NCBI GenBank assembly: GCA_965208655.1
Contig: CBDBPJ010000003.1
Coordinates: 551,790 to 615,789, forward strand
Source: Gammaproteobacteria bacterium
Lineage (GTDB): Bacteria > Pseudomonadota > Gammaproteobacteria > Eutrophobiales > Eutrophobiaceae
Length of the DNA: 64,000 nucleotides
Reading direction: 5' to 3'
The translations under genes and the position numbers were made by a program. Below the pieces are notes generated by a model that was not told where the DNA came from, searched no databases, and was given only the letters and a program-made list of their open reading frames with translations. How positions within the stretch are numbered: the stretch's first letter is position 1; every line of letters starts with the position of its first letter. Shown here piece after piece: positions 1 through 64,000 of the stretch.

Positions 1-311
1 GCTATCCGGTACGTCTTGAGGAATTTTCCATCCGACAGGGCTCCGGCGGCGTCGGCAAACTCCGCGGCGGCGACGGCGTGGTGCGAAAACTGCGCTTCCT
101 TGAACCCATGACCGCGACCATGCTGAGTTCGCACCGGATAGTGCCGCCATTCGGGCTGGCCGGTGGCGGGCCGGGGCAATGCGGTAACAACTACGTGGTG
201 CGCGCAGGTGGTGATCTCGTTCAGCTTAAGGGCAACGACGAGACAGAAATGTACAGCGGCGACCTGCTTGTGATGGAAACACCCGGAGGAGGGGGGTTTG
301 GCAAGGCCTGA
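1..311 (+). CDS. 3' end of a hydantoinase B/oxoprolinase-family (HyuB-like) gene, truncated by the window edge
   Basis: Frame is open from position 3; C-terminal motifs GGGPG ... ETPGGGGFG are typical of HyuB C-termini; stop at 309-311. Confidence 0.65.
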   Translation, partial: YPVRLEEFSIRQGSGGVGKLRGGDGVVRKLRFLEPMTATMLSSHRIVPPFGLAGGGPGQCGNNYVVRAGGDLVQLKGNDETEMYSGDLLVMETPGGGGFGKA

Positions 312-318
312 GGTTGTT

Positions 319-1350
319 TTACGAAAACTCTTCCCGCAACTGTCTGGCTGCTTCACACATTGCCTGCAGCTTGCCGAATGCAGACTCCAGTGACAGGTAT
401 TTCATGCCGCAGTCCGGCGCCAGTATGACACGTTCCTTGTTTATATATGGCAGGGACCGTAACACCCTGGCTTTGATTGTTTCAACAGTCTCTATTTCTT
501 GCGTCGACAGGTCCAGCACGCCGAGCAGGATTTGCTTGTCCGGAAGGGATTCCAGTACCGTACAATCCAGGTTCGACTGGGCCGTTTCTATGGAAACCTG
601 GTTGCAATTTGCGTCGGCAAATTCCGGCAGGAATGAATATCCTTCAGGACGATCGTGAATCAATGCAGCATATCCGAAACAAATGTGTACGCAGGTCTTA
701 CCATTTACCCCTTCAAGAGCCCTGTTCAATACCGCTATGCCATATTCTTTCGCCTTCTCCGGCCGGAACTGCATGTAAGGCTCATCAATCTGTACCACGT
801 CTGCGCCGGCCGCAAACAAGTCCTTTACTTCTTCGTTGACTGCGACAGCGTAATCCATGGCGCAATCCAACTCAGATGAATAATGATCATTCTGCGCCTG
901 CTGCGTCATGGTAAAAGGCCCCGGCACCGTCATTTTTATGGCCTTACCGGTATTAGCCCGTAAGAACTTCACATCTTCAACAGCCACGGAATGACTGCGC
1001 CGAATCGGGCCGACGATACGCGGCACGAAAACCGGTTCACCACTGCGGTCCAGTGCTTGTCCGGGGTTGTCGATATCAATACCATCCCATACCGTCGCAT
1101 AATGATTGGAATAACTCTCTCTTCTGATTTCCCCATCTGAAACGATATCCAGGCCTGCTCTTTCCTGGTCCTGGATAGCCAGGCGGGTGGCGTCGTCCTG
1201 GGCCTCACGCAGATAAACATCCTCAATGCGCCATAGCTCCCTGGCGCGGGTGCGCGGCGGGAAGCGTTTTGCAAGTTTTTCGCGATCGATTAACCAGTCG
1301 GGTTGCGGATAGCTGCCGACAATTGTGCAAGGAAAGAAAGGAAGTTTCAT
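319..1350 (-). CDS. Cobalamin-independent methionine synthase (MetE C-terminal domain)-like protein, Meth_synt_2/URO-D-like fold
   Basis: 343 aa; N-terminal CTIVGSYPQPDWL and overall resemblance to the short MetE-like family; divergent from the downstream MBL gene. Confidence 0.55.
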   Translation of the reverse strand: MKLPFFPCTIVGSYPQPDWLIDREKLAKRFPPRTRARELWRIEDVYLREAQDDATRLAIQDQERAGLDIVSDGEIRRESYSNHYATVWDGIDIDNPGQALDRSGEPVFVPRIVGPIRRSHSVAVEDVKFLRANTGKAIKMTVPGPFTMTQQAQNDHYSSELDCAMDYAVAVNEEVKDLFAAGADVVQIDEPYMQFRPEKAKEYGIAVLNRALEGVNGKTCVHICFGYAALIHDRPEGYSFLPEFADANCNQVSIETAQSNLDCTVLESLPDKQILLGVLDLSTQEIETVETIKARVLRSLPYINKERVILAPDCGMKYLSLESAFGKLQAMCEAARQLREEFS

Positions 1351-1398
1351 ATCCTTTATAATAAACGATGTTCGGAAATAAATTAATGGATACAGGCT

Positions 1399-2517
1399 AT
1401 GTCTATACTTAACACGTTCAATAAGTTCGATCAGGTTCGCCGCAGGTTACTGACTGCAATGACCGGAGGAGCACTTACCGGAGTATCGGCCCTTGCCATC
1501 AACCAGGCTGCAGCCGCTACCAGCGCTGCTGCGTCGCCGGGACTACCCGCCAACGCCCTTGCGGACCTGGACAAAAAAGGGATGCAGTTGATCATCACGG
1601 GTTCAGGTTCGGCATTACCTGACCCGCTGCGCGGCGGCGCAAGCTGCGCGGTAGTGGTCGATGGCACGGTGCTGCAGTTTGACTGCGGTCGCCGGGTCCT
1701 GGAAAACCTGATGCTGGTGGGGATCAACCCGATGAAGATCGACCACCTGTTCTTCACCCACCTTCACTTCGACCATATCTCCGATTATGACTATTACGCG
1801 ATTACCAACTGGATTGCCGGCAGACAGGATCCGGTGTACGTGTACGGCCCGGGTGGAACGGAGCGAATGTCGGAAGGCGCTATCCAATACATGCATGCAA
1901 TGAACGTGGAATTCATCGGCACTATCCTTGAGCACTGGCCGCCGCATATGAGCGCCCGCCCGCGTGCCACACCTCCTTATGAAGTGCGGGACATAGGACC
2001 GGGCACGGTATTGGAGACTGATAATTACAAGGTATCATGCGTTGAGACAAAACACCTTCCCGACCCGGCAGTGAAAAGCCTGGGCTACCGGGTTGACTCG
2101 GACTACGGTTCCGTTGCAATAAGTGGTGATACTGCTGTTTCTGATGGGATGAAAACCCTGGCAAAAGACGTGGATATCCTGGTGCATGAGTGCGTCAAGC
2201 CGGACCTGGGCATGACGCCGGGCGGGAAGTTCAGCCTCAAGGACTTCCATAAGGAGGAGTTGATGGAAGAACGTCCTCAGACCGGCCACACCAGCCCGAC
2301 CCAGCTAGGCCGGTTGGCCAGTGAGGTAAACGCGAAGAAACTGGTAGCGTATCACCTCGCGCCCTATACCAGCGTCCCGGCGGCGATCGAAATGTCCAGC
2401 ATGTATCTCGGGCCGAGCCCGGGGCACTCAATCTGGGGCGAGTTTGTTCATGCCATGAAACAGCAGTATGACGGCCCGGTGATCCTCGCTGAAGACCGGA
2501 TGATATTCAGCCTGTGA
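1399..2517 (+). CDS. MBL-fold metallo-hydrolase with Tat signal peptide
   Basis: RRRLL twin-arginine motif followed by hydrophobic stretch; THLHFDH (HxHxDH) metallo-beta-lactamase motif. Confidence 0.75.
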   Translation: MSILNTFNKFDQVRRRLLTAMTGGALTGVSALAINQAAAATSAAASPGLPANALADLDKKGMQLIITGSGSALPDPLRGGASCAVVVDGTVLQFDCGRRVLENLMLVGINPMKIDHLFFTHLHFDHISDYDYYAITNWIAGRQDPVYVYGPGGTERMSEGAIQYMHAMNVEFIGTILEHWPPHMSARPRATPPYEVRDIGPGTVLETDNYKVSCVETKHLPDPAVKSLGYRVDSDYGSVAISGDTAVSDGMKTLAKDVDILVHECVKPDLGMTPGGKFSLKDFHKEELMEERPQTGHTSPTQLGRLASEVNAKKLVAYHLAPYTSVPAAIEMSSMYLGPSPGHSIWGEFVHAMKQQYDGPVILAEDRMIFSL

Positions 2518-2525
2518 TGCTCTGT

Positions 2526-3449
2526 TTATTCCGGGCCGAGTATCATGTTGATGACCTGCTTGCATAGCCGGCTGTTTTCGTCCACCAGCAACAGGGCCGT
2601 ATCAGCGTGGTCTTCACCCTCAAGCAACAGGTAGTGGGCGTCCACGCCCGCGGATTTTAGGGCATCGGCAAAATCCATGGACGGCTGCACGTACTCTTCC
2701 TCGGAACCGGTGGCGACCAGGGCCGCGGGCGCCGGATCGTTGATCTTCAGGATCGGACTGGCCTGCACCCTGATCTCAGGGGTCGGTGCGTAAGCGTCCA
2801 ACTGGCCGGGCCGTCTTTTTACCCTGATATCATAGGGTCCGCTTATGGGTATGATGGCTTTCAATATGTCGTTCGGCATGCCCATCTCGGTCAGCCAGGC
2901 ACGATCAACCCCGATATCCGCAGTAAGGACAGCACCGGCAGAGTGACCGGCCACGTAGATGTTCTCCGGATCGCCGCCGTATTGTTCGATATTGTGAAAG
3001 ATCCATCTGACGGCGCTTTTTATATCATCGGGTTGATCCGGGTAGTGGGCGCCGCTGCCGGTCAGCCGATAGCTGAGTGCAACCGTGATTATCCCCCGTT
3101 TGATAAACGGTTCCGCAACAGAGCCGTAGTGGGCCTTATCACCTTCGCGAAAGCCGCCGCCGTGTACGAATAAAAACACCGGGGCATTTGACACTTTGCC
3201 CTTGGGCAGGTAGATGTCGAGGCGCTGTTTCAGATCGGTACCGTAAACAAGATCCAGGTAGTGCGGGTAGTTATCTCTGACCCTGGCCGTATGCTCATCC
3301 ATACGGCTATAAAAGCTTCCCCAATCAATATCAAACTCAGCAGGGTTGCTCACCGTATAATATGAATACATATCTTGTGCGTTCACAGGAGCGGTGAAGA
3401 ACATCACCCAAACGGCTAATACAAAAAATCGTAGCGTTGATGTCGACAT
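2526..3449 (-). CDS. Secreted alpha/beta-hydrolase-fold esterase/lipase
   Basis: N-terminal signal peptide ending VNAQD; HGGGF oxyanion motif and GHSAG nucleophile elbow. Confidence 0.75.
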   Translation of the reverse strand: MSTSTLRFFVLAVWVMFFTAPVNAQDMYSYYTVSNPAEFDIDWGSFYSRMDEHTARVRDNYPHYLDLVYGTDLKQRLDIYLPKGKVSNAPVFLFVHGGGFREGDKAHYGSVAEPFIKRGIITVALSYRLTGSGAHYPDQPDDIKSAVRWIFHNIEQYGGDPENIYVAGHSAGAVLTADIGVDRAWLTEMGMPNDILKAIIPISGPYDIRVKRRPGQLDAYAPTPEIRVQASPILKINDPAPAALVATGSEEEYVQPSMDFADALKSAGVDAHYLLLEGEDHADTALLLVDENSRLCKQVINMILGPE

Positions 3450-3483
3450 GGCTTATCTCCTGATAATTAATATGATTGTGTGA

Positions 3484-3586
3484 GGTGCCCGGACATGTGT
3501 TTCAGGACTATCATCCGCAGGGATAGCGGATGGTAAGCGTACAGGGATGTATTCACAGCGAGTCCTGAAACACATGTCCGGGCGCC
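3484..3586. repeat. ~103-bp structured intergenic element: 26-bp near-perfect inverted repeat (one G-U position) around a 51-nt loop that holds an inner 7-bp hairpin (catccgc/gcggatg)
   Basis: Left arm ggtgcccggacatgtgtttcaggact (3484-3509); right arm agtcctgaaacacatgtccgggcgcc (3561-3586); sits between two same-strand genes. Confidence 0.5.
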
Positions 3587-3619
3587 AGGAATAAATCAGA
3601 TAGTTTTTCGATATTCTGA

Positions 3620-5005
3620 TTATCCATCCGGGGTGTATACTTCACCGCCCTTGATGATCAAGACGATTTTATGCTGCAGCAGGGTGATATCCTGGAGCGG
3701 GTCGCCATCCACGATCACCATGTCGGCAAACTTGCCCTCCGTGACCGTACCCAGGTCTTTTTCCACGCCCTGCATCTGTGCCGGGCGCAAAGTGGCGCTC
3801 TGGATCACTTCCATGGGGGTCAATCCGGCCTCGACATAGTGTTGCATCTCCTTCGTTAACGCACTGTGCATGTTGAAAGGTGAACCGGCATCTGTTCCGG
3901 CAACGATCTGCTCGCGACCGCCTGCCGCGATAAAGGTTTTCAGTTTCCGTTTCGCCACCTTGATGCGTTCCGGCGCGCCGATGCCCCAGGGCACCGCGTT
4001 CGGGTTCTTCCAGGAATCGCGCAGGTGCGCGTACACGTCCGGGGGATATTGTTTCCTGAAGCGGGGATGGTCTGTGAATTCCGGGAAGGCAAACACGCGC
4101 GCATAGGCCTGGCGCATCTCAATGGTCGGTACGATATAGGGGCCGCGCAGGATATTGGCCATCGGTCCGGTGGGAGGGGGTTTTATGCCGCGTACCAGGA
4201 AGCGGATATCCGCGGCGCTGTAATCCGATAACGGATCGGCGGTAAAAACGTGATGCAGACGGTCAACACCGGCTTCGATCGCGGTGCGGTAGGCATTCAT
4301 ATGGCGCACGTCGGCCTCTACACCGAGTCCGGCCGCATGGGCCGTATCCACTATCGCCTTCAGAATTTCCAGGTCCCAGAATCTGGCCACCTTGATTTGG
4401 TCTACCCCAAGACCGATGACTTTTTCAGTAACCTGTTTTGCTTCGGCAGGCGAGGCGATGAGATATTCTATATTGCTGGTGGCGGTTATTTCAGGATTAG
4501 TCTGATGCAGCACGGGCCCGGCCAGGAACAGCCTGGGACCGGGCAGACGGCCCGCCTTGATATCCGCTCTCAGGGCCAGTTGCTCGTGAATCGGGCCGCC
4601 CGTGTCGCGGAAGGTTGTAATCCCCGCCATCAGCGTCGTCCTGGCCACGGCAGCCATGATCGAACCGGCCCGGGATTTGAATTTATCCGGAAACGTCGCC
4701 GGGTCTCCTTCGCCGATATGGTATAAATGTCCGTGAGATTCCCACAATCCCGGCAGGATGGTCATGCCGTTGACATCCAGTGTTTCAACTCCCTCGGGAA
4801 TGTCCACGGAATTCACATCGCCGACCTTCATAACGCGGTCGCCGGAGACCAGCACCACCGCATTCTGTACAGGCAGACCGCCGTAGCCGTCAACGAGTGT
4901 GCCGCCGTTCAGGGCCAGTGTGGGTGTGTCTTGCGCCGCTACCGGGCCCGAAAATACGGCCAGACTGAGGCAGAACAGTGTAGATATTGAGATTCTTTGT
5001 TTCAT
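3620..5005 (-). CDS. Secreted metal-dependent amidohydrolase-family protein
   Basis: Start placed at internal ATG (MKQRISIS) preceded by GAGGGGG RBS, followed by signal peptide; C-terminal GKFADMVIVDGDPLQD amidohydrolase signature; the track ORF extends to 5125 but that extension has no RBS or signal. Confidence 0.7.
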   Translation of the reverse strand: MKQRISISTLFCLSLAVFSGPVAAQDTPTLALNGGTLVDGYGGLPVQNAVVLVSGDRVMKVGDVNSVDIPEGVETLDVNGMTILPGLWESHGHLYHIGEGDPATFPDKFKSRAGSIMAAVARTTLMAGITTFRDTGGPIHEQLALRADIKAGRLPGPRLFLAGPVLHQTNPEITATSNIEYLIASPAEAKQVTEKVIGLGVDQIKVARFWDLEILKAIVDTAHAAGLGVEADVRHMNAYRTAIEAGVDRLHHVFTADPLSDYSAADIRFLVRGIKPPPTGPMANILRGPYIVPTIEMRQAYARVFAFPEFTDHPRFRKQYPPDVYAHLRDSWKNPNAVPWGIGAPERIKVAKRKLKTFIAAGGREQIVAGTDAGSPFNMHSALTKEMQHYVEAGLTPMEVIQSATLRPAQMQGVEKDLGTVTEGKFADMVIVDGDPLQDITLLQHKIVLIIKGGEVYTPDG

Positions 5006-5030
5006 GATTACCCCCTCGGGCACGGCGCAT

Positions 5031-5447
5031 TTAATCCATGAGGCCGATGTGGTGAGCGTGGAACGGGTTGTCGATAATGGTCTTCCAGGTGCCGTCCGGC
5101 TGCCGCTTGACCACGTTGCCGTCATAGGATGTCACAAAAACCTCTTCGCCATCGGCCGAGGTGCCCCTGATTTCCCATTTCAATGTAAAAAATGCAACGT
5201 CATCAGCCTCGACAAACTGCATCGCTTCCACTTTCAGTTTCGGTTTAATGGCCTGGAACTGTTCGAGTGCCTGACGAATATTTTCCAGCCCGGTCAGTGC
5301 GGGTTTGCCGGGTTCCTGTACGAACACGGCGTTATCGTCGTACAAGGCCATCGCTTTATCCAGGTTGCCTTCATTCATCGCTTGCTGGAACAATTCATCC
5401 ACGCGCCGCGCCGTGCGTGGTCTCTCATAGGTACTGTCTTTATTCAT
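5031..5447 (-). CDS. NTF2/SnoaL-like (DUF4440-type) small protein
   Basis: ~139 aa from ATG MNKDSTYER; fold-level resemblance to SnoaL/ketosteroid-isomerase-like proteins. Confidence 0.45.
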   Translation of the reverse strand: MNKDSTYERPRTARRVDELFQQAMNEGNLDKAMALYDDNAVFVQEPGKPALTGLENIRQALEQFQAIKPKLKVEAMQFVEADDVAFFTLKWEIRGTSADGEEVFVTSYDGNVVKRQPDGTWKTIIDNPFHAHHIGLMD

Positions 5448-5533
5448 GACTTTTACCTGTAAATTACCTGATGTATTGAGCTCCAAAATATATGTAAGAT
5501 AATTCTTTAATATTATTTAGATATAATAGTTAT

Positions 5534-7477
5534 TTAAAGTAATTGCTCAACTGCACGTTTACCTTCAGCTGCCGCTGTTTGCCATACCTGCGTTCCAGTC
5601 AGTTCCGAATGCGCAAACGCGATACGGCCATGAACCGTGTTACGGATCACATCCTTGGCGGCGGGTTTGCCGTCCTTGCCGAAATAAAACCCGGGAGGTT
5701 GAACGACATACGCATGCCCCCAGCGGTTGAGTACAATCCCGGCTATGTCACGTTTGGCATCGAAACCGCTTGCGCCGAACAGGACTTGTAATTGTCTACG
5801 GATTTGTAGTTCGAAATCCCTGAAGCCAGGCCCCAGCAGTGAGTAGCGTGCGGCGACCGCCTGATCTCTTACCGGCATGCCGGGATACAGAAAAGGCACG
5901 TACATCGTCAGGACAGTCGGTTTGTTCGGGTCAAGGGGCATGGGTTCTTGCCCGTCGATCATCATTTGTCTCCTGATACAGGTAAACCAGCCGAAGCCTT
6001 CAAACCAGCGGGCTGCGGTTATGCCCAGCTTTTCCATAAACTTCCAGTTTCTTACCGCGACGTTCACCGTCAGTACCGGACCATGCATGAAACTGTCCAT
6101 GGCGTTATACAACTCAGGCGCCAGTCCCTTTACAATTATTTTGTTCACTGCCTGGTTGGCCGCCATTACCACCGATTTTGCCGTCAGTTTATGCAGGGAT
6201 CCGTTTTTATAGTAGATTACATTCACCCCTCCGTTCTTTTCGCTGCCGGTATTCTCAACAGAGACGACAGTACAACCACCCCGAAAGCGGACGGAATTGC
6301 CCGGGCGATCCAATTCCTGCCAATTTATCGGGTTAAACAAAATGGCGCTCACGGACAGATCGCCCTTGATAGAGCCGGGAATGAGATGTTTCAGAAAGTA
6401 ACGCGCAATACCGGCGTTACCACCGGGAAAGGCGGCAAGATGAAGCAGGTCGGTCGGGTCCGTGTTATCCGTGATATACCGGAAATAACCTGCCGGGCCG
6501 GGCAGCGCGAATTCAAATGCTGCATAGGCTGATGTGACATCAGAACCCAGGCCGTGTCCGACAGTAGCGCCAAACGGGTCTACCAGTTTTGCGTATTCGG
6601 GCGAGACGCCGAGCACTTTGGTAAGGAAATCCAGGTAAGTCATGCTGTCGAGCCAGTGTTCCCAGTCATCACGGCGCGGCGGCATGCGATAGGACTCCAG
6701 GGTCATATAGTCAAGTTTTAACCTGTCCGGAATGGGAGCATCACGAAACCCGTTATTCCAGGGGTTGATTGCCCAGCCGCCATCGGGTGTTGAGTCCCTG
6801 CCGTAAAAATAACCTGAATCAGCTGCCTCCCAGGTCTGCAACATGGGGAAATAGATGTCCTTGGCTACACGCAGGTCTTTAGCGCTGCCGCTTAATTCCT
6901 GCCAGGCAAATTCGTCCGGCAAACCCAGTTCAGACCAGTAGTCATGGTAGAAACCCATCTGTTTGGTGACGGAAACAGGCCACAGATTGCCGTTGGAGCC
7001 CTGTGGGCCGTAGAGATGATAACCGTCCACATTGAATTCATTCTGTTTTGCCTCACCACCAAAAATCAGATGGTTGTCCAGGACCAGACAGTTTCTGTTA
7101 TCGCCGGCATGTTTGTTGAAGCTATATGCGGCACTCAGACCTGAAAATCCGCCGCCCACTACGACGAGGTCGTAGGTCTCACCGCTATCAACTGCCAGCG
7201 TCGCGGCGTCGGCAAACTGGTTGTTTCTCATTGCATGGGCCGCGTTAACAACCTCTGCCGTATTGCCGTTGCTGGCCGCATAGTCGCCGATCCCCCCGGG
7301 TCCCGTCCACTCGCTCCCAAACTGGGCTAGAAATTGCGACCTGTCTGCGGCTGAAAGACCGGGTGAACCGGTTGCCATTAATGCGCTGCCAGCTCCGACC
7401 AGCGTTGAACCTATGAAATCTCGCCGCGTGATGGGCATGTCCATGCCCAGTTTCTTTTCTTTACTGGAAGCCGACAT
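5534..7477 (-). CDS. Tat-secreted FAD-dependent amine oxidoreductase (spermidine-dehydrogenase-like family)
   Basis: TRRDFIGSTLVGAGSALMA Tat signal; DLVVVGGGFSGLSAAY Rossmann FAD-binding motif; ~640 aa. Confidence 0.65.
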   Translation of the reverse strand: MSASSKEKKLGMDMPITRRDFIGSTLVGAGSALMATGSPGLSAADRSQFLAQFGSEWTGPGGIGDYAASNGNTAEVVNAAHAMRNNQFADAATLAVDSGETYDLVVVGGGFSGLSAAYSFNKHAGDNRNCLVLDNHLIFGGEAKQNEFNVDGYHLYGPQGSNGNLWPVSVTKQMGFYHDYWSELGLPDEFAWQELSGSAKDLRVAKDIYFPMLQTWEAADSGYFYGRDSTPDGGWAINPWNNGFRDAPIPDRLKLDYMTLESYRMPPRRDDWEHWLDSMTYLDFLTKVLGVSPEYAKLVDPFGATVGHGLGSDVTSAYAAFEFALPGPAGYFRYITDNTDPTDLLHLAAFPGGNAGIARYFLKHLIPGSIKGDLSVSAILFNPINWQELDRPGNSVRFRGGCTVVSVENTGSEKNGGVNVIYYKNGSLHKLTAKSVVMAANQAVNKIIVKGLAPELYNAMDSFMHGPVLTVNVAVRNWKFMEKLGITAARWFEGFGWFTCIRRQMMIDGQEPMPLDPNKPTVLTMYVPFLYPGMPVRDQAVAARYSLLGPGFRDFELQIRRQLQVLFGASGFDAKRDIAGIVLNRWGHAYVVQPPGFYFGKDGKPAAKDVIRNTVHGRIAFAHSELTGTQVWQTAAAEGKRAVEQLL

Positions 7478-7602
7478 CGTGTGTTTTTGTTATATGCAGT
7501 TCGTGGTATGGGATATACGGGAAATCAGGAATATGACAGGTTGCGCTGTCGTACCTATAATATATAAATATAATCGATCACGGTTAACAAGGTGAACCTT
7601 CT

Positions 7603-8985
7603 ATGACAGAGCTTGCCAGAAGCACAAATGAATGGCAACAGGCCGATCTCATCAATTACCTTCACCCGTTTACGGATTACAAGGCATTGCTGGACGAAAA
7701 AGCGCTTGTGATCACGCGCGGGAAAGGTTGCTACGTCTGGGACAGTGACAATAACAGGTACCTGGACGGCCTCGCCGGCCTCGCCTGTGTCAATATCGGT
7801 TATGGCCGGACCGAACTCGGACGGGTTGCTGCTGCGCAAGTGGCGGAGTTGAGCTACTTCAACAGTTTTTTCAAGTCGACGAATCCAGCGGCCATAAGGT
7901 TGGCCGAGAGACTCGTTGACATAACGCCGGATGGATTGAACCACGTCTTCTACGCCAACTCCGGTTCCGAGGCAAACGATACGGCGTTGCGCATGGTAAG
8001 ACAGTACTGGATGCTGGAAGGCCGGCCGGAAAAGCAGACGGTCATCGCCAGGGAAATGGCCTATCACGGCAGTACCGTGGCAGCCGGAGCATTATCCGGT
8101 ATGCCGCCTATGCATGAACAGGCCGCGGTAGTACCGGATATCCAGCATATCCAGTGTCCCTACCAGTTTCAGTACGGCCGGGACATGAACGAGGAAGCGT
8201 TCGGGTTGATCGCTTCGCGCTGGCTCGAAGACAGGATACTGGAAACGGGTCCTGAGAAAGTGGCGGCATTCTTTGCCGAACCGGTGCAGGGCGCCGGCGG
8301 CGCCAAGATTCCGCCGCGGAATTATTTCAAGGAGATTGGCAGGATATGCAGGAAATACGATGTCCTGCTGGTTATCGACGAGGTGATTACCGGGTTTGGC
8401 CGGACCGGGAAGTGGTTCGCCAGCGACCTCATGCAGATAGAACAGGTAGACTTGATGTGTATAGCCAAGGGGATTACCTCAGGTTACCTGCCGCTCTCAG
8501 CGGTCATGGTCGGTGACCGGGTGGCTGATGCCTTGATCGAAAAAGGTGGGGAGTTCTTTCATGGATTTACCTATTCCGGGCATCCGGTCAGTTGTGCGGT
8601 GGCGCTGGAAAATCTCCGTATCCTTGACGAAGAGGAGATAATCCTGGAGGTGGAAGGGAAAACCGGGCCCTACCTGAAGCAGCGCCTGGAGGCGTTGTCC
8701 GGTTCGTCGATGGTAGGAGAAGTACGCAGTTGCGGCATGATCGGCGCAGTGGAACTGGTCCGGGATAGCAAGACAATGGAACCGATTGCCGATGAAATGG
8801 AGGAAGTTGAGCAATACACGGACGTATTTCGCGACCTGTGTCTTGAACAGGGCATCATCGTACGCCCGATAGGCTCGACGATCATGCTGTGCCCGCCGTT
8901 GATTATAACCGAGCCGGAAATCGATTTTCTGGTGGATAAAATGCAGATTGCCCTGCACGGATTTGAGAAGGTTATCCCGGGGTAA
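7603..8985 (+). CDS. Class-III (omega) aminotransferase, PLP-dependent
   Basis: 460 aa; LVIDEVITGFGRTG motif and overall aspartate-aminotransferase-family-III pattern; divergent from the FAD oxidoreductase. Confidence 0.85.
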   Translation: MTELARSTNEWQQADLINYLHPFTDYKALLDEKALVITRGKGCYVWDSDNNRYLDGLAGLACVNIGYGRTELGRVAAAQVAELSYFNSFFKSTNPAAIRLAERLVDITPDGLNHVFYANSGSEANDTALRMVRQYWMLEGRPEKQTVIAREMAYHGSTVAAGALSGMPPMHEQAAVVPDIQHIQCPYQFQYGRDMNEEAFGLIASRWLEDRILETGPEKVAAFFAEPVQGAGGAKIPPRNYFKEIGRICRKYDVLLVIDEVITGFGRTGKWFASDLMQIEQVDLMCIAKGITSGYLPLSAVMVGDRVADALIEKGGEFFHGFTYSGHPVSCAVALENLRILDEEEIILEVEGKTGPYLKQRLEALSGSSMVGEVRSCGMIGAVELVRDSKTMEPIADEMEEVEQYTDVFRDLCLEQGIIVRPIGSTIMLCPPLIITEPEIDFLVDKMQIALHGFEKVIPG

Positions 8986-9017
8986 ATCTTCAACTATCTT
9001 AATGGGAGCAAATTCAA

Positions 9018-9653
9018 ATGAGAATTAGTATTGACTGGCAGCGAAAAGAAGAGGCGCTGATTGCCGGGCTGATCGGCCGCGTGGACAGTACCAACGCTGA
9101 TAAATTTCAAAAGATGATGGAGGCTGAAATTGCCCCTAAAGACAAGGTGTTAATCATGGATTTTGAACAAGTCTCCTACATCAGCAGCGCGGGTCTGCGT
9201 GTCGTGGTGATAATGGCCAAGAAATTCAAGGGGCCGTACAAGCAATTTGGCGTTTGTGCGCTTTCGGAACCGATAAAGAAGATTTTCAAAATGAGCGGAC
9301 TGGATCGGGCCATGCCGGTTATCGGCACACAGACTGAGGCGATAGCCAAATTCAGCCAGGACGAGGTGGAAGAAGTACAAAAGAAAGAAGTAAAAATCAA
9401 GGTTAAGGAAGCGGTCGATTACGTTATCGTGGGGGACAACATCGAGGACATTACCAATTTCACCCTTGAGAAGTATGAATTCACTAATGACACAGTCCTC
9501 TCCGACGATATACGCCGTGCTGCAACCACCAAGATAAAAACCGTGTTGTGGCAAGAGATAGAGCGATTGAGACACCACCGCAAGATGTTGCTGGAAAAGA
9601 TGTTCAAAGATGCGGAAAAGACGCTGAATGAAGTAATTGCCGGAAAGAAATAG
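9018..9653 (+). CDS. STAS-domain protein (anti-sigma-factor-antagonist-like) with ~100-aa K/E-rich C-terminal extension
   Basis: N-terminal ~110 aa with FEQVSYISSAGLRVVV STAS signature; visibly lower GC than its neighbours. Confidence 0.55.
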   Translation: MRISIDWQRKEEALIAGLIGRVDSTNADKFQKMMEAEIAPKDKVLIMDFEQVSYISSAGLRVVVIMAKKFKGPYKQFGVCALSEPIKKIFKMSGLDRAMPVIGTQTEAIAKFSQDEVEEVQKKEVKIKVKEAVDYVIVGDNIEDITNFTLEKYEFTNDTVLSDDIRRAATTKIKTVLWQEIERLRHHRKMLLEKMFKDAEKTLNEVIAGKK

Positions 9654-9699
9654 CCTGTCTCAGGTTACTGCCCGGCGGTATTCAATACGCTTGTAGCAG

Positions 9700-12600
9700 C
9701 TAAAAGGAATAAGTAAAACCCAGCTTGAAGATGCGCCCCAGGGGGTTGTGGGTGAACGCGTCGTAGTTCAGGTCTTCGCCGGCGTAGGGCGGGTCTTCAT
9801 CGGTGAGGTTGAGCAGCGTTGCCCACAGGTTCAACCCGTCTTCCTTCACGGCCCAGTGAAAATGCAGGTCATGGGTCAGGTGGGCGTCGATCCTGATATT
9901 GTCCTCTACGTTGTCATAACCGTTGACGTATTTTGCCTCGTAGCGCAGGTTGAAGCCGCGCCAGGCGTAGTTCGCGTGCCACAGCATTTTCCATTCCGTC
10001 AGGGTACGGGCAAGAGGCGTTTCGTAGTTAAACCGCCCCAGTGCATTAAAGGAATTGCCCAGTTCCCATGAGCCGATGTCAAATGACAGGATACGGGTGC
10101 CGGAGACCTTGAGTTCCATATCTCCCGGGCCCGCGGGGAAGCGGTAACTGCCGGTGAAATCAATGCCGTCCGTCTCGACGTCGGGACCATTGACGATATT
10201 GACTTCAATAGCCTGCAGGTTTGCCAGGCTGGTGGCCTCGCCGAAGCGTATCCGCTGCAGGTAGGCAGGGTCGCCCGCATCGCAGTCCCCGTTCGGACAG
10301 GCGAGTTCCAGCACCCGGGGAAACGGTTCGACGACCAGGGGATCGGAGAACGAGTACGACCAGTAATCGAGTGAAACGCTGAGATCGTCGTTATCAGCCA
10401 GCAGGCCATCCTGGTTCAGCAACAGTCCGACGTTGTACGTAACTGCCGATTCCGGGTCCAGGCCGGGGTTGCCCTTGATGATCAGGCTTTTGAATGCTCC
10501 CGTTGCAGCCACGTAGCGCAGCGAATGTACGGAATTTCCGCTGACGGTCTGGTTAAGTGTCGGCCCGCGGAAGGCGGTGCTGACTGAACCGCGCAGGGCC
10601 AGGTTGTCGGAAATATGCCAGTGCAGGACGGCTTTCGGGTCCAGGCTGGCGCCGGTGCCGCTGCCGTAATCCTCGTAGCGCAATGACAGTTGCGTATTGA
10701 TGTCGTAGCCCAGGGGTAAATGCAGTTCGCCGAAGACCGAGTAGATGTCGCGGTTTTCATCGACGGTGTAATGCGGCGGCAGGTAGCCGAACACACCGCT
10801 GCGTTCCGCCTCGGGACAATCGGTAATACCGGGTCCCGCCGGACAGGGATTGATGCTGCCGTCATTCAGGGACCCCGGTATGGGGCCGTTTTCGAAGGTT
10901 TCCCGGCGCCACTGGGCGCCCAGTGCGAAATCCACCTCGTTCCCCAGTAACTGGAACGGAGTCGCGCCGCTGGCAATGCCTTCCAGCACCAGTAACGAAG
11001 TCTTGCCCTTGATGATGCGGTCGGTGAGCAGGTAATCGAACAGGCGCCGGTTATCCAGATCGGGGTTGAAATCCGGGTTTTCGTAATACTGCGCATCCGG
11101 AACCTGGGCGTGGGCGCCGTACATGCCGTTGGAGAACGGACTCCAGTACATACAGTTTCCCCTGCCTGCGTGCTGTTGCAGGGTTGCCAGGTCGAATTCA
11201 AGCCTGCCATCGACATACCGGTTCGGCACCTCCTGTTCACATTCGATACCACCCAGGCCTTGCAGCGCCCGTTTATCGCGATAGTTCATGACGTCCGCTT
11301 TTCTTATCCTGCGGGTTGATGAAGACCAGGTCGCAGAGGTGGTGAAGTCCAGTTTCCCGAACTGACCGTCCAGGCCGATAGCCCAGCGGGTGAGCCTGGA
11401 TTTAACCGGTTCGGCCCGTAACGGGCCGTCCTGGCCGTAAGAGCGGCCCAGCACCCAGCCCACGCTGTCCCAGGCATCCCCGGACCAGCCGCAGCGGCTC
11501 TTGTCGTCGCAGAAGGCATAGGGACCGTAAGTTTCCGGGTATTTCATGGCCATATCGACCAGGGCCGGGTTGTTCGCCCTGAGCGAGCGGTCCGGGGCGA
11601 TCACGCGGTTCGGCGGATACGAGGGCGAGGTATTCCAGTCCGGCACGCTGCTTTCGCTGTACAGGAATTCCCCGCTGAGGGTCGCGGTATCACCGAGTTC
11701 CCAGGATGCCTCGGTGAAACTCTGCCAGCGCCGGGTTTTCTCGACCAGGTTATCGAATGGGGTGTACTGGAAGCGGCAGCGTTTATTACCGCTGGTCGGC
11801 GCACCGCCCAGGGCTGCACAGTTTGGGTCGATGATACCGTTCGTATTGACGTCCGTGGTGGTGCCGGGCACGAATGTGGCAGGCCTGCCCGTGGACGACC
11901 AGCCGCCTTTCGGGTTTTCCGCGTAAGGGCGGATGGCCCAGTCGCGCTTGTATATCTCAAGCTCGCCGCGGCGGATGCCGCTTGCCGACGTGGTGATATG
12001 CCCTCTGCCGGCAAAATCAAAACCGCCGATGAATCCGATCTCGGTGTCCCCGCCTGAATCTTCTATTATCTTGTGGTTGGCGCTGAGTTCAATGCCGGAG
12101 AAATCGCTGCGGGTCCGGAAGTTCATGACACCCGCAATCGCGTCGGAACCGTAACTGGCCGCGGCGCCGTCACGCAGGAAATCGATGTTCTCCAGCGCGA
12201 TGAACGGCAGCATGTTCACGTCCACCAGCAGTTGCGTGTCGGCGCCGATGGGTATGGGTGACCAGGTGCTGCGGCGCCCGTTGATGAGCACCAGCGAGCG
12301 GCTTGGTCCAAGGCCGCGGATGTTAATGGTCGCCCGGTCCGGTCCTACCCCGGAGCCGCCGCCACCGCCCTGGAACCGGTCGGATTCACCGTCGGCGCCC
12401 TGGCTGAAGGGCAGGTTGAGGATCATGTCAAGGACGGTGGGCGACCCCTGGTAGCGCAGTTCATCCCGATCCAGGCTTGTGACCGGACTCAAAGCTTCTT
12501 CCGGGTCCATCCTGATGTGGGAACCGATAACGACGATCTCTTCGATAACTTTTTCTGCTTGTACCTGTGCGGGAACCGCAGAGGTGAATAACAGGGTAAT

Positions 12601-12708
12601 GCAGAGTGTGATAATCCGGCAGACGTAAGTTTGCCTTGAAGTAAGATAAAACAGCCGGTGCAGGTAATGGTCCTGCCGCCTACAGCTTGTCTGCCCTGCT
12701 TGCATGGC
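9700..12708 (-). CDS. TonB-dependent outer-membrane receptor (large, ~1000 aa)
   Basis: Signal peptide; plug/barrel pattern; canonical C-terminal ...GFTYSF. Start is uncertain: ATG candidates at 12756 or 12708 overlap the upstream gene's 3' end, and a CTG further in is possible. Confidence 0.8.
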   Translation of the reverse strand, partial: AMQAGQTSCRRQDHYLHRLFYLTSRQTYVCRIITLCITLLFTSAVPAQVQAEKVIEEIVVIGSHIRMDPEEALSPVTSLDRDELRYQGSPTVLDMILNLPFSQGADGESDRFQGGGGGSGVGPDRATINIRGLGPSRSLVLINGRRSTWSPIPIGADTQLLVDVNMLPFIALENIDFLRDGAAASYGSDAIAGVMNFRTRSDFSGIELSANHKIIEDSGGDTEIGFIGGFDFAGRGHITTSASGIRRGELEIYKRDWAIRPYAENPKGGWSSTGRPATFVPGTTTDVNTNGIIDPNCAALGGAPTSGNKRCRFQYTPFDNLVEKTRRWQSFTEASWELGDTATLSGEFLYSESSVPDWNTSPSYPPNRVIAPDRSLRANNPALVDMAMKYPETYGPYAFCDDKSRCGWSGDAWDSVGWVLGRSYGQDGPLRAEPVKSRLTRWAIGLDGQFGKLDFTTSATWSSSTRRIRKADVMNYRDKRALQGLGGIECEQEVPNRYVDGRLEFDLATLQQHAGRGNCMYWSPFSNGMYGAHAQVPDAQYYENPDFNPDLDNRRLFDYLLTDRIIKGKTSLLVLEGIASGATPFQLLGNEVDFALGAQWRRETFENGPIPGSLNDGSINPCPAGPGITDCPEAERSGVFGYLPPHYTVDENRDIYSVFGELHLPLGYDINTQLSLRYEDYGSGTGASLDPKAVLHWHISDNLALRGSVSTAFRGPTLNQTVSGNSVHSLRYVAATGAFKSLIIKGNPGLDPESAVTYNVGLLLNQDGLLADNDDLSVSLDYWSYSFSDPLVVEPFPRVLELACPNGDCDAGDPAYLQRIRFGEATSLANLQAIEVNIVNGPDVETDGIDFTGSYRFPAGPGDMELKVSGTRILSFDIGSWELGNSFNALGRFNYETPLARTLTEWKMLWHANYAWRGFNLRYEAKYVNGYDNVEDNIRIDAHLTHDLHFHWAVKEDGLNLWATLLNLTDEDPPYAGEDLNYDAFTHNPLGRIFKLGFTYSF

Positions 12709-13501
12709 GGTCCAGAAAGTCACCCAGGATCGTGTTAAACAGTCCGGGTGCTTCAATATTGGTTAAATGACCTGCACCCTCTATCAGTGTCAACTCCGAT
12801 CCGGGTATGGCGTCCGCCAGTATCCGGCTTTCAGACACGGGCAGCACCTTGTCTTCTATCCCTGCAATGATGAGCACAGGCAAGTTAATCTCCGGCAGGA
12901 TTGCTCTGAAATCCGTGGTTACCACTGCTTTTAACGCCTGGATATAAGGCCCGGTTCGAACAGCCGACAGGGATGCAAGCAGGCGCCGGCGGACATATTC
13001 CGTGGCTTTGGAACCGGTCAGCACGGTGATCATTTTTGGCGCAAGGTCGGCCGGTGTCAGTCCTTCCTGCAACGGTTTCAATCTGGGAGCCAGAAATTCC
13101 CGTCTGTCCGCCTCGCCGGCGGCGCCGAACCCCTGTGATGTATCCGCCAGCGTCAATGTTGCCACCCGGTCTGCATGGCGGCCATAGAAGTCCTGGGCGA
13201 TCATGCCGCCCATGGACAGTCCGACCAGGTGCGCGGTGTGTACGCCCAGATGATCCAGCAGGGCGTTGAGATCGTCGGCAAAGTCTGAAAATTTCAGCGG
13301 CTCATCCGGGTCGTCGCTGTCGCCGTAGCCCCGGGCATCCCAGGCAACCGTGCAATAGCGGTTGCTCAATCCGGCCTGCTGTTCAGCCCAGTTGGTTCGA
13401 TTACCGCCGATGCCGTGCATGAAGACGACAACCGGACCGGCTCCCCCTCTCTCATACGCCAGTTTCAGGGCGCCATTACGATAGTGCCGTAAAACACGCA
13501 T
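12680..13501 (-). CDS. Alpha/beta hydrolase (3-oxoadipate enol-lactonase-like)
   Basis: HGIGG ... GLSMGG nucleophile elbow; 273 aa. Confidence 0.75.
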   Translation of the reverse strand: MRVLRHYRNGALKLAYERGGAGPVVVFMHGIGGNRTNWAEQQAGLSNRYCTVAWDARGYGDSDDPDEPLKFSDFADDLNALLDHLGVHTAHLVGLSMGGMIAQDFYGRHADRVATLTLADTSQGFGAAGEADRREFLAPRLKPLQEGLTPADLAPKMITVLTGSKATEYVRRRLLASLSAVRTGPYIQALKAVVTTDFRAILPEINLPVLIIAGIEDKVLPVSESRILADAIPGSELTLIEGAGHLTNIEAPGLFNTILGDFLDRHASRADKL

Positions 13502-13516
13502 CTGCTGTCACACCGT

Positions 13517-13924
13517 TCAGCTGTCCGGGAGCAGGGCGATGACCTCGACTTCCAGCATCAGTTCCGGGACGACCAGGGCGGAGACCTGTACGCCGGTGCT
13601 GCAGGGCTTGTGATCACCGAAGTATTCCCTGCGTACCTCGAAGTAATCGGAGACTTTATCGTGGTCCGTGATATCGACAGTAAAAAACGTGGTCATCTTG
13701 ACCACGTCCTGAAAGCCAGACCCTGCTTCCTGCAGAATACCTCTTATATTTTCAAAAACCTGGCGGGTCTGTTGACGCAGGTCGCCGATACCGACGACGT
13801 TGCCGTCTGCGTCAAACGGGACCTGTCCGGAAAGAAAAACCAGGTTGCCTGTCCGGATACCCTGGGACAGTGGAAAATTTTCATCCCACCCCCAGCCTGG
13901 GTCTATGTATTGCATTTTGCTCAT
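13517..13924 (-). CDS. ridA: RidA/YjgF/L-PSP-family enamine/imine deaminase
   Basis: 135 aa; VFLSGQVP motif region and overall RidA pattern; start overlaps the hyuB stop (ATGA). Confidence 0.75.
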   Translation of the reverse strand: MSKMQYIDPGWGWDENFPLSQGIRTGNLVFLSGQVPFDADGNVVGIGDLRQQTRQVFENIRGILQEAGSGFQDVVKMTTFFTVDITDHDKVSDYFEVRREYFGDHKPCSTGVQVSALVVPELMLEVEVIALLPDS

Positions 13925-15690
13925 GCCGGTGTGCTCCCCTGTGTTGCCGGGTCTGCGGTGAGGGACGCGCGCAGGGTTTCGGTAGCCGTCTCGTCAATGG
14001 ACATTGTCACGGGATCAATTACCACGCCGTAGTCCCGCGTCGCGCCCTCGATGGAAACGTACTCATCCACGACATCCTGCAGTACCGCGTGTACATCTCT
14101 GGCGAGCGGGTCTCCCCAACCGCCGCCGCCGCCGCTTTGCGCGTACATGATCTCGCCGGGTTGTTGCGCATAGTCCGCCTTGGCGACCCGTACCTCTTCC
14201 TCGTTGTCGCCACCATAGTCAAGGACAACGTGATTGCCCGCCGCTTCCTTGCCGCCGGCAAAACCCATCAACGGACGCCGGCAGGCCTGGACCTGGATAA
14301 AATTGATCACCGGGTCCGTGGTGCTCATACGCAGCATCTGGTGGGCCGGTGAACCGCGCCATTTGCCGGGCGCCGCACTGTCGGTACTGTATTCATTCTG
14401 GTAATACAGGAACGGATACATCACTTCCTGCAACTCGAACGACGGGATGCGCAGGGAAGCATGAGGCGCCGAGTATCCGCCCCAACCGTCCGTGCCGCAG
14501 GCGCCGCCGCTGGAGGTCGGTGTGGTTGAGTAGTCAAAACTGACGTACATCTGGTTATCATATTGCGAATTCAACCCGAAAACGGTATTGATGGTCAGGT
14601 CGATGAATGCCGAGCCGGTTTTTTCCGGAACGATCTTTTCCAGGGTTTTCATTACAGCCTGGCCGATATCACTGCCGATGCACAGCGTTGAATTGCCCAC
14701 CGGCGCCGGCGGCAACGGGTTAATCACGGTACCCTCCGGCGCGATCACCTCGATCGGTCTGAAAAACCCGGAGTTCAGCGGCACATCCGGCATCACTACG
14801 GAAAATTCGGTAAATACCCAGGATAAGGTGTTGCCCTTGACGCTGTTGACGAACCCCTTGGTCTGGGGGTGAGTGCCGGTGAAATCCACCGTGCATGCGT
14901 CCCCTTCAACGTTGATGGTGACGTCCACGTTGATATCGATGCCGCCGTTGAAATCGTGTTCGAGGATACTTCTCCCCTTGTACTCGCCATCCGGCCAGGA
15001 AGAGATTTCGGCGCGCACCTGGCGTTCGCTGTAATTCAGGATGTAATCCACCGACTCCAGCACCGTATCCAGGCCATACTTCTCCACCAGCCGGACGATC
15101 CTGTCTTCGCCAACCTTGCAGGCGCCGATCATCGCGTTGAGATCCCCTTCCATGGTGTCAGGGAGGCGATTGTTGCCTGCCAGCAGGTTGACGATGTCGC
15201 GGCGCATTTCCCCTTTTTCGCAGATCTTGACGGGCGCCAGGCGAAAACCCTCCTGCCAGATTTCCGTAGCCAACGAGTTGTACCCCCCTGGTACGGGGCC
15301 ACCCACTTCGATAAAGTGCGCGCGTACAGCGGGAAAAAAAACGGGCTTGTTATGGTAGAACACGGGCTTCATCAGGGTCCAGTCAGGGATGTGACTGCCA
15401 CCGGAATAGGGGTCGGTGGCCAATACGATGTCCCCTTCATTGAGGTTGTATTTGAACGACTTTAACAGTGTTTCAACCGAATGGACGGACGCATAAATAT
15501 GGATGGGTTGCGAGTTTGCCCTGGCCAGCAGGCTGACGTTCTTGCCGTCCGAGTAAAACACGCCGGTGGAATAATCATGGGCCTCGCTGAAAACAGTGGA
15601 AACGGAGGTGTTCTCCATGGTTTTGCTTATTTCTTCCGATACGGTTTCCAAGTATTCGCGTATGATTTCAGCCGTGATCACGTCAATCAT
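13921..15690 (-). CDS. Hydantoinase B/oxoprolinase-family subunit (HyuB-like)
   Basis: TDPYSGGSH and GGGGGWGDPL motifs; start placed at MIDVITAEII, overlapping the upstream gene's stop by 8 nt. Confidence 0.85.
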   Translation of the reverse strand: MIDVITAEIIREYLETVSEEISKTMENTSVSTVFSEAHDYSTGVFYSDGKNVSLLARANSQPIHIYASVHSVETLLKSFKYNLNEGDIVLATDPYSGGSHIPDWTLMKPVFYHNKPVFFPAVRAHFIEVGGPVPGGYNSLATEIWQEGFRLAPVKICEKGEMRRDIVNLLAGNNRLPDTMEGDLNAMIGACKVGEDRIVRLVEKYGLDTVLESVDYILNYSERQVRAEISSWPDGEYKGRSILEHDFNGGIDINVDVTINVEGDACTVDFTGTHPQTKGFVNSVKGNTLSWVFTEFSVVMPDVPLNSGFFRPIEVIAPEGTVINPLPPAPVGNSTLCIGSDIGQAVMKTLEKIVPEKTGSAFIDLTINTVFGLNSQYDNQMYVSFDYSTTPTSSGGACGTDGWGGYSAPHASLRIPSFELQEVMYPFLYYQNEYSTDSAAPGKWRGSPAHQMLRMSTTDPVINFIQVQACRRPLMGFAGGKEAAGNHVVLDYGGDNEEEVRVAKADYAQQPGEIMYAQSGGGGGWGDPLARDVHAVLQDVVDEYVSIEGATRDYGVVIDPVTMSIDETATETLRASLTADPATQGSTPA

Positions 15691-17452
15691 TGTCGTATTT
15701 CTCCGGGCGATAGCCATTCACATCCTGCTCTTTTCTCAGTTCGGCGGTACGGGCGGTGTCGATTTGCAACGTCCCAGGATCAACAATGACAGCATATTGT
15801 TCCTCAGCCGCTTTAAGGGATACGTAACCATCCAGTACGTCTGCCAGTACCTGCTCCGGGTTCCTGGCCATGGGATCGCCCCAGCCGGCGCCGCCGCCCA
15901 TCCTGATACTGAGATCGGCGCCCTGTCCGAGCAACTGGTCCACGTAGGCGTTCTCAACGTTTATTTCCGCAGCACCGGAATGTACCAGCACGGAATTGTC
16001 CATGCCTGTGGTTCCTCCGGCAAATCCGGCTGCCTGCTGGCGCGGGATGACACAGGCTGTTAAATAGAACTCATCCGGATCCGGGTCGGGCAATTCAATG
16101 CACGCCTCCGTTCCGGGACTGCCGCGCCATTGCCCGGCGCCGGCCGAATCCGTCACGTATTCCAGCTTGCGGATTTCCCCGTCGACCTCCGCTTCAAACA
16201 TCTCAATCGACGGCAGGGGAGTCGTAGAGGAAATACCGGGCATGCCCCAGCCGTCCCGTCCGTCCGCGCCGCTGCAGCCGCCCTGGGTAAAGCGGGCATA
16301 GTCGGTAAATGCCAATTGCTCGACGGTAAAGCCGTTGCGTATGCCGCGCCGGATCATGTATATCAGCATGGCATTCCCGGCCACGTTGGCAACTTTTTCC
16401 GGAACAAGGCCGGACAGGGCATCGGTGACCGCCAGCGCCAGTTCGGTGCCGACATGGGATGCCGACCAGCCCGTCGGCGCCGGTATGCGGGCATTCACCA
16501 GGGAACCTTCCGGAGCAACCAGGTCGACACAACGCAGGCTGCCCGCATTCTTCGGAATATCGCCTCCCAGCGAAGCAAAAACAGGTAACAATGCATAACT
16601 CAGGGCCTGCGCCGGCGTAGTGTTTATAAAGCCGGTGGACTGGGCATCGGTTTCTGAAAAGTCCAGGAGCAGCCGGCCGTTTGCCGTTTCCAGTCTGACG
16701 CGGATATTGAGGTTTTCCCGTCCCTGGCAATCATGCATCAGCCTGCAACTGCCTTGCGCACTGACGTCTCCCCAACCCTTCAGCAGCGAACTGAAACGGA
16801 TTTCTGCGTAATCGACCGACCAGTCCAGCGCATCCAGTACCACCCCGGCGCCATAGTCGTGAAGCAACTCCGTCATACGCGCCTGGCCGACCCTGACAGC
16901 AGAAAACATGGCTTCCAGGTCCAGCCTCAAAGCCTTTGGATTGCGGCTGTTCAGGGCGATGGTGTTCAACGTGTCTTTGAGCAATTTCCCGTCACGGTAG
17001 ATCTTGACGGGTGGGCAACGCACACCTTCTGCCCAGATGTCGGTGGCCCTGGGATTGTAGTTTCCGCGCAAGTCACCGCCGATATCCTCCGTATGTGCAC
17101 GCACGCCCACGTACAGGACTATCTCCTCTTCAAAACTCACCGGCGCAAACGCGGTAAATTCCTGCAGACGCGAACCGCCGCCATAGGGATCATTGGTGAG
17201 CAGGATATCTTCTCCTCCCAGGTCGTACTGGAAGTAGTCAAGCACGGCGGTAGCGGTATCCGCCATGGATGAAAGGTATAACGGGTTGTCGATTGTGACC
17301 AGCGATCCTGCCTCGGTAAACAAGCCGTTACAGCATTGGTTTGCCTCGCTGACGGTAGTCGAGCAGGCTGTGTTTATCAGTGTGGCGCGCATTTCCGCCA
17401 CAACCGCGTCGAACTTGCTGCGCAGGACCTCGCCGGTAATTTTGTCTACCAT
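15683..17452 (-). CDS. Second, paralogous hydantoinase B/oxoprolinase-family subunit (HyuB-prime)
   Basis: NDPYGGGSRLQE and GGGAGWGDPM motifs; lies in tandem between hyuA and hyuB. Confidence 0.85.
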   Translation of the reverse strand: MVDKITGEVLRSKFDAVVAEMRATLINTACSTTVSEANQCCNGLFTEAGSLVTIDNPLYLSSMADTATAVLDYFQYDLGGEDILLTNDPYGGGSRLQEFTAFAPVSFEEEIVLYVGVRAHTEDIGGDLRGNYNPRATDIWAEGVRCPPVKIYRDGKLLKDTLNTIALNSRNPKALRLDLEAMFSAVRVGQARMTELLHDYGAGVVLDALDWSVDYAEIRFSSLLKGWGDVSAQGSCRLMHDCQGRENLNIRVRLETANGRLLLDFSETDAQSTGFINTTPAQALSYALLPVFASLGGDIPKNAGSLRCVDLVAPEGSLVNARIPAPTGWSASHVGTELALAVTDALSGLVPEKVANVAGNAMLIYMIRRGIRNGFTVEQLAFTDYARFTQGGCSGADGRDGWGMPGISSTTPLPSIEMFEAEVDGEIRKLEYVTDSAGAGQWRGSPGTEACIELPDPDPDEFYLTACVIPRQQAAGFAGGTTGMDNSVLVHSGAAEINVENAYVDQLLGQGADLSIRMGGGAGWGDPMARNPEQVLADVLDGYVSLKAAEEQYAVIVDPGTLQIDTARTAELRKEQDVNGYRPEKYDND

Positions 17453-17456
17453 GGCA

Positions 17457-19520
17457 TTACTGGAAGCTTTCGATAATGTAAGTCTGATAGTGGTCGAGCA
17501 TAGCCTCTTGTTGCGGATAGATGACTATCGTCGTTTCCGGTTCTTCGATTATGGCAGGACCCGTAATGAGGTTTCCGGGCCTGACTTTCGTGCCGTCGTA
17601 GATACGTGTGTCGACAAACCCGACCCCGTCAAAACCCACCCGGCGCGTTTCCTTGTATGCCGCAGACGGGTCCTCGGATTCGAACGGCGTACTGTGGTAT
17701 TTGAGAGTATCGCGGGTGCCGACCAGGTCCGCACGGACACTGAGTACTTCCACCATCTGGTCGGGACGTTTGAAAGAGTAAAGCTGCTCATGGGCCTCAT
17801 GGAAGTCCTGAAAGGTCTTGTTCAGGTTCAGTTCCGTCACCCGTTTTGTCCTCGAGCGGATCGGAACGGTGACTTCGTGGGTCTGGCCGACGTAGCGCAT
17901 GTCTATGGCGCGGTGGGTCTGGGTCTCGACGATGCCCGGGGTTTGTTTGAGCAACTCCAGGGCGTCGTTCTCAATCTCCTCGTAGATGGCATTCAAATCA
18001 TCGATGCGGATGGTGTTGGAACGACTGATGAAACTCTTGACCTTGGATATTTTGAAATTCGATATGATGCAGCCCAGTGCGCAGAATACGCCCGCGTTTT
18101 TCGGCACCAGGATCGTATTGACGCCCAGGTCCTTGGCCTGTACTCCCACGTGAACGGGACCTGCGCCCCCGAAAGCCATCAGGGCGAAGTCCCTGGGGTC
18201 GCGCCCGCGGGAAACCGAAACGTAACGGATGGCGTTGGTCATGGCGCTGTTGGAGATGCGGAATATCCCGCTTGCCGCTTCCTCGACCGACATGCCCAGG
18301 GGCTGTGCAATCTCAGTTTCGATCGCCTTGTGTGCGGCTGCTGTGTCCAGGTTGATTTCCCCCCCGCCGATAGCGCCCGGATTCAGGTAGCCCAGTACCA
18401 GGTTGGCATCGGTGACTGTGGGTTTGACACCGCCGCGACCGTAGCAGGCAGGTCCCGGGTCGGATCCCGCGCTCCTGGGTCCTACCCTGAGTGCGCCGCC
18501 TTCATCGATCCAGGCTATGGAACCCCCGCCGGTGCCGATGGAATGTATGTCTATCATGGGCGTGGCGACGCGGTAGCGGCTGACCCAGGAATCAACGCCG
18601 ATATCGGGCCGGCCATCCTTGATCAGGCAGACGTCGTAACTGGTTCCGCCCATGTCCACTGCGATCAGGTCCTTGTACCCGGACCATTCACCCACTGCAA
18701 CCGCCGCGGTGACGCCGCCGGACGGCCCTGACTGGATGAGTTCGACCCCGCGTTTGCAGCAGAAGTCAGTATCCATGACGCCGCCGTTGGAAAGCTTGAT
18801 GAACAGGCGGCCGCCGAAACCTGCTTCATTCAGGCTGACTTCCAGCTGGCGCAGGTAATTATCGAGTTTCGGACTGAGGTAAGCGTTCAGTATGGTCGTA
18901 CTGAAACGATCGAACTCCCGCACCTGGGGCAGGACTTCGCAGGACAGGGAAACATAAGCATCCGGATATTCCTCCCGGATGACCTCCCTGATGCGGAATT
19001 CGTGTTCATTGTTTTTGAATGAGAACAACAGGCATACCGCGATTGATTCGACCTCCAGTTGCTTTAAATTACTGACTGCGTCGCGTACTTCCTGCTCGTT
19101 GAGGTCAAGTACGATCTCGCCCAGGTGGTTGATGCGCTCAGTGACACCCAGGCGTCTTTGCCTGGGTACGATGGGGTAGGGCGCGGGCAGGCGGATATCA
19201 AAATGATCTTCCTTGTAGCCGGTACGCAGTTCGATAATGTCGCGAAAGCCTTTTGTGGTGATGAGCCCGGTTTTGGCGCCGGCGTATTCCAGCATGGCGT
19301 TGGTTACCACCGTCGTGCCCAGTACCAGGTTGTCGGCATTTTTGAGAAAGTCCTGTGAATCCAGGCTGAAATGCTCTGCGGATGTGCGGATGGCATTCAT
19401 GATGCCGACGGTTTCATCGTTGGGCGTGGTCAGCACCTTGCCGCTGACGATGTCATCCGCGCTGCGCACGACAAAATCGGTAAACGTCCCACCGACATCG
19501 ATGCCAATTTCATAACTCAT
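17457..19520 (-). CDS. Hydantoinase A/oxoprolinase-family subunit (HyuA-like)
   Basis: N-terminal IGIDVGGTFTDF ASKHA-fold signature; 687 aa. Confidence 0.9.
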   Translation of the reverse strand: MSYEIGIDVGGTFTDFVVRSADDIVSGKVLTTPNDETVGIMNAIRTSAEHFSLDSQDFLKNADNLVLGTTVVTNAMLEYAGAKTGLITTKGFRDIIELRTGYKEDHFDIRLPAPYPIVPRQRRLGVTERINHLGEIVLDLNEQEVRDAVSNLKQLEVESIAVCLLFSFKNNEHEFRIREVIREEYPDAYVSLSCEVLPQVREFDRFSTTILNAYLSPKLDNYLRQLEVSLNEAGFGGRLFIKLSNGGVMDTDFCCKRGVELIQSGPSGGVTAAVAVGEWSGYKDLIAVDMGGTSYDVCLIKDGRPDIGVDSWVSRYRVATPMIDIHSIGTGGGSIAWIDEGGALRVGPRSAGSDPGPACYGRGGVKPTVTDANLVLGYLNPGAIGGGEINLDTAAAHKAIETEIAQPLGMSVEEAASGIFRISNSAMTNAIRYVSVSRGRDPRDFALMAFGGAGPVHVGVQAKDLGVNTILVPKNAGVFCALGCIISNFKISKVKSFISRSNTIRIDDLNAIYEEIENDALELLKQTPGIVETQTHRAIDMRYVGQTHEVTVPIRSRTKRVTELNLNKTFQDFHEAHEQLYSFKRPDQMVEVLSVRADLVGTRDTLKYHSTPFESEDPSAAYKETRRVGFDGVGFVDTRIYDGTKVRPGNLITGPAIIEEPETTIVIYPQQEAMLDHYQTYIIESFQ

Positions 19521-19763
19521 TACAGCGGTCCCCTGGTTAGTGGCACAGCAATAGGTTTTCTGCTCAGTTTCAGGATTCTACGGTACAAGGATGTATAGTT
19601 AAAATCAATGTAGTAAAAATACGTCAGTGGTAATAATACCGATTGATTTCTGAATTTTATGATACCATTGGACACGGGTGAGCGGAATCACATAACTCAT
19701 CCTGGTCGGTATTCGCGAAGTAAAAATTAATAATCGATTAGCTTCAGTGGGGGGCGGTTCGTT

Positions 19764-21929
19764 ATGCTCAAGTCAAGTAATTGCGCAAAATATCTTGCCA
19801 TGTTTTCGTGTGCGGCTTTATTCCTGTTCGATGCCGTTGCGACCTACTCGCAGGAGAAAGACAAGGGTGTCCTGGAGGAAGTGATAGTGACTGCGCAGCG
19901 GCGCACGGAGAATCTGCAGGATGTTCCCCTGGCGATCACCTCTTTTTCTGCCAGGAACCTCAGTGATAAAGGGGTCTATGACCTGTTTGGTCTCACGTCC
20001 CTGGCTCCTAACCTGGACATAGTGCAGAATAACGGTCGTGTGAAGGTATTTATCCGCGGCATCGGCCTCACGCTGGATAATTCGGGTTCCGAGGGCGCGG
20101 TTGCGGTACACCAGGACGGTGTCGTCATCGCCTATCCGAACTCGCAGGGCACCTCGTTTTACGATATTGAACGAATAGAGGTATTGCGCGGACCGCAAGG
20201 TACCTTGTTCGGCAGGAATGCAACGGGCGGCACGCTCAATATCATTACCCGGGGGCCGACGGAAGAGGTCAGTGTCAATGCCCGCGCCAACTTCGGCAAC
20301 TATGAGACACGGGAATTCGAACTCGGCGTCGGCGGGCCCCTGGTAGCAGACAAGTTATCGGCGCGTGCTGCGTTCTACAAGGTAGACAGGGACGGCTTCG
20401 GTGAAAACAGTTTTAACGGCCAGGATATCGACGATCGCGACGAGGTCGCGGCGCGCGGCAAGCTGAAGTGGCAGGTGACTGACCAGTTCACCGTGGTTGC
20501 GGCGATTGATTACTGGGACGCGGATGACTCGGGCGCGGTCGTGCATACCTTCGGCTCGGCGTTTGGTGAGTTACAGGGGGTTGTCGAGGGAGGTAACGGT
20601 AAACCGAGTTTCAGGGATATAGCAAGTGAAACCGAAGAAAGCCGGGATATGAGAACCTATGGCTACTCCCTGGATGTCACCTATGAAATCAACGAAAACT
20701 TCACCTTCAAGTCCCTGACGGGTTACCGCGATGAGCACAGCGTAAAGAAATCACAATATGACGGTACGGACAATCCCGGCTGGCCTTCCACCAATGTCAA
20801 TTCCGGCGTCCATTTCAGCCAGGAATTTCAATTGAACTGGGATACGGACAGGATCAATAGCGTGTTCGGGCTGTACTACTTCGATGATGACGTGTTTGTC
20901 ACCAATACGGTACCCTTCCAGTTCGGGATAAATCTGCCCGGAGACATCTTTGATGAACGGGGGCACGCAAAGACGGAAGCCTACGCGGCATTCGGCAGCC
21001 TGACCTGGGCGGCGACGGAACGGCTTAACCTGACTGCCGGTGTGCGCTACAGCGATGAAAAGAGAACGACGGAGAGTTCTTTCCAGCTCAAGATTCAACT
21101 GTTTGGCCTGGATTTGTTTATTCCGCTGAACAACCAGCGTAAATATGACGCCTGGACGCCGCGCTTCTCCATTGATTATGCCCTGACCGACGATGCCATG
21201 GTTTATTTCACCGCGTCCCGCGGCTTTAAAAGCGGGCAGATACTGCCGGGTAACACGGCCCCGCCGCTCAATCCCGAATTTATCTGGAGCTTTGAAGGGG
21301 GCATAAAGTCCGTGCTGTTTGACGACCGGCTGAAAGCCAACCTGTCGGCCTTCTATTACGATTACACGGATCTGCAGGTGAGCCAGTTGCTGGGCCTGTC
21401 GTTTACGCTTACCAATGCCGCGGCGGCCGACGCTATCGGAGTTGAGGCGGAACTTGCCTACCTGCTGACGGAGAATACCCAGCTGGAACTGGTCTACGGC
21501 TACCTGGATAATGAATTTACCGAATTTTTCACCCAGGATCCGATATTTCCGGAACTGGGCGTGTTGAACCTGAAGGGCAATCCGTTGCCCAATTCTCCCA
21601 AACACATGTTCACCCTGAGTGCGAGCCATACATACCCTAGCAGCCTTGGTGATTTCGACTTCCGGGTGGACTGGCGCTGGCGGGATACGGCCTATTTTGA
21701 CCCGTATAAACGGGATGTAGCCTCCCAGGACTCCTATTCAAATGTCAGCATGAGGGGCACGTTTCAACCGCGTAACCAGAACTGGTCTATCTCGGCCTGG
21801 GTCAACAACCTGACCAACAAGGATGCGTATATAACCAACTATATCAGCCTGGCCAGTGGCGGCTTCCCCCGTAACGGCGATATCAACGACCCGAGAACCT
21901 ACGGCATAGAGTTGCGTTACGAGATGTAA
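19764..21929 (+). CDS. TonB-dependent outer-membrane receptor
   Basis: Signal peptide; EEVIVTAQRR TonB box/plug region; 721 aa; unusual C-terminal residue Met. Confidence 0.8.
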   Translation: MLKSSNCAKYLAMFSCAALFLFDAVATYSQEKDKGVLEEVIVTAQRRTENLQDVPLAITSFSARNLSDKGVYDLFGLTSLAPNLDIVQNNGRVKVFIRGIGLTLDNSGSEGAVAVHQDGVVIAYPNSQGTSFYDIERIEVLRGPQGTLFGRNATGGTLNIITRGPTEEVSVNARANFGNYETREFELGVGGPLVADKLSARAAFYKVDRDGFGENSFNGQDIDDRDEVAARGKLKWQVTDQFTVVAAIDYWDADDSGAVVHTFGSAFGELQGVVEGGNGKPSFRDIASETEESRDMRTYGYSLDVTYEINENFTFKSLTGYRDEHSVKKSQYDGTDNPGWPSTNVNSGVHFSQEFQLNWDTDRINSVFGLYYFDDDVFVTNTVPFQFGINLPGDIFDERGHAKTEAYAAFGSLTWAATERLNLTAGVRYSDEKRTTESSFQLKIQLFGLDLFIPLNNQRKYDAWTPRFSIDYALTDDAMVYFTASRGFKSGQILPGNTAPPLNPEFIWSFEGGIKSVLFDDRLKANLSAFYYDYTDLQVSQLLGLSFTLTNAAAADAIGVEAELAYLLTENTQLELVYGYLDNEFTEFFTQDPIFPELGVLNLKGNPLPNSPKHMFTLSASHTYPSSLGDFDFRVDWRWRDTAYFDPYKRDVASQDSYSNVSMRGTFQPRNQNWSISAWVNNLTNKDAYITNYISLASGGFPRNGDINDPRTYGIELRYEM

Positions 21930-21951
21930 AAGGCAGAACTGACCAGGGTCG

Positions 21952-23415
21952 TTGGCTTTGTGCGCTGATACTGCCGGTTCTCAGGAAAGGAGATCCTTCT
22001 TACGGCAGTTGTTGCCGGCAGGAATATTACTGCTCTCTGTCTGTTCCGGCCATTCATGGGCCGGGGAAATACTGGCGCTGACAGGCGCCAGGATTATAGA
22101 CGGTAACGGTGGTCCAGCGCTGGAAGATGCTGTCGTAATAGTCCAGGGACAAAAAATTTCCGCAATCGGTCCCGCATCCGTCATCCCCGCAAACGCGCGT
22201 GTAATGGACCTTGCCGGCAAGACTCTCTTGCCGGGTCTCATTGATGCGCATATCCACATCGGCGGCAGTGGTGGCGGGTCTGCAGACCCGCGTGAATTCA
22301 CCCCTGCTGCTGTTGAAAACAGCCTCCTGAGTTACCTGAAGTTCGGCGTGACCAGTATTTACGATATGGCTGCACATCCCAGCCTCAATGCTATGAAAAC
22401 AGCGCTGGAGAGCGGTGAACTGACGGGTCCGAGGCTGTACGGCAACGGTTTCGGTATCACCGCCCCCGGTTCGCATCCCATCCGCCTGATTACCGAACTC
22501 GGACTCCTGGACTACCTGGGCCCTTTCTATTTCCAGGTTGACAGCGTGGAAGATGCTCAAGAGGCGGTACGCAGGATCAGTGCGGAGCAGGTTGACGGCA
22601 TCAAGCTGTTCCACTCGCGCGTCGAAGCCGGGACCACCCGGTTTGACGCCGACATGGACAAGTTAAAGCCCGCCATCCTCCGCACTGTGATTGAGGAAGC
22701 CCACGCCCGCAGACTGAAGGTTTATGCGCATACATCATTTCCCAGCGAGGCCGGGGAATTTGTTGAAGCCGGCGGTGATGTCATCGTGCACAGCATTCAC
22801 ATGGCCGAGACCGGCGCCCGGGACGTATTCGAATTGATGGCCGAACGTGATGTTGCCTATATCCCCACCCTCGCGGTGTTTGAAGGCGGCTATTCAACGA
22901 AACCCGGCTCTTTTGCTTCCCCACATCTTCATGACAAGGTATGGGATGTCCTGCTCGCGTCGATCACCGCTCCGGGCAGCGTGGTCCTGGCTTCCCGGAC
23001 TGTGCCCGGTCTTCTCAATGACAGGGAGCGCAGCCTGGAAATCTCGATGGCGAACCTGGCGCGGGCGCTGCAGGTTGGCGTCAAAATCGCAATGGGGAGT
23101 GACGCGGGCAATGCCGGGATGCTGCACGGCGCCACAGTACTGCGCGAACTGCAGTTGATGAACGAAGCGGGTATGACGCCGATGCAGGTGATCGTGGCTG
23201 CCACCCGGAACGGGGCCGAGGTCATCGGCCGGGGAGAGGAACTGGGCACTGTCGAGGCCGGCAAGCTGGCTGATATCATCGTCGTCAACGGCGACCCGTT
23301 ACAGGACCTGTCTGCCCTGGGCAATGTCGAACTGGTGGTGAAAAACGGCAAGATTATCAACCCCGGGGAACTGGAGTTCAAGGAAGTACCACAACCAACT
23401 GGGGACGGGTTTTAA
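21952..23415 (+). CDS. Tat/Sec-secreted amidohydrolase-family protein, paralogous to 3620-5005
   Basis: RRSFLRQLL N-terminus; GLIDAHIHIGGSG and GKLADIIVVNGDPLQD amidohydrolase motifs. Confidence 0.75.
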   Translation: MALCADTAGSQERRSFLRQLLPAGILLLSVCSGHSWAGEILALTGARIIDGNGGPALEDAVVIVQGQKISAIGPASVIPANARVMDLAGKTLLPGLIDAHIHIGGSGGGSADPREFTPAAVENSLLSYLKFGVTSIYDMAAHPSLNAMKTALESGELTGPRLYGNGFGITAPGSHPIRLITELGLLDYLGPFYFQVDSVEDAQEAVRRISAEQVDGIKLFHSRVEAGTTRFDADMDKLKPAILRTVIEEAHARRLKVYAHTSFPSEAGEFVEAGGDVIVHSIHMAETGARDVFELMAERDVAYIPTLAVFEGGYSTKPGSFASPHLHDKVWDVLLASITAPGSVVLASRTVPGLLNDRERSLEISMANLARALQVGVKIAMGSDAGNAGMLHGATVLRELQLMNEAGMTPMQVIVAATRNGAEVIGRGEELGTVEAGKLADIIVVNGDPLQDLSALGNVELVVKNGKIINPGELEFKEVPQPTGDGF

Positions 23416-23499
23416 GCATGCCCCCGCATGTTAGAAGTTGAGGATATTTCTTGAATAATGATAATTATTATTTAATTATCAATTATATAATGTATATAA

Positions 23500-24270
23500 T
23501 TAAAGTAATCTATTAATACTCTTGCTTAATTGTGCGAATATGAACTTGGGGAAAAACCGGCTCATGAACCAGAGCTGGTTAGCTACGCCAATGCGAATTT
23601 CGTAGTTATCTTTTGCAAAATCTTTCAGGAACGCCGCAACCATTTTTTCTACGGGCATTATCGGAACGCCTTTAATATCTTCTTCATCAAAGCCTCCTAA
23701 CATCCCTGTTTCGGTAAGAGGAGGGGCCAGTTCGAAGACCTTGATTGCTGTATTCCTTAATTGCGCTCTCAATGACAATGTATATGAGTGAATGGCGGCC
23801 TTGGTCGAACAATATACCGGAGTAATCGGCAGAGGGACAAATGCCAGCCCGGAGCTAACATTGACGATTGCGGGGTTGTTGTTGTGCCGCAATAGCGGCA
23901 GAAAGGCGTTGTTCATCAACATGGTCCCTTTCAGGTTAATATCGATTTCCTGCGTCAGATATGTTGCGGAAAGGTTGCCGCTGCGCAGGTTGAGCGCTTG
24001 CATGATGCCTGCATTATTGATCAGTATATTTAGATCGGGATAGTCTTTTACGGCCTGCTGGTGGAGTTTTTCTACGTCGCCGGGGTTACTGACGTCATTC
24101 CTGATTATCGTCACACCTCCCAGTTGTTGTTTCGCGTCCTGGAGTTTCTTCTCATCCCGCCCCGTAATAACGACCTTATTGCCCTTTAGTAAAAACTGCC
24201 TGGCCATCTCAAAACCGATACCGCTCGAACCGCCTGTAATCAGGATGGTGTTACCGGATAATTTCATCAC
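23500..24270 (-). CDS. Short-chain dehydrogenase/reductase (SDR)
   Basis: TGGSSGIG cofactor motif and YCSTKAA (YxxxK) catalytic motif; gene is notably AT-rich. Confidence 0.85.
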   Translation of the reverse strand: MMKLSGNTILITGGSSGIGFEMARQFLLKGNKVVITGRDEKKLQDAKQQLGGVTIIRNDVSNPGDVEKLHQQAVKDYPDLNILINNAGIMQALNLRSGNLSATYLTQEIDINLKGTMLMNNAFLPLLRHNNNPAIVNVSSGLAFVPLPITPVYCSTKAAIHSYTLSLRAQLRNTAIKVFELAPPLTETGMLGGFDEEDIKGVPIMPVEKMVAAFLKDFAKDNYEIRIGVANQLWFMSRFFPKFIFAQLSKSINRLL

Positions 24271-25475
24271 TAACTCCGGGTCCAGGCACGCAGGGTCCTG
24301 ACAGCGACTTCGTTTTCGATTTCCCCGGGGACATTTTGCGGGCCTGCCGGCAATGATTGACCATTTGTCGCGAGATAGGCCAGGGACAGGGATTGCAGGG
24401 CAAGACCCAGGTCCATAATCTCGATGGGATTGCCGTCACCGGCGCTCAGGTTAATACTGTTACCCCTGCCGAACAGGTAAACGATTTTACCGTTATCCAG
24501 CTTGAATTTCTGGATATCCGGCATGATTTGGTGTGGTTCGGAAGCCAGTGCGTGCAGGCCGGGCAGGTCGATCTCGTTTTCAAATGCCCCGGCGTTGCAT
24601 ATTACGGCGCCATCCTTCATCAGCGCCAGGTGATCCCGTTTGAGTGCTCCCGGTCTGCCGGTGACGGTAATGACGATGTCACTGACCGGTAACGCCTGTT
24701 CCAGTTCAGCCGTATGATAACCCTCCAGGTGCGCTTCCAAGCGCGTCAGGGGGTCGATATCGACTATGGTTACATGCGCCCCCAATCCGCGCAAGGCGCG
24801 GGCGATACCCTGGCCGCAATAACCATAACCGATGACAGCTACCCGCTTTCCGCCGATAAGCAGGTTGGAACAGCGCATGATGCCGTCGAGCACACTCTGG
24901 CCGACGCCGTAACGGTTTTCGACAATGCGTTTTGCCCGGGTATCGTTAATTATGAGGGTGGGGAAGATATGTTCGTCAATGTCCTCGCGTAAGCGGAAAC
25001 CGCCGGTGGTAGTTTCTTCGGTGGCGCCGAGCAGCTTCGCCTTAGCGCCGGAAAAGTCCGGATTGGTATGCGCCAACATATGCAATTCTGCGCCATTATC
25101 GGCAATCATGTCGGGTTCGGTGGCTAACACCTTTGCCGCGTAATCAAGGTGCTGGTTGGTGGTTTCACTTCTTTTGGCAAATACCCGGACGTTGTATTCT
25201 GCCACCAGCGCGGCAGCCACCTCATCCTGGGTAGTTCCGGGCCAGCCGGTGATTACGACCTCCGCACCGCCGCTGGTCAGTGCGTCCATCCAGACGCCGG
25301 TCTTCGCTTCCACATGCAGGCAGATACCGATACGCATGCCTGCAAAAGGCTTGGTCCTGCTGAAATCCTCCTTGATCCGGCCTAATACCGGCATCCGTTC
25401 GCGCACCCAGTTTATTCGATCCAACCCTTGTTGCGCGAGTTCGATATCTTCAATTTCGTAGGTAAAATCAGGCAC
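24270..25475 (-). CDS. Adenosylhomocysteinase-like (short SAHH-family) protein
   Basis: N-terminal YEIEDIELAQQGL...RMPVL and IGICLHVEAKTGVWMDAL...GAEV...TQDEVAAAL match the SAHH architecture; GYGYCGQG NAD-binding motif. Confidence 0.6.
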   Translation of the reverse strand: MPDFTYEIEDIELAQQGLDRINWVRERMPVLGRIKEDFSRTKPFAGMRIGICLHVEAKTGVWMDALTSGGAEVVITGWPGTTQDEVAAALVAEYNVRVFAKRSETTNQHLDYAAKVLATEPDMIADNGAELHMLAHTNPDFSGAKAKLLGATEETTTGGFRLREDIDEHIFPTLIINDTRAKRIVENRYGVGQSVLDGIMRCSNLLIGGKRVAVIGYGYCGQGIARALRGLGAHVTIVDIDPLTRLEAHLEGYHTAELEQALPVSDIVITVTGRPGALKRDHLALMKDGAVICNAGAFENEIDLPGLHALASEPHQIMPDIQKFKLDNGKIVYLFGRGNSINLSAGDGNPIEIMDLGLALQSLSLAYLATNGQSLPAGPQNVPGEIENEVAVRTLRAWTRS

Positions 25476-25516
25476 CGTTAACTCCTATCGTCATTCCCGT
25501 GTAGCCGGGAATACAA

Positions 25517-27040
25517 TCATAAGACGCGCCGGAAACCGGGTTTGCCGTACTCAACGACAAAACGCGCCAGGTCAAAGACTCCGGATTGCGCATCCCTGAC
25601 ATTATCTACCGCGCGTGCGGTCGCCTGCCACTCCTTCGCACTGACTTCGTGTAACAGGTAGCCGCGTTTGTCCGGTTCATAGAACTTTATCTGTGGGTTG
25701 CGTTCCAGGTTGTCGGTTATGGGTTTGTCCATCTGGTCGGGCCAGTTGGCCGAGATGGAGGAGACCACAAACTCTACCCCTGGAAAGCGGTCAGCTATTG
25801 CTGTGGACCGCATGCCGTCTATGGCCCAGAAAGAGTGCATGTCACCGCTCAGGATCACTGCCTGGCCCGCGTTGCTGCGCTTGATTGCATCCACGACCCT
25901 GTCCCTGTTGGCCGGGTAACCATCCCAGGAACCTGCAAAATTATAGGTTTTGCCGTCAATGTCCAGGTTGAACGGCGAAAACACGCTGGAGGAGGCGATC
26001 ACGTTCCAGGGAGCGTGGTTTGCCAGGATATTATGCGTCAGCCAGTTGTTCTGCTCCTCACCCAGCATGCTGCGCTGGTCAGCGAACATTTCAGGACAAC
26101 GTACCACGTAGTTGCCGAATCCATGGGGGGACCTGTCACCGGGGCATGGCATCTGCCTGGCGCGGAATTGGCGGGTGTCGAGGAAATTGACCTGCGCAAG
26201 TTCTCCCATCTGGATAGTCCGCCTGATGCGGAACCGGTTATCACCGGGGTTGCCGTAACCGCGGGTCGGCATGTGCTCATACCAGGCCTGGTAGGCCGCC
26301 GCCCGTATCGCCATGGTAGCCGGATCGGCATCAATTACCGCATCATGGTTATCAAGGGTGCAAAAGAAGGGCAACCAGGCATGAGCCTGTTGAAGGCTTT
26401 CATCGGTTTTGTACAGCGCGTGGCGGCGCCGGAAACCGTCAAGCGTCGGCGGCATGTCTTCGGTCTCGTGTCTGCGGAAGGTCTCACCGTAGGATGTTTC
26501 ATAGATATAGTCGCCCAGATGAATCACGAAGTCCGGGTCATCCGCAATGATATGGTCGTAAGCGACGAAAGAACCGTGCGTGTAGTTCTGGCAGGACGCG
26601 GTGACGAAACGTATTGAACCAGGCTTGCTGCCGGGAGCGGGCAGGGTCTTTGTACGGCCCTTTGCCGAGGTGTATGAGCCTGCGTTGAACCGGTACCAGT
26701 ACACCTGCCCCGGTTCAAGGTCCCGGATGTCGGCATGTACCGAATGGCCAAGCTGCGGGACAGCCGGTTCTTCGCCACTCCTGACAAGTTGTTGCATGTC
26801 CTCATCCCGGAACAATTCCCAGCGTACCGGTATGGCGTCCCGGCCAAGTCCGCCATCGGTAGCCAGCGGTTGCGGCGCGAGCCGGGTCCACAACACCACC
26901 GAGTCATGCGTCATGTCACCGGAGGCTATCCCCAGGGTAAACGGGTTTCTGTCGAACCTGGCCTCTGCGACAAGCGGTGAGGAAACTTGTGCGGCGGCCA
27001 GTCCAAGGGTAGAGCTGATAATGAATTCCCGCCTTTTCAT
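25517..27040 (-). CDS. PhoD-like phosphatase/phosphodiesterase with Tat signal
   Basis: MKRREFIISSTLGLAAAQ Tat signal; calcineurin-like metallophosphoesterase pattern (GDYIYE, DNHD). Confidence 0.7.
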   Translation of the reverse strand: MKRREFIISSTLGLAAAQVSSPLVAEARFDRNPFTLGIASGDMTHDSVVLWTRLAPQPLATDGGLGRDAIPVRWELFRDEDMQQLVRSGEEPAVPQLGHSVHADIRDLEPGQVYWYRFNAGSYTSAKGRTKTLPAPGSKPGSIRFVTASCQNYTHGSFVAYDHIIADDPDFVIHLGDYIYETSYGETFRRHETEDMPPTLDGFRRRHALYKTDESLQQAHAWLPFFCTLDNHDAVIDADPATMAIRAAAYQAWYEHMPTRGYGNPGDNRFRIRRTIQMGELAQVNFLDTRQFRARQMPCPGDRSPHGFGNYVVRCPEMFADQRSMLGEEQNNWLTHNILANHAPWNVIASSSVFSPFNLDIDGKTYNFAGSWDGYPANRDRVVDAIKRSNAGQAVILSGDMHSFWAIDGMRSTAIADRFPGVEFVVSSISANWPDQMDKPITDNLERNPQIKFYEPDKRGYLLHEVSAKEWQATARAVDNVRDAQSGVFDLARFVVEYGKPGFRRVL

Positions 27041-27148
27041 CGCGTTATCATAGCAGGTAGAGTTTTACAGGCGTATGATCCTGTCCAATTCCGGCTGGAA
27101 CAGGCTTGCCGGGGAACAGGTTGAAACAAATTTAACAAGGTAATTACC

Positions 27149-27625
27149 ATGTCGACAAACCAGCTGAGCAGCGCCAGGATGGAAGCGATAATGCGTGAAT
27201 ATTACGACGGTTGCAACGAGGCTGACCGGGAAAAGATAACGGGGTGTTTCACGCCCGATGCGGTGCATTATTTCCCACCGGGCATGTACGAAGGACCGTT
27301 CCGCGGCGCCGCGAAGATTGCCGAACGCTGGTGCACAGCCGTGGAAAAGAGCGGTTCGTACTGGACCATTGACGCCTTGTTAATCGATGCGGACAAGGCC
27401 GAGGCGGTGATCGAGTGGAGCCATTTCAAAACAGGACAGGGGACCGTCTTGCGTGGCGCCGAATGGGTTGTGTTTGACAGGGTATCAGGATTGATGCAGG
27501 AGATCCGGGCCTATTATGCGTCGCCGCAGGCAGCGGACCTGAAGCGCCTGGAACTGGGCGGCTTCGATTACGAGGGGCGCGGTTACGAGATGGTTTCTCC
27601 CAGGGGTCGCTCAGCCGGCCAGTAG
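27149..27625 (+). CDS. SnoaL/NTF2-like small protein
   Basis: 158 aa; pattern typical of SnoaL-like polyketide-cyclase-fold proteins. Confidence 0.45.
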   Translation: MSTNQLSSARMEAIMREYYDGCNEADREKITGCFTPDAVHYFPPGMYEGPFRGAAKIAERWCTAVEKSGSYWTIDALLIDADKAEAVIEWSHFKTGQGTVLRGAEWVVFDRVSGLMQEIRAYYASPQAADLKRLELGGFDYEGRGYEMVSPRGRSAGQ

Positions 27626-28648
27626 CCCTGCCAGTTGCCGGTGGCTGCCGATAATGCGGTAGGCCCCGGCGCCGCATAAACTGGCTGAGGTGCCGGCGCC
27701 CGTGAGCACTCCTATCGGCACGACACCCGCAGCGTGGCTCGCCTGCATATCGATCATACTGTCGCCCACGTAAACCGTATCGGCCGGATCGGCATCCATA
27801 CGCCCCAGGCATTTCAGCAGGCCTTCCGGATCGGGCTTGCGTTGCTCGACGTCGGCGCCGGTAACCACTGCGTCGAATAACCCGGCTACGCCCTGTTCAT
27901 ACAGTAAATCCAGTGATCTTTCTCCGGAACCCGTAACAATGCCGAGCCGGTATCCAGCGCTTTTTAATCCGGATAATGTCCCGGACACGCCGGGGAATGC
28001 GAGCGCATGGGCCTTGAATACATCAGGCCAGAGTTGCATGGCCCTGTCGTTCAGTTTATGGACCATGGCCGGGCGGTTCTCAACGGAGGCAGGTACTACC
28101 TGATCCCAGTAGGAGATGCCGTTATTCAGCGTCTCATACATGACCGCTTTGGATACTTCCAGGCCGAATTCAGCTCCGGTCGTTTTGGCAAGCAGGTAAA
28201 ACGCGCCGACCGTGTCCACCAGCGTCCCGTCCAGGTCGAACAAAATGTTGCTTGTCCTGACGGGTTCGATGACATCCAGGCGCAGGCGGTCGCCGTCGTC
28301 CAGGGATAAGTGCCGGCGCAGTGAGACCGAGGTAATAACTTCCACCTGGTCTTCCGGGTAATCGTTGATTTGCGGAAAGATAATCGCCCCGGTCACACGC
28401 CTGTTGATATGCACCGGATAACTCCGCGCATGACAGTTATTCCCGTCAGGGCTGTTTATGCCGATACCGTGCCTGTCCCTGAGCGATTGCCAGTTCGAGA
28501 GGGTCCGCTTATCATCGATTTTTATGTTGAGGGTACCGGGCCACGCATCAATACCCAGTTTCTCCAGGAATTGCTGTTTTGCGTGTGTAAGTTCGGTAAA
28601 ACCCGCGGCTTGTCCTGTCCCGGTTACTACCCGGCCGGATAATTCCAA
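27611..28648 (-). CDS. Fusion protein: N-terminal CTP-dependent (archaeal-type, DUF120) riboflavin-kinase domain + C-terminal HAD-superfamily phosphatase domain
   Basis: N-terminal GRVVTGTGQAAGF...GTLNIKIDDK...GAIIFPQ...DGD aligns by eye with MJ0056 RibK; C-terminal FDLDGTLVDT (HAD motif I) and VGDSMIDMQAS; start placed at TTG one nt after the upstream stop, with AAGGAG upstream; the track ORF runs to 28750 but overlaps the upstream gene. Confidence 0.6.
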   Translation of the reverse strand: MELSGRVVTGTGQAAGFTELTHAKQQFLEKLGIDAWPGTLNIKIDDKRTLSNWQSLRDRHGIGINSPDGNNCHARSYPVHINRRVTGAIIFPQINDYPEDQVEVITSVSLRRHLSLDDGDRLRLDVIEPVRTSNILFDLDGTLVDTVGAFYLLAKTTGAEFGLEVSKAVMYETLNNGISYWDQVVPASVENRPAMVHKLNDRAMQLWPDVFKAHALAFPGVSGTLSGLKSAGYRLGIVTGSGERSLDLLYEQGVAGLFDAVVTGADVEQRKPDPEGLLKCLGRMDADPADTVYVGDSMIDMQASHAAGVVPIGVLTGAGTSASLCGAGAYRIIGSHRQLAGLLAG

Positions 28649-28649
28649 G

Positions 28650-29114
28650 TCAATACGTCTCCTTTTGTATTTCGGCGGCGCGATGAATCGCGGCGCGGAT
28701 GCGCTGGTACGTCCCGCAACGGCAGATATTGCCTGACATGGCCTCGTCAATATCAGTGTCGGATGGCGCGGGATTGTCAGTCAGCAGGGCGGCGGCAGAC
28801 ATCAGTTGTCCCGACTGGCAATAGCCGCACTGGGGCACCTGCAATTCCAGCCAGGCCTGCTGCACGGGGTGATAACCGTCCTTGGCCAGGTGTTCGATAG
28901 TGGTAATATTTTTGTTGCCTATACTGCTCGCGGGGAGCACGCAGGAGCGCATGGGTTTTCCGTCAACGTGAACGGTACAGGCGCCGCACTGGGCTATTCC
29001 GCAACCGAACTTGGTGCCGGTCAGGCCGATCTCGTCCCGCAGCACCCACAGCAGCGGCGTGTCCGCTTCGACGTCAACTTCAATTTGCCGGTCATTAACG
29101 TTGAGTTTAATCAT
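28650..29114 (-). CDS. [2Fe-2S]-binding small subunit of the xanthine-dehydrogenase/aldehyde-oxidase family (IorA/CoxS-like)
   Basis: [12 protein letters not shown] and CGYCQSGQ ... CRCGTY cysteine clusters; 154 aa; no molybdopterin subunit adjacent. Confidence 0.85.
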
Positions 29115-29207
29115 GTCTTTTCTGCACCAGGGTTACACCAGGAAGTGAACTCCGCACAATATAATCCAGAATTTGATATTTTTGTATCGTTTTTTACCTG
29201 TTATCGG

Positions 29208-30839
29208 TTATTCCGGATCAACACATGCAAAGTTCTCATGCGCATCGATACTGCCGGTCCCGCGGTACCTGGAAACCCGGGGCCAGGCGCATAACGGCCG
29301 TGTCCTGGTCACTTTGCCCTGTTCTACCCGGTGGCCGGTAAGGTCCCGCGGTATGACATCGCCTTCCACCCAGTTGATCAGCGGCGTCATCAAATCGAAC
29401 CGGTCCACGTTCACCCCGCCGTTGCAGTGGTGCATGCCGGGGACCAGGTAAAGTTGCAGAAACCCGGAAATTTCATCGCCCAGCAGTGCGGCTACTTCAT
29501 GGTAATACTCGACGGTGCGCAGGGGGTTGATGCCGAAATCAGCCCAGCCGTGGTAGATGATCATTTTTCCGCCACGCCGCTGGAAGGGCCTGAGATCGGG
29601 GTCTGTTGCATTGAAAATCAGCCCTGATTGCAGCGTGCGCGGGTAGTCCCGTTCCGGATCCAGTTCCCGCCAGTCCCGGTTGGCGTCATCCGTTTCGAAA
29701 GCGAGGTACTGGAACCAGGACTTGACGATAAACGACTGCCCCAGTCCGCCTTTACTGTCGGGGACTGCGCGCCCGTCCCACGCCGATTGCGGCGCAACGG
29801 GCGTATAGGTGCCGTCGGCATAGGCGAGCCCCGGAAACTCGCCGCCGATGACGGTGCGGGGATAGATTGCCGTCTTGCCGATAAAGGTGGGCCCGTAGAT
29901 GACTGCCAGGGTGTTGATTTCAGCATCCGTGAAACCCTGCTGCGTTCCCTGCATACGGGGCAAATCCCGTTGCGGGTCGAAATCCACGGCAGGCGGGTTC
30001 CCGATAACGCCGTCTCTTACCCCGTCAGCTTCATCGTAGCGTTTGAGGATAATATCCCCCAGCAGTTCAAGCTTTTCCCGGGACAGGGGAGCGTCGGCAA
30101 CCGCCTGCTGGATATTCCGGTATTGCCAGATCATCTCCCTGAGGCTGAACACAGGCGCGCCGGCAAGGATACCGTCGAAATCGGCCGGGAAACGTTGCGC
30201 CTCGTTAAACCCCTGCAAACCGCCGGTCGAGCAGCCGTCAAAATAAGAATACCCCGGCGCCTTCCCGTAGTATGCCGCGGCAAGGTTTTTAGCCGTCAGC
30301 GCAGTCAAATGCACCGCACGGAACCCGAAATCGATCTCTTTCTGCAGGTTATTGTGCGCCCAGGTACCGCCTCGCTCCGTGGCCGCGTCGTGGCCGGTGT
30401 TGGTAAACGCCGCGGCAAATCCATGCCGCGCCGCCTTCAGCCGCGCCATGTGGCCGGCCTCATCATCCAGCGCTTCCCCTGCATAACCCCCGTTGCCGTG
30501 CATGTACAGACGTCCGTTCCAACGGGTGGGCAGGTAGACGATGTAGCGGACTTCGGGGCTGATCACCCCCCGCACCACGCACAGATCCGGCATGCCGGCT
30601 GCTGCCGTTGCCAGGGTGGCGGATAATACGCTGTTGTCCGCGTCGGAAACATGGATGAGGTCTGCGCAGCCTATACGGGGTTGCGTTACTTCGGGTGCGG
30701 TGTAATCGATACGGGATTGTTCCGCATCAAGAAAGCTTGAACCGTTCGCGGTCGGGGTCGCCGGCGCACCAGGCGTGAAAAAAACCACTGCAAGCGCCGC
30801 CGCGACGGACCGGATGGTAAGCTTGCAGGGAAATCTCAT
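29208..30839 (-). CDS. Secreted tannase/feruloyl-esterase-family hydrolase (paralog 1)
   Basis: Start placed at internal ATG MRFPCKL with signal peptide; GCSTGG catalytic-serine motif; C-terminal Cys-rich lid region. Confidence 0.8.
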   Translation of the reverse strand: MRFPCKLTIRSVAAALAVVFFTPGAPATPTANGSSFLDAEQSRIDYTAPEVTQPRIGCADLIHVSDADNSVLSATLATAAAGMPDLCVVRGVISPEVRYIVYLPTRWNGRLYMHGNGGYAGEALDDEAGHMARLKAARHGFAAAFTNTGHDAATERGGTWAHNNLQKEIDFGFRAVHLTALTAKNLAAAYYGKAPGYSYFDGCSTGGLQGFNEAQRFPADFDGILAGAPVFSLREMIWQYRNIQQAVADAPLSREKLELLGDIILKRYDEADGVRDGVIGNPPAVDFDPQRDLPRMQGTQQGFTDAEINTLAVIYGPTFIGKTAIYPRTVIGGEFPGLAYADGTYTPVAPQSAWDGRAVPDSKGGLGQSFIVKSWFQYLAFETDDANRDWRELDPERDYPRTLQSGLIFNATDPDLRPFQRRGGKMIIYHGWADFGINPLRTVEYYHEVAALLGDEISGFLQLYLVPGMHHCNGGVNVDRFDLMTPLINWVEGDVIPRDLTGHRVEQGKVTRTRPLCAWPRVSRYRGTGSIDAHENFACVDPE

Positions 30840-31047
30840 GGCTAATATCTTAAGCTTTGGGATTCCCGCTTTCAACTCTGCCCGGTACGGCCGCAACGCT
30901 TCCGGCAGGGCGCCAGGTTTATTTGATATGTAAAAAACAGGTATTATGGCCAAATCAACGTATGCCGGAAACGGGATCAGCATTCAGTTCTGTTCCACCG
31001 GAACCTTTCCGGAATACTGTGCAGTTTAATACAAACCAGGGTATCTC

Positions 31048-33129
31048 ATGTCGAGTGAAGGAATAAGAATCGGTATTGACACCGGGGGCACTTTTACCGA
31101 TTTTGCCTTGTCAAGGGACGCTGTTTTCCACACCACCAAGATACTGACCACCCACCAGGCGCCGGAACTGGCGATCATGCAGGGACTGGATGACCTGATG
31201 AAGGCTACAGGTTGCCGCCCTGGCGATGCGGAATTGATCATCCATGGCACCACGCTGGCCACCAATGCCGTCATCGAGCACAAGGGCGCCAGGGTGGCCA
31301 TGCTTACAACGGAGGGGTTCCGGGACGTTCTGGAACTGGGTTCGGAAAGCCGGTTTGATCAATATGATCTCGGCCTGACCAAGCCCGCCCCCCTGGTGCC
31401 GAGGCAACTGCGGTTTACCATTTCCGAACGCCTGGCGGCAGACGGCAGCGAATTGCTGCCGCTTGACCTTGCAGCCATCGAACAGGTTGCCGAAGAGTTA
31501 AAAAGACACGAAATAGACAGTGTCGCGGTTTGCTTCTTGCACAGCTTTATCAACCCCGAACATGAAGAACGGGCCGCGCAGGCGTTGCGCAAACACTTGC
31601 CGGGTATCTATCTCAGCCTGTCATCCCGGGTGGCGCCGGAGATCAGGGAGTACGAACGCTTCTCCACGACGGTCGCCAATGCCTATATCCAGCCGTTGAT
31701 AGATTCCTACCTCAAGCGCCTGCAGGAGGGCTTGAAACAGGCAGGATTTGGTTGTCCGCTTTACATGTTCGTATCCAACGGCGGACTGGTTGAAGTGGAC
31801 GTGGCCAGGCAGTTCCCGATCCGGCTGGTTGAATCCGGGCCGGCCGGCGGCGCCGTCTTTGCGAGCCATGTCGCCCGTATCCACCAGGAGGATCGCATAT
31901 TGTCGTTCGATATGGGCGGCACTACTGCGAAAATCTGCCTGGTCGACAATGCGGAACCGCAGAAGGCGACCCTGTTCGAGATGGCGCGGGCGCATCGCTT
32001 TAAACAGGGCAGCGGCCTGCCGGCCAGGATACCGGTGATCGAGATGGTCGAGATCGGCGCCGGTGGCGGGTCCATTGCCCGGGTCGACAGTCTTGGCCGT
32101 ATAACAACAGGTCCCGACAGCGCCGGTTCTGAACCGGGACCGGCCTGTTATGACCTTGATGGCGATGAGGCAACGGTAACCGATGCCGATCTCATCCTGG
32201 GGCGGCTGGAGGCGGAGGGATTCGCCGACGGTTCCATGCGACTCAACAGCGAGGCTGCCAGGCAGGCAGTCCGGGAGAAGCTTGCCGGGCCGCTGCACAT
32301 GGATATTCCGCTGGCCGCCTACGGTGTGGCTGAGATCGTGGAAGAAGATATGGCCAACGCAGCGCGTGAGCATGCAACGGAAAGCGGAAAATCGCTGACC
32401 GGGCGAACCCTGGTTGCCTTCGGCGGCGCGGCGCCGTTACACGCGCTTTCCCTTGCAGGCAAGCTCGGGATCAAGCGGGTAATCGTTCCGGCCCATGCAG
32501 GAGTGGGTTCGGCGATAGGGTTCTTACTGGCGCCCGTTGCTTATGAACTTGCCCGCAGTTGTCACGTCAGGCTGACTGATTTCAAGCCTGGAGTATTGAA
32601 CAAGCTGTTTAAGGAAATGAGTGAATACGCACACGGAATAGTCGCATCAGGCGCTCCCGGGCGGGGACGTACGGAAATCCGGCAGGCACAAATGCGCTAT
32701 ATCGGGCAGGGCTATAGTATTCCTGTCGATGTGCCGGTCGGGAAGTTGCTCAAAACTGACACACAGTCACTGCAAACGGCTTTCGACAAGGCCTATATCA
32801 ACCTCTACAGCAAGCTGCATGACGGGGTTGACGTGGAAATTGTCGGTGTCAGTGTTTCCGTTTCCGCCCATCTTGTTTTCGCAGAGCCTGCAGAAACTGC
32901 CGTGACTGCCGCCGGCATTCCGCCTGAAATCGATCATGGCGCCACCATGTTCGATGCACAGGCCGGCGCTTACGCGGACGTAAACGTGTATTCACGTCAT
33001 GCCCTGCAACCGGGGAATTACATACCGGGGCCAACCCTGGTGCGCGACAAGGGCACAACTGTCATGGTGCCGCAGGGTCACGGTGTCACGGTGGCCGGGG
33101 ACGATAGTTTGATCATCGAAAGGGAATAA
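31048..33129 (+). CDS. Hydantoinase A/oxoprolinase-family subunit (HyuA-like)
   Basis: IGIDTGGTFTDF N-terminal signature; 693 aa. Confidence 0.9.
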   Translation: MSSEGIRIGIDTGGTFTDFALSRDAVFHTTKILTTHQAPELAIMQGLDDLMKATGCRPGDAELIIHGTTLATNAVIEHKGARVAMLTTEGFRDVLELGSESRFDQYDLGLTKPAPLVPRQLRFTISERLAADGSELLPLDLAAIEQVAEELKRHEIDSVAVCFLHSFINPEHEERAAQALRKHLPGIYLSLSSRVAPEIREYERFSTTVANAYIQPLIDSYLKRLQEGLKQAGFGCPLYMFVSNGGLVEVDVARQFPIRLVESGPAGGAVFASHVARIHQEDRILSFDMGGTTAKICLVDNAEPQKATLFEMARAHRFKQGSGLPARIPVIEMVEIGAGGGSIARVDSLGRITTGPDSAGSEPGPACYDLDGDEATVTDADLILGRLEAEGFADGSMRLNSEAARQAVREKLAGPLHMDIPLAAYGVAEIVEEDMANAAREHATESGKSLTGRTLVAFGGAAPLHALSLAGKLGIKRVIVPAHAGVGSAIGFLLAPVAYELARSCHVRLTDFKPGVLNKLFKEMSEYAHGIVASGAPGRGRTEIRQAQMRYIGQGYSIPVDVPVGKLLKTDTQSLQTAFDKAYINLYSKLHDGVDVEIVGVSVSVSAHLVFAEPAETAVTAAGIPPEIDHGATMFDAQAGAYADVNVYSRHALQPGNYIPGPTLVRDKGTTVMVPQGHGVTVAGDDSLIIERE

Positions 33130-33137
33130 CCGTCATT

Positions 33138-34796
33138 ATGATTAATAATAACTTTAAGTTATCATTGCAACATATTGAATTTCAAGTGATATGGCGTCGC
33201 TTAATCTCTATTGTGGAAGACCAGGCCAGGACCTTGATGAAGACCGCGTTCAGCCCCGTGGTACGGGAATCCGGCGACCTGTCCGCAGCCGTGTTCGACC
33301 CGCAGGGGCGCATGCTGGCCCAGGCCATTACCGGCACACCCGGGCACGTCAATTCAACCGCTGCCGCGGTACCGCATTTCCTCAGGGAATACCCGCCGGC
33401 GGAACTAAAACCCGGCGATCACCTGATTACCAATGACCCGTGGATTGCGTCGGGGCACCTGCACGACGTCACGGTCGTGTCCCCGGTATTTCTTGCAGAC
33501 AGGTTAATCGCGCTGTTTGCCTGCACCTGCCACCAACTGGATATCGGTGGCTTGGGGCAGGGGCCTGACGGCAAGTCGGTATATGAAGAGGGACTGTATA
33601 TTCCCGTTATGAAACTGGTTGACCGGGGTGAGGTAAACCAGGATTTACTCAGGATAATTGAGGGTAACGTACGCACACCCTACGAAGTGCGGGGCGATAT
33701 CCTGTCCTATGTTGCTGCAAACGAGACCAGCGGCGTGAAACTGCTGGATATGATGCGGGAATACGGACTGGATAATCTCGATTATACCGGGAACGAGATT
33801 ATCGAACGCTCGCGCCAGGGGATGCTGGAAGAAATCCGCAAGCTGCCGGCAGGGACTACCCACAACAGCATCACCCTGGACGGGTATGACAAGCCGGTTG
33901 AAATTGTCTGTGCGCTGACCGTTGCTGATGACGAGATAAGGATCGACTTTACCGGCAGCACCGAGGCAAGCACCAAGGGTATCAACCTGGTCCTGAATTA
34001 CACCCAGGCCTATGCCAACTACGGTATACGCTGTGTGGTGGGCGCCCACATCCCCAACAATACCGGCTCGTTATCGCCGATAAAAATAAGCGCACCGGAG
34101 GGTTCTATCCTGAATGTCCAGCGACCCTGGCCGGTCTGTGCCAGGCATATTATCGGGCAATTCCTGCCGGACGCGGTAATGGGTTGCCTGGCGCAACTAC
34201 TTCCAGAGAAAGTCCCGGCGGAAGGCGCGTCATCCCTGTGGGGCGTTCAAATCCGCGGCGGGCCGGAGGTGGACGCCTCGTGCAATTATGACAACTCGAA
34301 TGCGGACGGGAGGCGTTACGAAATGCTGATTTTTAACAGTGGCGGAACCGGCGCCAGGCCCGACCAGGACGGCATGTCGGCCACGGGGTTTCCCAGCGGG
34401 GTGCGCGCCATGCCTGTTGAGGTTGTGGAAAACATGGGTCCCGTGGTGATCTGGCGCAAGGAACTGCTGGCCGATTCCTGCGGCGCCGGCGAATGGCGCG
34501 GCGGCCTGGGACAGGTCGTGGAAGTGGGGACCATCGATGAGAGTCCGTTCCTGCTGTTCGCCATGTTTGACAGGACTGCGAATCCGGCCCGCGGCCGCAT
34601 GGGCGGCGAACACGGCAAGGTCGGAACAGTCCGGGTAAAGCACGGCAAAACCCTGAATCCGAAAGGCGTACAACTCATAGAACCCGGACAGCGACTGGAG
34701 CTGCTGCTCCCGGGGGGAGGCGGCTTCGGAGACAAGGGGCAGCGCAGCGCTGCACACCTGGAACAGGATAAGCTGGCCAGCCTCGTCAGCGATTAA
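33138..34796 (+). CDS. Hydantoinase B/oxoprolinase-family subunit (HyuB-like)
   Basis: ITNDPW...GHLHD and GGGGFGD motifs; 552 aa; 8-nt gap to hyuA. Confidence 0.85.
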   Translation: MINNNFKLSLQHIEFQVIWRRLISIVEDQARTLMKTAFSPVVRESGDLSAAVFDPQGRMLAQAITGTPGHVNSTAAAVPHFLREYPPAELKPGDHLITNDPWIASGHLHDVTVVSPVFLADRLIALFACTCHQLDIGGLGQGPDGKSVYEEGLYIPVMKLVDRGEVNQDLLRIIEGNVRTPYEVRGDILSYVAANETSGVKLLDMMREYGLDNLDYTGNEIIERSRQGMLEEIRKLPAGTTHNSITLDGYDKPVEIVCALTVADDEIRIDFTGSTEASTKGINLVLNYTQAYANYGIRCVVGAHIPNNTGSLSPIKISAPEGSILNVQRPWPVCARHIIGQFLPDAVMGCLAQLLPEKVPAEGASSLWGVQIRGGPEVDASCNYDNSNADGRRYEMLIFNSGGTGARPDQDGMSATGFPSGVRAMPVEVVENMGPVVIWRKELLADSCGAGEWRGGLGQVVEVGTIDESPFLLFAMFDRTANPARGRMGGEHGKVGTVRVKHGKTLNPKGVQLIEPGQRLELLLPGGGGFGDKGQRSAAHLEQDKLASLVSD

Positions 34797-34803
34797 ATCT
34801 CGG

Positions 34804-34854
34804 ATATTTGGGGTCAGAGCAAGAGCTCTGACCCCTTGCTCTGACCCCAAATAT
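34804..34854. repeat. 51-bp palindromic MITE/REP-like element (unit GGGGTCAGAGCAAG), copy 1
   Basis: 20-bp perfect arms atatttggggtcagagcaag / cttgctctgaccccaaatat; lies between the stops of convergent hyuB genes; related 90-bp copy at 56929-57018. Confidence 0.6.
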
Positions 34855-34874
34855 TCAAATATCTTTCATCAACG

Positions 34875-36548
34875 CTACTCCTCGGGTATCTCGACGCCGT
34901 AATCCTGTTTTGCCCCCGTTGACGTGATAAAGCCTCTTCGATAGTCTTCGCGGACTTTTTCACCGGGGCGTTTTCCGGGGTCGCCGAAGCCCCCGCCGCC
35001 GGCTTCCCGGATGGTAAGAAGGCCCCCTGCAGGTAACGTATGCGTGCCTTTGCCCGGGACGGGTTCGTTATTGATCCTGAAGGCGCGCAATCCGCCGTCC
35101 CTGCCGCCCGCATAGCCTTTGGCGGGGTATTCCGTGCGTATTCCAAACAGGGCAAGCGATATTTGATGGCCCGTGTTGTTTTTCAGCACGACCTGTTGCC
35201 CCGGACCCCCGCGGTATTGGCCTGCCCCGCCTGAATCGGGGAGTATGCGCCGCTCCAGCACGGCAATTTCCGTTTCGTCTTCCCAGATTTCGCTGGATAT
35301 CATTGCGCAGTTTGTCGGCGCGGGCGTGGTTTGCCGGCCGTCCAGTCCGGTCATGGCGCCGATCCCGCCGGTGGCGAAATACTGGTCGAGCAGCCTGTCT
35401 CCATTCCGCAGCGTGCCGTTGAACACGACCGCCGTCGCCATCCCCGGTTCGGCCTGGACGGCTTCAGGCAGTGCCCTGGCAAAGGCGCCCATCAGCAGCG
35501 GCACGACATACCAGCCTACCGTATTGCGTCCCAGGGTGGCTGCCGGGTGTTGAGCATTCAGGATACAGCCTTCCGGGGCCGTCACGTCCAGGGGCAAGAC
35601 GTTGGCAAGGTTGTTTGGCAGGTCCGGTGTTGTCAGGCATTTCAGGGTGTATGCGCACCAGGAACGGGTATAGCAGAGCGGGACGTTTATTGCGTAGGGC
35701 ACGCAGGGACTGGTGCCGGCAAAATCGATTTTCACGCGGCCGCTTTTTATCTCCAGGGTGCAGGCCAGGGTAACGGGTTGTTCGCCCTGTGTTTCAGCTT
35801 CCAGTTGATTGTTGTAGACACCATCCGGCATGGCGAGGATCTTTTCCCTGACAGCCGTATCCGACTGCCTGATGATGCCGTCGGCAATAGCCTGTAAATC
35901 TTCCCGTTCATACTGGTCCAGCATCTCGTTCAGTTTTACGCCGCCGGCATAAGTACCTGAAATATTGGCCATAATGTCTCCGGCCACCTGCTCCGGCGCG
36001 CGCACGTTGCCTTTTATGATATCCAGCAATTCTTCATTCAACTGCCCTTGCCGGTAGATCTTCAGTGGTGGGATTAGCAAGCCCTCTTCGTAAATATCCC
36101 TGCTCGATATGGATGCGCCCCTGCCGCCGGTATCGACGAGGTGGCTAATGGTCATGACGAAACCAATAAGATCGCCATTGCGGAATACGGGCCTCAATAC
36201 GCTGACATCCGCAATATGGCCGGTGCCTATCCACGGGTCATTGGTAATGATGACGTCACCGTCTTCCAGGCTGTGCGCGGGATAGCTTTCCAGCAGTTTT
36301 TCGATGGTATAAAAGGCGGTGCCGGTAAAAGCAGGTGTACTTTGCGAACCCTGGGCAATGGGGCGTCCCGAGCGGTCGAATATGACGGCGCCTGCGTCCC
36401 ATGCCTCCCTCACGGTCATGGAAAAAGAGGTATGGACCAGTGCCAGGAGTATTTCATCTGCAATGGAGATGAGACGGTCCCAGAGGATCCCCAGGGTGAT
36501 GATATCCAGCGAGTTATTGTTCATGGCGCTCTGAAACCGGCGAGGCAA
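34875..36548 (-). CDS. Hydantoinase B/oxoprolinase-family subunit (HyuB-like)
   Basis: ITNDPWIGTGHIAD and GGGGFGDP motifs; start may be the internal MNNNSLD at 36524. Confidence 0.85.
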   Translation of the reverse strand: MPRRFQSAMNNNSLDIITLGILWDRLISIADEILLALVHTSFSMTVREAWDAGAVIFDRSGRPIAQGSQSTPAFTGTAFYTIEKLLESYPAHSLEDGDVIITNDPWIGTGHIADVSVLRPVFRNGDLIGFVMTISHLVDTGGRGASISSRDIYEEGLLIPPLKIYRQGQLNEELLDIIKGNVRAPEQVAGDIMANISGTYAGGVKLNEMLDQYEREDLQAIADGIIRQSDTAVREKILAMPDGVYNNQLEAETQGEQPVTLACTLEIKSGRVKIDFAGTSPCVPYAINVPLCYTRSWCAYTLKCLTTPDLPNNLANVLPLDVTAPEGCILNAQHPAATLGRNTVGWYVVPLLMGAFARALPEAVQAEPGMATAVVFNGTLRNGDRLLDQYFATGGIGAMTGLDGRQTTPAPTNCAMISSEIWEDETEIAVLERRILPDSGGAGQYRGGPGQQVVLKNNTGHQISLALFGIRTEYPAKGYAGGRDGGLRAFRINNEPVPGKGTHTLPAGGLLTIREAGGGGFGDPGKRPGEKVREDYRRGFITSTGAKQDYGVEIPEE

Positions 36549-38625
36549 CGAGGTTCAGCCTGTCATCTGTTTCGACAGAGTCACCCTCATGAATGACGGC
36601 TGTGCACTCATCGTCTTCAATCAACATGGGCCCGGTAAATTTCTCTCCCTGCCGCAAGGCATAACGGTTAACTACCGGCCACTCAACAAAGCGGTCATCC
36701 TTGTGTGAATAGACGTTGCGGACACCGGTCGACGCGTCGCCGTTGCTGTGACCGGCAGATTTACAGCCGTCAACCGGCAATGTGCCGGCGACAGTGACCT
36801 CCGCCTTCCAGTTGATGATTTCCATATCCCTGTCGGGAAAACGGGTGAAGAAATGTTTTTCATAAGCATCATGAAACAGATCCGGCAGCGCGGCATAAAG
36901 GCTTTTCATGTCGGCGCCGGAGGGCAGGCTGACTTCCAGTTCAAAACCCTGTCCCAGGTAGCGCATGTCCAGTCGCCTGGCGGTTTCAGGCTTACCGGCA
37001 GCCGCTTCTTCATGGGAGATACTCCGCAGGATGCTGTTTTCCAGTTCAGTGAAGCGCTTGATGAAACCTTCCGGGGAAAGCCCGCTTAACGCGGTCCGGT
37101 ATGATTGCATGGAGGCAAATGACACAGGCGCGCTCAGCAAGCCGACCGCTGATGCCACGCCGGAGGCGAAAGGGATGATCACCTGCGCCATTCCCAGTTT
37201 CCCTGCGATTGCCATGGCATGGGCCGGCGCTGCCCCGCCGCATGCGACCAGCCGGCACTTTCGATAGTCGATGCCGCGTTCTGCCGAATAATTTTTTATT
37301 GCCGCCGATACTTTTTCGTTGACGGTCTCGTAAATACCCCAGGCAGTGCGGGGTACTGTTGCGCCGAGCCTCCCGGTCAACTTGCCGGCAATCACCTGTT
37401 CGGCAAGTCTGGATGACGATTTCAGTTCGCCGCCCGGGAATGTATCCGTGCCGTAATAGCCCAGCAACAGGTTTGCATCGGCAGGGGTGGGCTGTTCTCC
37501 TCCAAGCCCGAAACAGGCGGGTCCCGGTTTCGCCCCCATGCTCTCCGGCCCGACCTTGATGACGCCGCGCTCATCGATGGCGGCGATGCTGCCTCCACCG
37601 GCGGCAATCTCGGCCAGGTCCAGTACCGGGGTGGAGACGGGCAGGCCGCTGCCTGATTTGTTCCGGTAGACAAGGCCGACCTCCGTGTCGTAGCGTTTCT
37701 GCGCCTTGCCGCCGCTGATAATGCCCAGTTTGGCTGTCGTGCCTCCCATGTCAAGCATGAGCAGGTCGGAACCGGCAGTGGTTTTATCCAACTGGCCGCA
37801 CCTCAGGGCAGCCGCGGCCGAACCGGATGCGAGCATGCGTACCGGGTATTGACGGGCAGTGTCCATAGTCACTACGCCGCCATCTGAACCGAGCAGGTGC
37901 AGCGTACCGGCGAATCCGTTATTTTTTAACCAGGCATCAAGTTCCGACAGGTAAGTCCTGAATATGGATTGGGAATACGCGTTTACCACTGCTGTGGTCC
38001 AGCGCTCATACTCCCTGATGGCAGGAAGTACGTCAGCGGACGTTGAGACGGACATACCGGGAAATTCACGGGCTATGACTTCGCCTGCCCGGCGTTCATG
38101 GACGGGGTTGCGGTAGGAATTGATGAAACACACGGCAACGGAGGTAATCCGGTGCCTGCCGGTTAATTCCCGAACCGCTTGCAGGACCGCCTGTTCCGGC
38201 AGGTCAGTTTCTATTTCGCCCGTGCTGTTGATCCGTTCATCGATCTCCCTGCGCAGCGGCAGGGGGACCAGGGGTTCAGGGTACTCAATGCGCAGGTCGT
38301 ACAGGTCGTAGCGCTGCTCCCTGCCGATATCGAGCGCTGAAATGAAACCTTTTGTGCATAACATGCCGGTGGCGTCTCCCTTGCGCTCCAGCACGGCATT
38401 GGCAACCATCGTCGTTGCATGGGTAATACGGGATACGGCGGCCAGTTGCACACCGGCTTTTGACAGCAGGACCCCCAGGCCCTCACGGACCGCCTGCAGG
38501 GGATCGTCCGGGGTGCTCAGCTGTTTATGCACATACAGGTGCTTGAATTCCCGGTTGGTTAAGGAGAAATCGGTGAACGTACCGCCGATATCAATACCGA
38601 GCTGAAACTGTCCGGTCTGGTTCAT
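36514..38625 (-). CDS. Hydantoinase A/oxoprolinase-family subunit (HyuA-like)
   Basis: LGIDIGGTFTDF signature; 703 aa. Confidence 0.9.
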   Translation of the reverse strand: MNQTGQFQLGIDIGGTFTDFSLTNREFKHLYVHKQLSTPDDPLQAVREGLGVLLSKAGVQLAAVSRITHATTMVANAVLERKGDATGMLCTKGFISALDIGREQRYDLYDLRIEYPEPLVPLPLRREIDERINSTGEIETDLPEQAVLQAVRELTGRHRITSVAVCFINSYRNPVHERRAGEVIAREFPGMSVSTSADVLPAIREYERWTTAVVNAYSQSIFRTYLSELDAWLKNNGFAGTLHLLGSDGGVVTMDTARQYPVRMLASGSAAAALRCGQLDKTTAGSDLLMLDMGGTTAKLGIISGGKAQKRYDTEVGLVYRNKSGSGLPVSTPVLDLAEIAAGGGSIAAIDERGVIKVGPESMGAKPGPACFGLGGEQPTPADANLLLGYYGTDTFPGGELKSSSRLAEQVIAGKLTGRLGATVPRTAWGIYETVNEKVSAAIKNYSAERGIDYRKCRLVACGGAAPAHAMAIAGKLGMAQVIIPFASGVASAVGLLSAPVSFASMQSYRTALSGLSPEGFIKRFTELENSILRSISHEEAAAGKPETARRLDMRYLGQGFELEVSLPSGADMKSLYAALPDLFHDAYEKHFFTRFPDRDMEIINWKAEVTVAGTLPVDGCKSAGHSNGDASTGVRNVYSHKDDRFVEWPVVNRYALRQGEKFTGPMLIEDDECTAVIHEGDSVETDDRLNLVASPVSERHEQ

Positions 38626-38727
38626 CGGGTAATAATGTCAGTCGCAGTATTTGTTTATCACTGAAGGGATTATACGGAATCCGGACCTGGGATTCCCGGC
38701 ATCCAGTATTTCACGGGGCTGTTATTA

Positions 38728-38757
38728 TGTATACTGTACACAGATAATCCTTAGCCG
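38728..38757 (+). promoter_or_regulatory. Candidate extended -10 promoter (TGTATACT) for the TPP-enzyme gene
   Basis: tatgtatactgtacac about 30 nt upstream of the ATG at 38765; the same 11-mer tgtatactgta recurs at 43447-43457 upstream of the TRAP SBP gene. Confidence 0.3.
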
Positions 38758-38764
38758 GCATGTT

Positions 38765-40444
38765 ATGAAGACAGGCGCACAAATTCTCGCAGATATCCTG
38801 GTAAATAATGGAACCCGCTTCGTGTTTCACATGCCCGGGGAAAGTTTTCTCAGCGCAATCGACGCCTTGAGCGGGTACCGGGATAAGGTAACGGCGATCA
38901 GTTGCCGCAATGAAACGGGAATGGCCGTGATGGCGGAGGCGACCGGCAAGTTGACCGGCAAGCCGGGGGTCTGTTTTGTAACACGGAGTCCCGGCGCGAC
39001 CAATGCGTGCCTGGGTGTCCATACCGCGTTCCAGGATTCCTCACCGATGATCCTGATCGTCGGCCAGGCGGGGCAGTTTGAAACCGAACGCGACGCATTT
39101 TTACAATACCAGGATTTCCCGAACATGTTTGCGCCCATGTCCAAGTGGGTGGCGCAGGTCGATAGCGCGCACCGGTTGCCGGAAATTGTCAGCCGGGCTT
39201 TTCATACTGCGCTGTCCGGCAGGCCAGGGCCTGTCGTCCTGGTAATCCCGGAAAATGTACTTAACGAAGAGTGCCAGCCGCAGAACGTGGCTCCGGTACA
39301 GGCAATTCAGCCTTCTCCTTCACGGGAACAGGTCGACGCGCTGTTCAGGCTGTTGGGCGAGGCAAAAAAACCGGTGTTACTGGTCGGTGGCGCCGGATGG
39401 GATGAAACCGCAAGGGAGCAGGTACAGGACTTTGCTGATAAGAATAAACTGCCCGTAGTTGCTTCTTTCAGGCGCAGGGATATTATTGACCAGCGCCATC
39501 CGTGCTACGCGGGCGAACTGGGTATTGCCTGCAATCCAAAAATTATCCCGTGGCTGCAGGAAAGTGACCTGGTCATTGCTTTTGGCCTGCGTCTGGGGGA
39601 GATGAATACCATCGGTTCCGGGTTCATGGTCGGGTTTACCCTGTTCGACGTGCCCGCGCCCAGACAGACCCTGGTACAGATTCACAGCGGTATTGAAGAA
39701 CTGCAGCGGGTATACCAGGCTGATTTGGCAATTCTTGCATCTCCGGGCCCGATGGCCTCAGCCCTGAACGGCATGGAGGCCGTTGCCGGCGTCCCGTGGG
39801 AACAATGGACCCGAAACGCCCGGGCCGAATATGAAACATTCACCGCCACCGACAATTGTCCCGGGCCGGTCGACCTGGCCGGCATCTTTCGCTGGCTGCG
39901 GGAACGCTTGCCCGCAGATGCCATCCTGACCAACGGGGCCGGCACCTATGCAGGCTGGAGCCAGCGTTACTTCCAGCATTACCGGCCGCATACACAGCTT
40001 GGCCCGATCAGCGGCGGCATGGGCTACGGCCTGCCTGCCGCCATTGCCGCGAAACTGCACCGTCCTGAAGCGACCGTTGTTGCCCTGGGTGGCGACGGCT
40101 GTTTCCTCATGAACAGCGAGGAACTGGCGACCGCGGTGAAATACCATATAGCCGTTATCGTGCTGGTCATCAATAACGATATGTATGGCGCCATACGCCT
40201 GCACCAGGAGACGGCATTCGGCGGGCGGGACCTGGGGACCTCCCTGGCCAACCCGGATTTTGCCGCCCTGGCCAGGGCGTATGGTATCTTCGGCGCGACC
40301 GTGAACAGAACCGACGAGTTCGAACCGGCCTTTGAACAGGCGCTGGAGTCCGGCGGACCTGCCTTGATCGAATTGAAAATCAACCCCGAAGCGATTAATA
40401 CGCGCTTTACCCTGAGTTCCATCTCCGGCAAAGATCATAACTGA
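38765..40444 (+). CDS. Thiamine-pyrophosphate-dependent enzyme (acetolactate-synthase-large-subunit/benzoylformate-decarboxylase-like)
   Basis: Start placed at internal ATG MKTGAQIL; GDGCFLMNSEELATAV TPP-binding motif; three-domain layout. Confidence 0.8.
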   Translation: MKTGAQILADILVNNGTRFVFHMPGESFLSAIDALSGYRDKVTAISCRNETGMAVMAEATGKLTGKPGVCFVTRSPGATNACLGVHTAFQDSSPMILIVGQAGQFETERDAFLQYQDFPNMFAPMSKWVAQVDSAHRLPEIVSRAFHTALSGRPGPVVLVIPENVLNEECQPQNVAPVQAIQPSPSREQVDALFRLLGEAKKPVLLVGGAGWDETAREQVQDFADKNKLPVVASFRRRDIIDQRHPCYAGELGIACNPKIIPWLQESDLVIAFGLRLGEMNTIGSGFMVGFTLFDVPAPRQTLVQIHSGIEELQRVYQADLAILASPGPMASALNGMEAVAGVPWEQWTRNARAEYETFTATDNCPGPVDLAGIFRWLRERLPADAILTNGAGTYAGWSQRYFQHYRPHTQLGPISGGMGYGLPAAIAAKLHRPEATVVALGGDGCFLMNSEELATAVKYHIAVIVLVINNDMYGAIRLHQETAFGGRDLGTSLANPDFAALARAYGIFGATVNRTDEFEPAFEQALESGGPALIELKINPEAINTRFTLSSISGKDHN

Positions 40445-40502
40445 TTCATATCAGGTGAGATCGGGAACCGGCAGTTGGTTCAACGACACGGAGCAACACA
40501 CC

Positions 40503-40874
40503 ATGAAAAATCTGACGCATAATTTTCTCATAGCAGCCATCCTCTACGGCCTCTGGGGTACGCTGATGGGCGCCTGGATGGTATTTGCCGGGCAGTCACA
40601 CCTGAGCCAGGTACACGCCCATATCAACCTGGTCGGCTGGGTGGCGCTGGCGCTGTTCGGCGCGTTTTATCACATCTATCCCAGTGTGTCCGAGACAAGG
40701 CTGGCGGCTGTCCACTTCTGGACGGCAAACCTTTCCGTTCTTGCGCTCAATATCGGGCTGTGGATGTTCTTTGAACAACAAGGCGGGTTCCTGCTGATCA
40801 GGGTGGGGACGCTGCTGGTATTGCTGTCGTTCCTGCTGTTCCTGGTTTTAATGTGCCGGGCAAGGCCGGCCTGA
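40503..40874 (+). CDS. Small integral membrane protein (~4 TM helices, several conserved His), function unknown
   Basis: Start placed at ATG MKNLTH with GGAG 8 nt upstream; hydrophobic helices. Confidence 0.45.
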   Translation: MKNLTHNFLIAAILYGLWGTLMGAWMVFAGQSHLSQVHAHINLVGWVALALFGAFYHIYPSVSETRLAAVHFWTANLSVLALNIGLWMFFEQQGGFLLIRVGTLLVLLSFLLFLVLMCRARPA

Positions 40875-40886
40875 AGGGGAGACGAT

Positions 40887-41711
40887 ATGATGAAATTCAT
40901 CTTTACAGGCCTGTTCGCCATGTCATTCGGCATGGCGGCGCAGGCGGGTGACGTACGCTTTACCCTGCTGGAAAAAGGCGCGAGTTATGAAATGGATGAG
41001 GCCGGCGAGTTACACCTGGTCAGGATTGAATTCGTCAGCGAAACCATTTTGAGTGACGGCGGGGCTATCGTTGACGGGACCATAACACAGGCCGGGAGCG
41101 CAACGCCGGTATTCGAGTTGAAGGAATCGGAAGCTTTTTTCAACCGTTATGCCAATTCCTATGCGGATGTTAGCGCGCTGGATAAAGCCCATCCCAATAC
41201 CGGGTACGTTGTCAATATCCGCGGCAAGTCCAGCCGCATTGAGGATTTATCCCTGGTATTCGACGGCCCGGAAGGGCAGGTGCAGTTCCCTGACCCCATA
41301 CGTATCACGTTACAGCAGGAAAATAACGAAGCCGGTTTTACGCCGGTTGACCCCGATAAGGACCTGCACCTGATCTGGAGTGAATTTTCCAAGGGCGCGG
41401 CCGACCCGAGGGGCATCCTGGATGACCTGGTATTCGCCATAGTCAGTGATTGTCACGGCAACAGCGTCAGCCGTAGCGGCATTCCCTTAGTCATGCCGGA
41501 GTACCTGACGTTCCGCGCCGACAAACACGTCATACCCGCCGACAGCTTACAACCAGGGTTGACCCATGAAGTTACGGTTATACATGTGAATGGCGTGGAT
41601 ACCAGGCAGACAGGGGATACGATTGCCATGGTAAGCTATAACGCCACCACAAAAATGCAGTTCCGGACCACAGGCGAAGCTGTCGGACTGCCTTGCGCAG
41701 AAGCGCCCTGA
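40887..41711 (+). CDS. Secreted hypothetical protein
   Basis: Signal peptide MMKFIFTGLFAMSFGMAAQA; no recognisable domain. Confidence 0.45.
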   Translation: MMKFIFTGLFAMSFGMAAQAGDVRFTLLEKGASYEMDEAGELHLVRIEFVSETILSDGGAIVDGTITQAGSATPVFELKESEAFFNRYANSYADVSALDKAHPNTGYVVNIRGKSSRIEDLSLVFDGPEGQVQFPDPIRITLQQENNEAGFTPVDPDKDLHLIWSEFSKGAADPRGILDDLVFAIVSDCHGNSVSRSGIPLVMPEYLTFRADKHVIPADSLQPGLTHEVTVIHVNGVDTRQTGDTIAMVSYNATTKMQFRTTGEAVGLPCAEAP

Positions 41712-41744
41712 GCGGTTCTGCCGGCCAATCATGGAGAGTAACAG

Positions 41745-41765
41745 GCCCTGATCGGTATCAGGGGA
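41745..41765. terminator. Short GC hairpin (ccctgat-cggt-atcaggg) between convergent genes
   Basis: 7-bp stem overlapping the tannase-2 stop codon; no T-tract. Confidence 0.25.
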
Positions 41766-43383
41766 CAGCGCAGGTATAGCTATCCATTTTTGCGGTATCC
41801 CCGCGTCCGCGGTATACGGCAATTTCAGGGTACGGGCAAAGCGGGTGTTCCCGTCCCGTTTCAGCGTCTTCAAGCTCGATTGCCCTAATCTGTTCCGGCG
41901 CAGTGCCGCCTTCCACCCAGTTGATCAGGGCGGTCATCCCGTCAAAGCGGTCGGCGCCCAATCCGCCCCAGCAGTGGAAACCGCCGGGCACCATGAACAG
42001 CCGAAAAAAAGAAGCGGTGTCTTCACCCATACCGGCAACGACCTGCTCATAGTAATCCACGCTGATTTGAGGGTTGACCCCCGCGTCCGCCCAACCGTGA
42101 TACAACAGCAGCTTTGCGCCGCGCGCGCGGAAGCTGCTGAAGTCCGTGGAGTTGGCATCCATGATGTCAGACATGGCTTCAAGGCGCGGCAAGGTTTCCT
42201 TTACGTCCAGTTCGCGCCAGTCGATGGTTTCATCGTCTTTTTCAAAGGCAAGATATTTCAGCCAGGAATCGACGATGGCGATTTGCTCACTGAACCCCCG
42301 TTCGTCGGGAAATACCCGGCGCCACCAGGGGGACCGGTCCGGCACCGGCTCAAACGTGGCAAATTTATAATGACGGCCGCTTGGCTCCGAACCTACCGGT
42401 ATCCCCGGCGCAACCTGCACGCCGTCAACGACCAGGCCGTTATATATCCTTGCCAGGGCTTCGATTTCCGTAGCGGTGAAACCGGTTTTGCCCGAGGCAT
42501 CAAGGGGCAGGTCCCGGGCCGGGTCAAAATCAATCGCCAGCGGGTTTTCAATGACACCGTCCGCCACCTTGTCCAGTTCGTCATATTTGGCCATGATGAC
42601 TTTCCCCAGCAACTCGACGCGATCCGCATCGAACCGGCCCTGCAGTTGCGCCATCTGGTTATTCCAGGCGTACAGCACGCTCCTGACGAAATCAAATACC
42701 GGAGAGCCAACCAGGATACCGTCGTAATCGGCCGGATAGCGCAGCGCCGCCTTGATGCCCTGGCCGCCGGCGGTGGAGCAGCCATCGTAGTATGAATAAC
42801 TGACCGGCTTGCCGTAATACATCGCCGCCAGCCGTTTGCTGACGACGGTAGTCAGGTGCAGGGCGCGGAAGCTGTAATCGACCTCCTTGTGAATGGCGTT
42901 GTGTGCCCAGGTGCCGCCCGGTTCGGTATCCTGGTCGTGGCCGAGATTGCTGAAGGCGGTAGCGAACCCGTTGCGCAAGGCGCGCCGGCGATCGTCCAAC
43001 CCGTAGTTGCCGTATACCGAATGACCTCCGTAGCCGCCGTTGCCATGGACATACAGACGCCGGTTCCAGTCAGCCGGCAGGTTGGTGCGGTATTGAATTT
43101 CCGGGGCGATGACCCCTGTCACTTCGCATGATTCAGGTGCGGCTTCAGTTGCAGGAACAAGCCTGGCGCTGATGACGCTGTGGTCGAAATCGGTCACGGA
43201 CATCAGTTCCCTGCAGGCCATGGCGGGAGTGACGTCGCGCTGGCGGTAGTCGATCCCTGAAAGCTCCGCGTCCATGAAACTCCAACTGTTGGTTTCCGCT
43301 ACGCTGTGCAAATGGCCGAGTGACAGGATTGTGAAAACCATCCATTGCGTTAATCGGGTGGTTTGAAATGCCGGCAGGTTCAT
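41758..43383 (-). CDS. Secreted tannase/feruloyl-esterase-family hydrolase (paralog 2)
   Basis: Signal peptide; GCSTAGG motif; strong similarity to paralogs 1, 3 and 4. Confidence 0.8.
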   Translation of the reverse strand: MNLPAFQTTRLTQWMVFTILSLGHLHSVAETNSWSFMDAELSGIDYRQRDVTPAMACRELMSVTDFDHSVISARLVPATEAAPESCEVTGVIAPEIQYRTNLPADWNRRLYVHGNGGYGGHSVYGNYGLDDRRRALRNGFATAFSNLGHDQDTEPGGTWAHNAIHKEVDYSFRALHLTTVVSKRLAAMYYGKPVSYSYYDGCSTAGGQGIKAALRYPADYDGILVGSPVFDFVRSVLYAWNNQMAQLQGRFDADRVELLGKVIMAKYDELDKVADGVIENPLAIDFDPARDLPLDASGKTGFTATEIEALARIYNGLVVDGVQVAPGIPVGSEPSGRHYKFATFEPVPDRSPWWRRVFPDERGFSEQIAIVDSWLKYLAFEKDDETIDWRELDVKETLPRLEAMSDIMDANSTDFSSFRARGAKLLLYHGWADAGVNPQISVDYYEQVVAGMGEDTASFFRLFMVPGGFHCWGGLGADRFDGMTALINWVEGGTAPEQIRAIELEDAETGREHPLCPYPEIAVYRGRGDTAKMDSYTCAVP

Positions 43384-43514
43384 GGAGTGTGTCCTTATTC
43401 AGTATGTCCGGGTCGGTAAGCCGCCTGTTTGGTGCAGGGATATTACTGTATACTGTATGCTCATCCCCCAATTCTGGCAATTAACCGATTGTTGATACCA
43501 CCCGTGGGACAAAC

Positions 43515-44564
43515 TTGGTCATGAGTAAACCTGTCAGGGTCCTGTCATTTGCGTTATTTTTTCTCTTCACCGGAAACGGCGTTTTCGCGGCCGGTCCCGC
43601 AGTCCTGGAAGTCCACAGCACGTTTCCCAGGGACCTGGCCGTTCAGGGTGAAAGCGCGCATCATCTGAACGGGATAATACAGGAGATTTCCTCAGGCAGG
43701 CTGAAACTGGAAATATTCGGCGCCGGGGAGATTGTCCCTGCCTTCGAAGTCTTCGATGCGGTCAGCGCCAACGCGGTAGCGGCAGGCTGGGACTGGATCG
43801 GCTACTGGGCGAACAAGGTGCCGGTTACCGGTATTATCGGCTCGATGCCGTTCGGACCGCCTCCGGATGTGTTTATTTCGTGGTTGTATGCCGGCGGCGG
43901 CCGGGAGATCCTGCAAAGAGCCTATGATAAACACGATCTGTGGGCCATACCCTGCCACATGACGCTGCAGGAAGCGGGTGGCTGGTTTAACAAGGAGATC
44001 AATTCAATCGAGGATTTCCGCGGTTTGAAGATGCGCATTTCCGGGCTGGGAGGAAAGATACTCAACAGGGTCGGCGCATCCACCCAGCTTATCCCCGGCG
44101 GCGAGGTTTACCTGGCGCTGGAGCGCGGCCGTATCGAGGCCACCGAGTATGCCCTGCCTCAAATCGATGACGCGCTGGGGTTTCCCAGGATCGCAAAATA
44201 CTATTATTTCCCCGGCTGGCACCAACCCACCAGCCTGAATACCCTGATGATCAACAGGACTGTCTGGGAGGAATACACGCAACAGGAACGGTTGATGTTT
44301 GAAACCGCCTGCAGGGTCAATTTTTTGTGGAGCTACACCAACGGAGCGGTTCCCCAGTCCGATTTTCTCAGCAAGTTTGAAGAACAGGGCGTGCAGCTAC
44401 GCCGCTTCCCCGACGAGGTGCTGGATGCGTTACGGGAAGCGTCACGGACAGTGCTGGAAGAAGAGGCAGCGAAAGATCCGTACTTCAAAGAGGCCTATGA
44501 TTCGATCCGGGCCTTCAGCGCCAAAGTGAACCGCTGGTATGAGATACAGGACTTCAAACGATAA
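43515..44564 (+). CDS. TRAP-transporter DctP-family periplasmic solute-binding protein (orphan; no DctQ/DctM nearby)
   Basis: Signal peptide; GEIVPAFEVFDAV and FRGLKMRISG...GA..QLIPGGEVYLALERGRIEATE match the DctP pattern. Confidence 0.55.
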   Translation: MVMSKPVRVLSFALFFLFTGNGVFAAGPAVLEVHSTFPRDLAVQGESAHHLNGIIQEISSGRLKLEIFGAGEIVPAFEVFDAVSANAVAAGWDWIGYWANKVPVTGIIGSMPFGPPPDVFISWLYAGGGREILQRAYDKHDLWAIPCHMTLQEAGGWFNKEINSIEDFRGLKMRISGLGGKILNRVGASTQLIPGGEVYLALERGRIEATEYALPQIDDALGFPRIAKYYYFPGWHQPTSLNTLMINRTVWEEYTQQERLMFETACRVNFLWSYTNGAVPQSDFLSKFEEQGVQLRRFPDEVLDALREASRTVLEEEAAKDPYFKEAYDSIRAFSAKVNRWYEIQDFKR

Positions 44565-45614
44565 CGGTAACTATTAAGTCGAGGTCGATTATGTACATTG
44601 GTATTCGTATTTGCGGGTTGCTGGCGGCTCTTATCCTGGGCAGTTTAAATGGCGCGAATGCAGGTGACTGGCCCGTGCACAGCGGTGACAAGAAAGGCAC
44701 GCGTTATTCCCTGTTGGAACAGATCACCCCCGATAACGTGGATAAACTGGAAGTTGCCTGGCGTTACCGCACCGGAGAGAAAGAGCGGCGCGGAGAAAAA
44801 GCATTTGAACAGAGTAAGGATCAAAGCATTCCCCTGCTGGTTGCCGGTAATTTAATCATCTGCACCCCGTTTAACCGCATTATCGCCCTGGACCCGGCCA
44901 ACGGAAATGAACGCTGGGTATTCGACCCCGAGATTCCCCTGGACCTGGTGGAGCCCACTACCTACGGTTGCCGTGGCGTGGCTTACTGGCGAGATGAAAG
45001 CAGCACTGATGCAGAGCCGTGCCATGAACGCCTGCTGTTCGGCACCAATGATCTGCGCATGTTCGCAATCGACGCGAAGACAGGAAAACGCTGTACGGAA
45101 TTCGGTGATGGCGGCGTCGTGGACCTGCCGCCGAGCAAACCCGAACTGTACCGTGGTGAAGTCCAGTACGCGTTTCCTCCCATCGTGGTTAACGGTATTG
45201 TCGTACTGGGCTCGACGATCGGCGATAACCAGCGTATCGATACACCCAGCGGCAAGGTACAGGCCCTGTCGGCAAAAAACGGGGAAAAGCTGTGGGAGTT
45301 CGAACCGATCCCCAGGTCGGCAGCGGACCCGGCCTTTGCTACCTGGGGTAATAACAGCGCCCTGGTAAACGGCAGCGCCAACGTCTGGTCCAACATGGCC
45401 GCGGATGAGGGGCGGGACATGGTGTTCCTGCCGGTCTCCACGCCCGCGCCGGATAATTACGGCGGTACGCGGCCGGGCAATAACGAATACGCAAATTCAC
45501 TGGTGGCATTGAGAGGCAGCACCGGTGTCAACAGGAAATTAAAATGTCCACTTTTCAGGATTCTAAAATGTCCCCTGGTGGATAAAGAAATGGCTGTGTC
45601 AATCATCTTGTGAA

Positions 45615-46397
45615 TCAGTCCGTATCTGGCAACTGTTCCGGTTTCATTACCGGCGCCCGCCCCAATAACCCCGCCTTGCGCTTCTCCTTCAACCGGTAAC
45701 TCTCACCCTTGATATTCAGGGTGGTGGCATGGTGCAGCAAACGGTCCAGGATCGCCGTGGCCAGCACCTGGTCACCGAAGATCTCGCCCCAGTCGATGAA
45801 GCTCTTGTTGGAGGTGAGGATGAGGCTGGCCTTCTCATAGCGGCGTTGGATGAGCCGGAACAACAAACTGGCATCCTCCCGGGACAGGGGCAGGTAGCCC
45901 ATTTCGTCGAGTATAAGGACTTTGGGGTAGACCCATTGCTGCAGTTGTTTCTCCAGGCGGTTCTCATCCCGGGCCCGTTTCAGTTTGCTGAGCAGGTTGT
46001 CCAGGGTCAGGAACAGGACCCGGTGCCCGGCTTCCACGGCTTTCACGCCCAGGGCGACGGCCAGGTGCGTCTTGCCCACTCCCGGCGGTCCCAGCAGGAT
46101 GACGTTCTCGCCCCGTTCCACAAACGCCAGGCCCGCCAGGGTCTTGACCAGTTTGCGGTCCAGGCTCGGCTGGAACGTGAAGTCGAACTGTGCCAGGGTC
46201 TTCACCCAGGGCAGGCGCGCCTGCCGCAGTCGGCTGTCCACCCCGTTAACGTGGCGTCCCTGCCATTCGACCCGTAAGGCCTCGGTTAAAAAGGCCGGAT
46301 AATCCCATTCCTGTTTGGCGGCCTGTTCACACACCGTCTCCAGTTGTGCCGGCAGGTGCTGGAACTTCAGCTTCGTCATTAATTGTGTCAGTTCCAT
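45615..46397 (-). CDS. istB: IS21 IstB helper ATPase (AAA+)
   Basis: GPPGVGKTHLA Walker A; start MELTQLM overlaps the istA stop. Confidence 0.9.
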   Translation of the reverse strand: MELTQLMTKLKFQHLPAQLETVCEQAAKQEWDYPAFLTEALRVEWQGRHVNGVDSRLRQARLPWVKTLAQFDFTFQPSLDRKLVKTLAGLAFVERGENVILLGPPGVGKTHLAVALGVKAVEAGHRVLFLTLDNLLSKLKRARDENRLEKQLQQWVYPKVLILDEMGYLPLSREDASLLFRLIQRRYEKASLILTSNKSFIDWGEIFGDQVLATAILDRLLHHATTLNIKGESYRLKEKRKAGLLGRAPVMKPEQLPDTD

Positions 46398-47554
46398 TGT
46401 CCCGCCTCCTCGTACGCAGCCAACTCCCGTCGCTCTACCTGCAAGGCCTCCCGCCACAGCGCTGCATGATGGGCCGGGATACTCTGCCAACCGGCGCCGG
46501 CCGGGCGCAACCGGTGCTCGGCAATACACCGGTCCTGGCCGTCCACCACGCGTAAGCGGTCATCCAGGCCGATGTGCACCGTCACCGGTTGACCACAGTA
46601 CACTGCCGGCACACTGTAGCGGTTGCCGCGCACCTCGATATACCCGTCCCAGGCCACAAACCGCTGTTCCCGGTAAGCCGTATCAAAACGCACCGTCGGT
46701 AAGGGGGATAACTGTCCACGCTCTGCCTCAAACCGGTCTATGACGCGCTGCCGATGCGTCCCGTGCATGCGTGGGTCCGCCTCGTCCCGTAACCAACTCT
46801 CCAACTGCTGGTTCAGATGCGCCAGGGTCTCAAACTGCCGGTAGCGCACAAAGAAGTGTTCCTTCACATAACGCACCATGCGTTCGGTCTTGCCCTTGGT
46901 GCGCGCCCGGTACGGCCGGCACGCCTTCGGCATAAATCCGTAATGCCCCGCCAGGTCCAGAAAACGCGGATGAAACTGCACGCCTTCCCCCACTCGATGC
47001 GCAATCACCGCCGACTTCTGGTTGTCCACCAGCACCGTCTTCGTTACACCGCCCAGGTACGCAAAACTGCGCACCAGACACTCATAGGTGTGCGCCGCAT
47101 CCTGACTGACCGTGCCCCACACATGAAACCGGCGCGAATACCCCAGCGTGTTCACCGCAATAAACACCTTCTGCTCAAGTCCGCCTATCGCCGTCCAGAC
47201 TTCGCCCCAGTCATGCTGTAACTGCTCCCCTGGCCCAGTCTCAAAACGCACCGTCGCCCGGCTCGCACGCAACGGACGCTTGGGCCGGATATAGGCCCGG
47301 ATCAAACTCACTTCACCCGGATAACCCTGTCCCTGCAACTCGCGCTGAATCACCATCGCATTCCACACCCCCGCCTGCAACAACCGGTCTATCGCCGGCT
47401 TGTACGGGTCCAGAATACTGCCCCGGGCACGCGGCCGTTTCCCGGCCGGCGCACCGCCTCGCTTCAATGCCCGACTCACCGTCCTGGGGTGTACCCCCAG
47501 CTCCCCGGCAATGTCTTTGATATACACCCCGTCGTCGTGTTTGTGTTGTATCAT
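46388..47554 (-). CDS. istA: IS21 IstA transposase (HTH + DDE)
   Basis: N-terminal HTH IAGELGVHPRTVSRAL; start MIQHKHD preceded by GAGGAG RBS. Confidence 0.9.
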   Translation of the reverse strand: MIQHKHDDGVYIKDIAGELGVHPRTVSRALKRGGAPAGKRPRARGSILDPYKPAIDRLLQAGVWNAMVIQRELQGQGYPGEVSLIRAYIRPKRPLRASRATVRFETGPGEQLQHDWGEVWTAIGGLEQKVFIAVNTLGYSRRFHVWGTVSQDAAHTYECLVRSFAYLGGVTKTVLVDNQKSAVIAHRVGEGVQFHPRFLDLAGHYGFMPKACRPYRARTKGKTERMVRYVKEHFFVRYRQFETLAHLNQQLESWLRDEADPRMHGTHRQRVIDRFEAERGQLSPLPTVRFDTAYREQRFVAWDGYIEVRGNRYSVPAVYCGQPVTVHIGLDDRLRVVDGQDRCIAEHRLRPAGAGWQSIPAHHAALWREALQVERRELAAYEEAGQWN

Positions 47555-48851
47555 CAGATAGTCTCCTCGCTTGAGCATCGGTTATCTCCTGTTCTTGAAC
47601 AAAACAAGAAGGTAACCCCGATGCTCGGGTTGAGGGGACTTTTTAGTTTCCTGATATGGGGACTTTTAACATACTTGCTGACACCGGTGAAATGATCTGG
47701 CACTATCAAATCCTGCACCACACGATCTGGGACTACGACCTTGCGCCCCAGCCCCTGCTGGTTGATCTGCCCCGTGACGGGGAGATGGTGCCGGTGGTGG
47801 TGCAGAACACCAAGCAGGGCTTGATCTTTGTTTTTCACCGTGAAACGGGGGAGCCGTTTTTCCCCATTGAAGAACGGCCGGTGCCCCAGGGCGATGTGCC
47901 GGGCGAATGGTACTCCCCGACACAACCGTTCCCGGTAAAACCGCCGCCTTTGATCAAACCTACTGTAACGCCGGACGACATGTGGGGATTCACCTTCTGG
48001 GACAAGGGCAAGTGCCGCGAGACGCTGGAAACACTGCGTTACGGGGACATGTATACACCGCCAAGCCTGCAGGGGAGCGTGATCAGCCCCTGGACCGGCG
48101 GCGGCGCCAACTGGGGCGGCCCGGCCTTTGACCCAGAACGCGGCCTGATGATCATCAACACCAGCCGGGTCATGAAGGTTTCCAAACTGGTGCCCATAGA
48201 GGAAGCCGATAAAGACACGAAAGGTGATGACTTTCACTATGGCCCCGCGGAAAAAATGCACGGGACACCGTATGCGATCAAGGACCAGTTGTTCGTATCT
48301 CCATGGGGCGCTCCCTGTAACACACCGCCCTGGGGCGGCCTGACCGCGGTTAACCTTGCCGAAGGTACAATCTCGTGGGATGTCCCGCTGGGTTCCATCG
48401 AAGATCATCTTCCCCTGCCAATCCCCTGGAACCTGGGTATGACGAATATCGGCGGTCCGATCATCACCGCCAGCGGCCTGATCTTCATCGCCGCGACAAT
48501 GGACCAGGTCTTTCGAGCCTTTGATATAGAGACCGGTGAGGAGTTATGGCGTGACAAGTTGCCTGCGACCACCATGACAACGCCCATAACCTACGAGGTT
48601 AACGGCAGACAGTATATTGCCGTGGTCTCGGGGGGGCATGGTGAGGTCCCCAGCGTCAGGGGTGACTATGTGCTGGGTTATGCCTTACCTGCGGATTAAC
48701 TCCCGCGGGGTGAACTAATCATCTGTTCCAGGGGACACCCTTCAACATCGCCACCTACTCTTTGTTTCTTTGCCGAATGGATTAAACCTTCGCAGCGCCA
48801 TACAGAAGGACGGCTGCAAATAAGATGACAATCACACACAGCGCTATCATT

Positions 48852-49070
48852 TCAATCATAGGGTTCTGATTTCTTCGATGAGTTGATTAATTCGTAATCC
48901 CGATCCAGGGATATCGTCATCTTGACTTTTGCCGGTTTACCTTTTTCATCCTTGAGTTCCGGCAACAGGCCGCGACGCTTCACTTTCAGTTTTTTCAGGT
49001 CATATTCTTCGCGCATAATCTTCTGCCTTGCGATGGGTTGTTTTACGTGTCGAAATGATGCGGATGGCAT
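48852..49070 (-). pseudogene. Truncated brnA-like (RHH, COG3514-type) antitoxin gene fragment
   Basis: MREEYDLKKLKVKRRG...KVKMTISLDRD matches the BrnA N-terminal pattern, then diverges and stops; shares a 118-bp repeat with 53482-53598. Confidence 0.4.
48921..49037. repeat. Direct repeat copy 1 (~118 bp, 60-bp perfect core 48969-49028), paired with 53482-53598
   Basis: Core gccgcgacgcttcactttcagttttttcaggtcatattcttcgcgcataatcttctgcct is identical in both copies. Confidence 0.7.
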
Positions 49071-49110
49071 TCCCGGCGCCTATAGCGGTTTGATCACGGG
49101 ACGGAATTCC

Positions 49111-49410
49111 TTAAGCAGCTATGGTCCTCCGGACAAACTCAGGATCAGCCTGAATCAGACGCAGGTAATTTGAGGCAGCCGCATCGGGGGAGCGTTTACC
49201 CTGTTCCCATCCTTTTAGTGTGTCCAGGCTCAGGTGGTAAGAACGCGCAAACACGGCTTGCGACATGTTTACCTTTCGCCGAATCGCCTTGATCGTCGCA
49301 GGTGTTATCACCAGATAAGCAGTTTCGGGCGTTATTTTGCCTTTGGCTACCTCTACTGCTTCTTTCAGGTTGGCTTCGAGTTCGTTGAATAACTTGTCGT
49401 CCACGCTCAT
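49111..49410 (-). CDS. XRE-type HTH antitoxin (COG2944/YiaG-like), apparently orphan
   Basis: ITPATIKAIRRKVNMSQAVFARSYHLSLDTLKGWEQGKRSPDAAASNYLRLIQADPE matches the COG2944 antitoxin pattern; no intact toxin ORF upstream. Confidence 0.55.
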   Translation of the reverse strand: MSVDDKLFNELEANLKEAVEVAKGKITPETAYLVITPATIKAIRRKVNMSQAVFARSYHLSLDTLKGWEQGKRSPDAAASNYLRLIQADPEFVRRTIAA

Positions 49411-49680
49411 CCCCTAACCGAATTCATCGATAATTTGATCTACATACTTTTTCAAACATACCGATTGGAACGAGTATCTGCATCTTGCATCGTTTTTCCT
49501 GTAACCCTTACTGTGGTTCATTGAACCCTGAAAGTCAATAAGTTACCTCAAAACTGAACCATCTGGATCAGACGAACCCGTCGACTTCTGTGATACCCTT
49601 TGGCAGTATGAACAAGCTTTTCAGCCCTGATATTATCCAGAATGTAACCGCACTGATGTTCGCATAGGTTGGAATTGATA

Positions 49681-50760
49681 ATGCGTGTCGGAAAGAAGCA
49701 AGTTCTCTTAGTTGCAATCCTCCTGTCATTTATCATTGTATTGACAGCCATCTTCCTGGCGTATTGCTCGTATCGTTACGACAAGGTAATGGAAGTTGAT
49801 ATTTCTGCCGGTATCAACGAGGGGATGTATGAAACCATTGGCGGCACGCAACAATGGATTCAGATAAGAGGCAGAGACAGGAGTAACCCCGTCATTTTGT
49901 GGCTGAACGGAGGCCCGGGGTTTTCTACTATTCCGCAAACGTTCTTCCATGTGCCGTTGGAAAAGGATTTTACCGTGGTCATGTGGGACCAGCGTGGAGA
50001 GGGCAAATCCTACGCATTCACCGGTCCCTCCATCGCCCCGACGATGACTATAGAGCGGATGGCTGCTGATGGGGTGGAGCTTGCCGAGTTTCTAAAACAA
50101 CATCTTGGTGTCGACAGGATTGTGATTATGGGACATTCCTGGGGGTCGATACTTGGTGTACGCATGGCACTGATGCGGCCGGACCTGTTTTCAGCCTATA
50201 TCGGCACCGGGCAGGTTGTCGGTCTCAGGGAAGCGATGGAACTGGAATATCCGTCGATCCTGGATATGGCTCGTGAGACGGGAAATGAGCAGTCAGTTGA
50301 GGAATTGGAGGCTGCCGGACCTCCACCATACAGCAGGGTTAATGACTACATGATTCCTATTCGATGGGCGAATGCTTTCGATGCCGTAGCACCGTCGGAA
50401 CCCGGTCTTGGTAACACACTTTCTGCCATCTGGGCCTTTTTCAGGTTGTTTGTTTTGACTGATAGATCAGTCCGGGAGGGCATTGTGTTTTCGCAAAAAT
50501 TAATGCTGGAACCGATGCTTGATGAAGATGTTCCCGGGCTTGGAACTGACTTTGACATTCCGGTTATATTTATTCAGGGTAGTGAGGATAAACTGTCTCC
50601 GACCGCAATGGTTCGACAGTATTACGAATCTATCTCTGCTCCGGAAAAGAAAATGATTGTCCTGGACGATGCCGGACATTTGGCCATTCTCAGAAATCGA
50701 GCGCTGTTTAGAGATGCACTGTTAGGTATTAAGCCTTTGTTAACCGCAAATGAAGGATAA
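49681..50760 (+). CDS. Membrane-anchored alpha/beta hydrolase (proline-iminopeptidase/S33-like)
   Basis: N-terminal TM helix; GHSWGS nucleophile elbow; ATG at 49681 preferred over the TTG at 49669. Confidence 0.7.
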   Translation: MRVGKKQVLLVAILLSFIIVLTAIFLAYCSYRYDKVMEVDISAGINEGMYETIGGTQQWIQIRGRDRSNPVILWLNGGPGFSTIPQTFFHVPLEKDFTVVMWDQRGEGKSYAFTGPSIAPTMTIERMAADGVELAEFLKQHLGVDRIVIMGHSWGSILGVRMALMRPDLFSAYIGTGQVVGLREAMELEYPSILDMARETGNEQSVEELEAAGPPPYSRVNDYMIPIRWANAFDAVAPSEPGLGNTLSAIWAFFRLFVLTDRSVREGIVFSQKLMLEPMLDEDVPGLGTDFDIPVIFIQGSEDKLSPTAMVRQYYESISAPEKKMIVLDDAGHLAILRNRALFRDALLGIKPLLTANEG

Positions 50761-50854
50761 GTGTTTGCTAAGGCGAATTTAGATTAATCCAATATGATTA
50801 TCGCCGTCGTTCGACTCAGACTGATTTCACTTCCTGAAACGCAGACCTGCAGCT

Positions 50855-51103
50855 TCAGGGCAACTCATCGCCCGAGCGTGGAAGTTCTCCACCGGACCGA
50901 AACAGAAGAGAGCGAAAAGCGTCCATATCGGCTTCATTCATCTTATTCAAAAAAAATTGCTCGGTTTCCAGCACCGAAATCTTTTCAGCTACCGCAATGG
51001 TAATAAACTGGTTCATGCTGGATCCGTCCCGTTTGGCCACCTTGGCGACCTTGTCTTTCAAAGATTTCGGCAGTCTCAGTGGATAGGTTGATAAATCAGC
51101 CAT
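50855..51103 (-). CDS. Ribbon-helix-helix (Arc/MetJ-type) DNA-binding protein, putative antitoxin
   Basis: YPLRLPKSLKDKVAKVAKRDGSSMNQFITIAVAEKI RHH pattern; overlaps the PIN gene stop by 8 nt. Confidence 0.5.
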   Translation of the reverse strand: MADLSTYPLRLPKSLKDKVAKVAKRDGSSMNQFITIAVAEKISVLETEQFFLNKMNEADMDAFRSLLFRSGGELPRSGDELP

Positions 51104-51524
51104 TTCTCACCCTCCTCAAGGCTACCGCAGGGTTAATTACCGCAATATTAAACATATCCGACACTTTGGCATAATCACGCAGGTTAAACGTCACGATGGC
51201 GTCTGCCTGACCGTTAACAGCGACCTCAAGCACCATTTCGTCATTAGGGTCTCTCAGGAAAGGCCGCCATAAAAAATGTGTCTTGACCGGTTCGATCAAA
51301 GCTGTAAGTCCGCTCACAAAAACAAGCGCCTGTTCCTGGTTCAACCCTGCCGCTATCCAGTGTTCCCGGGATGTGCATTTCGCTTCGTACTCAAAGAACA
51401 ACGGCACGCTGGCCAGCATTTTGAGTCGCTTGTCTAATACTTCGCCCAGCAAAGCGGAAGAAGCTCCAGTCGGGCTGCGCATCGCTGCGACAATGACATC
51501 CGTGTCTAAAACATATCTATGCAT
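51096..51524 (-). CDS. PIN-domain (VapC-like) putative toxin
   Basis: Start placed at MHRYVLDTDVIVAAMRS (PIN N-terminal acidic motif); ~143 aa. Confidence 0.55.
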   Translation of the reverse strand: MHRYVLDTDVIVAAMRSPTGASSALLGEVLDKRLKMLASVPLFFEYEAKCTSREHWIAAGLNQEQALVFVSGLTALIEPVKTHFLWRPFLRDPNDEMVLEVAVNGQADAIVTFNLRDYAKVSDMFNIAVINPAVALRRVRNG

Positions 51525-51629
51525 GATGGTTAACAATACATCATATATGATATCATAGCAACTATCTTGGCTACATTTTTTTCCCGCATCTGTAATAGGA
51601 ATATGGGGTCGGACCACTCCGGCTCCGCG

Positions 51630-51923
51630 TCAGGCAACTTCAAGCTTTTCGAAATCGTCGAAGTTGATCTTCTGCCGCGCTTCCCATAAATCGAAGTTAT
51701 CCTGCATAGCCAACCAGCTTTCCGGGGACCTGCCGATGACTTTGGACAGCTTGAGCGCCATGGTCGGTGTGATGCTGCCCTTGGCGTTGAGAATCCGGCT
51801 CATCACGGATTCACTGATCCATAACCTCTCGGCCAGACCTTTCGCGCCGATGTTGAAGGGTTCCAGATAGACCCGTTTGATAAAGACTCCCGGATGCATG
51901 GGATTATGTTGCTTGATACTCAT
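51630..51923 (-). CDS. HigA-family HTH antitoxin (COG3093-like), orphan
   Basis: HPGVFIKRVYLEPFNIGAKGLAERLWISESVMSRILNAKGSITPTMALKLSKVIGRSPESWLAMQ matches the HigA pattern; no HigB ORF upstream. Confidence 0.65.
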   Translation of the reverse strand: MSIKQHNPMHPGVFIKRVYLEPFNIGAKGLAERLWISESVMSRILNAKGSITPTMALKLSKVIGRSPESWLAMQDNFDLWEARQKINFDDFEKLEVA

Positions 51924-52323
51924 TAGTGATAATCCTCATAATCTATGGCATTAACGTCGCAATATAGACGAGATCGCTGACATGTCGCGATTGTTCCATA
52001 AGATTTCATAGAATCGACGAACCTGGGCTTTTTGTTCGACCATGAGCATTTAATGCGATTTTATTCACCGTTTCCGGACTTGATTTAATACTTTTTACTT
52101 CCCTGGTATTTTTGGACTAATCAGGTGGCAGAAGTTTTTTCTCGCAAATTCAACATCTGCTTCATCAAGGGATTGAGTGAATAATTTTTTTCTTCAGGTT
52201 GCACCATTTTTGGTTCTTCTTGTTATTGACGTTCTCCAGGGTCATCATACTACCTCAATCATCTATATGAGAAACTTGGGCAGGCCAAACCGCTAATTCG
52301 GACAGTCAAGCTCAACGAAAGCT

Positions 52324-52653
52324 ATGAATAACGACTACGTAATTGAGAAACTTACAGATGCAATGGATGCGCTCACAACGGGACGTGGAGATGTTCGTTC
52401 CCGTATAAAAAATGCCTACTCATTAATGCATACAGTTCGCGAGAGTGATTTTCCAGACAATCTGAAAGAGGACTGGGTCTGGATATATGGAGAAATTACA
52501 AAATGTGGCCCTTTGCTCGGGCCTAATGGTGAAGTTTGGCTTAGCAGCGTAGAGAATACTATGCGATCTATCAGGAACATAACCGGACAACGAATAGCTC
52601 GGCGTATTTCTAAACTATATTGGGAGATAAGTAAGAATGAAAAATATTCCTGA
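52324..52653 (+). CDS. Hypothetical protein, AT-rich, no recognisable domain
   Basis: ATG start; 109 aa; lowest-GC stretch of the window. Confidence 0.3.
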   Translation: MNNDYVIEKLTDAMDALTTGRGDVRSRIKNAYSLMHTVRESDFPDNLKEDWVWIYGEITKCGPLLGPNGEVWLSSVENTMRSIRNITGQRIARRISKLYWEISKNEKYS

Positions 52654-52843
52654 AAGACAGCAAATTACAGCGTGCGACCCAGATTGTCAGTTTGATATAC
52701 GATAAAAAATGTTACCACCTAGCCATACTTCTAGAACCCCTGAAGATATAGTAAGTAAAGAATTATATTTCGATTCTATAGGACATTTATATCGAGCAGT
52801 GTCCTAGCTTGACTACTTTGAAAGGAATGATCAGTTTACAGCT

Positions 52844-53386
52844 TTGATATATGCGTGTATTGAAGCGCGTTTTGGAATAGAAAACTTAATATTTGAAGAA
52901 ATTGTAATTTCAACAGGCGCCAACCTTTCAAAAGAAGATTATGAAAAATGCTTAAACAATCCAACAAATTTAAATAGCGCGTTAAAAAAAATATCCCCAG
53001 AATATGAAAAACTACAAGAATTTACGCAGTTAATTGTGAGCTTGAGTCCTGAATTTCCAAGGATAATACAGTGGGAGCCACGGAAGCTGATTAAATCATG
53101 GGGGAAAATATCCAAATATCTACACTGGTGTGGAAGTAGGAGCGAGACCACTGATTTATCTAGCTGGAGAGCCAGCGTTGGAAGAGCGATGAGAGGAGAA
53201 ATTGCACCAATCTGGAATAAGATTACTTCTGGTCATAGTGGGTGTATGCATCCTGATGATATGCATCCCAAAATTTCGGAACTATGGGGCCAATTCAAAA
53301 GTGGCGATATCGATACTGAAAGCGCAAAAATACGGATGCTAATATTAAAACCTTTGTTGCGGCTGGACAGGGTAGGAGTTGCCTGA
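52844..53386 (+). CDS. Hypothetical protein, AT-rich, no recognisable domain (TTG start in track; start uncertain)
   Basis: 180 aa ORF in a very AT-rich context; in-frame stop at 52805 leaves only a TTG start. Confidence 0.3.
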   Translation: MIYACIEARFGIENLIFEEIVISTGANLSKEDYEKCLNNPTNLNSALKKISPEYEKLQEFTQLIVSLSPEFPRIIQWEPRKLIKSWGKISKYLHWCGSRSETTDLSSWRASVGRAMRGEIAPIWNKITSGHSGCMHPDDMHPKISELWGQFKSGDIDTESAKIRMLILKPLLRLDRVGVA

Positions 53387-53481
53387 CTGTTTGTTCTATA
53401 CGGAGACTTATGATGGATTATTCTACTCTCTGAATTTGGTGCCAGTTGCAAATTTAGACTACTACACAGTCAGGATATTGT

Positions 53482-53598
53482 CCTGACTTTTGCCGGCGTC
53501 CTTTTTTTGTCGTTGAGTTCCGGTAACATGCCGCGACGCTTCACTTTCAGTTTTTTCAGGTCATATTCTTCGCGCATAATCTTCTGCCTAGCGACGGG
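53482..53598. repeat. Direct repeat copy 2 (~118 bp; perfect core 53530-53589); encodes a second, shorter brnA-like N-terminal fragment on the minus strand
   Basis: Reverse-strand translation gives ...ARQKIMREEYDLKKLKVKRRGMLPELNDKK... then stop. Confidence 0.7.
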
Positions 53599-53618
53599 AG
53601 TGCCGTACACCGGGTCCG

Positions 53619-55220
53619 TTATTGACAGGTGAAATTTTCCGCCTCGTCGGTACTGCCATTACCCTCATAAACAGCCACTTCAGGGTACGGACACAGCGGC
53701 CGGGTACGCACAACTTCACCGTTTTCGATCCGTGCAGCGTCTATCCGTTCGGGTACTACTCCCGCTTCAACCCAATCAATCAGCGTGGTCATAACATCAA
53801 AGTGGTCAACATTACGGCCACCGCGGCAATGGAACATGCCGGGCACCATGAAAGTGCGGAAAAATGAATGAGTTTCCTCGCCCATCGCCTCCATGACCTG
53901 TTCATAGTACTGCACCGTCATGATCGGACTCACCCCCACGTCAGCCCAGCCGTGGTACATGAGGATCTTGTTTCCCCCATCCATAAAAGGACTCAGGTCC
54001 GTAGCCGTGGCATTCATGATCCGGCCCATTGGCTGCATTTTCTCCAGATCGCCCTCCATGTCCAGTTCTTTCCAGTCATAATCGGGGTCGTCCGTAGTAA
54101 ACGCCATGTACTTGAGCCAGGATTCGAGTATTTCCAGGGTCATGTTATACCCGGTGCCTTCGCGGTAAACCCGCGCCGACCAGGGTGAGGCTTCACTGGT
54201 TTTTTCATAGGTTCGACCCGCATCACGCACGCCGGGCAGTTCCGCACCTACGGGCAGACCCGGTGCGACCTGCCTGTCGCCGATGCGGGGGCCCTGGTAA
54301 ATCCGGGTAAATGCCTCGATCTCCGCATCGGTAAAGCCGTTTTTACCCTCCGGGTCCCGGGGCAGGTCCCGGGCCGGCACGAAATCGACAGCCAGGGGGT
54401 TGCCTATCACGCGGTCTGCAACGCCGTCCAGTGCGTCGTATTTCTCCATGATTATCTCTCCCAGCATGTGCACCCGTTCGGCGCTGAGCGGTATCTTGTC
54501 CGCCGTTGCCTGGTTCCACCAGGATTGCATCTCGATGGTCGGCAAATCGTAAAACGGCGCGCCCACGGCAATGCCGTCAAAATCATCCGGGAAGCGCTGG
54601 GCCGCAACCAGACCCTGGCGCCCGCCGCCGGAACATCCTTCGAAGTATGCATAGGTGGGTTCCTGTCCGTAATAACGGGAGATCAGTTGTTTTGCGACCA
54701 CGGCCGTCAGGTGAACGGCGCGATAACCGTAGTCAATTTCCTTCTGGATATTATTGTGCGCCCACGAGGCGAAGTGCGCATCATCGGTATGGCCCGTATT
54801 GGTGAACGCGGTGGCAAAGCCCAGGCGCCGGGCCTTGGCCCTGTCTTCCCTGGCGTAATCGCCGTAAACGGATTGCCCGCCAAACCCGCCGTTGCCGATC
54901 ATGTACAGGCGTCCGTTCCACTGCTTCGGCAGGTTGACGACATACTGTATCTCCGGCGTGATGACGCCGTAAACTTCACAGTGCTCGGACGAATTCTCAT
55001 CGGCAGGGATGGTTTTTGCGGAGATCACGCTGTGGTTGTAATCCGTCAGGCTCACAAGCCCGCGGCAATCTCCCGTCGCGGTTACAGCAGCAAGGTGGTA
55101 GTTAACACGACCATTACCTGCATCAGCGAAACTGGCGCCGTTTACATCCGCTCCAATCGTTACGGCAGGCGCCAGGCACAGCAAACCGGAGATGATCAAG
55201 ATATTTTTTTTCAATGACAT
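53619..55220 (-). CDS. Secreted tannase/feruloyl-esterase-family hydrolase (paralog 3)
   Basis: Signal peptide; GCSGGG motif; tandem with paralog 4. Confidence 0.8.
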   Translation of the reverse strand: MSLKKNILIISGLLCLAPAVTIGADVNGASFADAGNGRVNYHLAAVTATGDCRGLVSLTDYNHSVISAKTIPADENSSEHCEVYGVITPEIQYVVNLPKQWNGRLYMIGNGGFGGQSVYGDYAREDRAKARRLGFATAFTNTGHTDDAHFASWAHNNIQKEIDYGYRAVHLTAVVAKQLISRYYGQEPTYAYFEGCSGGGRQGLVAAQRFPDDFDGIAVGAPFYDLPTIEMQSWWNQATADKIPLSAERVHMLGEIIMEKYDALDGVADRVIGNPLAVDFVPARDLPRDPEGKNGFTDAEIEAFTRIYQGPRIGDRQVAPGLPVGAELPGVRDAGRTYEKTSEASPWSARVYREGTGYNMTLEILESWLKYMAFTTDDPDYDWKELDMEGDLEKMQPMGRIMNATATDLSPFMDGGNKILMYHGWADVGVSPIMTVQYYEQVMEAMGEETHSFFRTFMVPGMFHCRGGRNVDHFDVMTTLIDWVEAGVVPERIDAARIENGEVVRTRPLCPYPEVAVYEGNGSTDEAENFTCQ

Positions 55221-55222
55221 GA

Positions 55223-56812
55223 TTATTCACACCTGAAACTGTCCGCCCGGTTGCTGTCCCCTGAACCCTGGTAACGCGCCGCCTTCGGGTAAGGGCACAG
55301 GGGACGGGTGCGGGTAACGCGATTATTTTCAACTCTGGAGGCGATAATCCGGTCCGGCGCGACATCCGCCTCCACCCAGTTTATCAGCGTCGTCATGGTG
55401 TCAAACCGGTCCACGTTGCGGCCGCCGTAGCAATGGAACATGCCGGGTATCATATACGTCCTGAAAAAAGACTGTGTTTCCTCATCCCCCATCGTCTGCA
55501 TGACCTTGTCGTAATACTGCACGGTCATGATGGGGCTGACGCCGATATCCCCCCAGCCGTGATACATGAGCAGCTTGCCGCCGCTGTTGCTGAAAGCGGA
55601 GAGGTCAGGGTTATCGGCATTGAATATGGCTGACATCGCCGCCATGCGGGGCCAGTCTTTTTCCGGGTCCAGTTGGTGCCAGTCAAAGTCCGGATCATCT
55701 GTTGTAAAGGCCATATACCGCAACCACGGGACTAATATGTCCAGTTGCTGATTGTAACCTGAAATATCCGGGTAGAGGCGGGAATTCCACGATGACAGCA
55801 TGGGGGATTTGTCTGCAGTGCGGGCCGCGTCCCGTCTTCCCGGCAATTCCGCCCCGGCCACGATACCTGGCGCGATTTGTTTACCATTCAACTCCAGTCC
55901 TGCGAAGAGCCGCTGCAGGGTCTTGATCTCGGCGCGGGTAAACCCATCCCGGCCTGTTTCATCCCCGGGCAGGTCGCGTGCCGGGTCGAAGTCGATTTCC
56001 AGGGGATTGCTGATGATGCCGTCCCGCAGGCCGTCCACCGCATCGAACCTGTCCATGATGAACTTCCCCAACTGTTCAACCTTTGCCGCGGACAGGGCCG
56101 TTTCGGCCAGCGCTACCTGGTTGTTCCAGTATTGCATCATAATGCCGGCCAGGTCGTAAAACGGCGCGCCCGCGGCAATACCGTTGAAATCGCCGGGAAA
56201 TCGCTGTGCGGCGACCAGGCCCTGGCGGCCGCCGCCTGAACAGCCGTCAAAATAGGAGTAAGTGGCAGGTTTGCCGTAGTAGGCCGTTACCAGGCGCTTT
56301 GCCGTCACAATCGTCAAATGGACCGCGCGAAAGCCGTAATCGATTTCTTTCTGCAGATCGTTGTGGGCCCAGCTGGCATTATGCCCGTCGTCACGGGTAT
56401 GCCCGGTATCGGTAAAGACCGTGGCAAATCCCTGGCGCAGCGCCGGACCGGATAATTCAGCGCCGTAGGACCCGGTGACGGACTGGCCGCCGTATCCGCC
56501 GTTGCCGTGCATGTAGATACGCCGGTTCCAGTTGTCCGGTAATTTGAGCATGAACTGGACCTTGGGCTCGATAATTCCATAGATGGCGCACAGTCCGGGC
56601 AAACCGTCAGCGGCTTCAACCTCCGTGGCTGAGATAACGGCGAAATCAAAGTCCGAATGGCGGCCCAGTTCACTGCATTTGAGCGCCGGGACCGCAGAGC
56701 CGGCAGCGAGGTCCACGGCAATCTCGCTTGCCGCAAGAAAATTCCCGCCATGTGTGGCTTGTGCTGATACCGGCGCAGGCAGGCAACTGCAGTAAATCCC
56801 GATAATAATCAT
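55223..56812 (-). CDS. Secreted tannase/feruloyl-esterase-family hydrolase (paralog 4)
   Basis: Start placed at internal ATG MIIIGIYCSC (signal peptide); GCSGGG motif; 2-nt gap to paralog 3. Confidence 0.8.
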   Translation of the reverse strand: MIIIGIYCSCLPAPVSAQATHGGNFLAASEIAVDLAAGSAVPALKCSELGRHSDFDFAVISATEVEAADGLPGLCAIYGIIEPKVQFMLKLPDNWNRRIYMHGNGGYGGQSVTGSYGAELSGPALRQGFATVFTDTGHTRDDGHNASWAHNDLQKEIDYGFRAVHLTIVTAKRLVTAYYGKPATYSYFDGCSGGGRQGLVAAQRFPGDFNGIAAGAPFYDLAGIMMQYWNNQVALAETALSAAKVEQLGKFIMDRFDAVDGLRDGIISNPLEIDFDPARDLPGDETGRDGFTRAEIKTLQRLFAGLELNGKQIAPGIVAGAELPGRRDAARTADKSPMLSSWNSRLYPDISGYNQQLDILVPWLRYMAFTTDDPDFDWHQLDPEKDWPRMAAMSAIFNADNPDLSAFSNSGGKLLMYHGWGDIGVSPIMTVQYYDKVMQTMGDEETQSFFRTYMIPGMFHCYGGRNVDRFDTMTTLINWVEADVAPDRIIASRVENNRVTRTRPLCPYPKAARYQGSGDSNRADSFRCE

Positions 56813-56928
56813 CACCCTTGAGAAACAGGTGCGAAGCACCGGGAATAATCCCCGGGAGTGAAGCTGTTTAGCGCGCATGGAAGTCAGTCACCTTGGTCGC
56901 TGTCCGAAAAACATTTTATTTGCGGAAA

Positions 56929-57018
56929 TTTGGGGTCAGAGCAAGGGGTCAGAGCAATATACCTGCGCCATCCAAGCTTGGCCGTATTTTTGCTCTGACC
57001 CCTTGCTCTGACCCCAAA
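56929..57018. repeat. 90-bp MITE/REP-like element, copy 2: 29-bp perfect inverted arms (2x GGGGTCAGAGCAA units each) around a 32-bp spacer
   Basis: tttggggtcagagcaaggggtcagagcaa ... ttgctctgaccccttgctctgaccccaaa; sits in the divergent intergenic region. Confidence 0.65.
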
Positions 57019-57064
57019 AGTTATGTAGATGTGATCCTACTACAGTTTGCTATCATGCCGATCT

Positions 57065-57751
57065 ATGGCCGCGCCGATTATAGAATTTCGCCACCTGTCC
57101 AAATCCTACCGGGAGGCCGATCAGGAGCATGTTGTTCTGGATGATGTAAACAGAAAAGTATACGAAGGGGAATTTATCGTGTTGCTGGGCAAGAGCGGGT
57201 CCGGCAAATCCACCCTCCTGAATCTCATCAGCGGTATCGATGCTCCGAGCCGGGGCGACATACTGGTAGACGGGCAATCACTGACCGGGATGAGCGAGGA
57301 TGAACGCACCCTGTTCCGGCGCCGTCATATCGGTTTCGTGTTCCAGAGTTTCAACCTGATCCCGACACTGACGGTAAGGGACAACCTGTTGCTGCCGCTG
57401 GAGTTGACCGGCCGGCTTGATGACGGCAACCGCACAGCACTCGAGAATATGCTGGACGAGCTGGACATGGCGCACCGGATTGACTATTACCCCGACAAGC
57501 TGTCCATCGGTGAACAACAGCGCATCGCGATTGCCAGGGCGCTGATCCACAACCCATCCATCATTCTCGCCGATGAACCCACAGGCAACCTCGACCACGA
57601 CACCGGGCAGGACGTGTTGAACCTGCTTGACCAACTGGTGCGCCGCTCCGGCAAGACCATGATCATGGTCACCCACAGCCGGGAGGTCATCGGCCTGGCC
57701 GACCGCTTGATGACGATACGGGATTGCCGGCTGGAAGAAAGTAATTGTTGA
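57065..57751 (+). CDS. ABC transporter ATP-binding protein (YbbA/LolD-like)
   Basis: Walker A GKSGSGKST, ABC signature LSIGEQQR, Walker B ILADEPT. Confidence 0.85.
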   Translation: MAAPIIEFRHLSKSYREADQEHVVLDDVNRKVYEGEFIVLLGKSGSGKSTLLNLISGIDAPSRGDILVDGQSLTGMSEDERTLFRRRHIGFVFQSFNLIPTLTVRDNLLLPLELTGRLDDGNRTALENMLDELDMAHRIDYYPDKLSIGEQQRIAIARALIHNPSIILADEPTGNLDHDTGQDVLNLLDQLVRRSGKTMIMVTHSREVIGLADRLMTIRDCRLEESNC

Positions 57752-60312
57752 CCGCAAACAAAATCCTGCTACGGTCGAGCCGGCATTTTTTCCTGCGCCA
57801 CCCCTGGCAACTGATCCTGGCTGTAGCCGGCATCGTACTGGCTGTAGCCGTGGTGGTGTCCGTCGACCTGGTAAACAAAAGCGCCGGCCATGCCTTCGAA
57901 CGATCCACCGAAACCGTCGTCGGCAGGGCCACCCACCAGGTTGTTGGCGGACCTGCCGGTCTCGATGAAACGCTGTACACCCGAATGCGTGTAGACCATG
58001 GCATGCGCGACCTGGCGCCCGTGATCGAGGCCCACGTTACACTCCGGAAGGATGAACGGCGGGAGACCGTGGTCTTACTCGGTCTCGATCCCTTCGCGGA
58101 AAGGACATTCCGCGCATACGCCTGGTTCAACAACCTGCAGAACCCGGAAGGAGAGGGGGTGTTCATCCCCCTGTTGACGGAAAGAAATACCGTACTCCTC
58201 GACGCCGCCACGGCAAACCGCCTGGGCCTGGTGGAGAATGATGGTGCGACCCTGGTTACCGGCGGCCGGAGCATACCGGTTAGTGTCAAAGGCATCCTGG
58301 CCGGGTCCGTAGCGGGAACGTCTCAAAGTCCTGACAACCTTCTGTTGGCGGATATTGCCACCGCCCAGGAAGTACTTGATATGCCAGGACGGATTAACCG
58401 CATCGATGTGGTGCTCGAAGACGGGGACGCCGCGACGAAAAACCGGCTGGAATCCCTACTGCCTGACGGCGCGGCTTTGCTGCCGTCAAGCACGAGGACC
58501 CGTTCCCTGGAGCAGATGACCGGCGCTTTTCATACCAACCTCACCGCACTCAGCCTGCTGGCGCTGCTGGTGGGCATGTTTCTCATCTATAACACCATGA
58601 CCTTCATGGTGATGCAGCGACGTCCTCTGCTTGGCAGGTTGCGGGCCCTGGGGGCAACGCGGTGGCAACTGGGGGCGATGATTGCCATGGAGGCCTTGCT
58701 GGTGGGTCTGGCGGCTACTGCTGCCGGCCTGCTGTTCGGTATCGCATTGGCGCACGGCCTGCTACAGGTCGTAAACCGCACCTTAAACGAGGTCTATGAC
58801 CTGCTCACGGATGCGAATCTCACCCTGACGCACTTCTCATTGATCAAGGGCGTATTGCTGGGCACGGCAGGGACACTGCTGGCGGCCGGTCCCGCGGCGC
58901 TGGAAGCAACCAGGGTCACCCCGGGACAGGCGCTGCTGCGTTCCCACCTTGAAACGTCTGCACGGCGCGTGGTGCTGCCTGCGTCCCTTGCGGGCGTTGT
59001 TGCGCTGTGCGCAGGGGTTGCGGTTATCCAGCTTTCCAGTCCCGGTATCGGACTGGGCTTCAGCGGGATTTTTATCATAATTATGGGTGTTGCCCTGTTT
59101 ATACCCCTGGTGACCGTTGCCTTGATGGCCTGTTTAAAGCCCCTACTGGGCGGGGTCTTCGGTATTTCAGGCCGCTATGCCTGCCAGTCGGTATCGGCTT
59201 CCCTGAGCCGCACCACCGCGGCCGTCGCCGCCCTGATGATCGCCATCGCCACGGTCATCGGCATAGGCCTGATGGTCAATAATTTCCGTGTTTCCGTGGA
59301 CCGCTGGTTGCAACAGGCGCTGCGGGCGCAGATGTACGTATCGCTGCCGTCGACAGGCACGACGGCCTCGGCCCGTGCCCTGGATGCCGGAATGGCGGAA
59401 GCGATCCTTGCGCTGCCGCAGGTGAGCGCAGTCAGCAGTGTGCGGCGCATCAACATTGAATCGTCCCGGGGGCGGACTGAGCTTGCCGCCTACGGCCTGA
59501 ACGAGGTCGCATGGGAAGGGTTCCGGTTCAAACACGGCGATGCGGATGACATCTGGACTGACTTTCGCCAGCAAGACACGGTCATTGTTTCCGAGCCCTA
59601 TGCCTGGCGTCATGGACTGAAACCGGAAGATGTGCTGGAACTGCGCACCGATCACGGCAACCGGTCGTTCCGGGTGCTGGGCGTATACAAGGATTACGGT
59701 TCCGACCAGGGTGTGGTCAGCATGAGCCGGCGCACCTACGAACGCCACTGGCGCGACGACCGCTATTCGGGTTTCGGCATATACACACAGCCCGGAACGG
59801 ACCTGGAGGCGTTGCGCAGGCAGGTACGGCAACTGGCGCCTGAGCGGGACCTGTGGCTGCAGGACAGGGACAGGATACTGCAGACATCGCTGGAGGTATT
59901 TGACAATACCTTCGTCGTCACCGAGATCCTGCGGGTGCTGGCGGCCGTCATTGCTTTTATCGGCGTGTTCAGCGCACTCATGGCGTTACAACTGGAGCGC
60001 CGCCGGGAACACGCCCTGCTGCGGGCCGTGGGTTTTTTGCCCGGGCAGGTACGGCGGCTGATAATTTCGGAAACCGGACTACTGGGTCTTGTTGCCGGAC
60101 TGCTGGCGGTCCCCGTGGGTTGTCTCATCACCGCCCTGTTGATCCTGGTCATCAACCGCCGCTCCTTCGGCTGGACCATGGAATTGCAGTTCAGCGCGGA
60201 CATCATGCTCCAGGGCATTGGCCTCGGTCTTGCCGCGGCCCTGCTTGCCGGCATCTATCCCGCCTGGAAGATATCCCGTGCGGAACCGGCCGAGGCCCTG
60301 AGAACGGAGTAA
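57745..60312 (+). CDS. ABC transporter permease with duplicated FtsX domains (YbbP-like, 855 aa)
   Basis: Two blocks of TM helices with large periplasmic loops; overlaps the ATPase stop. Confidence 0.8.
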   Translation: MLTANKILLRSSRHFFLRHPWQLILAVAGIVLAVAVVVSVDLVNKSAGHAFERSTETVVGRATHQVVGGPAGLDETLYTRMRVDHGMRDLAPVIEAHVTLRKDERRETVVLLGLDPFAERTFRAYAWFNNLQNPEGEGVFIPLLTERNTVLLDAATANRLGLVENDGATLVTGGRSIPVSVKGILAGSVAGTSQSPDNLLLADIATAQEVLDMPGRINRIDVVLEDGDAATKNRLESLLPDGAALLPSSTRTRSLEQMTGAFHTNLTALSLLALLVGMFLIYNTMTFMVMQRRPLLGRLRALGATRWQLGAMIAMEALLVGLAATAAGLLFGIALAHGLLQVVNRTLNEVYDLLTDANLTLTHFSLIKGVLLGTAGTLLAAGPAALEATRVTPGQALLRSHLETSARRVVLPASLAGVVALCAGVAVIQLSSPGIGLGFSGIFIIIMGVALFIPLVTVALMACLKPLLGGVFGISGRYACQSVSASLSRTTAAVAALMIAIATVIGIGLMVNNFRVSVDRWLQQALRAQMYVSLPSTGTTASARALDAGMAEAILALPQVSAVSSVRRINIESSRGRTELAAYGLNEVAWEGFRFKHGDADDIWTDFRQQDTVIVSEPYAWRHGLKPEDVLELRTDHGNRSFRVLGVYKDYGSDQGVVSMSRRTYERHWRDDRYSGFGIYTQPGTDLEALRRQVRQLAPERDLWLQDRDRILQTSLEVFDNTFVVTEILRVLAAVIAFIGVFSALMALQLERRREHALLRAVGFLPGQVRRLIISETGLLGLVAGLLAVPVGCLITALLILVINRRSFGWTMELQFSADIMLQGIGLGLAAALLAGIYPAWKISRAEPAEALRTE

Positions 60313-60315
60313 CCG

Positions 60316-61491
60316 ATGTCAGGGCGTAAATTCATGAAATTCGTGAAGGTAATATTTATCCTGCCGGCAGTCCTTGCAATGTCCGGCTGTGCCGAAAGGA
60401 GTGAAGGGAACAGTGATGAACCGATTTCCGTCGCTAACGTATTGCGCGGCGATCCTGCCCAGGCCTTTGCCCGGGTTGGTGAGCCGCGAAAATTCATCTT
60501 CCCGGCCGACCATGGCCCCCACAACGAGTATCGCAGCGAATGGTGGTACTTCACCGGCAACATCGACGCGGGCGAGGAACGCCGCTTCGGCTACCAGCTC
60601 ACCTTTTTTCGGTTCCGGCCGAGAGCAGGGGAGACAAGCGGTTCTTCCCGCTGGCGGACTGAACATTTCTACATGGCCCACTTCGCCTTGAGCGATATCA
60701 ATAATGAAAGGATCCATGCCTTTGAGCGCTTCAGTCGCGGCGCCGCGGGTCTGGCCGGCGCCGGTGCGGACAGGTTGCATGTCTGGCTTGACGACTGGTC
60801 TGCAGAAGCGGCATCACGGGAGACATTCCCCCTGCGCATCCGCGCAAGGCAAGACCGGATCGGCCTGGACCTTACCCTGCAACAGGGCAAGGCTGTCGTC
60901 CTGCACGGTGAAGACGGCGTCAGCGTGAAGAACGGCGAACCGAGCAATGCCTCCTATTACTACTCGTACACCCGCATGCCGACAGAGGGTAGCATCAGCG
61001 TTGGAGATACGACCTACACGGTACGCGGCAACAGCTGGATGGACAGGGAGTGGAGCAGCAGCGCCCTGGGCAGGGAACAGGTCGGGTGGGACTGGTTTGC
61101 GCTGCAACTGTCAAACGATCACGAACTGATGTACTACCGTTTCCGCCGCGCGGACAACGCGGTTGACCGGTTCAGCTACGGCGCGGTTATTTTCCCGGAC
61201 GGGAGCATGCAGACGCTCGGTTTCGACCAGGTAGAGCTGGATATACTCGATACCTGGCCGAGCCCCGAAAGCAGTGTAATCTACCCGTCCGCATGGCGCC
61301 TGCGGGTGCCGGCACATGGGCTCGACCTCAACATCCGCCCGGCGCTGGCCGACCAGGAACTGGACCTGTCGTTCCGTTACTGGGAGGGCGCGGTGGAATT
61401 CAACGGCGCGTTCGGCGCAAATGAGGTAAATGGCCGCGGCTATGTGGAGCTTACCGGCTACGATGCAGCTTCCGCGCCGCGAACCCGGTAA
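60316..61491 (+). CDS. CrtC/AttH-like (hydroxyneurosporene-synthase-fold) lipoprotein
   Basis: Lipobox-like AMSGC; EWWYFTGN motif typical of the CrtC/AttH family; classic partner of ybbA/ybbP-type transporters. Confidence 0.6.
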   Translation: MSGRKFMKFVKVIFILPAVLAMSGCAERSEGNSDEPISVANVLRGDPAQAFARVGEPRKFIFPADHGPHNEYRSEWWYFTGNIDAGEERRFGYQLTFFRFRPRAGETSGSSRWRTEHFYMAHFALSDINNERIHAFERFSRGAAGLAGAGADRLHVWLDDWSAEAASRETFPLRIRARQDRIGLDLTLQQGKAVVLHGEDGVSVKNGEPSNASYYYSYTRMPTEGSISVGDTTYTVRGNSWMDREWSSSALGREQVGWDWFALQLSNDHELMYYRFRRADNAVDRFSYGAVIFPDGSMQTLGFDQVELDILDTWPSPESSVIYPSAWRLRVPAHGLDLNIRPALADQELDLSFRYWEGAVEFNGAFGANEVNGRGYVELTGYDAASAPRTR

Positions 61492-61532
61492 ACAGCAGTC
61501 AGGTTGCCGGCGTAAAGATCAAGGCCCGTAAA

Positions 61533-61952
61533 TCAGGTCCAGCCCAGCTCATCTAATGCCCACGCTGAGTTCCATATTTTCACCATGCCGGAAACAAGGT
61601 CATTATCATCGAGAGTCAGCACGTAAACGTAGTGCGAGTTAGTCCGTTTGTTTGTCGGCGGCACCGGCCCGCCCTCACCGGTATGGGTACCTGAAAACGT
61701 TGCGAAGTACAGTGCCGTTCGCGTTGCCTCATTATAGGACGATGCGTGCAGTTCGTAACCGCAGTCGGGCATCAGGTTAAGCCCGAGACCTGCCATCCAT
61801 TCGGTGTACCCTTCAACCGTATTTACTTCAGCCAGGGCGTCACTCTGGGCAACAAAGCCTGCGCCGGGCGCAACATATTGTTTACAGCCGTTCCAGCCCT
61901 CAAGCCCTTCACAGGCGTGGAAAAAACGGTTTGCGTTGTCAAATGCGGACAT
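61533..61952 (-). CDS. SnoaL/NTF2-like small protein
   Basis: 139 aa; SnoaL-like ester-cyclase pattern. Confidence 0.45.
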   Translation of the reverse strand: MSAFDNANRFFHACEGLEGWNGCKQYVAPGAGFVAQSDALAEVNTVEGYTEWMAGLGLNLMPDCGYELHASSYNEATRTALYFATFSGTHTGEGGPVPPTNKRTNSHYVYVLTLDDNDLVSGMVKIWNSAWALDELGWT

Positions 61953-62096
61953 GTGCGTCTCCTAAAGTTGATGTTTGCTCCAAGTACCAGGTTTTAATTT
62001 ATCGCAACAGGTGAGTATTGTATACAATATCAATCAAAACGATTGGTTAAACAGCCCTGCAACATACATGACAACACACCGCACCGGAAGTAATAC

Positions 62097-62768
62097 ATGA
62101 CCAGGAGTAAAGGTGTTATCGTCCAGTCGGAGCGTCTGCGCGATCAGATCTATAAATTGATCCGGGACGATTTGCGCACCGGCGCGCTGGCGCCCGGTGA
62201 ACGGTTGGTTGAAGTGAGCCTGGCAAAAAAACTGGGTGTATCCCGCACCCCGGTGCGTGAAGCGCTGTTCCAACTGGCCAGTGACGGTTTGCTGGCCGAA
62301 TCCAGCCGGGGTTACATGTTGCCGGTACACACTACTGAGGAAATCAGGGACAGGTTGGAGATACGCAGGCTGCTGGAACCGGAAATACTGCGCCGGGCAT
62401 GCGAAGAAGCCAGCAGCAAGCAGATTAAATCATTGCTGAAAGCCCTGGAAGAAGAGAAGAAATATATCGATGCGGAAGATGCGAGCAAGTTCATCGGCGC
62501 CAATGCCAACTTTCGCCTGGCGCTTTTAAGCATGTGCAAAAATCCGTTATTGACGAAATGTGCTGAACTGTACGATGACCAGTTTCAGTGTTTTCGTATC
62601 TGGGGATTGATTGATCCCAAAAACCGGGAACTCACGTCGGTCTCTCATGAAAAGATTTGCAACGCGATTAAAAACAGGAATCCCGTTACGGCGGTGCAAG
62701 CCTTGCAACAGTTACTGGACAGGGTCGAAGACATGCTGGGAGAGTACAGCGACAGCGTAGCTTCCTGA
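62097..62768 (+). CDS. GntR-family (FadR/FCD subfamily) transcriptional regulator
   Basis: N-terminal HTH LAPGERLVEVSLAKKLGVSRTPVREAL and C-terminal FCD-type helical domain. Confidence 0.85.
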   Translation: MTRSKGVIVQSERLRDQIYKLIRDDLRTGALAPGERLVEVSLAKKLGVSRTPVREALFQLASDGLLAESSRGYMLPVHTTEEIRDRLEIRRLLEPEILRRACEEASSKQIKSLLKALEEEKKYIDAEDASKFIGANANFRLALLSMCKNPLLTKCAELYDDQFQCFRIWGLIDPKNRELTSVSHEKICNAIKNRNPVTAVQALQQLLDRVEDMLGEYSDSVAS

Positions 62769-62823
62769 ATTCCTGCTGTTTAACCCGGGTAGATTTGTGA
62801 CAATCTATACAGGAGAAATCATT

Positions 62824-63777
62824 ATGTATCGTTGGCAGTTTTTGTATCTGGCCTGGTTGCTGGCAAGTTTCTCTCTGGCGCAGGGTAGCGTGGCTGGCGA
62901 AGAGCAATGGTTCCCTTCAAAATATGGTGCTGCCGATACGATCGGTGCGGCGAATAATCTTTCACCGGAGAAAACACTTCGGGCAACCAGGCTGGTCAAA
63001 CAGGGCAAGGCTGTTTCCCTGGCAATTAATACCGGCGCGGATACGCCGGCCCCACCGTTCCGTTCCTACCAGATGCACATCATGCACCCGGGTGACGGGA
63101 CCGGCGCGCCGGGCGGCCCGCTGCAGGCCACCTCAAACGATGACATGATGATAACGTGGCTGGGTATCGGGACCCAGATCGACGGACTGGGTCACGCGGG
63201 CATCAACCACCGCTATTACAACGGCGTCCATGCAAGGGATTTTGTCCGCCCTTCCGGCCTGGCCAAATTCGGCACGCACGAGATACCGCCGATAGTTACG
63301 CGTGGTGTGTTACTGGATCTGGCTGCGTTCCTCGGCCATGACATTGTGCCGGCAGGAACCGCGTACGGCCGCCGGGATATTGAGGGAGCAGCCGAACGCC
63401 AGGGACTGCGTATAGAACAGGGGGACGTGGTCCTGTTACATGGCGCCTGGATGAAAAACTACGAGGAGGGGGGCGGCGCCTGGCTCTGGCACGGCTGGCC
63501 GGGATTGAATGTCGAAGGCGCGCAATACCTGGCCGGACTGGGTGTCGTTGCCATCGGAGCGGATAATGCCGGGCTGGAGGCCTGGGACGGGACGGGCGGT
63601 GCGCCTGGCTCCGGGGTACACCAGGAATTGCTGGCCAAAAACGGTGTTTATATTATCGAGGGAGTGTGGACCCTGGACCTGGCTGCCGCCGGGGTTTCCG
63701 AATTTCTGTTCGTGCTGGGGCAACCGAAGTTTGTCGGTGCGGCGCAGATGGTGGTAAATCCCATAGCCATCTACTGA
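62824..63777 (+). CDS. Secreted cyclase-family protein (kynurenine-formamidase-like)
   Basis: Signal peptide from MYRWQFLYLAWLLASFSLAQG; GIGTQIDGLGHAG..H motif region of the cyclase family. Confidence 0.6.
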   Translation: MYRWQFLYLAWLLASFSLAQGSVAGEEQWFPSKYGAADTIGAANNLSPEKTLRATRLVKQGKAVSLAINTGADTPAPPFRSYQMHIMHPGDGTGAPGGPLQATSNDDMMITWLGIGTQIDGLGHAGINHRYYNGVHARDFVRPSGLAKFGTHEIPPIVTRGVLLDLAAFLGHDIVPAGTAYGRRDIEGAAERQGLRIEQGDVVLLHGAWMKNYEEGGGAWLWHGWPGLNVEGAQYLAGLGVVAIGADNAGLEAWDGTGGAPGSGVHQELLAKNGVYIIEGVWTLDLAAAGVSEFLFVLGQPKFVGAAQMVVNPIAIY

Positions 63778-63803
63778 AGCAGGTAAATATGCTCTATGCC
63801 GGT

Positions 63804-64000
63804 TTACCCGGCGTCCCTGTTCCAGTTCGGGTATTCCCTTAAGAACAGTAACATGGCGGCTGCCGCCACGATCAAGGCGGCATACGCGACCAGGACGCCC
63901 GTATAAGACCCCATTGCGTCATAACCCAGCCCCAGTACCAGCGGACTTAAACCGGACCCGATTATGTGTATGCCGTAAACAGAGCCGTAAAGTTCACCGT
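63804..64000 (-). CDS. 3' end of a membrane transporter gene (MFS-like C-terminal TM helix), truncated by the window edge
   Basis: Reverse translation gives hydrophobic ...GVLVAYAALIVAAAAMLLFLREYPNWNRDAG then stop. Confidence 0.35.
   Translation of the reverse strand, partial: GELYGSVYGIHIIGSGLSPLVLGLGYDAMGSYTGVLVAYAALIVAAAAMLLFLREYPNWNRDAG

What the first reader, a model, noticed from the sequence alone, without database searches (positions are those of the whole stretch)
48852..53598. Low-GC island bracketed by ~118-bp direct repeats derived from a brnA-like gene start, filled with orphan antitoxins, a toxin-first PIN-RHH pair and unannotatable ORFs
Repeats at 48921-49037 and 53482-53598 share a 60-bp perfect core and are ~85% identical in the flanks. 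Each encodes the start of a BrnA-like RHH antitoxin (MREEYDLKKLKVKRRG...), and both copies are truncated. Between them lie an orphan COG2944 HTH antitoxin, an alpha/beta hydrolase, a PIN gene followed (not preceded) by an RHH gene, and an orphan HigA. Upstream of HigA is a 33-codon remnant of a SnoaL-like N-terminus (...VRRFYEILWNN...). Then come the two most AT-rich ORFs of the window (52324-53386), which have no recognisable domains. GC drops sharply relative to the flanking tannase and PQQ genes. The pattern suggests an integration/decay hotspot, or a defence island assembled by recombination between the brnA-like repeats. The unrecognised ORFs are the best candidates for novel functions here, for example abortive-infection or toxin genes.
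Basis: partly seen in the sequence, partly recalled or inferred. Interest (0 to 1): 0.65.

Follow-up and report, generated by a model that had tools for sequence, protein, structure and literature searches.

The report
Decaying toxin–antitoxin cassette island
This low-GC stretch is a strain-variable "graveyard" of toxin–antitoxin and defence-gene cassettes in an uncultured gammaproteobacterium whose relatives include sponge and coral MAGs; the two repeats are stubs of two brnTA operons, and the pieces carry scars showing they came from a larger cassette array next to the thyA gene.

Summary
A 118-nt direct repeat (106/118 identical, 60-nt perfect core) brackets a segment of 45% GC between a PQQ-dehydrogenase gene and a tannase gene (57-58% GC). 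The repeats are not attachment sites. Each is the 5' stub of a separate brnT-brnA operon. The left one is intact in two sister genomes. The right one is shared with a third genome and is fused to a fragment of an AT-rich cassette. Six related haplotypes differ module by module, and toxin genes (brnT, relE, PIN, higB) have been lost through different deletions, leaving orphan antitoxins. Only PIN_3-RHH looks intact here. Junctions carry scars of the thyA 3' end and of the sequence that follows the thyA stop codon. In related genomes the same modules sit in the thyA-folA spacer, flanked by 115-273-nt thyA 3' repeats. A 1.75-kb block on the right was exchanged recently with another lineage (98.3% against 93.6% identity). 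The two "unannotatable" ORFs belong to conserved, uncharacterised families found in defence islands. They are separable, and the larger one carries a window-specific stop at a nearly invariant Trp. Overall this is an ordinary kind of island with an unusual, traceable origin.

The parts
48852..49016 (-). brnA' (left stub). The first ~38 codons are homologous to intact BrnA, followed by an out-of-register tail. The 3' part of the gene is deleted. Carries the left repeat copy 48920-49037.
   Evidence: Aligns with intact brnA of L001 and L002 at 93%. No Pfam hit for the stub. Intact L001 BrnA hits PF14384 at 7e-11.
49001..49071 (-). Remnant of the brnT 3' end (last ~24 codons). The rest of brnT and its promoter (347 nt in L001) are deleted.
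   Evidence: Window 48897-49071 matches L001 14735-14561. L001 14214-14560 is absent from the window.
49071..49095 (+). Scar of the thyA 3' end (last ~7 codons plus stop), lying just before the NadS stop codon.
   Evidence: Window 49071-49457 matches L028 9165-9551 at 88.6%, and L028 9165-9187 is the end of an intact 264-aa thyA.
49111..49410 (-). Orphan NadS/MqsA-like HTH antitoxin.
   Evidence: NF041265 at 8.9e-19, HTH_3. Paired with an intact RelE in L002 and L028.
49411..49564 (-). Remnant of the RelE-family toxin of NadS, with a 254-nt internal deletion.
   Evidence: The window lacks L002 13319-13572. L024 lacks a different stretch, L002 13328-13508. The intact L002 protein hits PF06296 RelE.
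49669..50760 (+). Alpha/beta hydrolase cargo gene. It is absent in L002 and replaced by an SDR gene in L024.
   Evidence: Abhydrolase_1 at 3.4e-18.
50855..51103 (-). Arc/RHH antitoxin of the PIN_3 toxin.
   Evidence: Arc at 1.3e-5, 25.4 bits against a cut-off of 20.4. It is retained in L002, L010 and L024, where the PIN gene is truncated.
51096..51524 (-). PIN_3 toxin gene. It looks intact, comes first in the operon, and overlaps the RHH gene by 8 nt.
   Evidence: PF13470 at 4.4e-18, TIGR00305 at 1.8e-12. The L001 orthologue is 144 aa.
51602..51619 (+). Junction motif 'M' (TATGGGGTCGGACCACTC). This is a copy of the sequence that follows the thyA stop codon in related genomes. It is the only copy in the window.
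   Evidence: In L027, M lies 24 nt after the thyA stop and directly after each thyA' repeat.
51630..51923 (-). Orphan HigA antitoxin. Only ~9 codons of higB remain upstream (51924-51951).
   Evidence: TIGR02607 at 9.3e-27. An intact HigB-HigA pair is present in L003.
51951..52049 (-). 32-codon remnant resembling the N-terminus of an ester cyclase / SnoaL-like protein (weak).
   Evidence: 8 tblastn hits at E = 2-7, all on 'ester cyclase' genes. No Pfam hit.
52150..53470 (+). AT-rich cassette fragment (GC 0.39). It is an internal 1.32-kb piece of a 2.2-kb unit (PDDEXK_4 nuclease, ORF109, ORF225) found at 90-97% identity in unrelated defence-island contexts.
52150..52208 (-). Stub (~19 codons, frameshifted) of the PD-(D/E)XK_4 nuclease gene.
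   Evidence: Homology to L013 5826-5884. L013 4985-5884 hits PF14281 at 5.7e-7. The reading of the stub comes from the sequence.
52324..52653 (+). ORF109: intact, conserved, five-helix protein of unknown function.
   Evidence: 17 homologues. AF2 pLDDT 85. dN/dS 0.20-0.26. No match in Pfam, NCBIfam, PADLOC or PHROGs.
52709..53386 (+). ORF225: a member of a conserved ~222-aa all-alpha family, interrupted here by TAG at 52805-52807 (Trp33 to stop, plus Met32 to Val).
   Evidence: All seven other copies compared are intact. The family has 237 representative clusters. AF2 pLDDT 87.
53473..53598 (-). brnA'' (right stub: ~36 codons plus ~22 nt of the brnT end). It is fused directly to the end of the cassette and lies 20 nt from the tannase stop. 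Carries the right repeat copy 53481-53598.
   Evidence: The same stub is present in L010.

Best explanation
The segment is a strain-variable, decaying array of type II toxin-antitoxin cassettes plus a defence-island fragment. It lies between a PQQ-dehydrogenase gene and a tannase gene in an uncultured gammaproteobacterial lineage whose relatives include sponge- and coral-derived MAGs.

Shown:
- The two repeats are the 5' stubs of two separate brnT-brnA operons.
- The modules (brnTA, relE-nadS, PIN_3-RHH, higBA) and their junctions match cassette arrays in the thyA-folA spacer of related genomes. There each module sits between direct repeats of the thyA 3' end.
- Relatives differ module by module.
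- Toxin genes were removed by different deletions, while antitoxins persist.
- The right-hand 1.75 kb is much closer to another lineage than the flanking core genes are.

Inferred:
- The array was assembled at thyA by recombination between the repeated thyA 3' segments. A circular intermediate would explain the permuted module order.
- A copy moved into the PQQ-tannase spacer.
- Toxins were then lost first, because losing an antitoxin alone is lethal.
- Haplotypes are swapped between lineages by homologous recombination in conserved flanks.

Present-day function is probably limited to one PIN_3-RHH addiction module, orphan antitoxins that may act as regulators or anti-addiction factors, a hydrolase cargo gene, and ORF109.
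For: Repeats and stubs. Intact BrnT and BrnA at the left position in L001 and L002.

Haplotype comparison (L001, L002, L003, L004/L024, L010).

Different toxin deletions:
- relE: 254 nt lost in the window, 181 nt in L024.
- brnT: 347 nt lost in the window, an in-frame 231-nt loss in L024.
- PIN and higB.

thyA scars and the M motif at junctions.

Native thyA loci with repeats and the same modules:
- L027: thyA, then two 271-nt thyA' repeats, each followed by M.
- L028: thyA | NadS-RelE | thyA' (273 nt) | BrnA-brnT | thyA' (115 nt) | folA.
-.

folA 5' remnants lie next to HigA in L002 and L024.

Recent exchange: 1591/1618 identical inside 51924-53598 against 1500/1602 in the tannase gene (Fisher p = 4e-12). 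Mismatch density changes at ~51870 and ~53630.

No integrase, attC site or RNA family in the island.
Against: - The window itself keeps only a 23-25-nt thyA scar and one M motif, so the link to thyA rests mainly on relatives.
- No circular intermediate, recombinase or donor-recipient pair was observed. The direction of transfer (thyA locus to tannase locus) is inferred.
- All sequences are metagenome assemblies. A chimeric join between co-existing strains inside HigA would look like the mosaic.
- The relE deletions in the window and L024 are nested and could be successive rather than independent.
Confidence: 0.75

Rival explanations
1. A discrete integrative island whose ~118-bp brnA-derived direct repeats are attL and attR. 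A site-specific recombinase inserted the 4.4-kb unit into brnA and can excise it.
For: Direct repeats in the same orientation bracket a low-GC segment.
Against: - No integrase or recombinase gene in the island.
- Relatives vary piecewise, never all or none.
- The left copy continues into an intact brnTA in L001 and L002.
- L010 has the right copy without the left one.
- The copies differ by 10%, and the perfect core is equally conserved in all orthologues.
Confidence: 0.04
2. One reading: an active defence island put together by homologous recombination or unequal crossing-over between brnA copies, with the two AT-rich ORFs acting here as a working novel toxin or abortive-infection pair.
For: - Module order in relatives looks circularly permuted, and HigA and brnA can be duplicated.
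- Homologues of ORF225 and ORF109 sit next to ThsB-like TIR, SIR2, GmrSD, Mokosh-like helicase and NACHT-like genes.
- dN/dS is 0.2-0.3.
Against: - The recurrent junction sequences are thyA-derived, not brnA-derived.
- ORF109 and ORF225 occur apart from each other in other contexts.
- The window's cassette is truncated at both ends, its nuclease gene is reduced to a stub, and ORF225 has a stop at a nearly invariant Trp.
Confidence: 0.12
3. Assembly artefact: the contig is a chimera of two co-existing strain haplotypes (L001-like on the left, L010-like on the right) joined in the shared HigA gene, so both repeat copies never sit on one chromosome.
For: - The window comes from a lineage known only from metagenomes.
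- The change in identity falls inside a conserved 300-bp gene.
Against: - PIN/RHH-HigA adjacency is seen independently in L002 and L024.
- Both outer flanks (PQQ gene and tannases) are syntenic on one chromosome in L001 and L002.
- Identity falls back to ~94% right after the tannase stop, as expected for a recombination tract.
Confidence: 0.06

Closest known systems
Defence / toxin-antitoxin islands at chromosomal hotspots, and the known enrichment of TA and restriction-modification genes in sponge-symbiont genomes (PMC5649159)
   Same: Low-GC, strain-variable cluster of type II TA modules and defence-associated genes between conserved core genes, with IS elements nearby. HigAB and VapC-type modules are typical.
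   Different: The cassettes carry scars of one particular core gene end (thyA). That traces them to a second, larger hotspot in the same lineage. Most modules are degraded.
Degraded TA loci and orphan antitoxins (review PMC7354431)
   Same: Orphan NadS, HigA and, in relatives, RHH and BrnA persist after the toxin is lost. This matches the view that most orphan antitoxins are remnants of complete systems.
   Different: Here the intact ancestors and several different deletion alleles of the same toxin genes can be seen side by side in sister genomes.
Tandem accretion of integrative elements at the 3' end of a gene (cis-mobilisable elements flanked by att repeats) and integron cassette arrays (comparison from my own knowledge)
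   Same: In the related thyA loci, each cassette is flanked by direct repeats of the target gene's 3' end. Module order is permuted, as expected from circular intermediates.
   Different: - The repeats are long (115-273 nt).
- No integrase gene lies within 10 kb.
- No attC-like sites.
- RecA-type homologous recombination may be enough to explain the pattern.
PIN_3-RHH_6 TA pairs of Tn3-family transposons (PMC7157771)
   Same: A PIN_3 toxin with a ribbon-helix-helix antitoxin.
   Different: The gene order is reversed (toxin first, 8-nt overlap). The antitoxin hits Arc/HicB-type RHH models. No Tn3 transposase, resolvase or paired inverted repeats are present.
BrnT/BrnA type II TA system (Pfam PF04365 / PF14384)
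   Same: The sister genomes carry a complete toxin-first brnT-brnA operon with overlapping genes at the site of the left repeat.
   Different: The window has only two 5' stubs of brnA and the last codons of brnT. There is no toxin domain and no RHH domain.

Membership tests
BrnT/BrnA type II TA | Gene with a BrnT_toxin (PF04365) domain upstream of the antitoxin gene | tested here: not met
   Only ~24 (left) and ~7 (right) terminal codons of brnT remain in the window. The intact L001 BrnT scores 2.1e-24.
BrnT/BrnA type II TA | BrnA_antitoxin (PF14384) C-terminal RHH domain | tested here: not met
   The 72-aa ORF at 48852-49070 has no Pfam or NCBIfam hit. Both stubs end at about codon 36-38, before the domain. 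L001 BrnA scores 7.2e-11.
HigB/HigA type II TA | HigA HTH antitoxin | tested here: met
   TIGR02607 at 9.3e-27.
HigB/HigA type II TA | HigB toxin gene directly upstream | tested here: not met
   Only ~28 nt of the higB 3' end remain. L003 has an intact HigB, PF05015 at 6.9e-19.
RelE-family toxin / NadS (MqsA-like) antitoxin | Antitoxin together with an intact upstream RelE-fold toxin | tested here: not met
   NadS is present (8.9e-19). The toxin has a 254-nt internal deletion compared with L002.
VapBC-like PIN_3 / RHH TA | PIN-domain toxin and a DNA-binding antitoxin in one overlapping operon | tested here: met
   PIN_3 at 4.4e-18, Arc at 25.4 bits (cut-off 20.4), 8-nt overlap. The order is toxin first, unlike the antitoxin-first order of Tn3-borne PIN_3-RHH_6 pairs.
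VapBC-like PIN_3 / RHH TA | Toxicity of the PIN protein and its neutralisation by the RHH protein | not testable with these tools
   Indirect only: relatives keep the RHH gene when the PIN gene is truncated.
Integron cassette array | attC sites (RYYYAAC ... GTTRRRY imperfect palindromes) between cassettes | tested here: not met
   No pair of core sites 40-150 nt apart on either strand of 48600-53700.
Integrative island with att repeats | Tyrosine or serine recombinase gene within or beside the island | tested here: not met
   No recombinase domain in any island ORF. The nearest mobility genes are IS21 istA and istB, inside the PQQ gene.
Integrative island with att repeats | All-or-none presence in relatives, with a single repeat copy at the empty site | tested here: not met
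   Six haplotypes show piecewise variation and none has an empty site.
Defence / TA island at a variable hotspot | Cluster of TA or defence genes of atypical composition between conserved genes, variable among close relatives | tested here: met
HEPN-domain RNase (considered for ORF225) | Rx4-6H motif in the last helix of a four-helix bundle | tested here: not met
   The residues conserved across the family are R54, E58, F105 and H139. The Arg and His lie 85 residues apart.
HEPN-domain RNase (considered for ORF225) | HEPN fold | tested here: inconclusive
Tn3-family transposon / TIME (considered for motif M) | Paired terminal inverted repeats with a transposase or 5-bp target duplication | tested here: not met
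   M copies share one orientation, apart from one doubtful site. No similar plasmid sequence. M is the native flank downstream of thyA.

The most novel reading that the evidence does not exclude
In this uncultured gammaproteobacterial lineage (several of the related MAGs and metagenomes are sponge-derived), the thyA-folA spacer acts as an integron-like, integrase-free cassette platform. Direct repeats of the thyA 3' end always start at thyA position 523 (residue 175), follow a conserved leader, and are up to 273 nt long. They flank TA and defence cassettes. They would let the cassettes excise as circles, re-insert by single crossover, permute, and seed satellite islands such as this one. ORF225, and separately ORF109, would be new stand-alone defence-island gene families carried by this pool.
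Probability: 0.3. Interest if true: 0.65.

Novelty: new member of a known kind. Interest (0 to 1): 0.42.

Why it matters
As it stands, the island is a textbook-quality natural series showing how chromosomal TA modules decay. The toxin goes first, by different deletions in sister genomes, and the antitoxin stays. It also shows how haplotypes of such islands are swapped between lineages.

The wider interest lies in the scars. They tie the island to thyA-anchored arrays in which repeated copies of a core gene's 3' end separate TA and defence cassettes, with no recombinase in sight. If that proves to be a general way of shuffling cassettes, it would add a mechanism for building defence islands. 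It would also give two uncharacterised protein families (ORF225 with 237 representative clusters, and ORF109) a testable context.

Tried and rejected
- Plasmid origin: no megablast match for 44-58 kb.
- Phage origin of ORF225 and ORF109: no tblastn match in phage or plasmid records, no relatives in IMG/VR, and no BFVD fold match.
- Integron: no attC-like sites.
- Known RNA families in the island and in the L013 spacers: none.
- Gene conversion as the cause of the 60-nt perfect core: rejected, because the same stretch is nearly invariant in all six copies.
- ORF109 and ORF225 as an obligate two-gene system, with the PDDEXK_4 nuclease as a fixed third partner: rejected. Each gene occurs alone in other contexts, although a 2.2-kb three-gene unit recurs in three contexts.
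- ORF225 as HEPN or DUF4145: the motif is not met and the fold evidence is generic.
- Pfam, NCBIfam, PADLOC, PHROGs and PDB sequence searches on both ORF families: nothing.
- Motif M as a Tn3-type inverted repeat or a genome-wide REP element: rejected. It occurs once in 64 kb and is the native thyA-downstream flank.
- The afdb50 fold library was unavailable.
- An exact-sequence look-up of the tannase found no identical gene on record.

Full report
**1. Observation**

- The window holds a 118-nt direct repeat at 48920-49037 and 53481-53598. It is 106/118 identical, with a 60-nt perfect core (48969-49028 / 53530-53589) and flanks that are 46/58 identical.
- The 48-nt core occurs exactly twice in the 64 kb, against none expected.
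- GC is 0.453 across 48852-53598 and 0.393 in 52150-53470. The flanks are 0.570 and 0.585.
- Profile searches confirm the gene content:
  - an orphan NadS/MqsA-like HTH protein (49111-49410, minus strand);
  - an alpha/beta hydrolase (49669-50760);
  - a PIN_3 gene (51096-51524, minus) followed by, and overlapping by 8 nt, an Arc/RHH gene (50855-51103, minus);
  - an orphan HigA (51630-51923, minus).
- The flanks are a PQQ-dehydrogenase gene, split by an IS21 element, and two tannase genes.

**2. What the repeats are**

A scan of one genome per species found close relatives. All are uncultured Gammaproteobacteria MAGs, and two come from sponge (Aplysina) and coral (Porites) samples.

- L001 and L002 carry an intact toxin-first brnT (92 aa) and brnA (101 aa) operon next to the PQQ gene, exactly where the window has its left repeat. 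Pfam scores are BrnT_toxin 2e-24 and BrnA_antitoxin 7e-11.
- The repeat unit is the last ~22 nt of brnT plus the first ~36-38 codons of brnA.
- The left copy is that operon after two deletions. L001 14214-14560 (the 5' part of brnT and its promoter) and L001 14736-14904 (the 3' part of brnA) are missing.
- The right copy (53473-53598) lies 20 nt from the tannase stop and is present in the same truncated form in L010. L010 has no left copy and has a different left flank.
- The first ~55 nt of brnA are nearly invariant in all six copies compared. The perfect core therefore reflects general conservation, not gene conversion.

**3. A variable hotspot, not a unit**

In window orientation the haplotypes read as follows:

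| Haplotype | Order of modules |
|---|---|
| L001 | PQQ, brnA-brnT, NadS-relE', hydrolase, RHH-PIN, tannase |
| L002 | PQQ, brnA-brnT, NadS-RelE (intact), RHH-PIN', HigA, Phd-HTH, tannase |
| L003 | OCD, HigA-HigB (intact), a 473-aa gene, VapC and AbrB-type pairs, tannase |
| L010 | OCD, RHH, a 423-aa gene, HigA, AT-rich cassette, brnA'', tannase |
| L024 / L004 | HigA', Phd-HTH, NadS-relE', SDR, RHH-PIN', HigA, IS21, brnA (brnT deleted in frame), gp49-HI1420, tannase |

No haplotype shows an empty site or a single hybrid brnA. Toxin genes are lost through different lesions:

- relE lacks 254 nt in the window and L001 but 181 nt in L024.
- brnT lacks 347 nt at the window's left copy, 231 nt in frame in L024, and nearly everything at the right copy.
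- PIN is truncated in L002, L024 and L010.
- higB is absent everywhere except L003.

The antitoxins persist. This matches the published view that most orphan antitoxins are remnants of complete systems (PMC7354431). TA enrichment in sponge symbionts is also established (PMC5649159).

**4. Where the cassettes came from**

Short conserved sequences recur at the module junctions.

- One is the 3' end of a thymidylate synthase gene ('...AHPSIPAPIAV*'). It always sits on the same strand and always faces the stop codon of a convergent antitoxin gene. Copies are at window 49071-95, L001 and L002 (111 nt), L002, L024 and L010 (41-43 nt), and L003 (41 nt).
- The other is an 18-nt motif, M. It occurs once in the window, at 51602-51619, and at junctions in L001, L002, L010, L024 and L012-L016.

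The native thyA loci explain both.

- L027 is the thyA locus of L001's own chromosome. It has lgt, an intact thyA, M 24 nt after the thyA stop, and then two 271-nt copies of the thyA 3' end (positions 523-793), each followed by M. Cargo genes lie in between, up to folA.
- L028 has thyA, then NadS-RelE, thyA' (273 nt), brnA-brnT, thyA' (115 nt), cytochrome b and folA.
- Window 49071-49457 matches L028 9165-9551 at 88.6%, starting in the last 23 nt of the intact thyA.
- Window 48897-49071 matches the L028 brnTA at 92%.
- L001 14182-14911 matches L028 thyA'(115)-brnT-brnA at 91.9%.
- The spacer between PIN and tannase in L001 is 86% identical to the flank downstream of thyA.
- 42-nt folA 5' remnants lie beside HigA in L002 and L024.
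- The module order in the window (brnTA, thyA', NadS-RelE) is a circular permutation of the L028 order (NadS-RelE, thyA', brnTA, thyA').
- No recombinase gene lies within 10 kb of thyA in L027 or L028.
- The 120 closest database relatives of the ThyA fragment are all short fragments. About 40 of them begin at ThyA residue 174-175 (28 at 175, 8 at 174), and the closest ones share a conserved non-ThyA leader.
- One such fragment sits inside a large defence island with TIR, SIR2, PLD and a Mokosh-like helicase.

I infer that the island is a translocated, decayed piece of the lineage's thyA-anchored cassette array. I also infer that homologous recombination between thyA' repeats shuffles the cassettes. 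Neither step was observed directly.

**5. Recent exchange**

Against L010, positions 51924-53598 are 1591/1618 identical. HigA is 93.5% identical and the tannase gene 1500/1602 (Fisher p = 4e-12). Mismatch density switches near 51870 and 53630. So a ~1.75-kb block was exchanged recently between lineages, with breakpoints in HigA and at the tannase 3' end. This block holds the higB tail, the ester-cyclase-like remnant, the AT-rich cassette and the right brnA stub. The left half is as diverged from L001 as the core genes are.

**6. The AT-rich ORFs**

- 52150-53470 matches six other contigs at ~90.5% identity, in different surroundings.
- It is an internal piece of a 2.2-kb unit consisting of a PD-(D/E)XK_4 nuclease gene (divergent), ORF109 and ORF225. 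That unit is 97% identical across three contexts.
- In the window the nuclease gene is reduced to ~19 frameshifted codons. The unit's tail is cut where it is fused, within 2-3 nt, to codon ~36 of brnA.
- ORF225 is really 225 codons long. The window alone has TGG to TAG at the nearly invariant Trp33, plus Met32 to Val. All seven other copies are intact.
- Both genes are under purifying selection (dN/dS 0.20-0.30) and give confident all-helical models (pLDDT 87 and 85).
- Neither matches Pfam, NCBIfam, PADLOC, PHROGs, PDB sequences, phage or plasmid records, IMG/VR or BFVD.
- ORF225 homologues also occur without ORF109: after a ThsB-like TIR gene, after a SIR2 gene near GmrSD, and between hemH and grpE.
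- An ORF109 homologue occurs without ORF225, beside a NACHT-like gene and a UvrD helicase.
- So these are separable single-gene families associated with defence islands. Their function remains unknown. My best guess is a stand-alone defence or abortive-infection role for ORF225, and I rate that at about one in four.

**7. Verdict**

The 'integration/decay hotspot' reading is supported. The 'assembled by recombination between the brnA repeats' reading and the 'discrete island' reading are not. As a kind of object, this is an ordinary TA and defence island in a lineage known to be rich in them, and most of its content is degraded. What is unusual is that its origin can be traced, through thyA and folA scars, to repeat-structured cassette arrays at thyA. 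I did not find that arrangement described in the searchable literature, and it deserves a dedicated survey.

Noticed in passing
window 45528-47681: An IS21-family element (istA 46388-47578, istB 45615-46529, both on the minus strand) interrupts the PQQ-dehydrogenase gene. The target CACCGGTG (or CCGG within it) is duplicated. L001 has the uninterrupted gene.
   Followed up: yes
L027 2553-10253; L028 8393-11061; L013 8348-8635; L029 10001-10288: Related genomes carry 115-273-nt direct repeats of the thyA 3' end, starting at thyA position 523 after a conserved non-thyA leader. These repeats separate TA and defence cassettes between thyA and folA, with no recombinase gene nearby. The 120 closest database relatives of the ThyA fragment are all short fragments.
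   Followed up: partly
window 48782-48859 (minus strand): A 25-codon hydrophobic ORF (MIEMIALCVIVILFAAVLLYGAAKV) lies between the PQQ gene and the left brnA stub and is conserved in L001. Its first 26 nt recur exactly in L013 7203-7228, just before the M motif. It could be a small membrane peptide or simply junction sequence.
   Followed up: no
window 53469-53487: The join between the cassette and brnA'' forms a perfect 7-bp inverted repeat (GTCAGGA TATTG TCCTGAC). One arm belongs to brnA. It may be a trace of how the join was made, or it may be chance.
   Followed up: no
L011 6013-8678; L020 3861-5666: ORF225 homologues lie directly downstream of a ThsB-like TIR gene (PADLOC 1.9e-69) in one contig and of a SIR2_2 gene in another. 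In neither case is a recognisable partner effector or sensor present.
   Followed up: partly
L010 5481-6752; L003 14144-15565: Two large genes (423 and 473 aa) with no Pfam match occupy the same hotspot in sister genomes.
   Followed up: no
window 41758-43383, 53619-55220, 55223-56878: Three paralogous tannase / feruloyl-esterase genes lie within 15 kb, next to a DctP-type solute-binding protein gene and an ABC/FtsX exporter. The cluster looks devoted to breaking down aromatic esters.
   Followed up: no

Follow-up and report, generated by a model that had tools for sequence, protein, structure and literature searches.

Four diverged tannase-family esterase genes at a chromosomal site of variable content in an uncultured gammaproteobacterium

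Why does one bacterial chromosome carry four tannase-family genes within 28 kb, and do these genes form a pathway with their neighbours? The genes, here called T1 to T4, lie in a window of 64,000 nucleotides, the whole stretch of gammaproteobacterial DNA that we analysed. A first-pass annotation had read them as an expansion of secreted hydrolases that feed aromatic products to neighbouring catabolic enzymes. MHETase is the best-studied bacterial member of the tannase family and is of biotechnological interest; most of the other bacterial members are, to our knowledge, without known function. It seems likely that all four genes are intact and specify exported serine carboxylic-ester hydrolases (PF07519) that act on different esters, and that they occupy a variable chromosomal slot, with no conserved pathway around them. 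They are new members of a known and very large family, in which gene sets of this sort are fairly commonplace.

Gene content and descent

The minus strand carries four ORFs that match the Pfam family PF07519 (Tannase and feruloyl esterase), with E-values of 9e-92 (T1), 3e-96 (T2), 2e-103 (T3) and 4e-108 (T4). Their bit scores of 309-363 are well above the gathering cut-off of 29.8, and the matches run from positions 10-17 to 489-490 of the 490-position profile. These near-full-length matches bear out the earlier claim of four tannase-family paralogs. A tblastn search of the window found exactly these four copies and no fragments, with 45-55% pairwise identity among them. No NCBIfam model matched any of the four.

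T1 (29208..30839, minus strand) encodes 543 aa, T2 (41758..43383, minus strand) 541 aa, T3 (53619..55220, minus strand) 533 aa and T4 (55223..56878, minus strand) 551 aa. T4 and T3 are the upstream and downstream members of a tandem pair, as had been claimed, with 2 nt between the T4 stop codon and the T3 ATG, and are probably co-transcribed. Promoter and terminator scans of the 53.2-57.2 kb region returned nothing above shuffled expectation. Two of the starts given previously were reconsidered. That of T1 stands: 30839 is a conserved methionine, the orthologs are conserved from MRFPCKL onward, and the longest ORF, which reaches 30983, has an upstream extension that is not conserved in them. 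The start of T4 is most likely 56878 rather than 56812, because T4 orthologs of 551 aa share its longer Arg/Lys-rich N-terminus.

T3 and T4 belong to sister orthogroups. Of the 115 sequences compared, T1 and T2 join them only in clades that hold 67 and 47, and many other taxa contribute sequences that stand between these two paralogs and T3/T4. On these sequence relationships, the only lineage-restricted duplication is T3/T4, whereas T1 and T2 arose long before as paralogs. The proposed expansion thus holds for the tandem pair, but not for the two ancient copies; the four genes would not be the product of a recent burst. All four are under purifying selection, with dN/dS values against orthologs of 0.17-0.34 for T1, 0.13-0.17 for T2, 0.10 for T3 and 0.13-0.15 for T4, and of 0.10-0.18 across the informative comparisons.

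Fold and characterised relatives

For the comparison of the paralogs with characterised enzymes we took PDB chains and scored each by bit score, identity and TM-score. We modelled T3, alone of the four, at full length with AlphaFold (AF2; pLDDT 92.1, pTM 0.91). In the model T3 has an alpha/beta-hydrolase core and a large lid domain. Foldseek matched it, lid included, equally well to MHETase (TM 0.78-0.80) and to fungal feruloyl esterases (TM 0.76-0.78). The alignments with MHETase, AoFaeB and FoFaeC cover about 530-585 columns, and the next-best folds reach TM scores of about 0.35 or less. Identity to MHETase and the fungal feruloyl esterases is 24-29%, and the paralogs do not group with any known specificity.

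MHETase of Ideonella sakaiensis (PDB 6QZ1, 6QGA) is the best match in both sequence and fold (phmmer E about 1e-60; full-length profile match at E 1e-105). The two share the catalytic triad, the Cys-Ser...His-Cys active site, the aspartates of the lid Ca2+ site and the cysteines of the N- and C-terminal disulfides; MHETase is secreted, as the paralogs are inferred to be. They differ in that identity is only 27-29%, with no close clustering with the Ideonella, Comamonas and Hydrogenophaga enzymes, that the part of the lid left unaligned is shorter in the paralogs by about 20 residues, and that both lid disulfides are absent from them. The fungal enzymes AoFaeB (3WMT), FoFaeC (6FAT, 8BHH) and the A. 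oryzae esterase 6G21 have the same fold with its lid (TM 0.76-0.78) and the same catalytic arrangement, but they are eukaryotic secreted enzymes with 24-27% identity to the paralogs. The most distant solved member is the tannin acyl hydrolase of Aspergillus niger (7K4O), which has the Pfam family and overall fold in common with the paralogs at TM 0.68, 20% identity and E-values of 1e-18 to 1e-26.

The Lactobacillus-type bacterial tannases such as TanB, which had been named as relatives, could not be detected by PDB sequence, profile or fold searches. There were no Lactobacillus/Staphylococcus-type tannases (TanA/TanB) among the PDB matches of phmmer (E <= 1e-3) or the profile (E <= 1e-5), and no chains of that type among the top 50 Foldseek matches of the T3 model.

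The tannase-family enzymes EstC55-156, EstC55-234 and EstC55-269 are listed among the lipolytic enzymes that functional screens of compost yielded (PMC9226776), which shows that bacterial PF07519 members need not be limited to aromatic esters. Another bacterial PF07519 protein, P0087 (QRD81056.1, 'lipolytic protein [uncultured bacterium]'), is 43% identical to T3, but has the lid disulfide and the motif SCSNGG; we looked for a link between it and the compost lipolytic screen (PMC9226776) and found none.

Active site, export and substrates

Loss of the Ser-His-Asp triad in these genes was looked for, and the triad is intact in all four copies. In T3 numbering it consists of Ser197, Asp427 and His464. 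None of these varies among T1-T4 or in any of the 115 homologs aligned, and they align with S225, D492 and H528 of MHETase. Cys196 and Cys465, next to the serine and the histidine, are equally invariant. The nucleophile elbow of T3, G-C-S-G-G-G (Cys196, Ser197), lies at 54621..54638 on the minus strand, with equivalent sites at 30219-30236 (T1), 42766-42783 (T2) and 56228-56245 (T4). The H-C-x-G-G motif of T3 (His464, Cys465; 53817..53831, minus strand) aligns with His528-Cys529 of MHETase and recurs at 29415-29429 (T1), 41962-41976 (T2) and 55421-55435 (T4). H-G-W-A-D, with the catalytic Asp427 that aligns with MHETase Asp492, is at 53940..53954 (minus strand) in T3 and at 29538-29552, 42085-42099 and 55547-55561 in T1, T2 and T4.

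The paralogs probably are active enzymes. By the precedent of solved family members, the serine of GCSxxG would cleave the ester, activated by the histidine of HC and the aspartate of HGWxD, and the cysteines next to the serine and the histidine, Cys196 and Cys465, would pair as the active-site disulfide of the family (PMC7568301). The GCSxGG motif attributed to all four paralogs is present in T1 (GCSTGG) and in T3 and T4 (GCSGGG), but T2 carries GCSTAG, an atypical elbow with an alanine in place of the second glycine of G-x-S-x-G. GCSTAG is fixed among T2 orthologs down to 67% identity (L003, L045, L009).

Signal peptides had likewise been assigned to all four. By inspection and hydropathy alone, the N-termini of T1, T3 and T4 are clearly signal-peptide-like, with K/R residues and a hydrophobic core, while that of T2 is weaker (one Arg, core hydropathy 1.82). 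The T3 model has a low-pLDDT N-terminus. With the K/R n-regions and hydrophobic cores, this makes export of T1-T4 probable, and as in solved family members it would proceed through a cleavable N-terminal signal peptide on each protein. T2, with its elbow alanine and the weakest signal peptide of the four, may differ in activity or location.

The lid of the solved family members is large, stabilised by Ca2+ and set on top of the alpha/beta-hydrolase core, and the same architecture is expected here. The putative Ca2+-site motif D-x-x-D-x-x-x-D lies at 54414..54437 (minus strand) in T3 (Asp262, Asp265, Asp269) and at 30012-30035, 42559-42582 and 56021-56044 in T1, T2 and T4. None of the three aspartates varies. 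In the alignment they fall within CDALDGLADG of MHETase, and family precedent (PMC7568301) suggests that they bind Ca2+. Five disulfides (10 Cys) have been described as highly conserved across the family (PMC7568301). The mature paralogs each have six cysteines, enough for three disulfides, and both lid disulfides are missing; the positions of the MHETase C303-C320 lid disulfide are Tyr/Phe and Val/Ile. The disulfide lid posited for these enzymes therefore survives in part, with the active-site cysteines kept and both lid disulfides gone in all four copies. As 75 of the 122 nearest sequences also lack both, their absence looks like a feature of the clade and not decay.

The lid also bears on what these enzymes might cleave. 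In MHETase, Ser131, Arg411, Phe415 and Ser416 have roles in binding the carboxylate of terephthalate (PMC7568301). We mapped these positions at the sequence level, in a profile alignment for which a conserved Ser-Trp served as the anchor. Ser131 is replaced by Gly and Ser416 by Ile throughout, and the Arg411 equivalent is L, S, N and N in T1, T2, T3 and T4. Phe415 is kept only in T1, the corresponding residues being F, A, E and D. As the Ser131 and Arg411 equivalents are missing and identity is 27-29%, we rejected MHETase (EC 3.1.1.102) as the identity of any of T1-T4. It appears that their substrates are not MHET-type terephthalate mono-esters, and neither a feruloyl nor a galloyl specificity can be assigned to them. 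The lid pocket residues vary from paralog to paralog and are fixed inside each orthogroup, so the four most likely act on different esters, and a substrate range not yet described is plausible.

A bolder version of this idea is that the locus holds at least three undescribed natural-ester specificities, none of them feruloyl, galloyl, chlorogenate or terephthalate mono-ester, and that the genes accreted at a hot spot in adaptation to a host. We put this forward tentatively and think it rather doubtful. If it were true, the acidic lid residue that T3 (Glu) and T4 (Asp) have fixed in place of MHETase Phe415 would suggest that the substrates are cationic or strongly polar, and the accretion of the genes at one chromosomal hot spot would be an adaptation of a host-associated marine gammaproteobacterium. 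Four intact, mutually diverged enzymes maintained by selection in an uncultured lineage also make a small panel for mapping the determinants of specificity, for which the locus supplies defined lid positions that differ between paralogs.

The chromosomal slot and its neighbours

The slot is bounded on the left by a fusion gene (RFK-HAD; 27611..28750, minus strand; Pfam), which joins a CTP-dependent riboflavin-kinase-like domain to a HAD phosphatase and flanks T1 in all relatives. On the right, divergent from T4, is a Type VII ABC module (57047..61491, plus strand; Pfam) with a PDB match to YbbA. It comprises, all on the plus strand, an ATPase (57047-57751), a permease of 855 aa and duplicated layout, (MacB_PCD+FtsX)x2 (57745-60312), and an AttH lipocalin (60316-61491) that has a PDB match to AttH 2ich. 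Between these boundaries the window and L003/L043 have a 28-kb block with four tannase genes. Four relatives (L010, L012, L019, L048) have one tannase gene there, and L054 has none, its RFK-HAD fusion standing directly head-to-head with the ABC operon. As the slot holds zero, one or four tannase genes, the neighbourhood of hyu, TPP and TRAP genes is lineage-specific and gives no support to a pathway. The present neighbours would reflect the slot, with the hyu, TPP, TRAP and ABC genes there by position and not by conserved linkage, and the locus urges caution over pathways drawn from gene neighbours.

Three accounts that tie the esterases to their neighbours have to be weighed against this reading. 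The first-pass annotation proposed that aromatic esters (ferulate, gallate or phthalate type) are hydrolysed in the periplasm. The products would then enter through a TRAP transporter and be broken down by the hyu, TPP and 2Fe-2S enzymes encoded nearby. Characterised family members do act on aromatic esters (PMC7568301), and the hyu pairs, a TPP enzyme and the gene for a DctP SBP are indeed located between the paralogs. However, no 2Fe-2S signature was found among all the ORFs near the paralogs, so that part of the claimed neighbourhood falls away; on the gene map, no TRAP membrane subunits stand next to the DctP gene, and the hyu pairs are most like caprolactamase or acetophenone-carboxylase-type enzymes, which points to lactams and ketones and not to aromatic acids. 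Nor is the arrangement conserved. T1 orthologs at 71-82% identity are without hyu, TPP or TRAP neighbours, the T2 ortholog in L009 is without DctP, and the close relative L054 has the same backbone and no tannase gene at all. With the MHET specificity residues also missing from T1-T4, the pathway was not borne out, and we think it improbable. A chain from ester to alcohol to acid in the periplasm, in which an alcohol released by at least T2 is oxidised by a neighbouring PQQ-dependent dehydrogenase, deserves about as little credence. There is indeed such a dehydrogenase at a distance of about 1.2 kb from T2, relatives have it intact, L009 has a T2 ortholog of 67% identity beside three PQQ dehydrogenases, and a related MAG has two of them about 5.6 kb downstream of a T4-T3-T3' triple on a 442-kb contig. 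The copy in the window, however, is interrupted by an IS21-family element, so the chain would be broken here. Few independent lineages show the association, and near remoter homologs the dehydrogenase is rare, with one weak match (L035).

The divergent ABC module suggests another partnership. In E. coli, YbbAP-TesA extracts hydrophobic esters from the inner membrane and then hydrolyses them (PMC12646458), and T4, or T1 in related genomes, could be the periplasmic hydrolase partner of the Type VII ABC and AttH proteins. The head-to-head layout is that of tesA/ybbAP (PMC12646458), with T4 starting at 56878 (minus strand) and the ABC operon at 57047 (plus strand), and a T1 ortholog occupies the same position in L010, L012, L019 and L048. 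Identity between the ATPase and YbbA is 44%, the permease is an FtsX-type protein duplicated as (PCD+FtsX)x2, and the recovery of tannase-family enzymes among functionally derived compost lipolytic enzymes (PMC9226776) also fits. But LolD and FtsE models score equally well on the ATPase, and the permease is not a YbbP ortholog (BLASTP 22% identity, E 0.003); the YbbP model NF041854 matches E. coli YbbP (1458 bits) and not the window permease. The esterase on the TesA side is of the SGNH/GDSL type, where here it is PF07519. Nor do other members of the permease family keep an esterase alongside: homologs at 46-65% identity (L050-L053) keep the ABC-FtsX operon, with AttH in three of the four and a tannase neighbour in none, and L054 carries a 78%-identical module on the same backbone without any tannase. 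The loci of remoter tannase homologs (53% identity or less) have no such ABC module, and AttH, in the same operon, is the more obvious periplasmic partner. A YbbAP-TesA-like pairing of T4 with the ABC-FtsX-AttH operon is thus unlikely, and we rate a true partnership as very improbable.

It seems more likely that the esterases act on their own varied substrates from a slot whose contents differ between relatives. A literature search for tannases or feruloyl esterases tied to sponge symbionts found nothing relevant. The nearest relatives of the host are MAGs with sponge- or coral-type names, and from these names only, the lineage is probably host-associated and marine. We considered u274 as a recurrent partner of the tannase genes and set it aside, as it has few homologs outside close relatives and the AF2 model, at pLDDT 39.5, was too poor to use. 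At 40887-41711, u274 has 24 homologs, nearly all of them in close relatives at 59% identity or more.

Four intact tannase-family genes

Four long minus-strand open reading frames (29208-30983, 41758-43383, 53619-55220 and 55223-56878, here T1 to T4) match the Pfam family Tannase and feruloyl esterase (PF07519) nearly end to end, with E values of 9e-92, 3e-96, 2e-103 and 4e-108 respectively; no NCBIfam model names any of them. Searching the window by tblastn with all four proteins found exactly four copies and no fragments. The paralogs are 45-55% identical, T3 and T4 being the closest pair at 55%, and the TAA of T4 lies only 2 nt from the ATG of T3, which makes it very probable that these two are co-transcribed. 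The Pfam matches, the tblastn copies and the T4/T3 junction therefore establish that the feature described in the first-pass annotation, four paralogs including one tandem pair, is real and well past chance level.

The start previously given for T1, 30839 (MRFPCKL...), is the one kept in orthologs, where the upstream extension of the longest frame is not, but that given for T4, 56812, gives way to 56878 as the likelier start, because its 551-aa orthologs have a longer Arg/Lys-rich N-terminus in common. Inspection and hydropathy showed typical signal-peptide N-termini in T1, T3 and T4 and a weaker one in T2, so the signal peptides claimed for all four are probable in three and less secure in T2. 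In the AlphaFold2 model of T3 the N-terminal ~30 residues are of low confidence, which fits a cleaved leader, and from these observations together we infer that T1 to T4 are exported. Codon comparisons with orthologs from related MAGs gave dN/dS of 0.10-0.18 for all four genes wherever the comparison was informative; the closest T1 pair, with its small counts, gave 0.34. On these values none of the four is decaying.

Active site, fold and lid pocket

The four paralogs and 115/115 aligned homologs all share Ser197, Asp427, His464, Cys196 and Cys465 (T3 numbering), which align with S225, D492, H528, C224 and C529 of MHETase, the tannase-family enzyme of Ideonella sakaiensis. The aspartates of the lid Ca2+ site (D262, D265 and D269) are invariant too. 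Each mature protein contains no more than six cysteines, whose counterparts in MHETase form its N-terminal, active-site and C-terminal disulfides. Knott et al. (PMC7568301) describe two further disulfides, in the lid, as highly conserved across the family; T1 to T4 lack both, as do 75 of the 122 nearest sequences. The loss named beforehand as refuting the earlier interpretation, of triad or of disulfide lid, is thus not seen at the active site, but the lid is disulfide-poor. The GCSxGG motif, ascribed to all four copies, is present in T1, T3 and T4; T2 has GCSTAG, alone among 122 sequences. As GCSTAG is fixed in T2 orthologs down to 67% identity, it is a stable feature of this orthogroup.

An alignment of 115 sequences went into the T3 model, which is of high confidence (pLDDT 92.1, pTM 0.91). 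Compared with the PDB by Foldseek, it resembles MHETase (TM 0.78-0.80, 27-29% identity), A. oryzae FaeB, A. oryzae esterase 6G21 and F. oxysporum FaeC (TM 0.76-0.78, 24-27% identity) and A. niger tannase (TM 0.68), with all other folds at TM ~0.35 or less. By sequence the top PDB match is again MHETase (E ~1e-60, or 1e-105 with a profile), followed by fungal feruloyl esterases and lastly fungal tannase; Lactobacillus-type bacterial tannases were absent from the PDB sequence, profile and Foldseek searches. T1 to T4 are thus bona fide family members, as first proposed from the sequence, and are at roughly the same distance from each characterised specificity rather than clustering tightly with one.

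Pocket residues were mapped by a profile alignment that runs through the lid, with the conserved Ser-Trp as its anchor (MHETase S419-W420, T3 S367-W368), and so reflect alignment and not superposed coordinates. In T1 to T4 respectively, the carboxylate-binding Arg411 of MHETase corresponds to Leu, Ser, Asn and Asn, and Phe415 to Phe, Ala, Glu and Asp; Ser131 corresponds to Gly and Ser416 to Ile in all four. The changes at Ser131, Arg411 and Ser416 argue against any of the four being an MHETase, and we rejected that identity. The mapped pocket positions are kept within orthogroups and differ across them (T3 Y-N-E-I-S, T4 Y-N-D-I-P, T1 (G/R)-L-(F/S)-I-S), the pattern expected of paralogs retained for different substrates, and the paralogs probably differ from one another in this respect. 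T1 to T4 are real and intact, and are probably exported, probably active esterases with diverged lid pockets.

Family history and a variable slot

An exhaustive phmmer search of 1.84 billion cluster representatives found 11,538 relatives of T3 at E <= 1e-3 and 1,812 at E <= 1e-30; a word-indexed search found 1,371 at E <= 1e-10, nearly all unnamed or generically named. The four genes are additions to an already known, very large family, useful as enzyme-discovery candidates but no surprise to a specialist. A neighbour-joining tree built from 115 sequences places T3, T4 and their orthologs in a clade of 13 with no other members, while T2 joins only at a clade of 47 and T1 at 67, so 'expansion', the term used at first, is too strong a word. 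What the window has is one lineage-restricted tandem duplication (T3/T4) and two old paralogs co-located by happenstance.

The closest genomes, at 93-95% identity, are MAGs of uncultured 'Gammaproteobacteria bacterium', OZ242265.1 and OZ220696.1 among them. Relatives' MAGs include APA_bin_93, SB0675_bin_28, RHO3_bin_19 and Plut_88898, names that look like those of sponge and coral metagenome bins. A more distant relative, SI037_bin171 (loci L002/L007), has a tandem T4-T3-T3' triple at 6645-11565, its third copy 49% identical to T3. The triple is directly divergent from a GntR/FCD regulator and a cyclase gene; in the window both lie beyond the ABC module (62097-63777).

Every window protein was searched against 48 related loci, and gene order in the close relatives follows that of the window. 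In four loci with a T1 ortholog 71-82% identical (L010, L012, L019 and L048), a lone tannase gene lies between the RFK-HAD gene (27611-28750) and the divergent ABC-FtsX-AttH operon, with no hyu, TPP, T2, DctP, PQQ, T3 or T4 gene at that slot. On L054 (permease 78% identical), the backbone runs AdoHcyase-like, PhoD, RFK-HAD facing ABC-FtsX-AttH, then SnoaL, with no tannase gene. The interval from RFK-HAD to the ABC gene (57047) is therefore a variable slot holding no tannase gene, one or, in the window, a 28-kb block with four, an occupancy that may reflect gain or loss. RFK-HAD itself (minus strand) fuses an archaeal-type CTP-dependent riboflavin-kinase domain (PF01982) to a HAD phosphatase, an architecture unusual for a gammaproteobacterium, and is T1's most conserved neighbour across related MAGs (68-98% identity).

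Neighbouring genes

T4 lies head-to-head with a plus-strand operon (57047-61491) encoding a small ABC ATPase, an 855-aa permease with two MacB_PCD+FtsX modules and an AttH lipocalin. This recalls tesA/ybbA-ybbP of E. coli, where a periplasmic esterase is in complex with a Type VII ABC transporter (PMC12646458), and T4 might likewise be the hydrolase partner of the operon. The ATPase is 44% identical to YbbA, but matches LolD and FtsE models equally well, and the permease, which has 22% identity to YbbP at E 0.003 and does not match the YbbP model, is not its ortholog. Permease homologs at 46-65% identity retain the ABC-FtsX operon, with AttH in 3/4, beside varied upstream neighbours that never include a tannase; L054 has the module without a tannase; and the loci of distant tannase homologs, where TonB-dependent receptors are the commonest recurring neighbour, have no such module. 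A partnership is thus very improbable, and we conclude that the adjacency is a consequence of T4's position in the variable slot. The operon appears to encode a Type VII ABC system not yet characterised, with AttH as its probable partner in the periplasm. Four other sampled contigs, one of them Nitrosococcus halophilus, retain its ATPase-permease pair, with permease identity as low as 46%.

A weaker lead, on thin evidence, is a periplasmic ester to alcohol to acid sequence, which would suit the PQQ dehydrogenases recurring near T2 and T3/T4 orthologs in SI037_bin171. In the window, however, an IS21-family element interrupts that gene (44591-48699), leaving an N-half at 44591-45613 and a C-half at 47656-48699; the transposase of the element is at 46388-47578, and its imperfect terminal inverted repeats, each 57 nt long, are at 45520-45576 and 47633-47689. 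The dehydrogenase is intact in close relatives (L001 and L003), so the insertion is recent.

The neighbours had also been read as a pathway carrying aromatic products from periplasm to cytoplasm. The three hydantoinase/oxoprolinase-family clusters (hyuA and two hyuB at 13921-19520; two hyuA/hyuB pairs, tail to tail, at 31048-34796 and 34875-38625) have as best matches, below threshold, caprolactamase CapA/CapB and acetophenone carboxylase subunits, enzymes that act on lactams and ketones and open no evident path for aromatic acids. The gene map of the window has no TRAP membrane subunits beside the DctP gene, and the 2Fe-2S protein reported as a neighbour was not found among the ORFs near the paralogs. 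With neighbours that also vary between relatives, the pathway is therefore without support. The hyu clusters are a second accumulation of paralogs in the window. Also present are three alpha/beta-hydrolase genes unrelated to the tannase family (2526-3449 and 12680-13501, minus strand; 49669-50760, plus strand; one BD-FAE/hormone-sensitive-lipase-like and two Abhydrolase_1), two amidohydrolases, an MBL-fold protein, a PhoD phosphatase and two TonB-dependent receptors, so the window is generally rich in hydrolase and uptake genes.

Directly downstream of T3, GC content at 48-54 kb is 43-51% against 56% for the whole window. This segment (48000-54000), whose gene content differs among close relatives, holds a PIN-domain gene (51096-51617) and several small ORFs (49111-49410, 50855-51103 and 51630-51923) that, judged by sequence only, look like toxin-antitoxin partners. 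A 274-aa protein, u274 (40887-41711, plus strand), has a signal-peptide-like N-terminus, no Pfam or NCBIfam match and an unusable AF2 model (pLDDT 39.5). The searches found only 24 homologs of it, nearly all of them close; weak ones (27-31% identity) recur near tannase or PQQ-DH genes in L002/L007, L009, L013 and L025.

The window also has a REP-like palindromic element made up of the 13-mer GGGGTCAGAGCAA, which has 7 matches against 1.6 expected by chance. Between T4 and the ABC gene (56932-57015) the element shows a pair of tandem units opposite a pair of inverted ones; at 34810-34848, between the convergent hyuB genes, the palindrome is smaller. Related MAGs carry the element at these intergenic positions too, with a copy number that varies up to four tandem units (L006).
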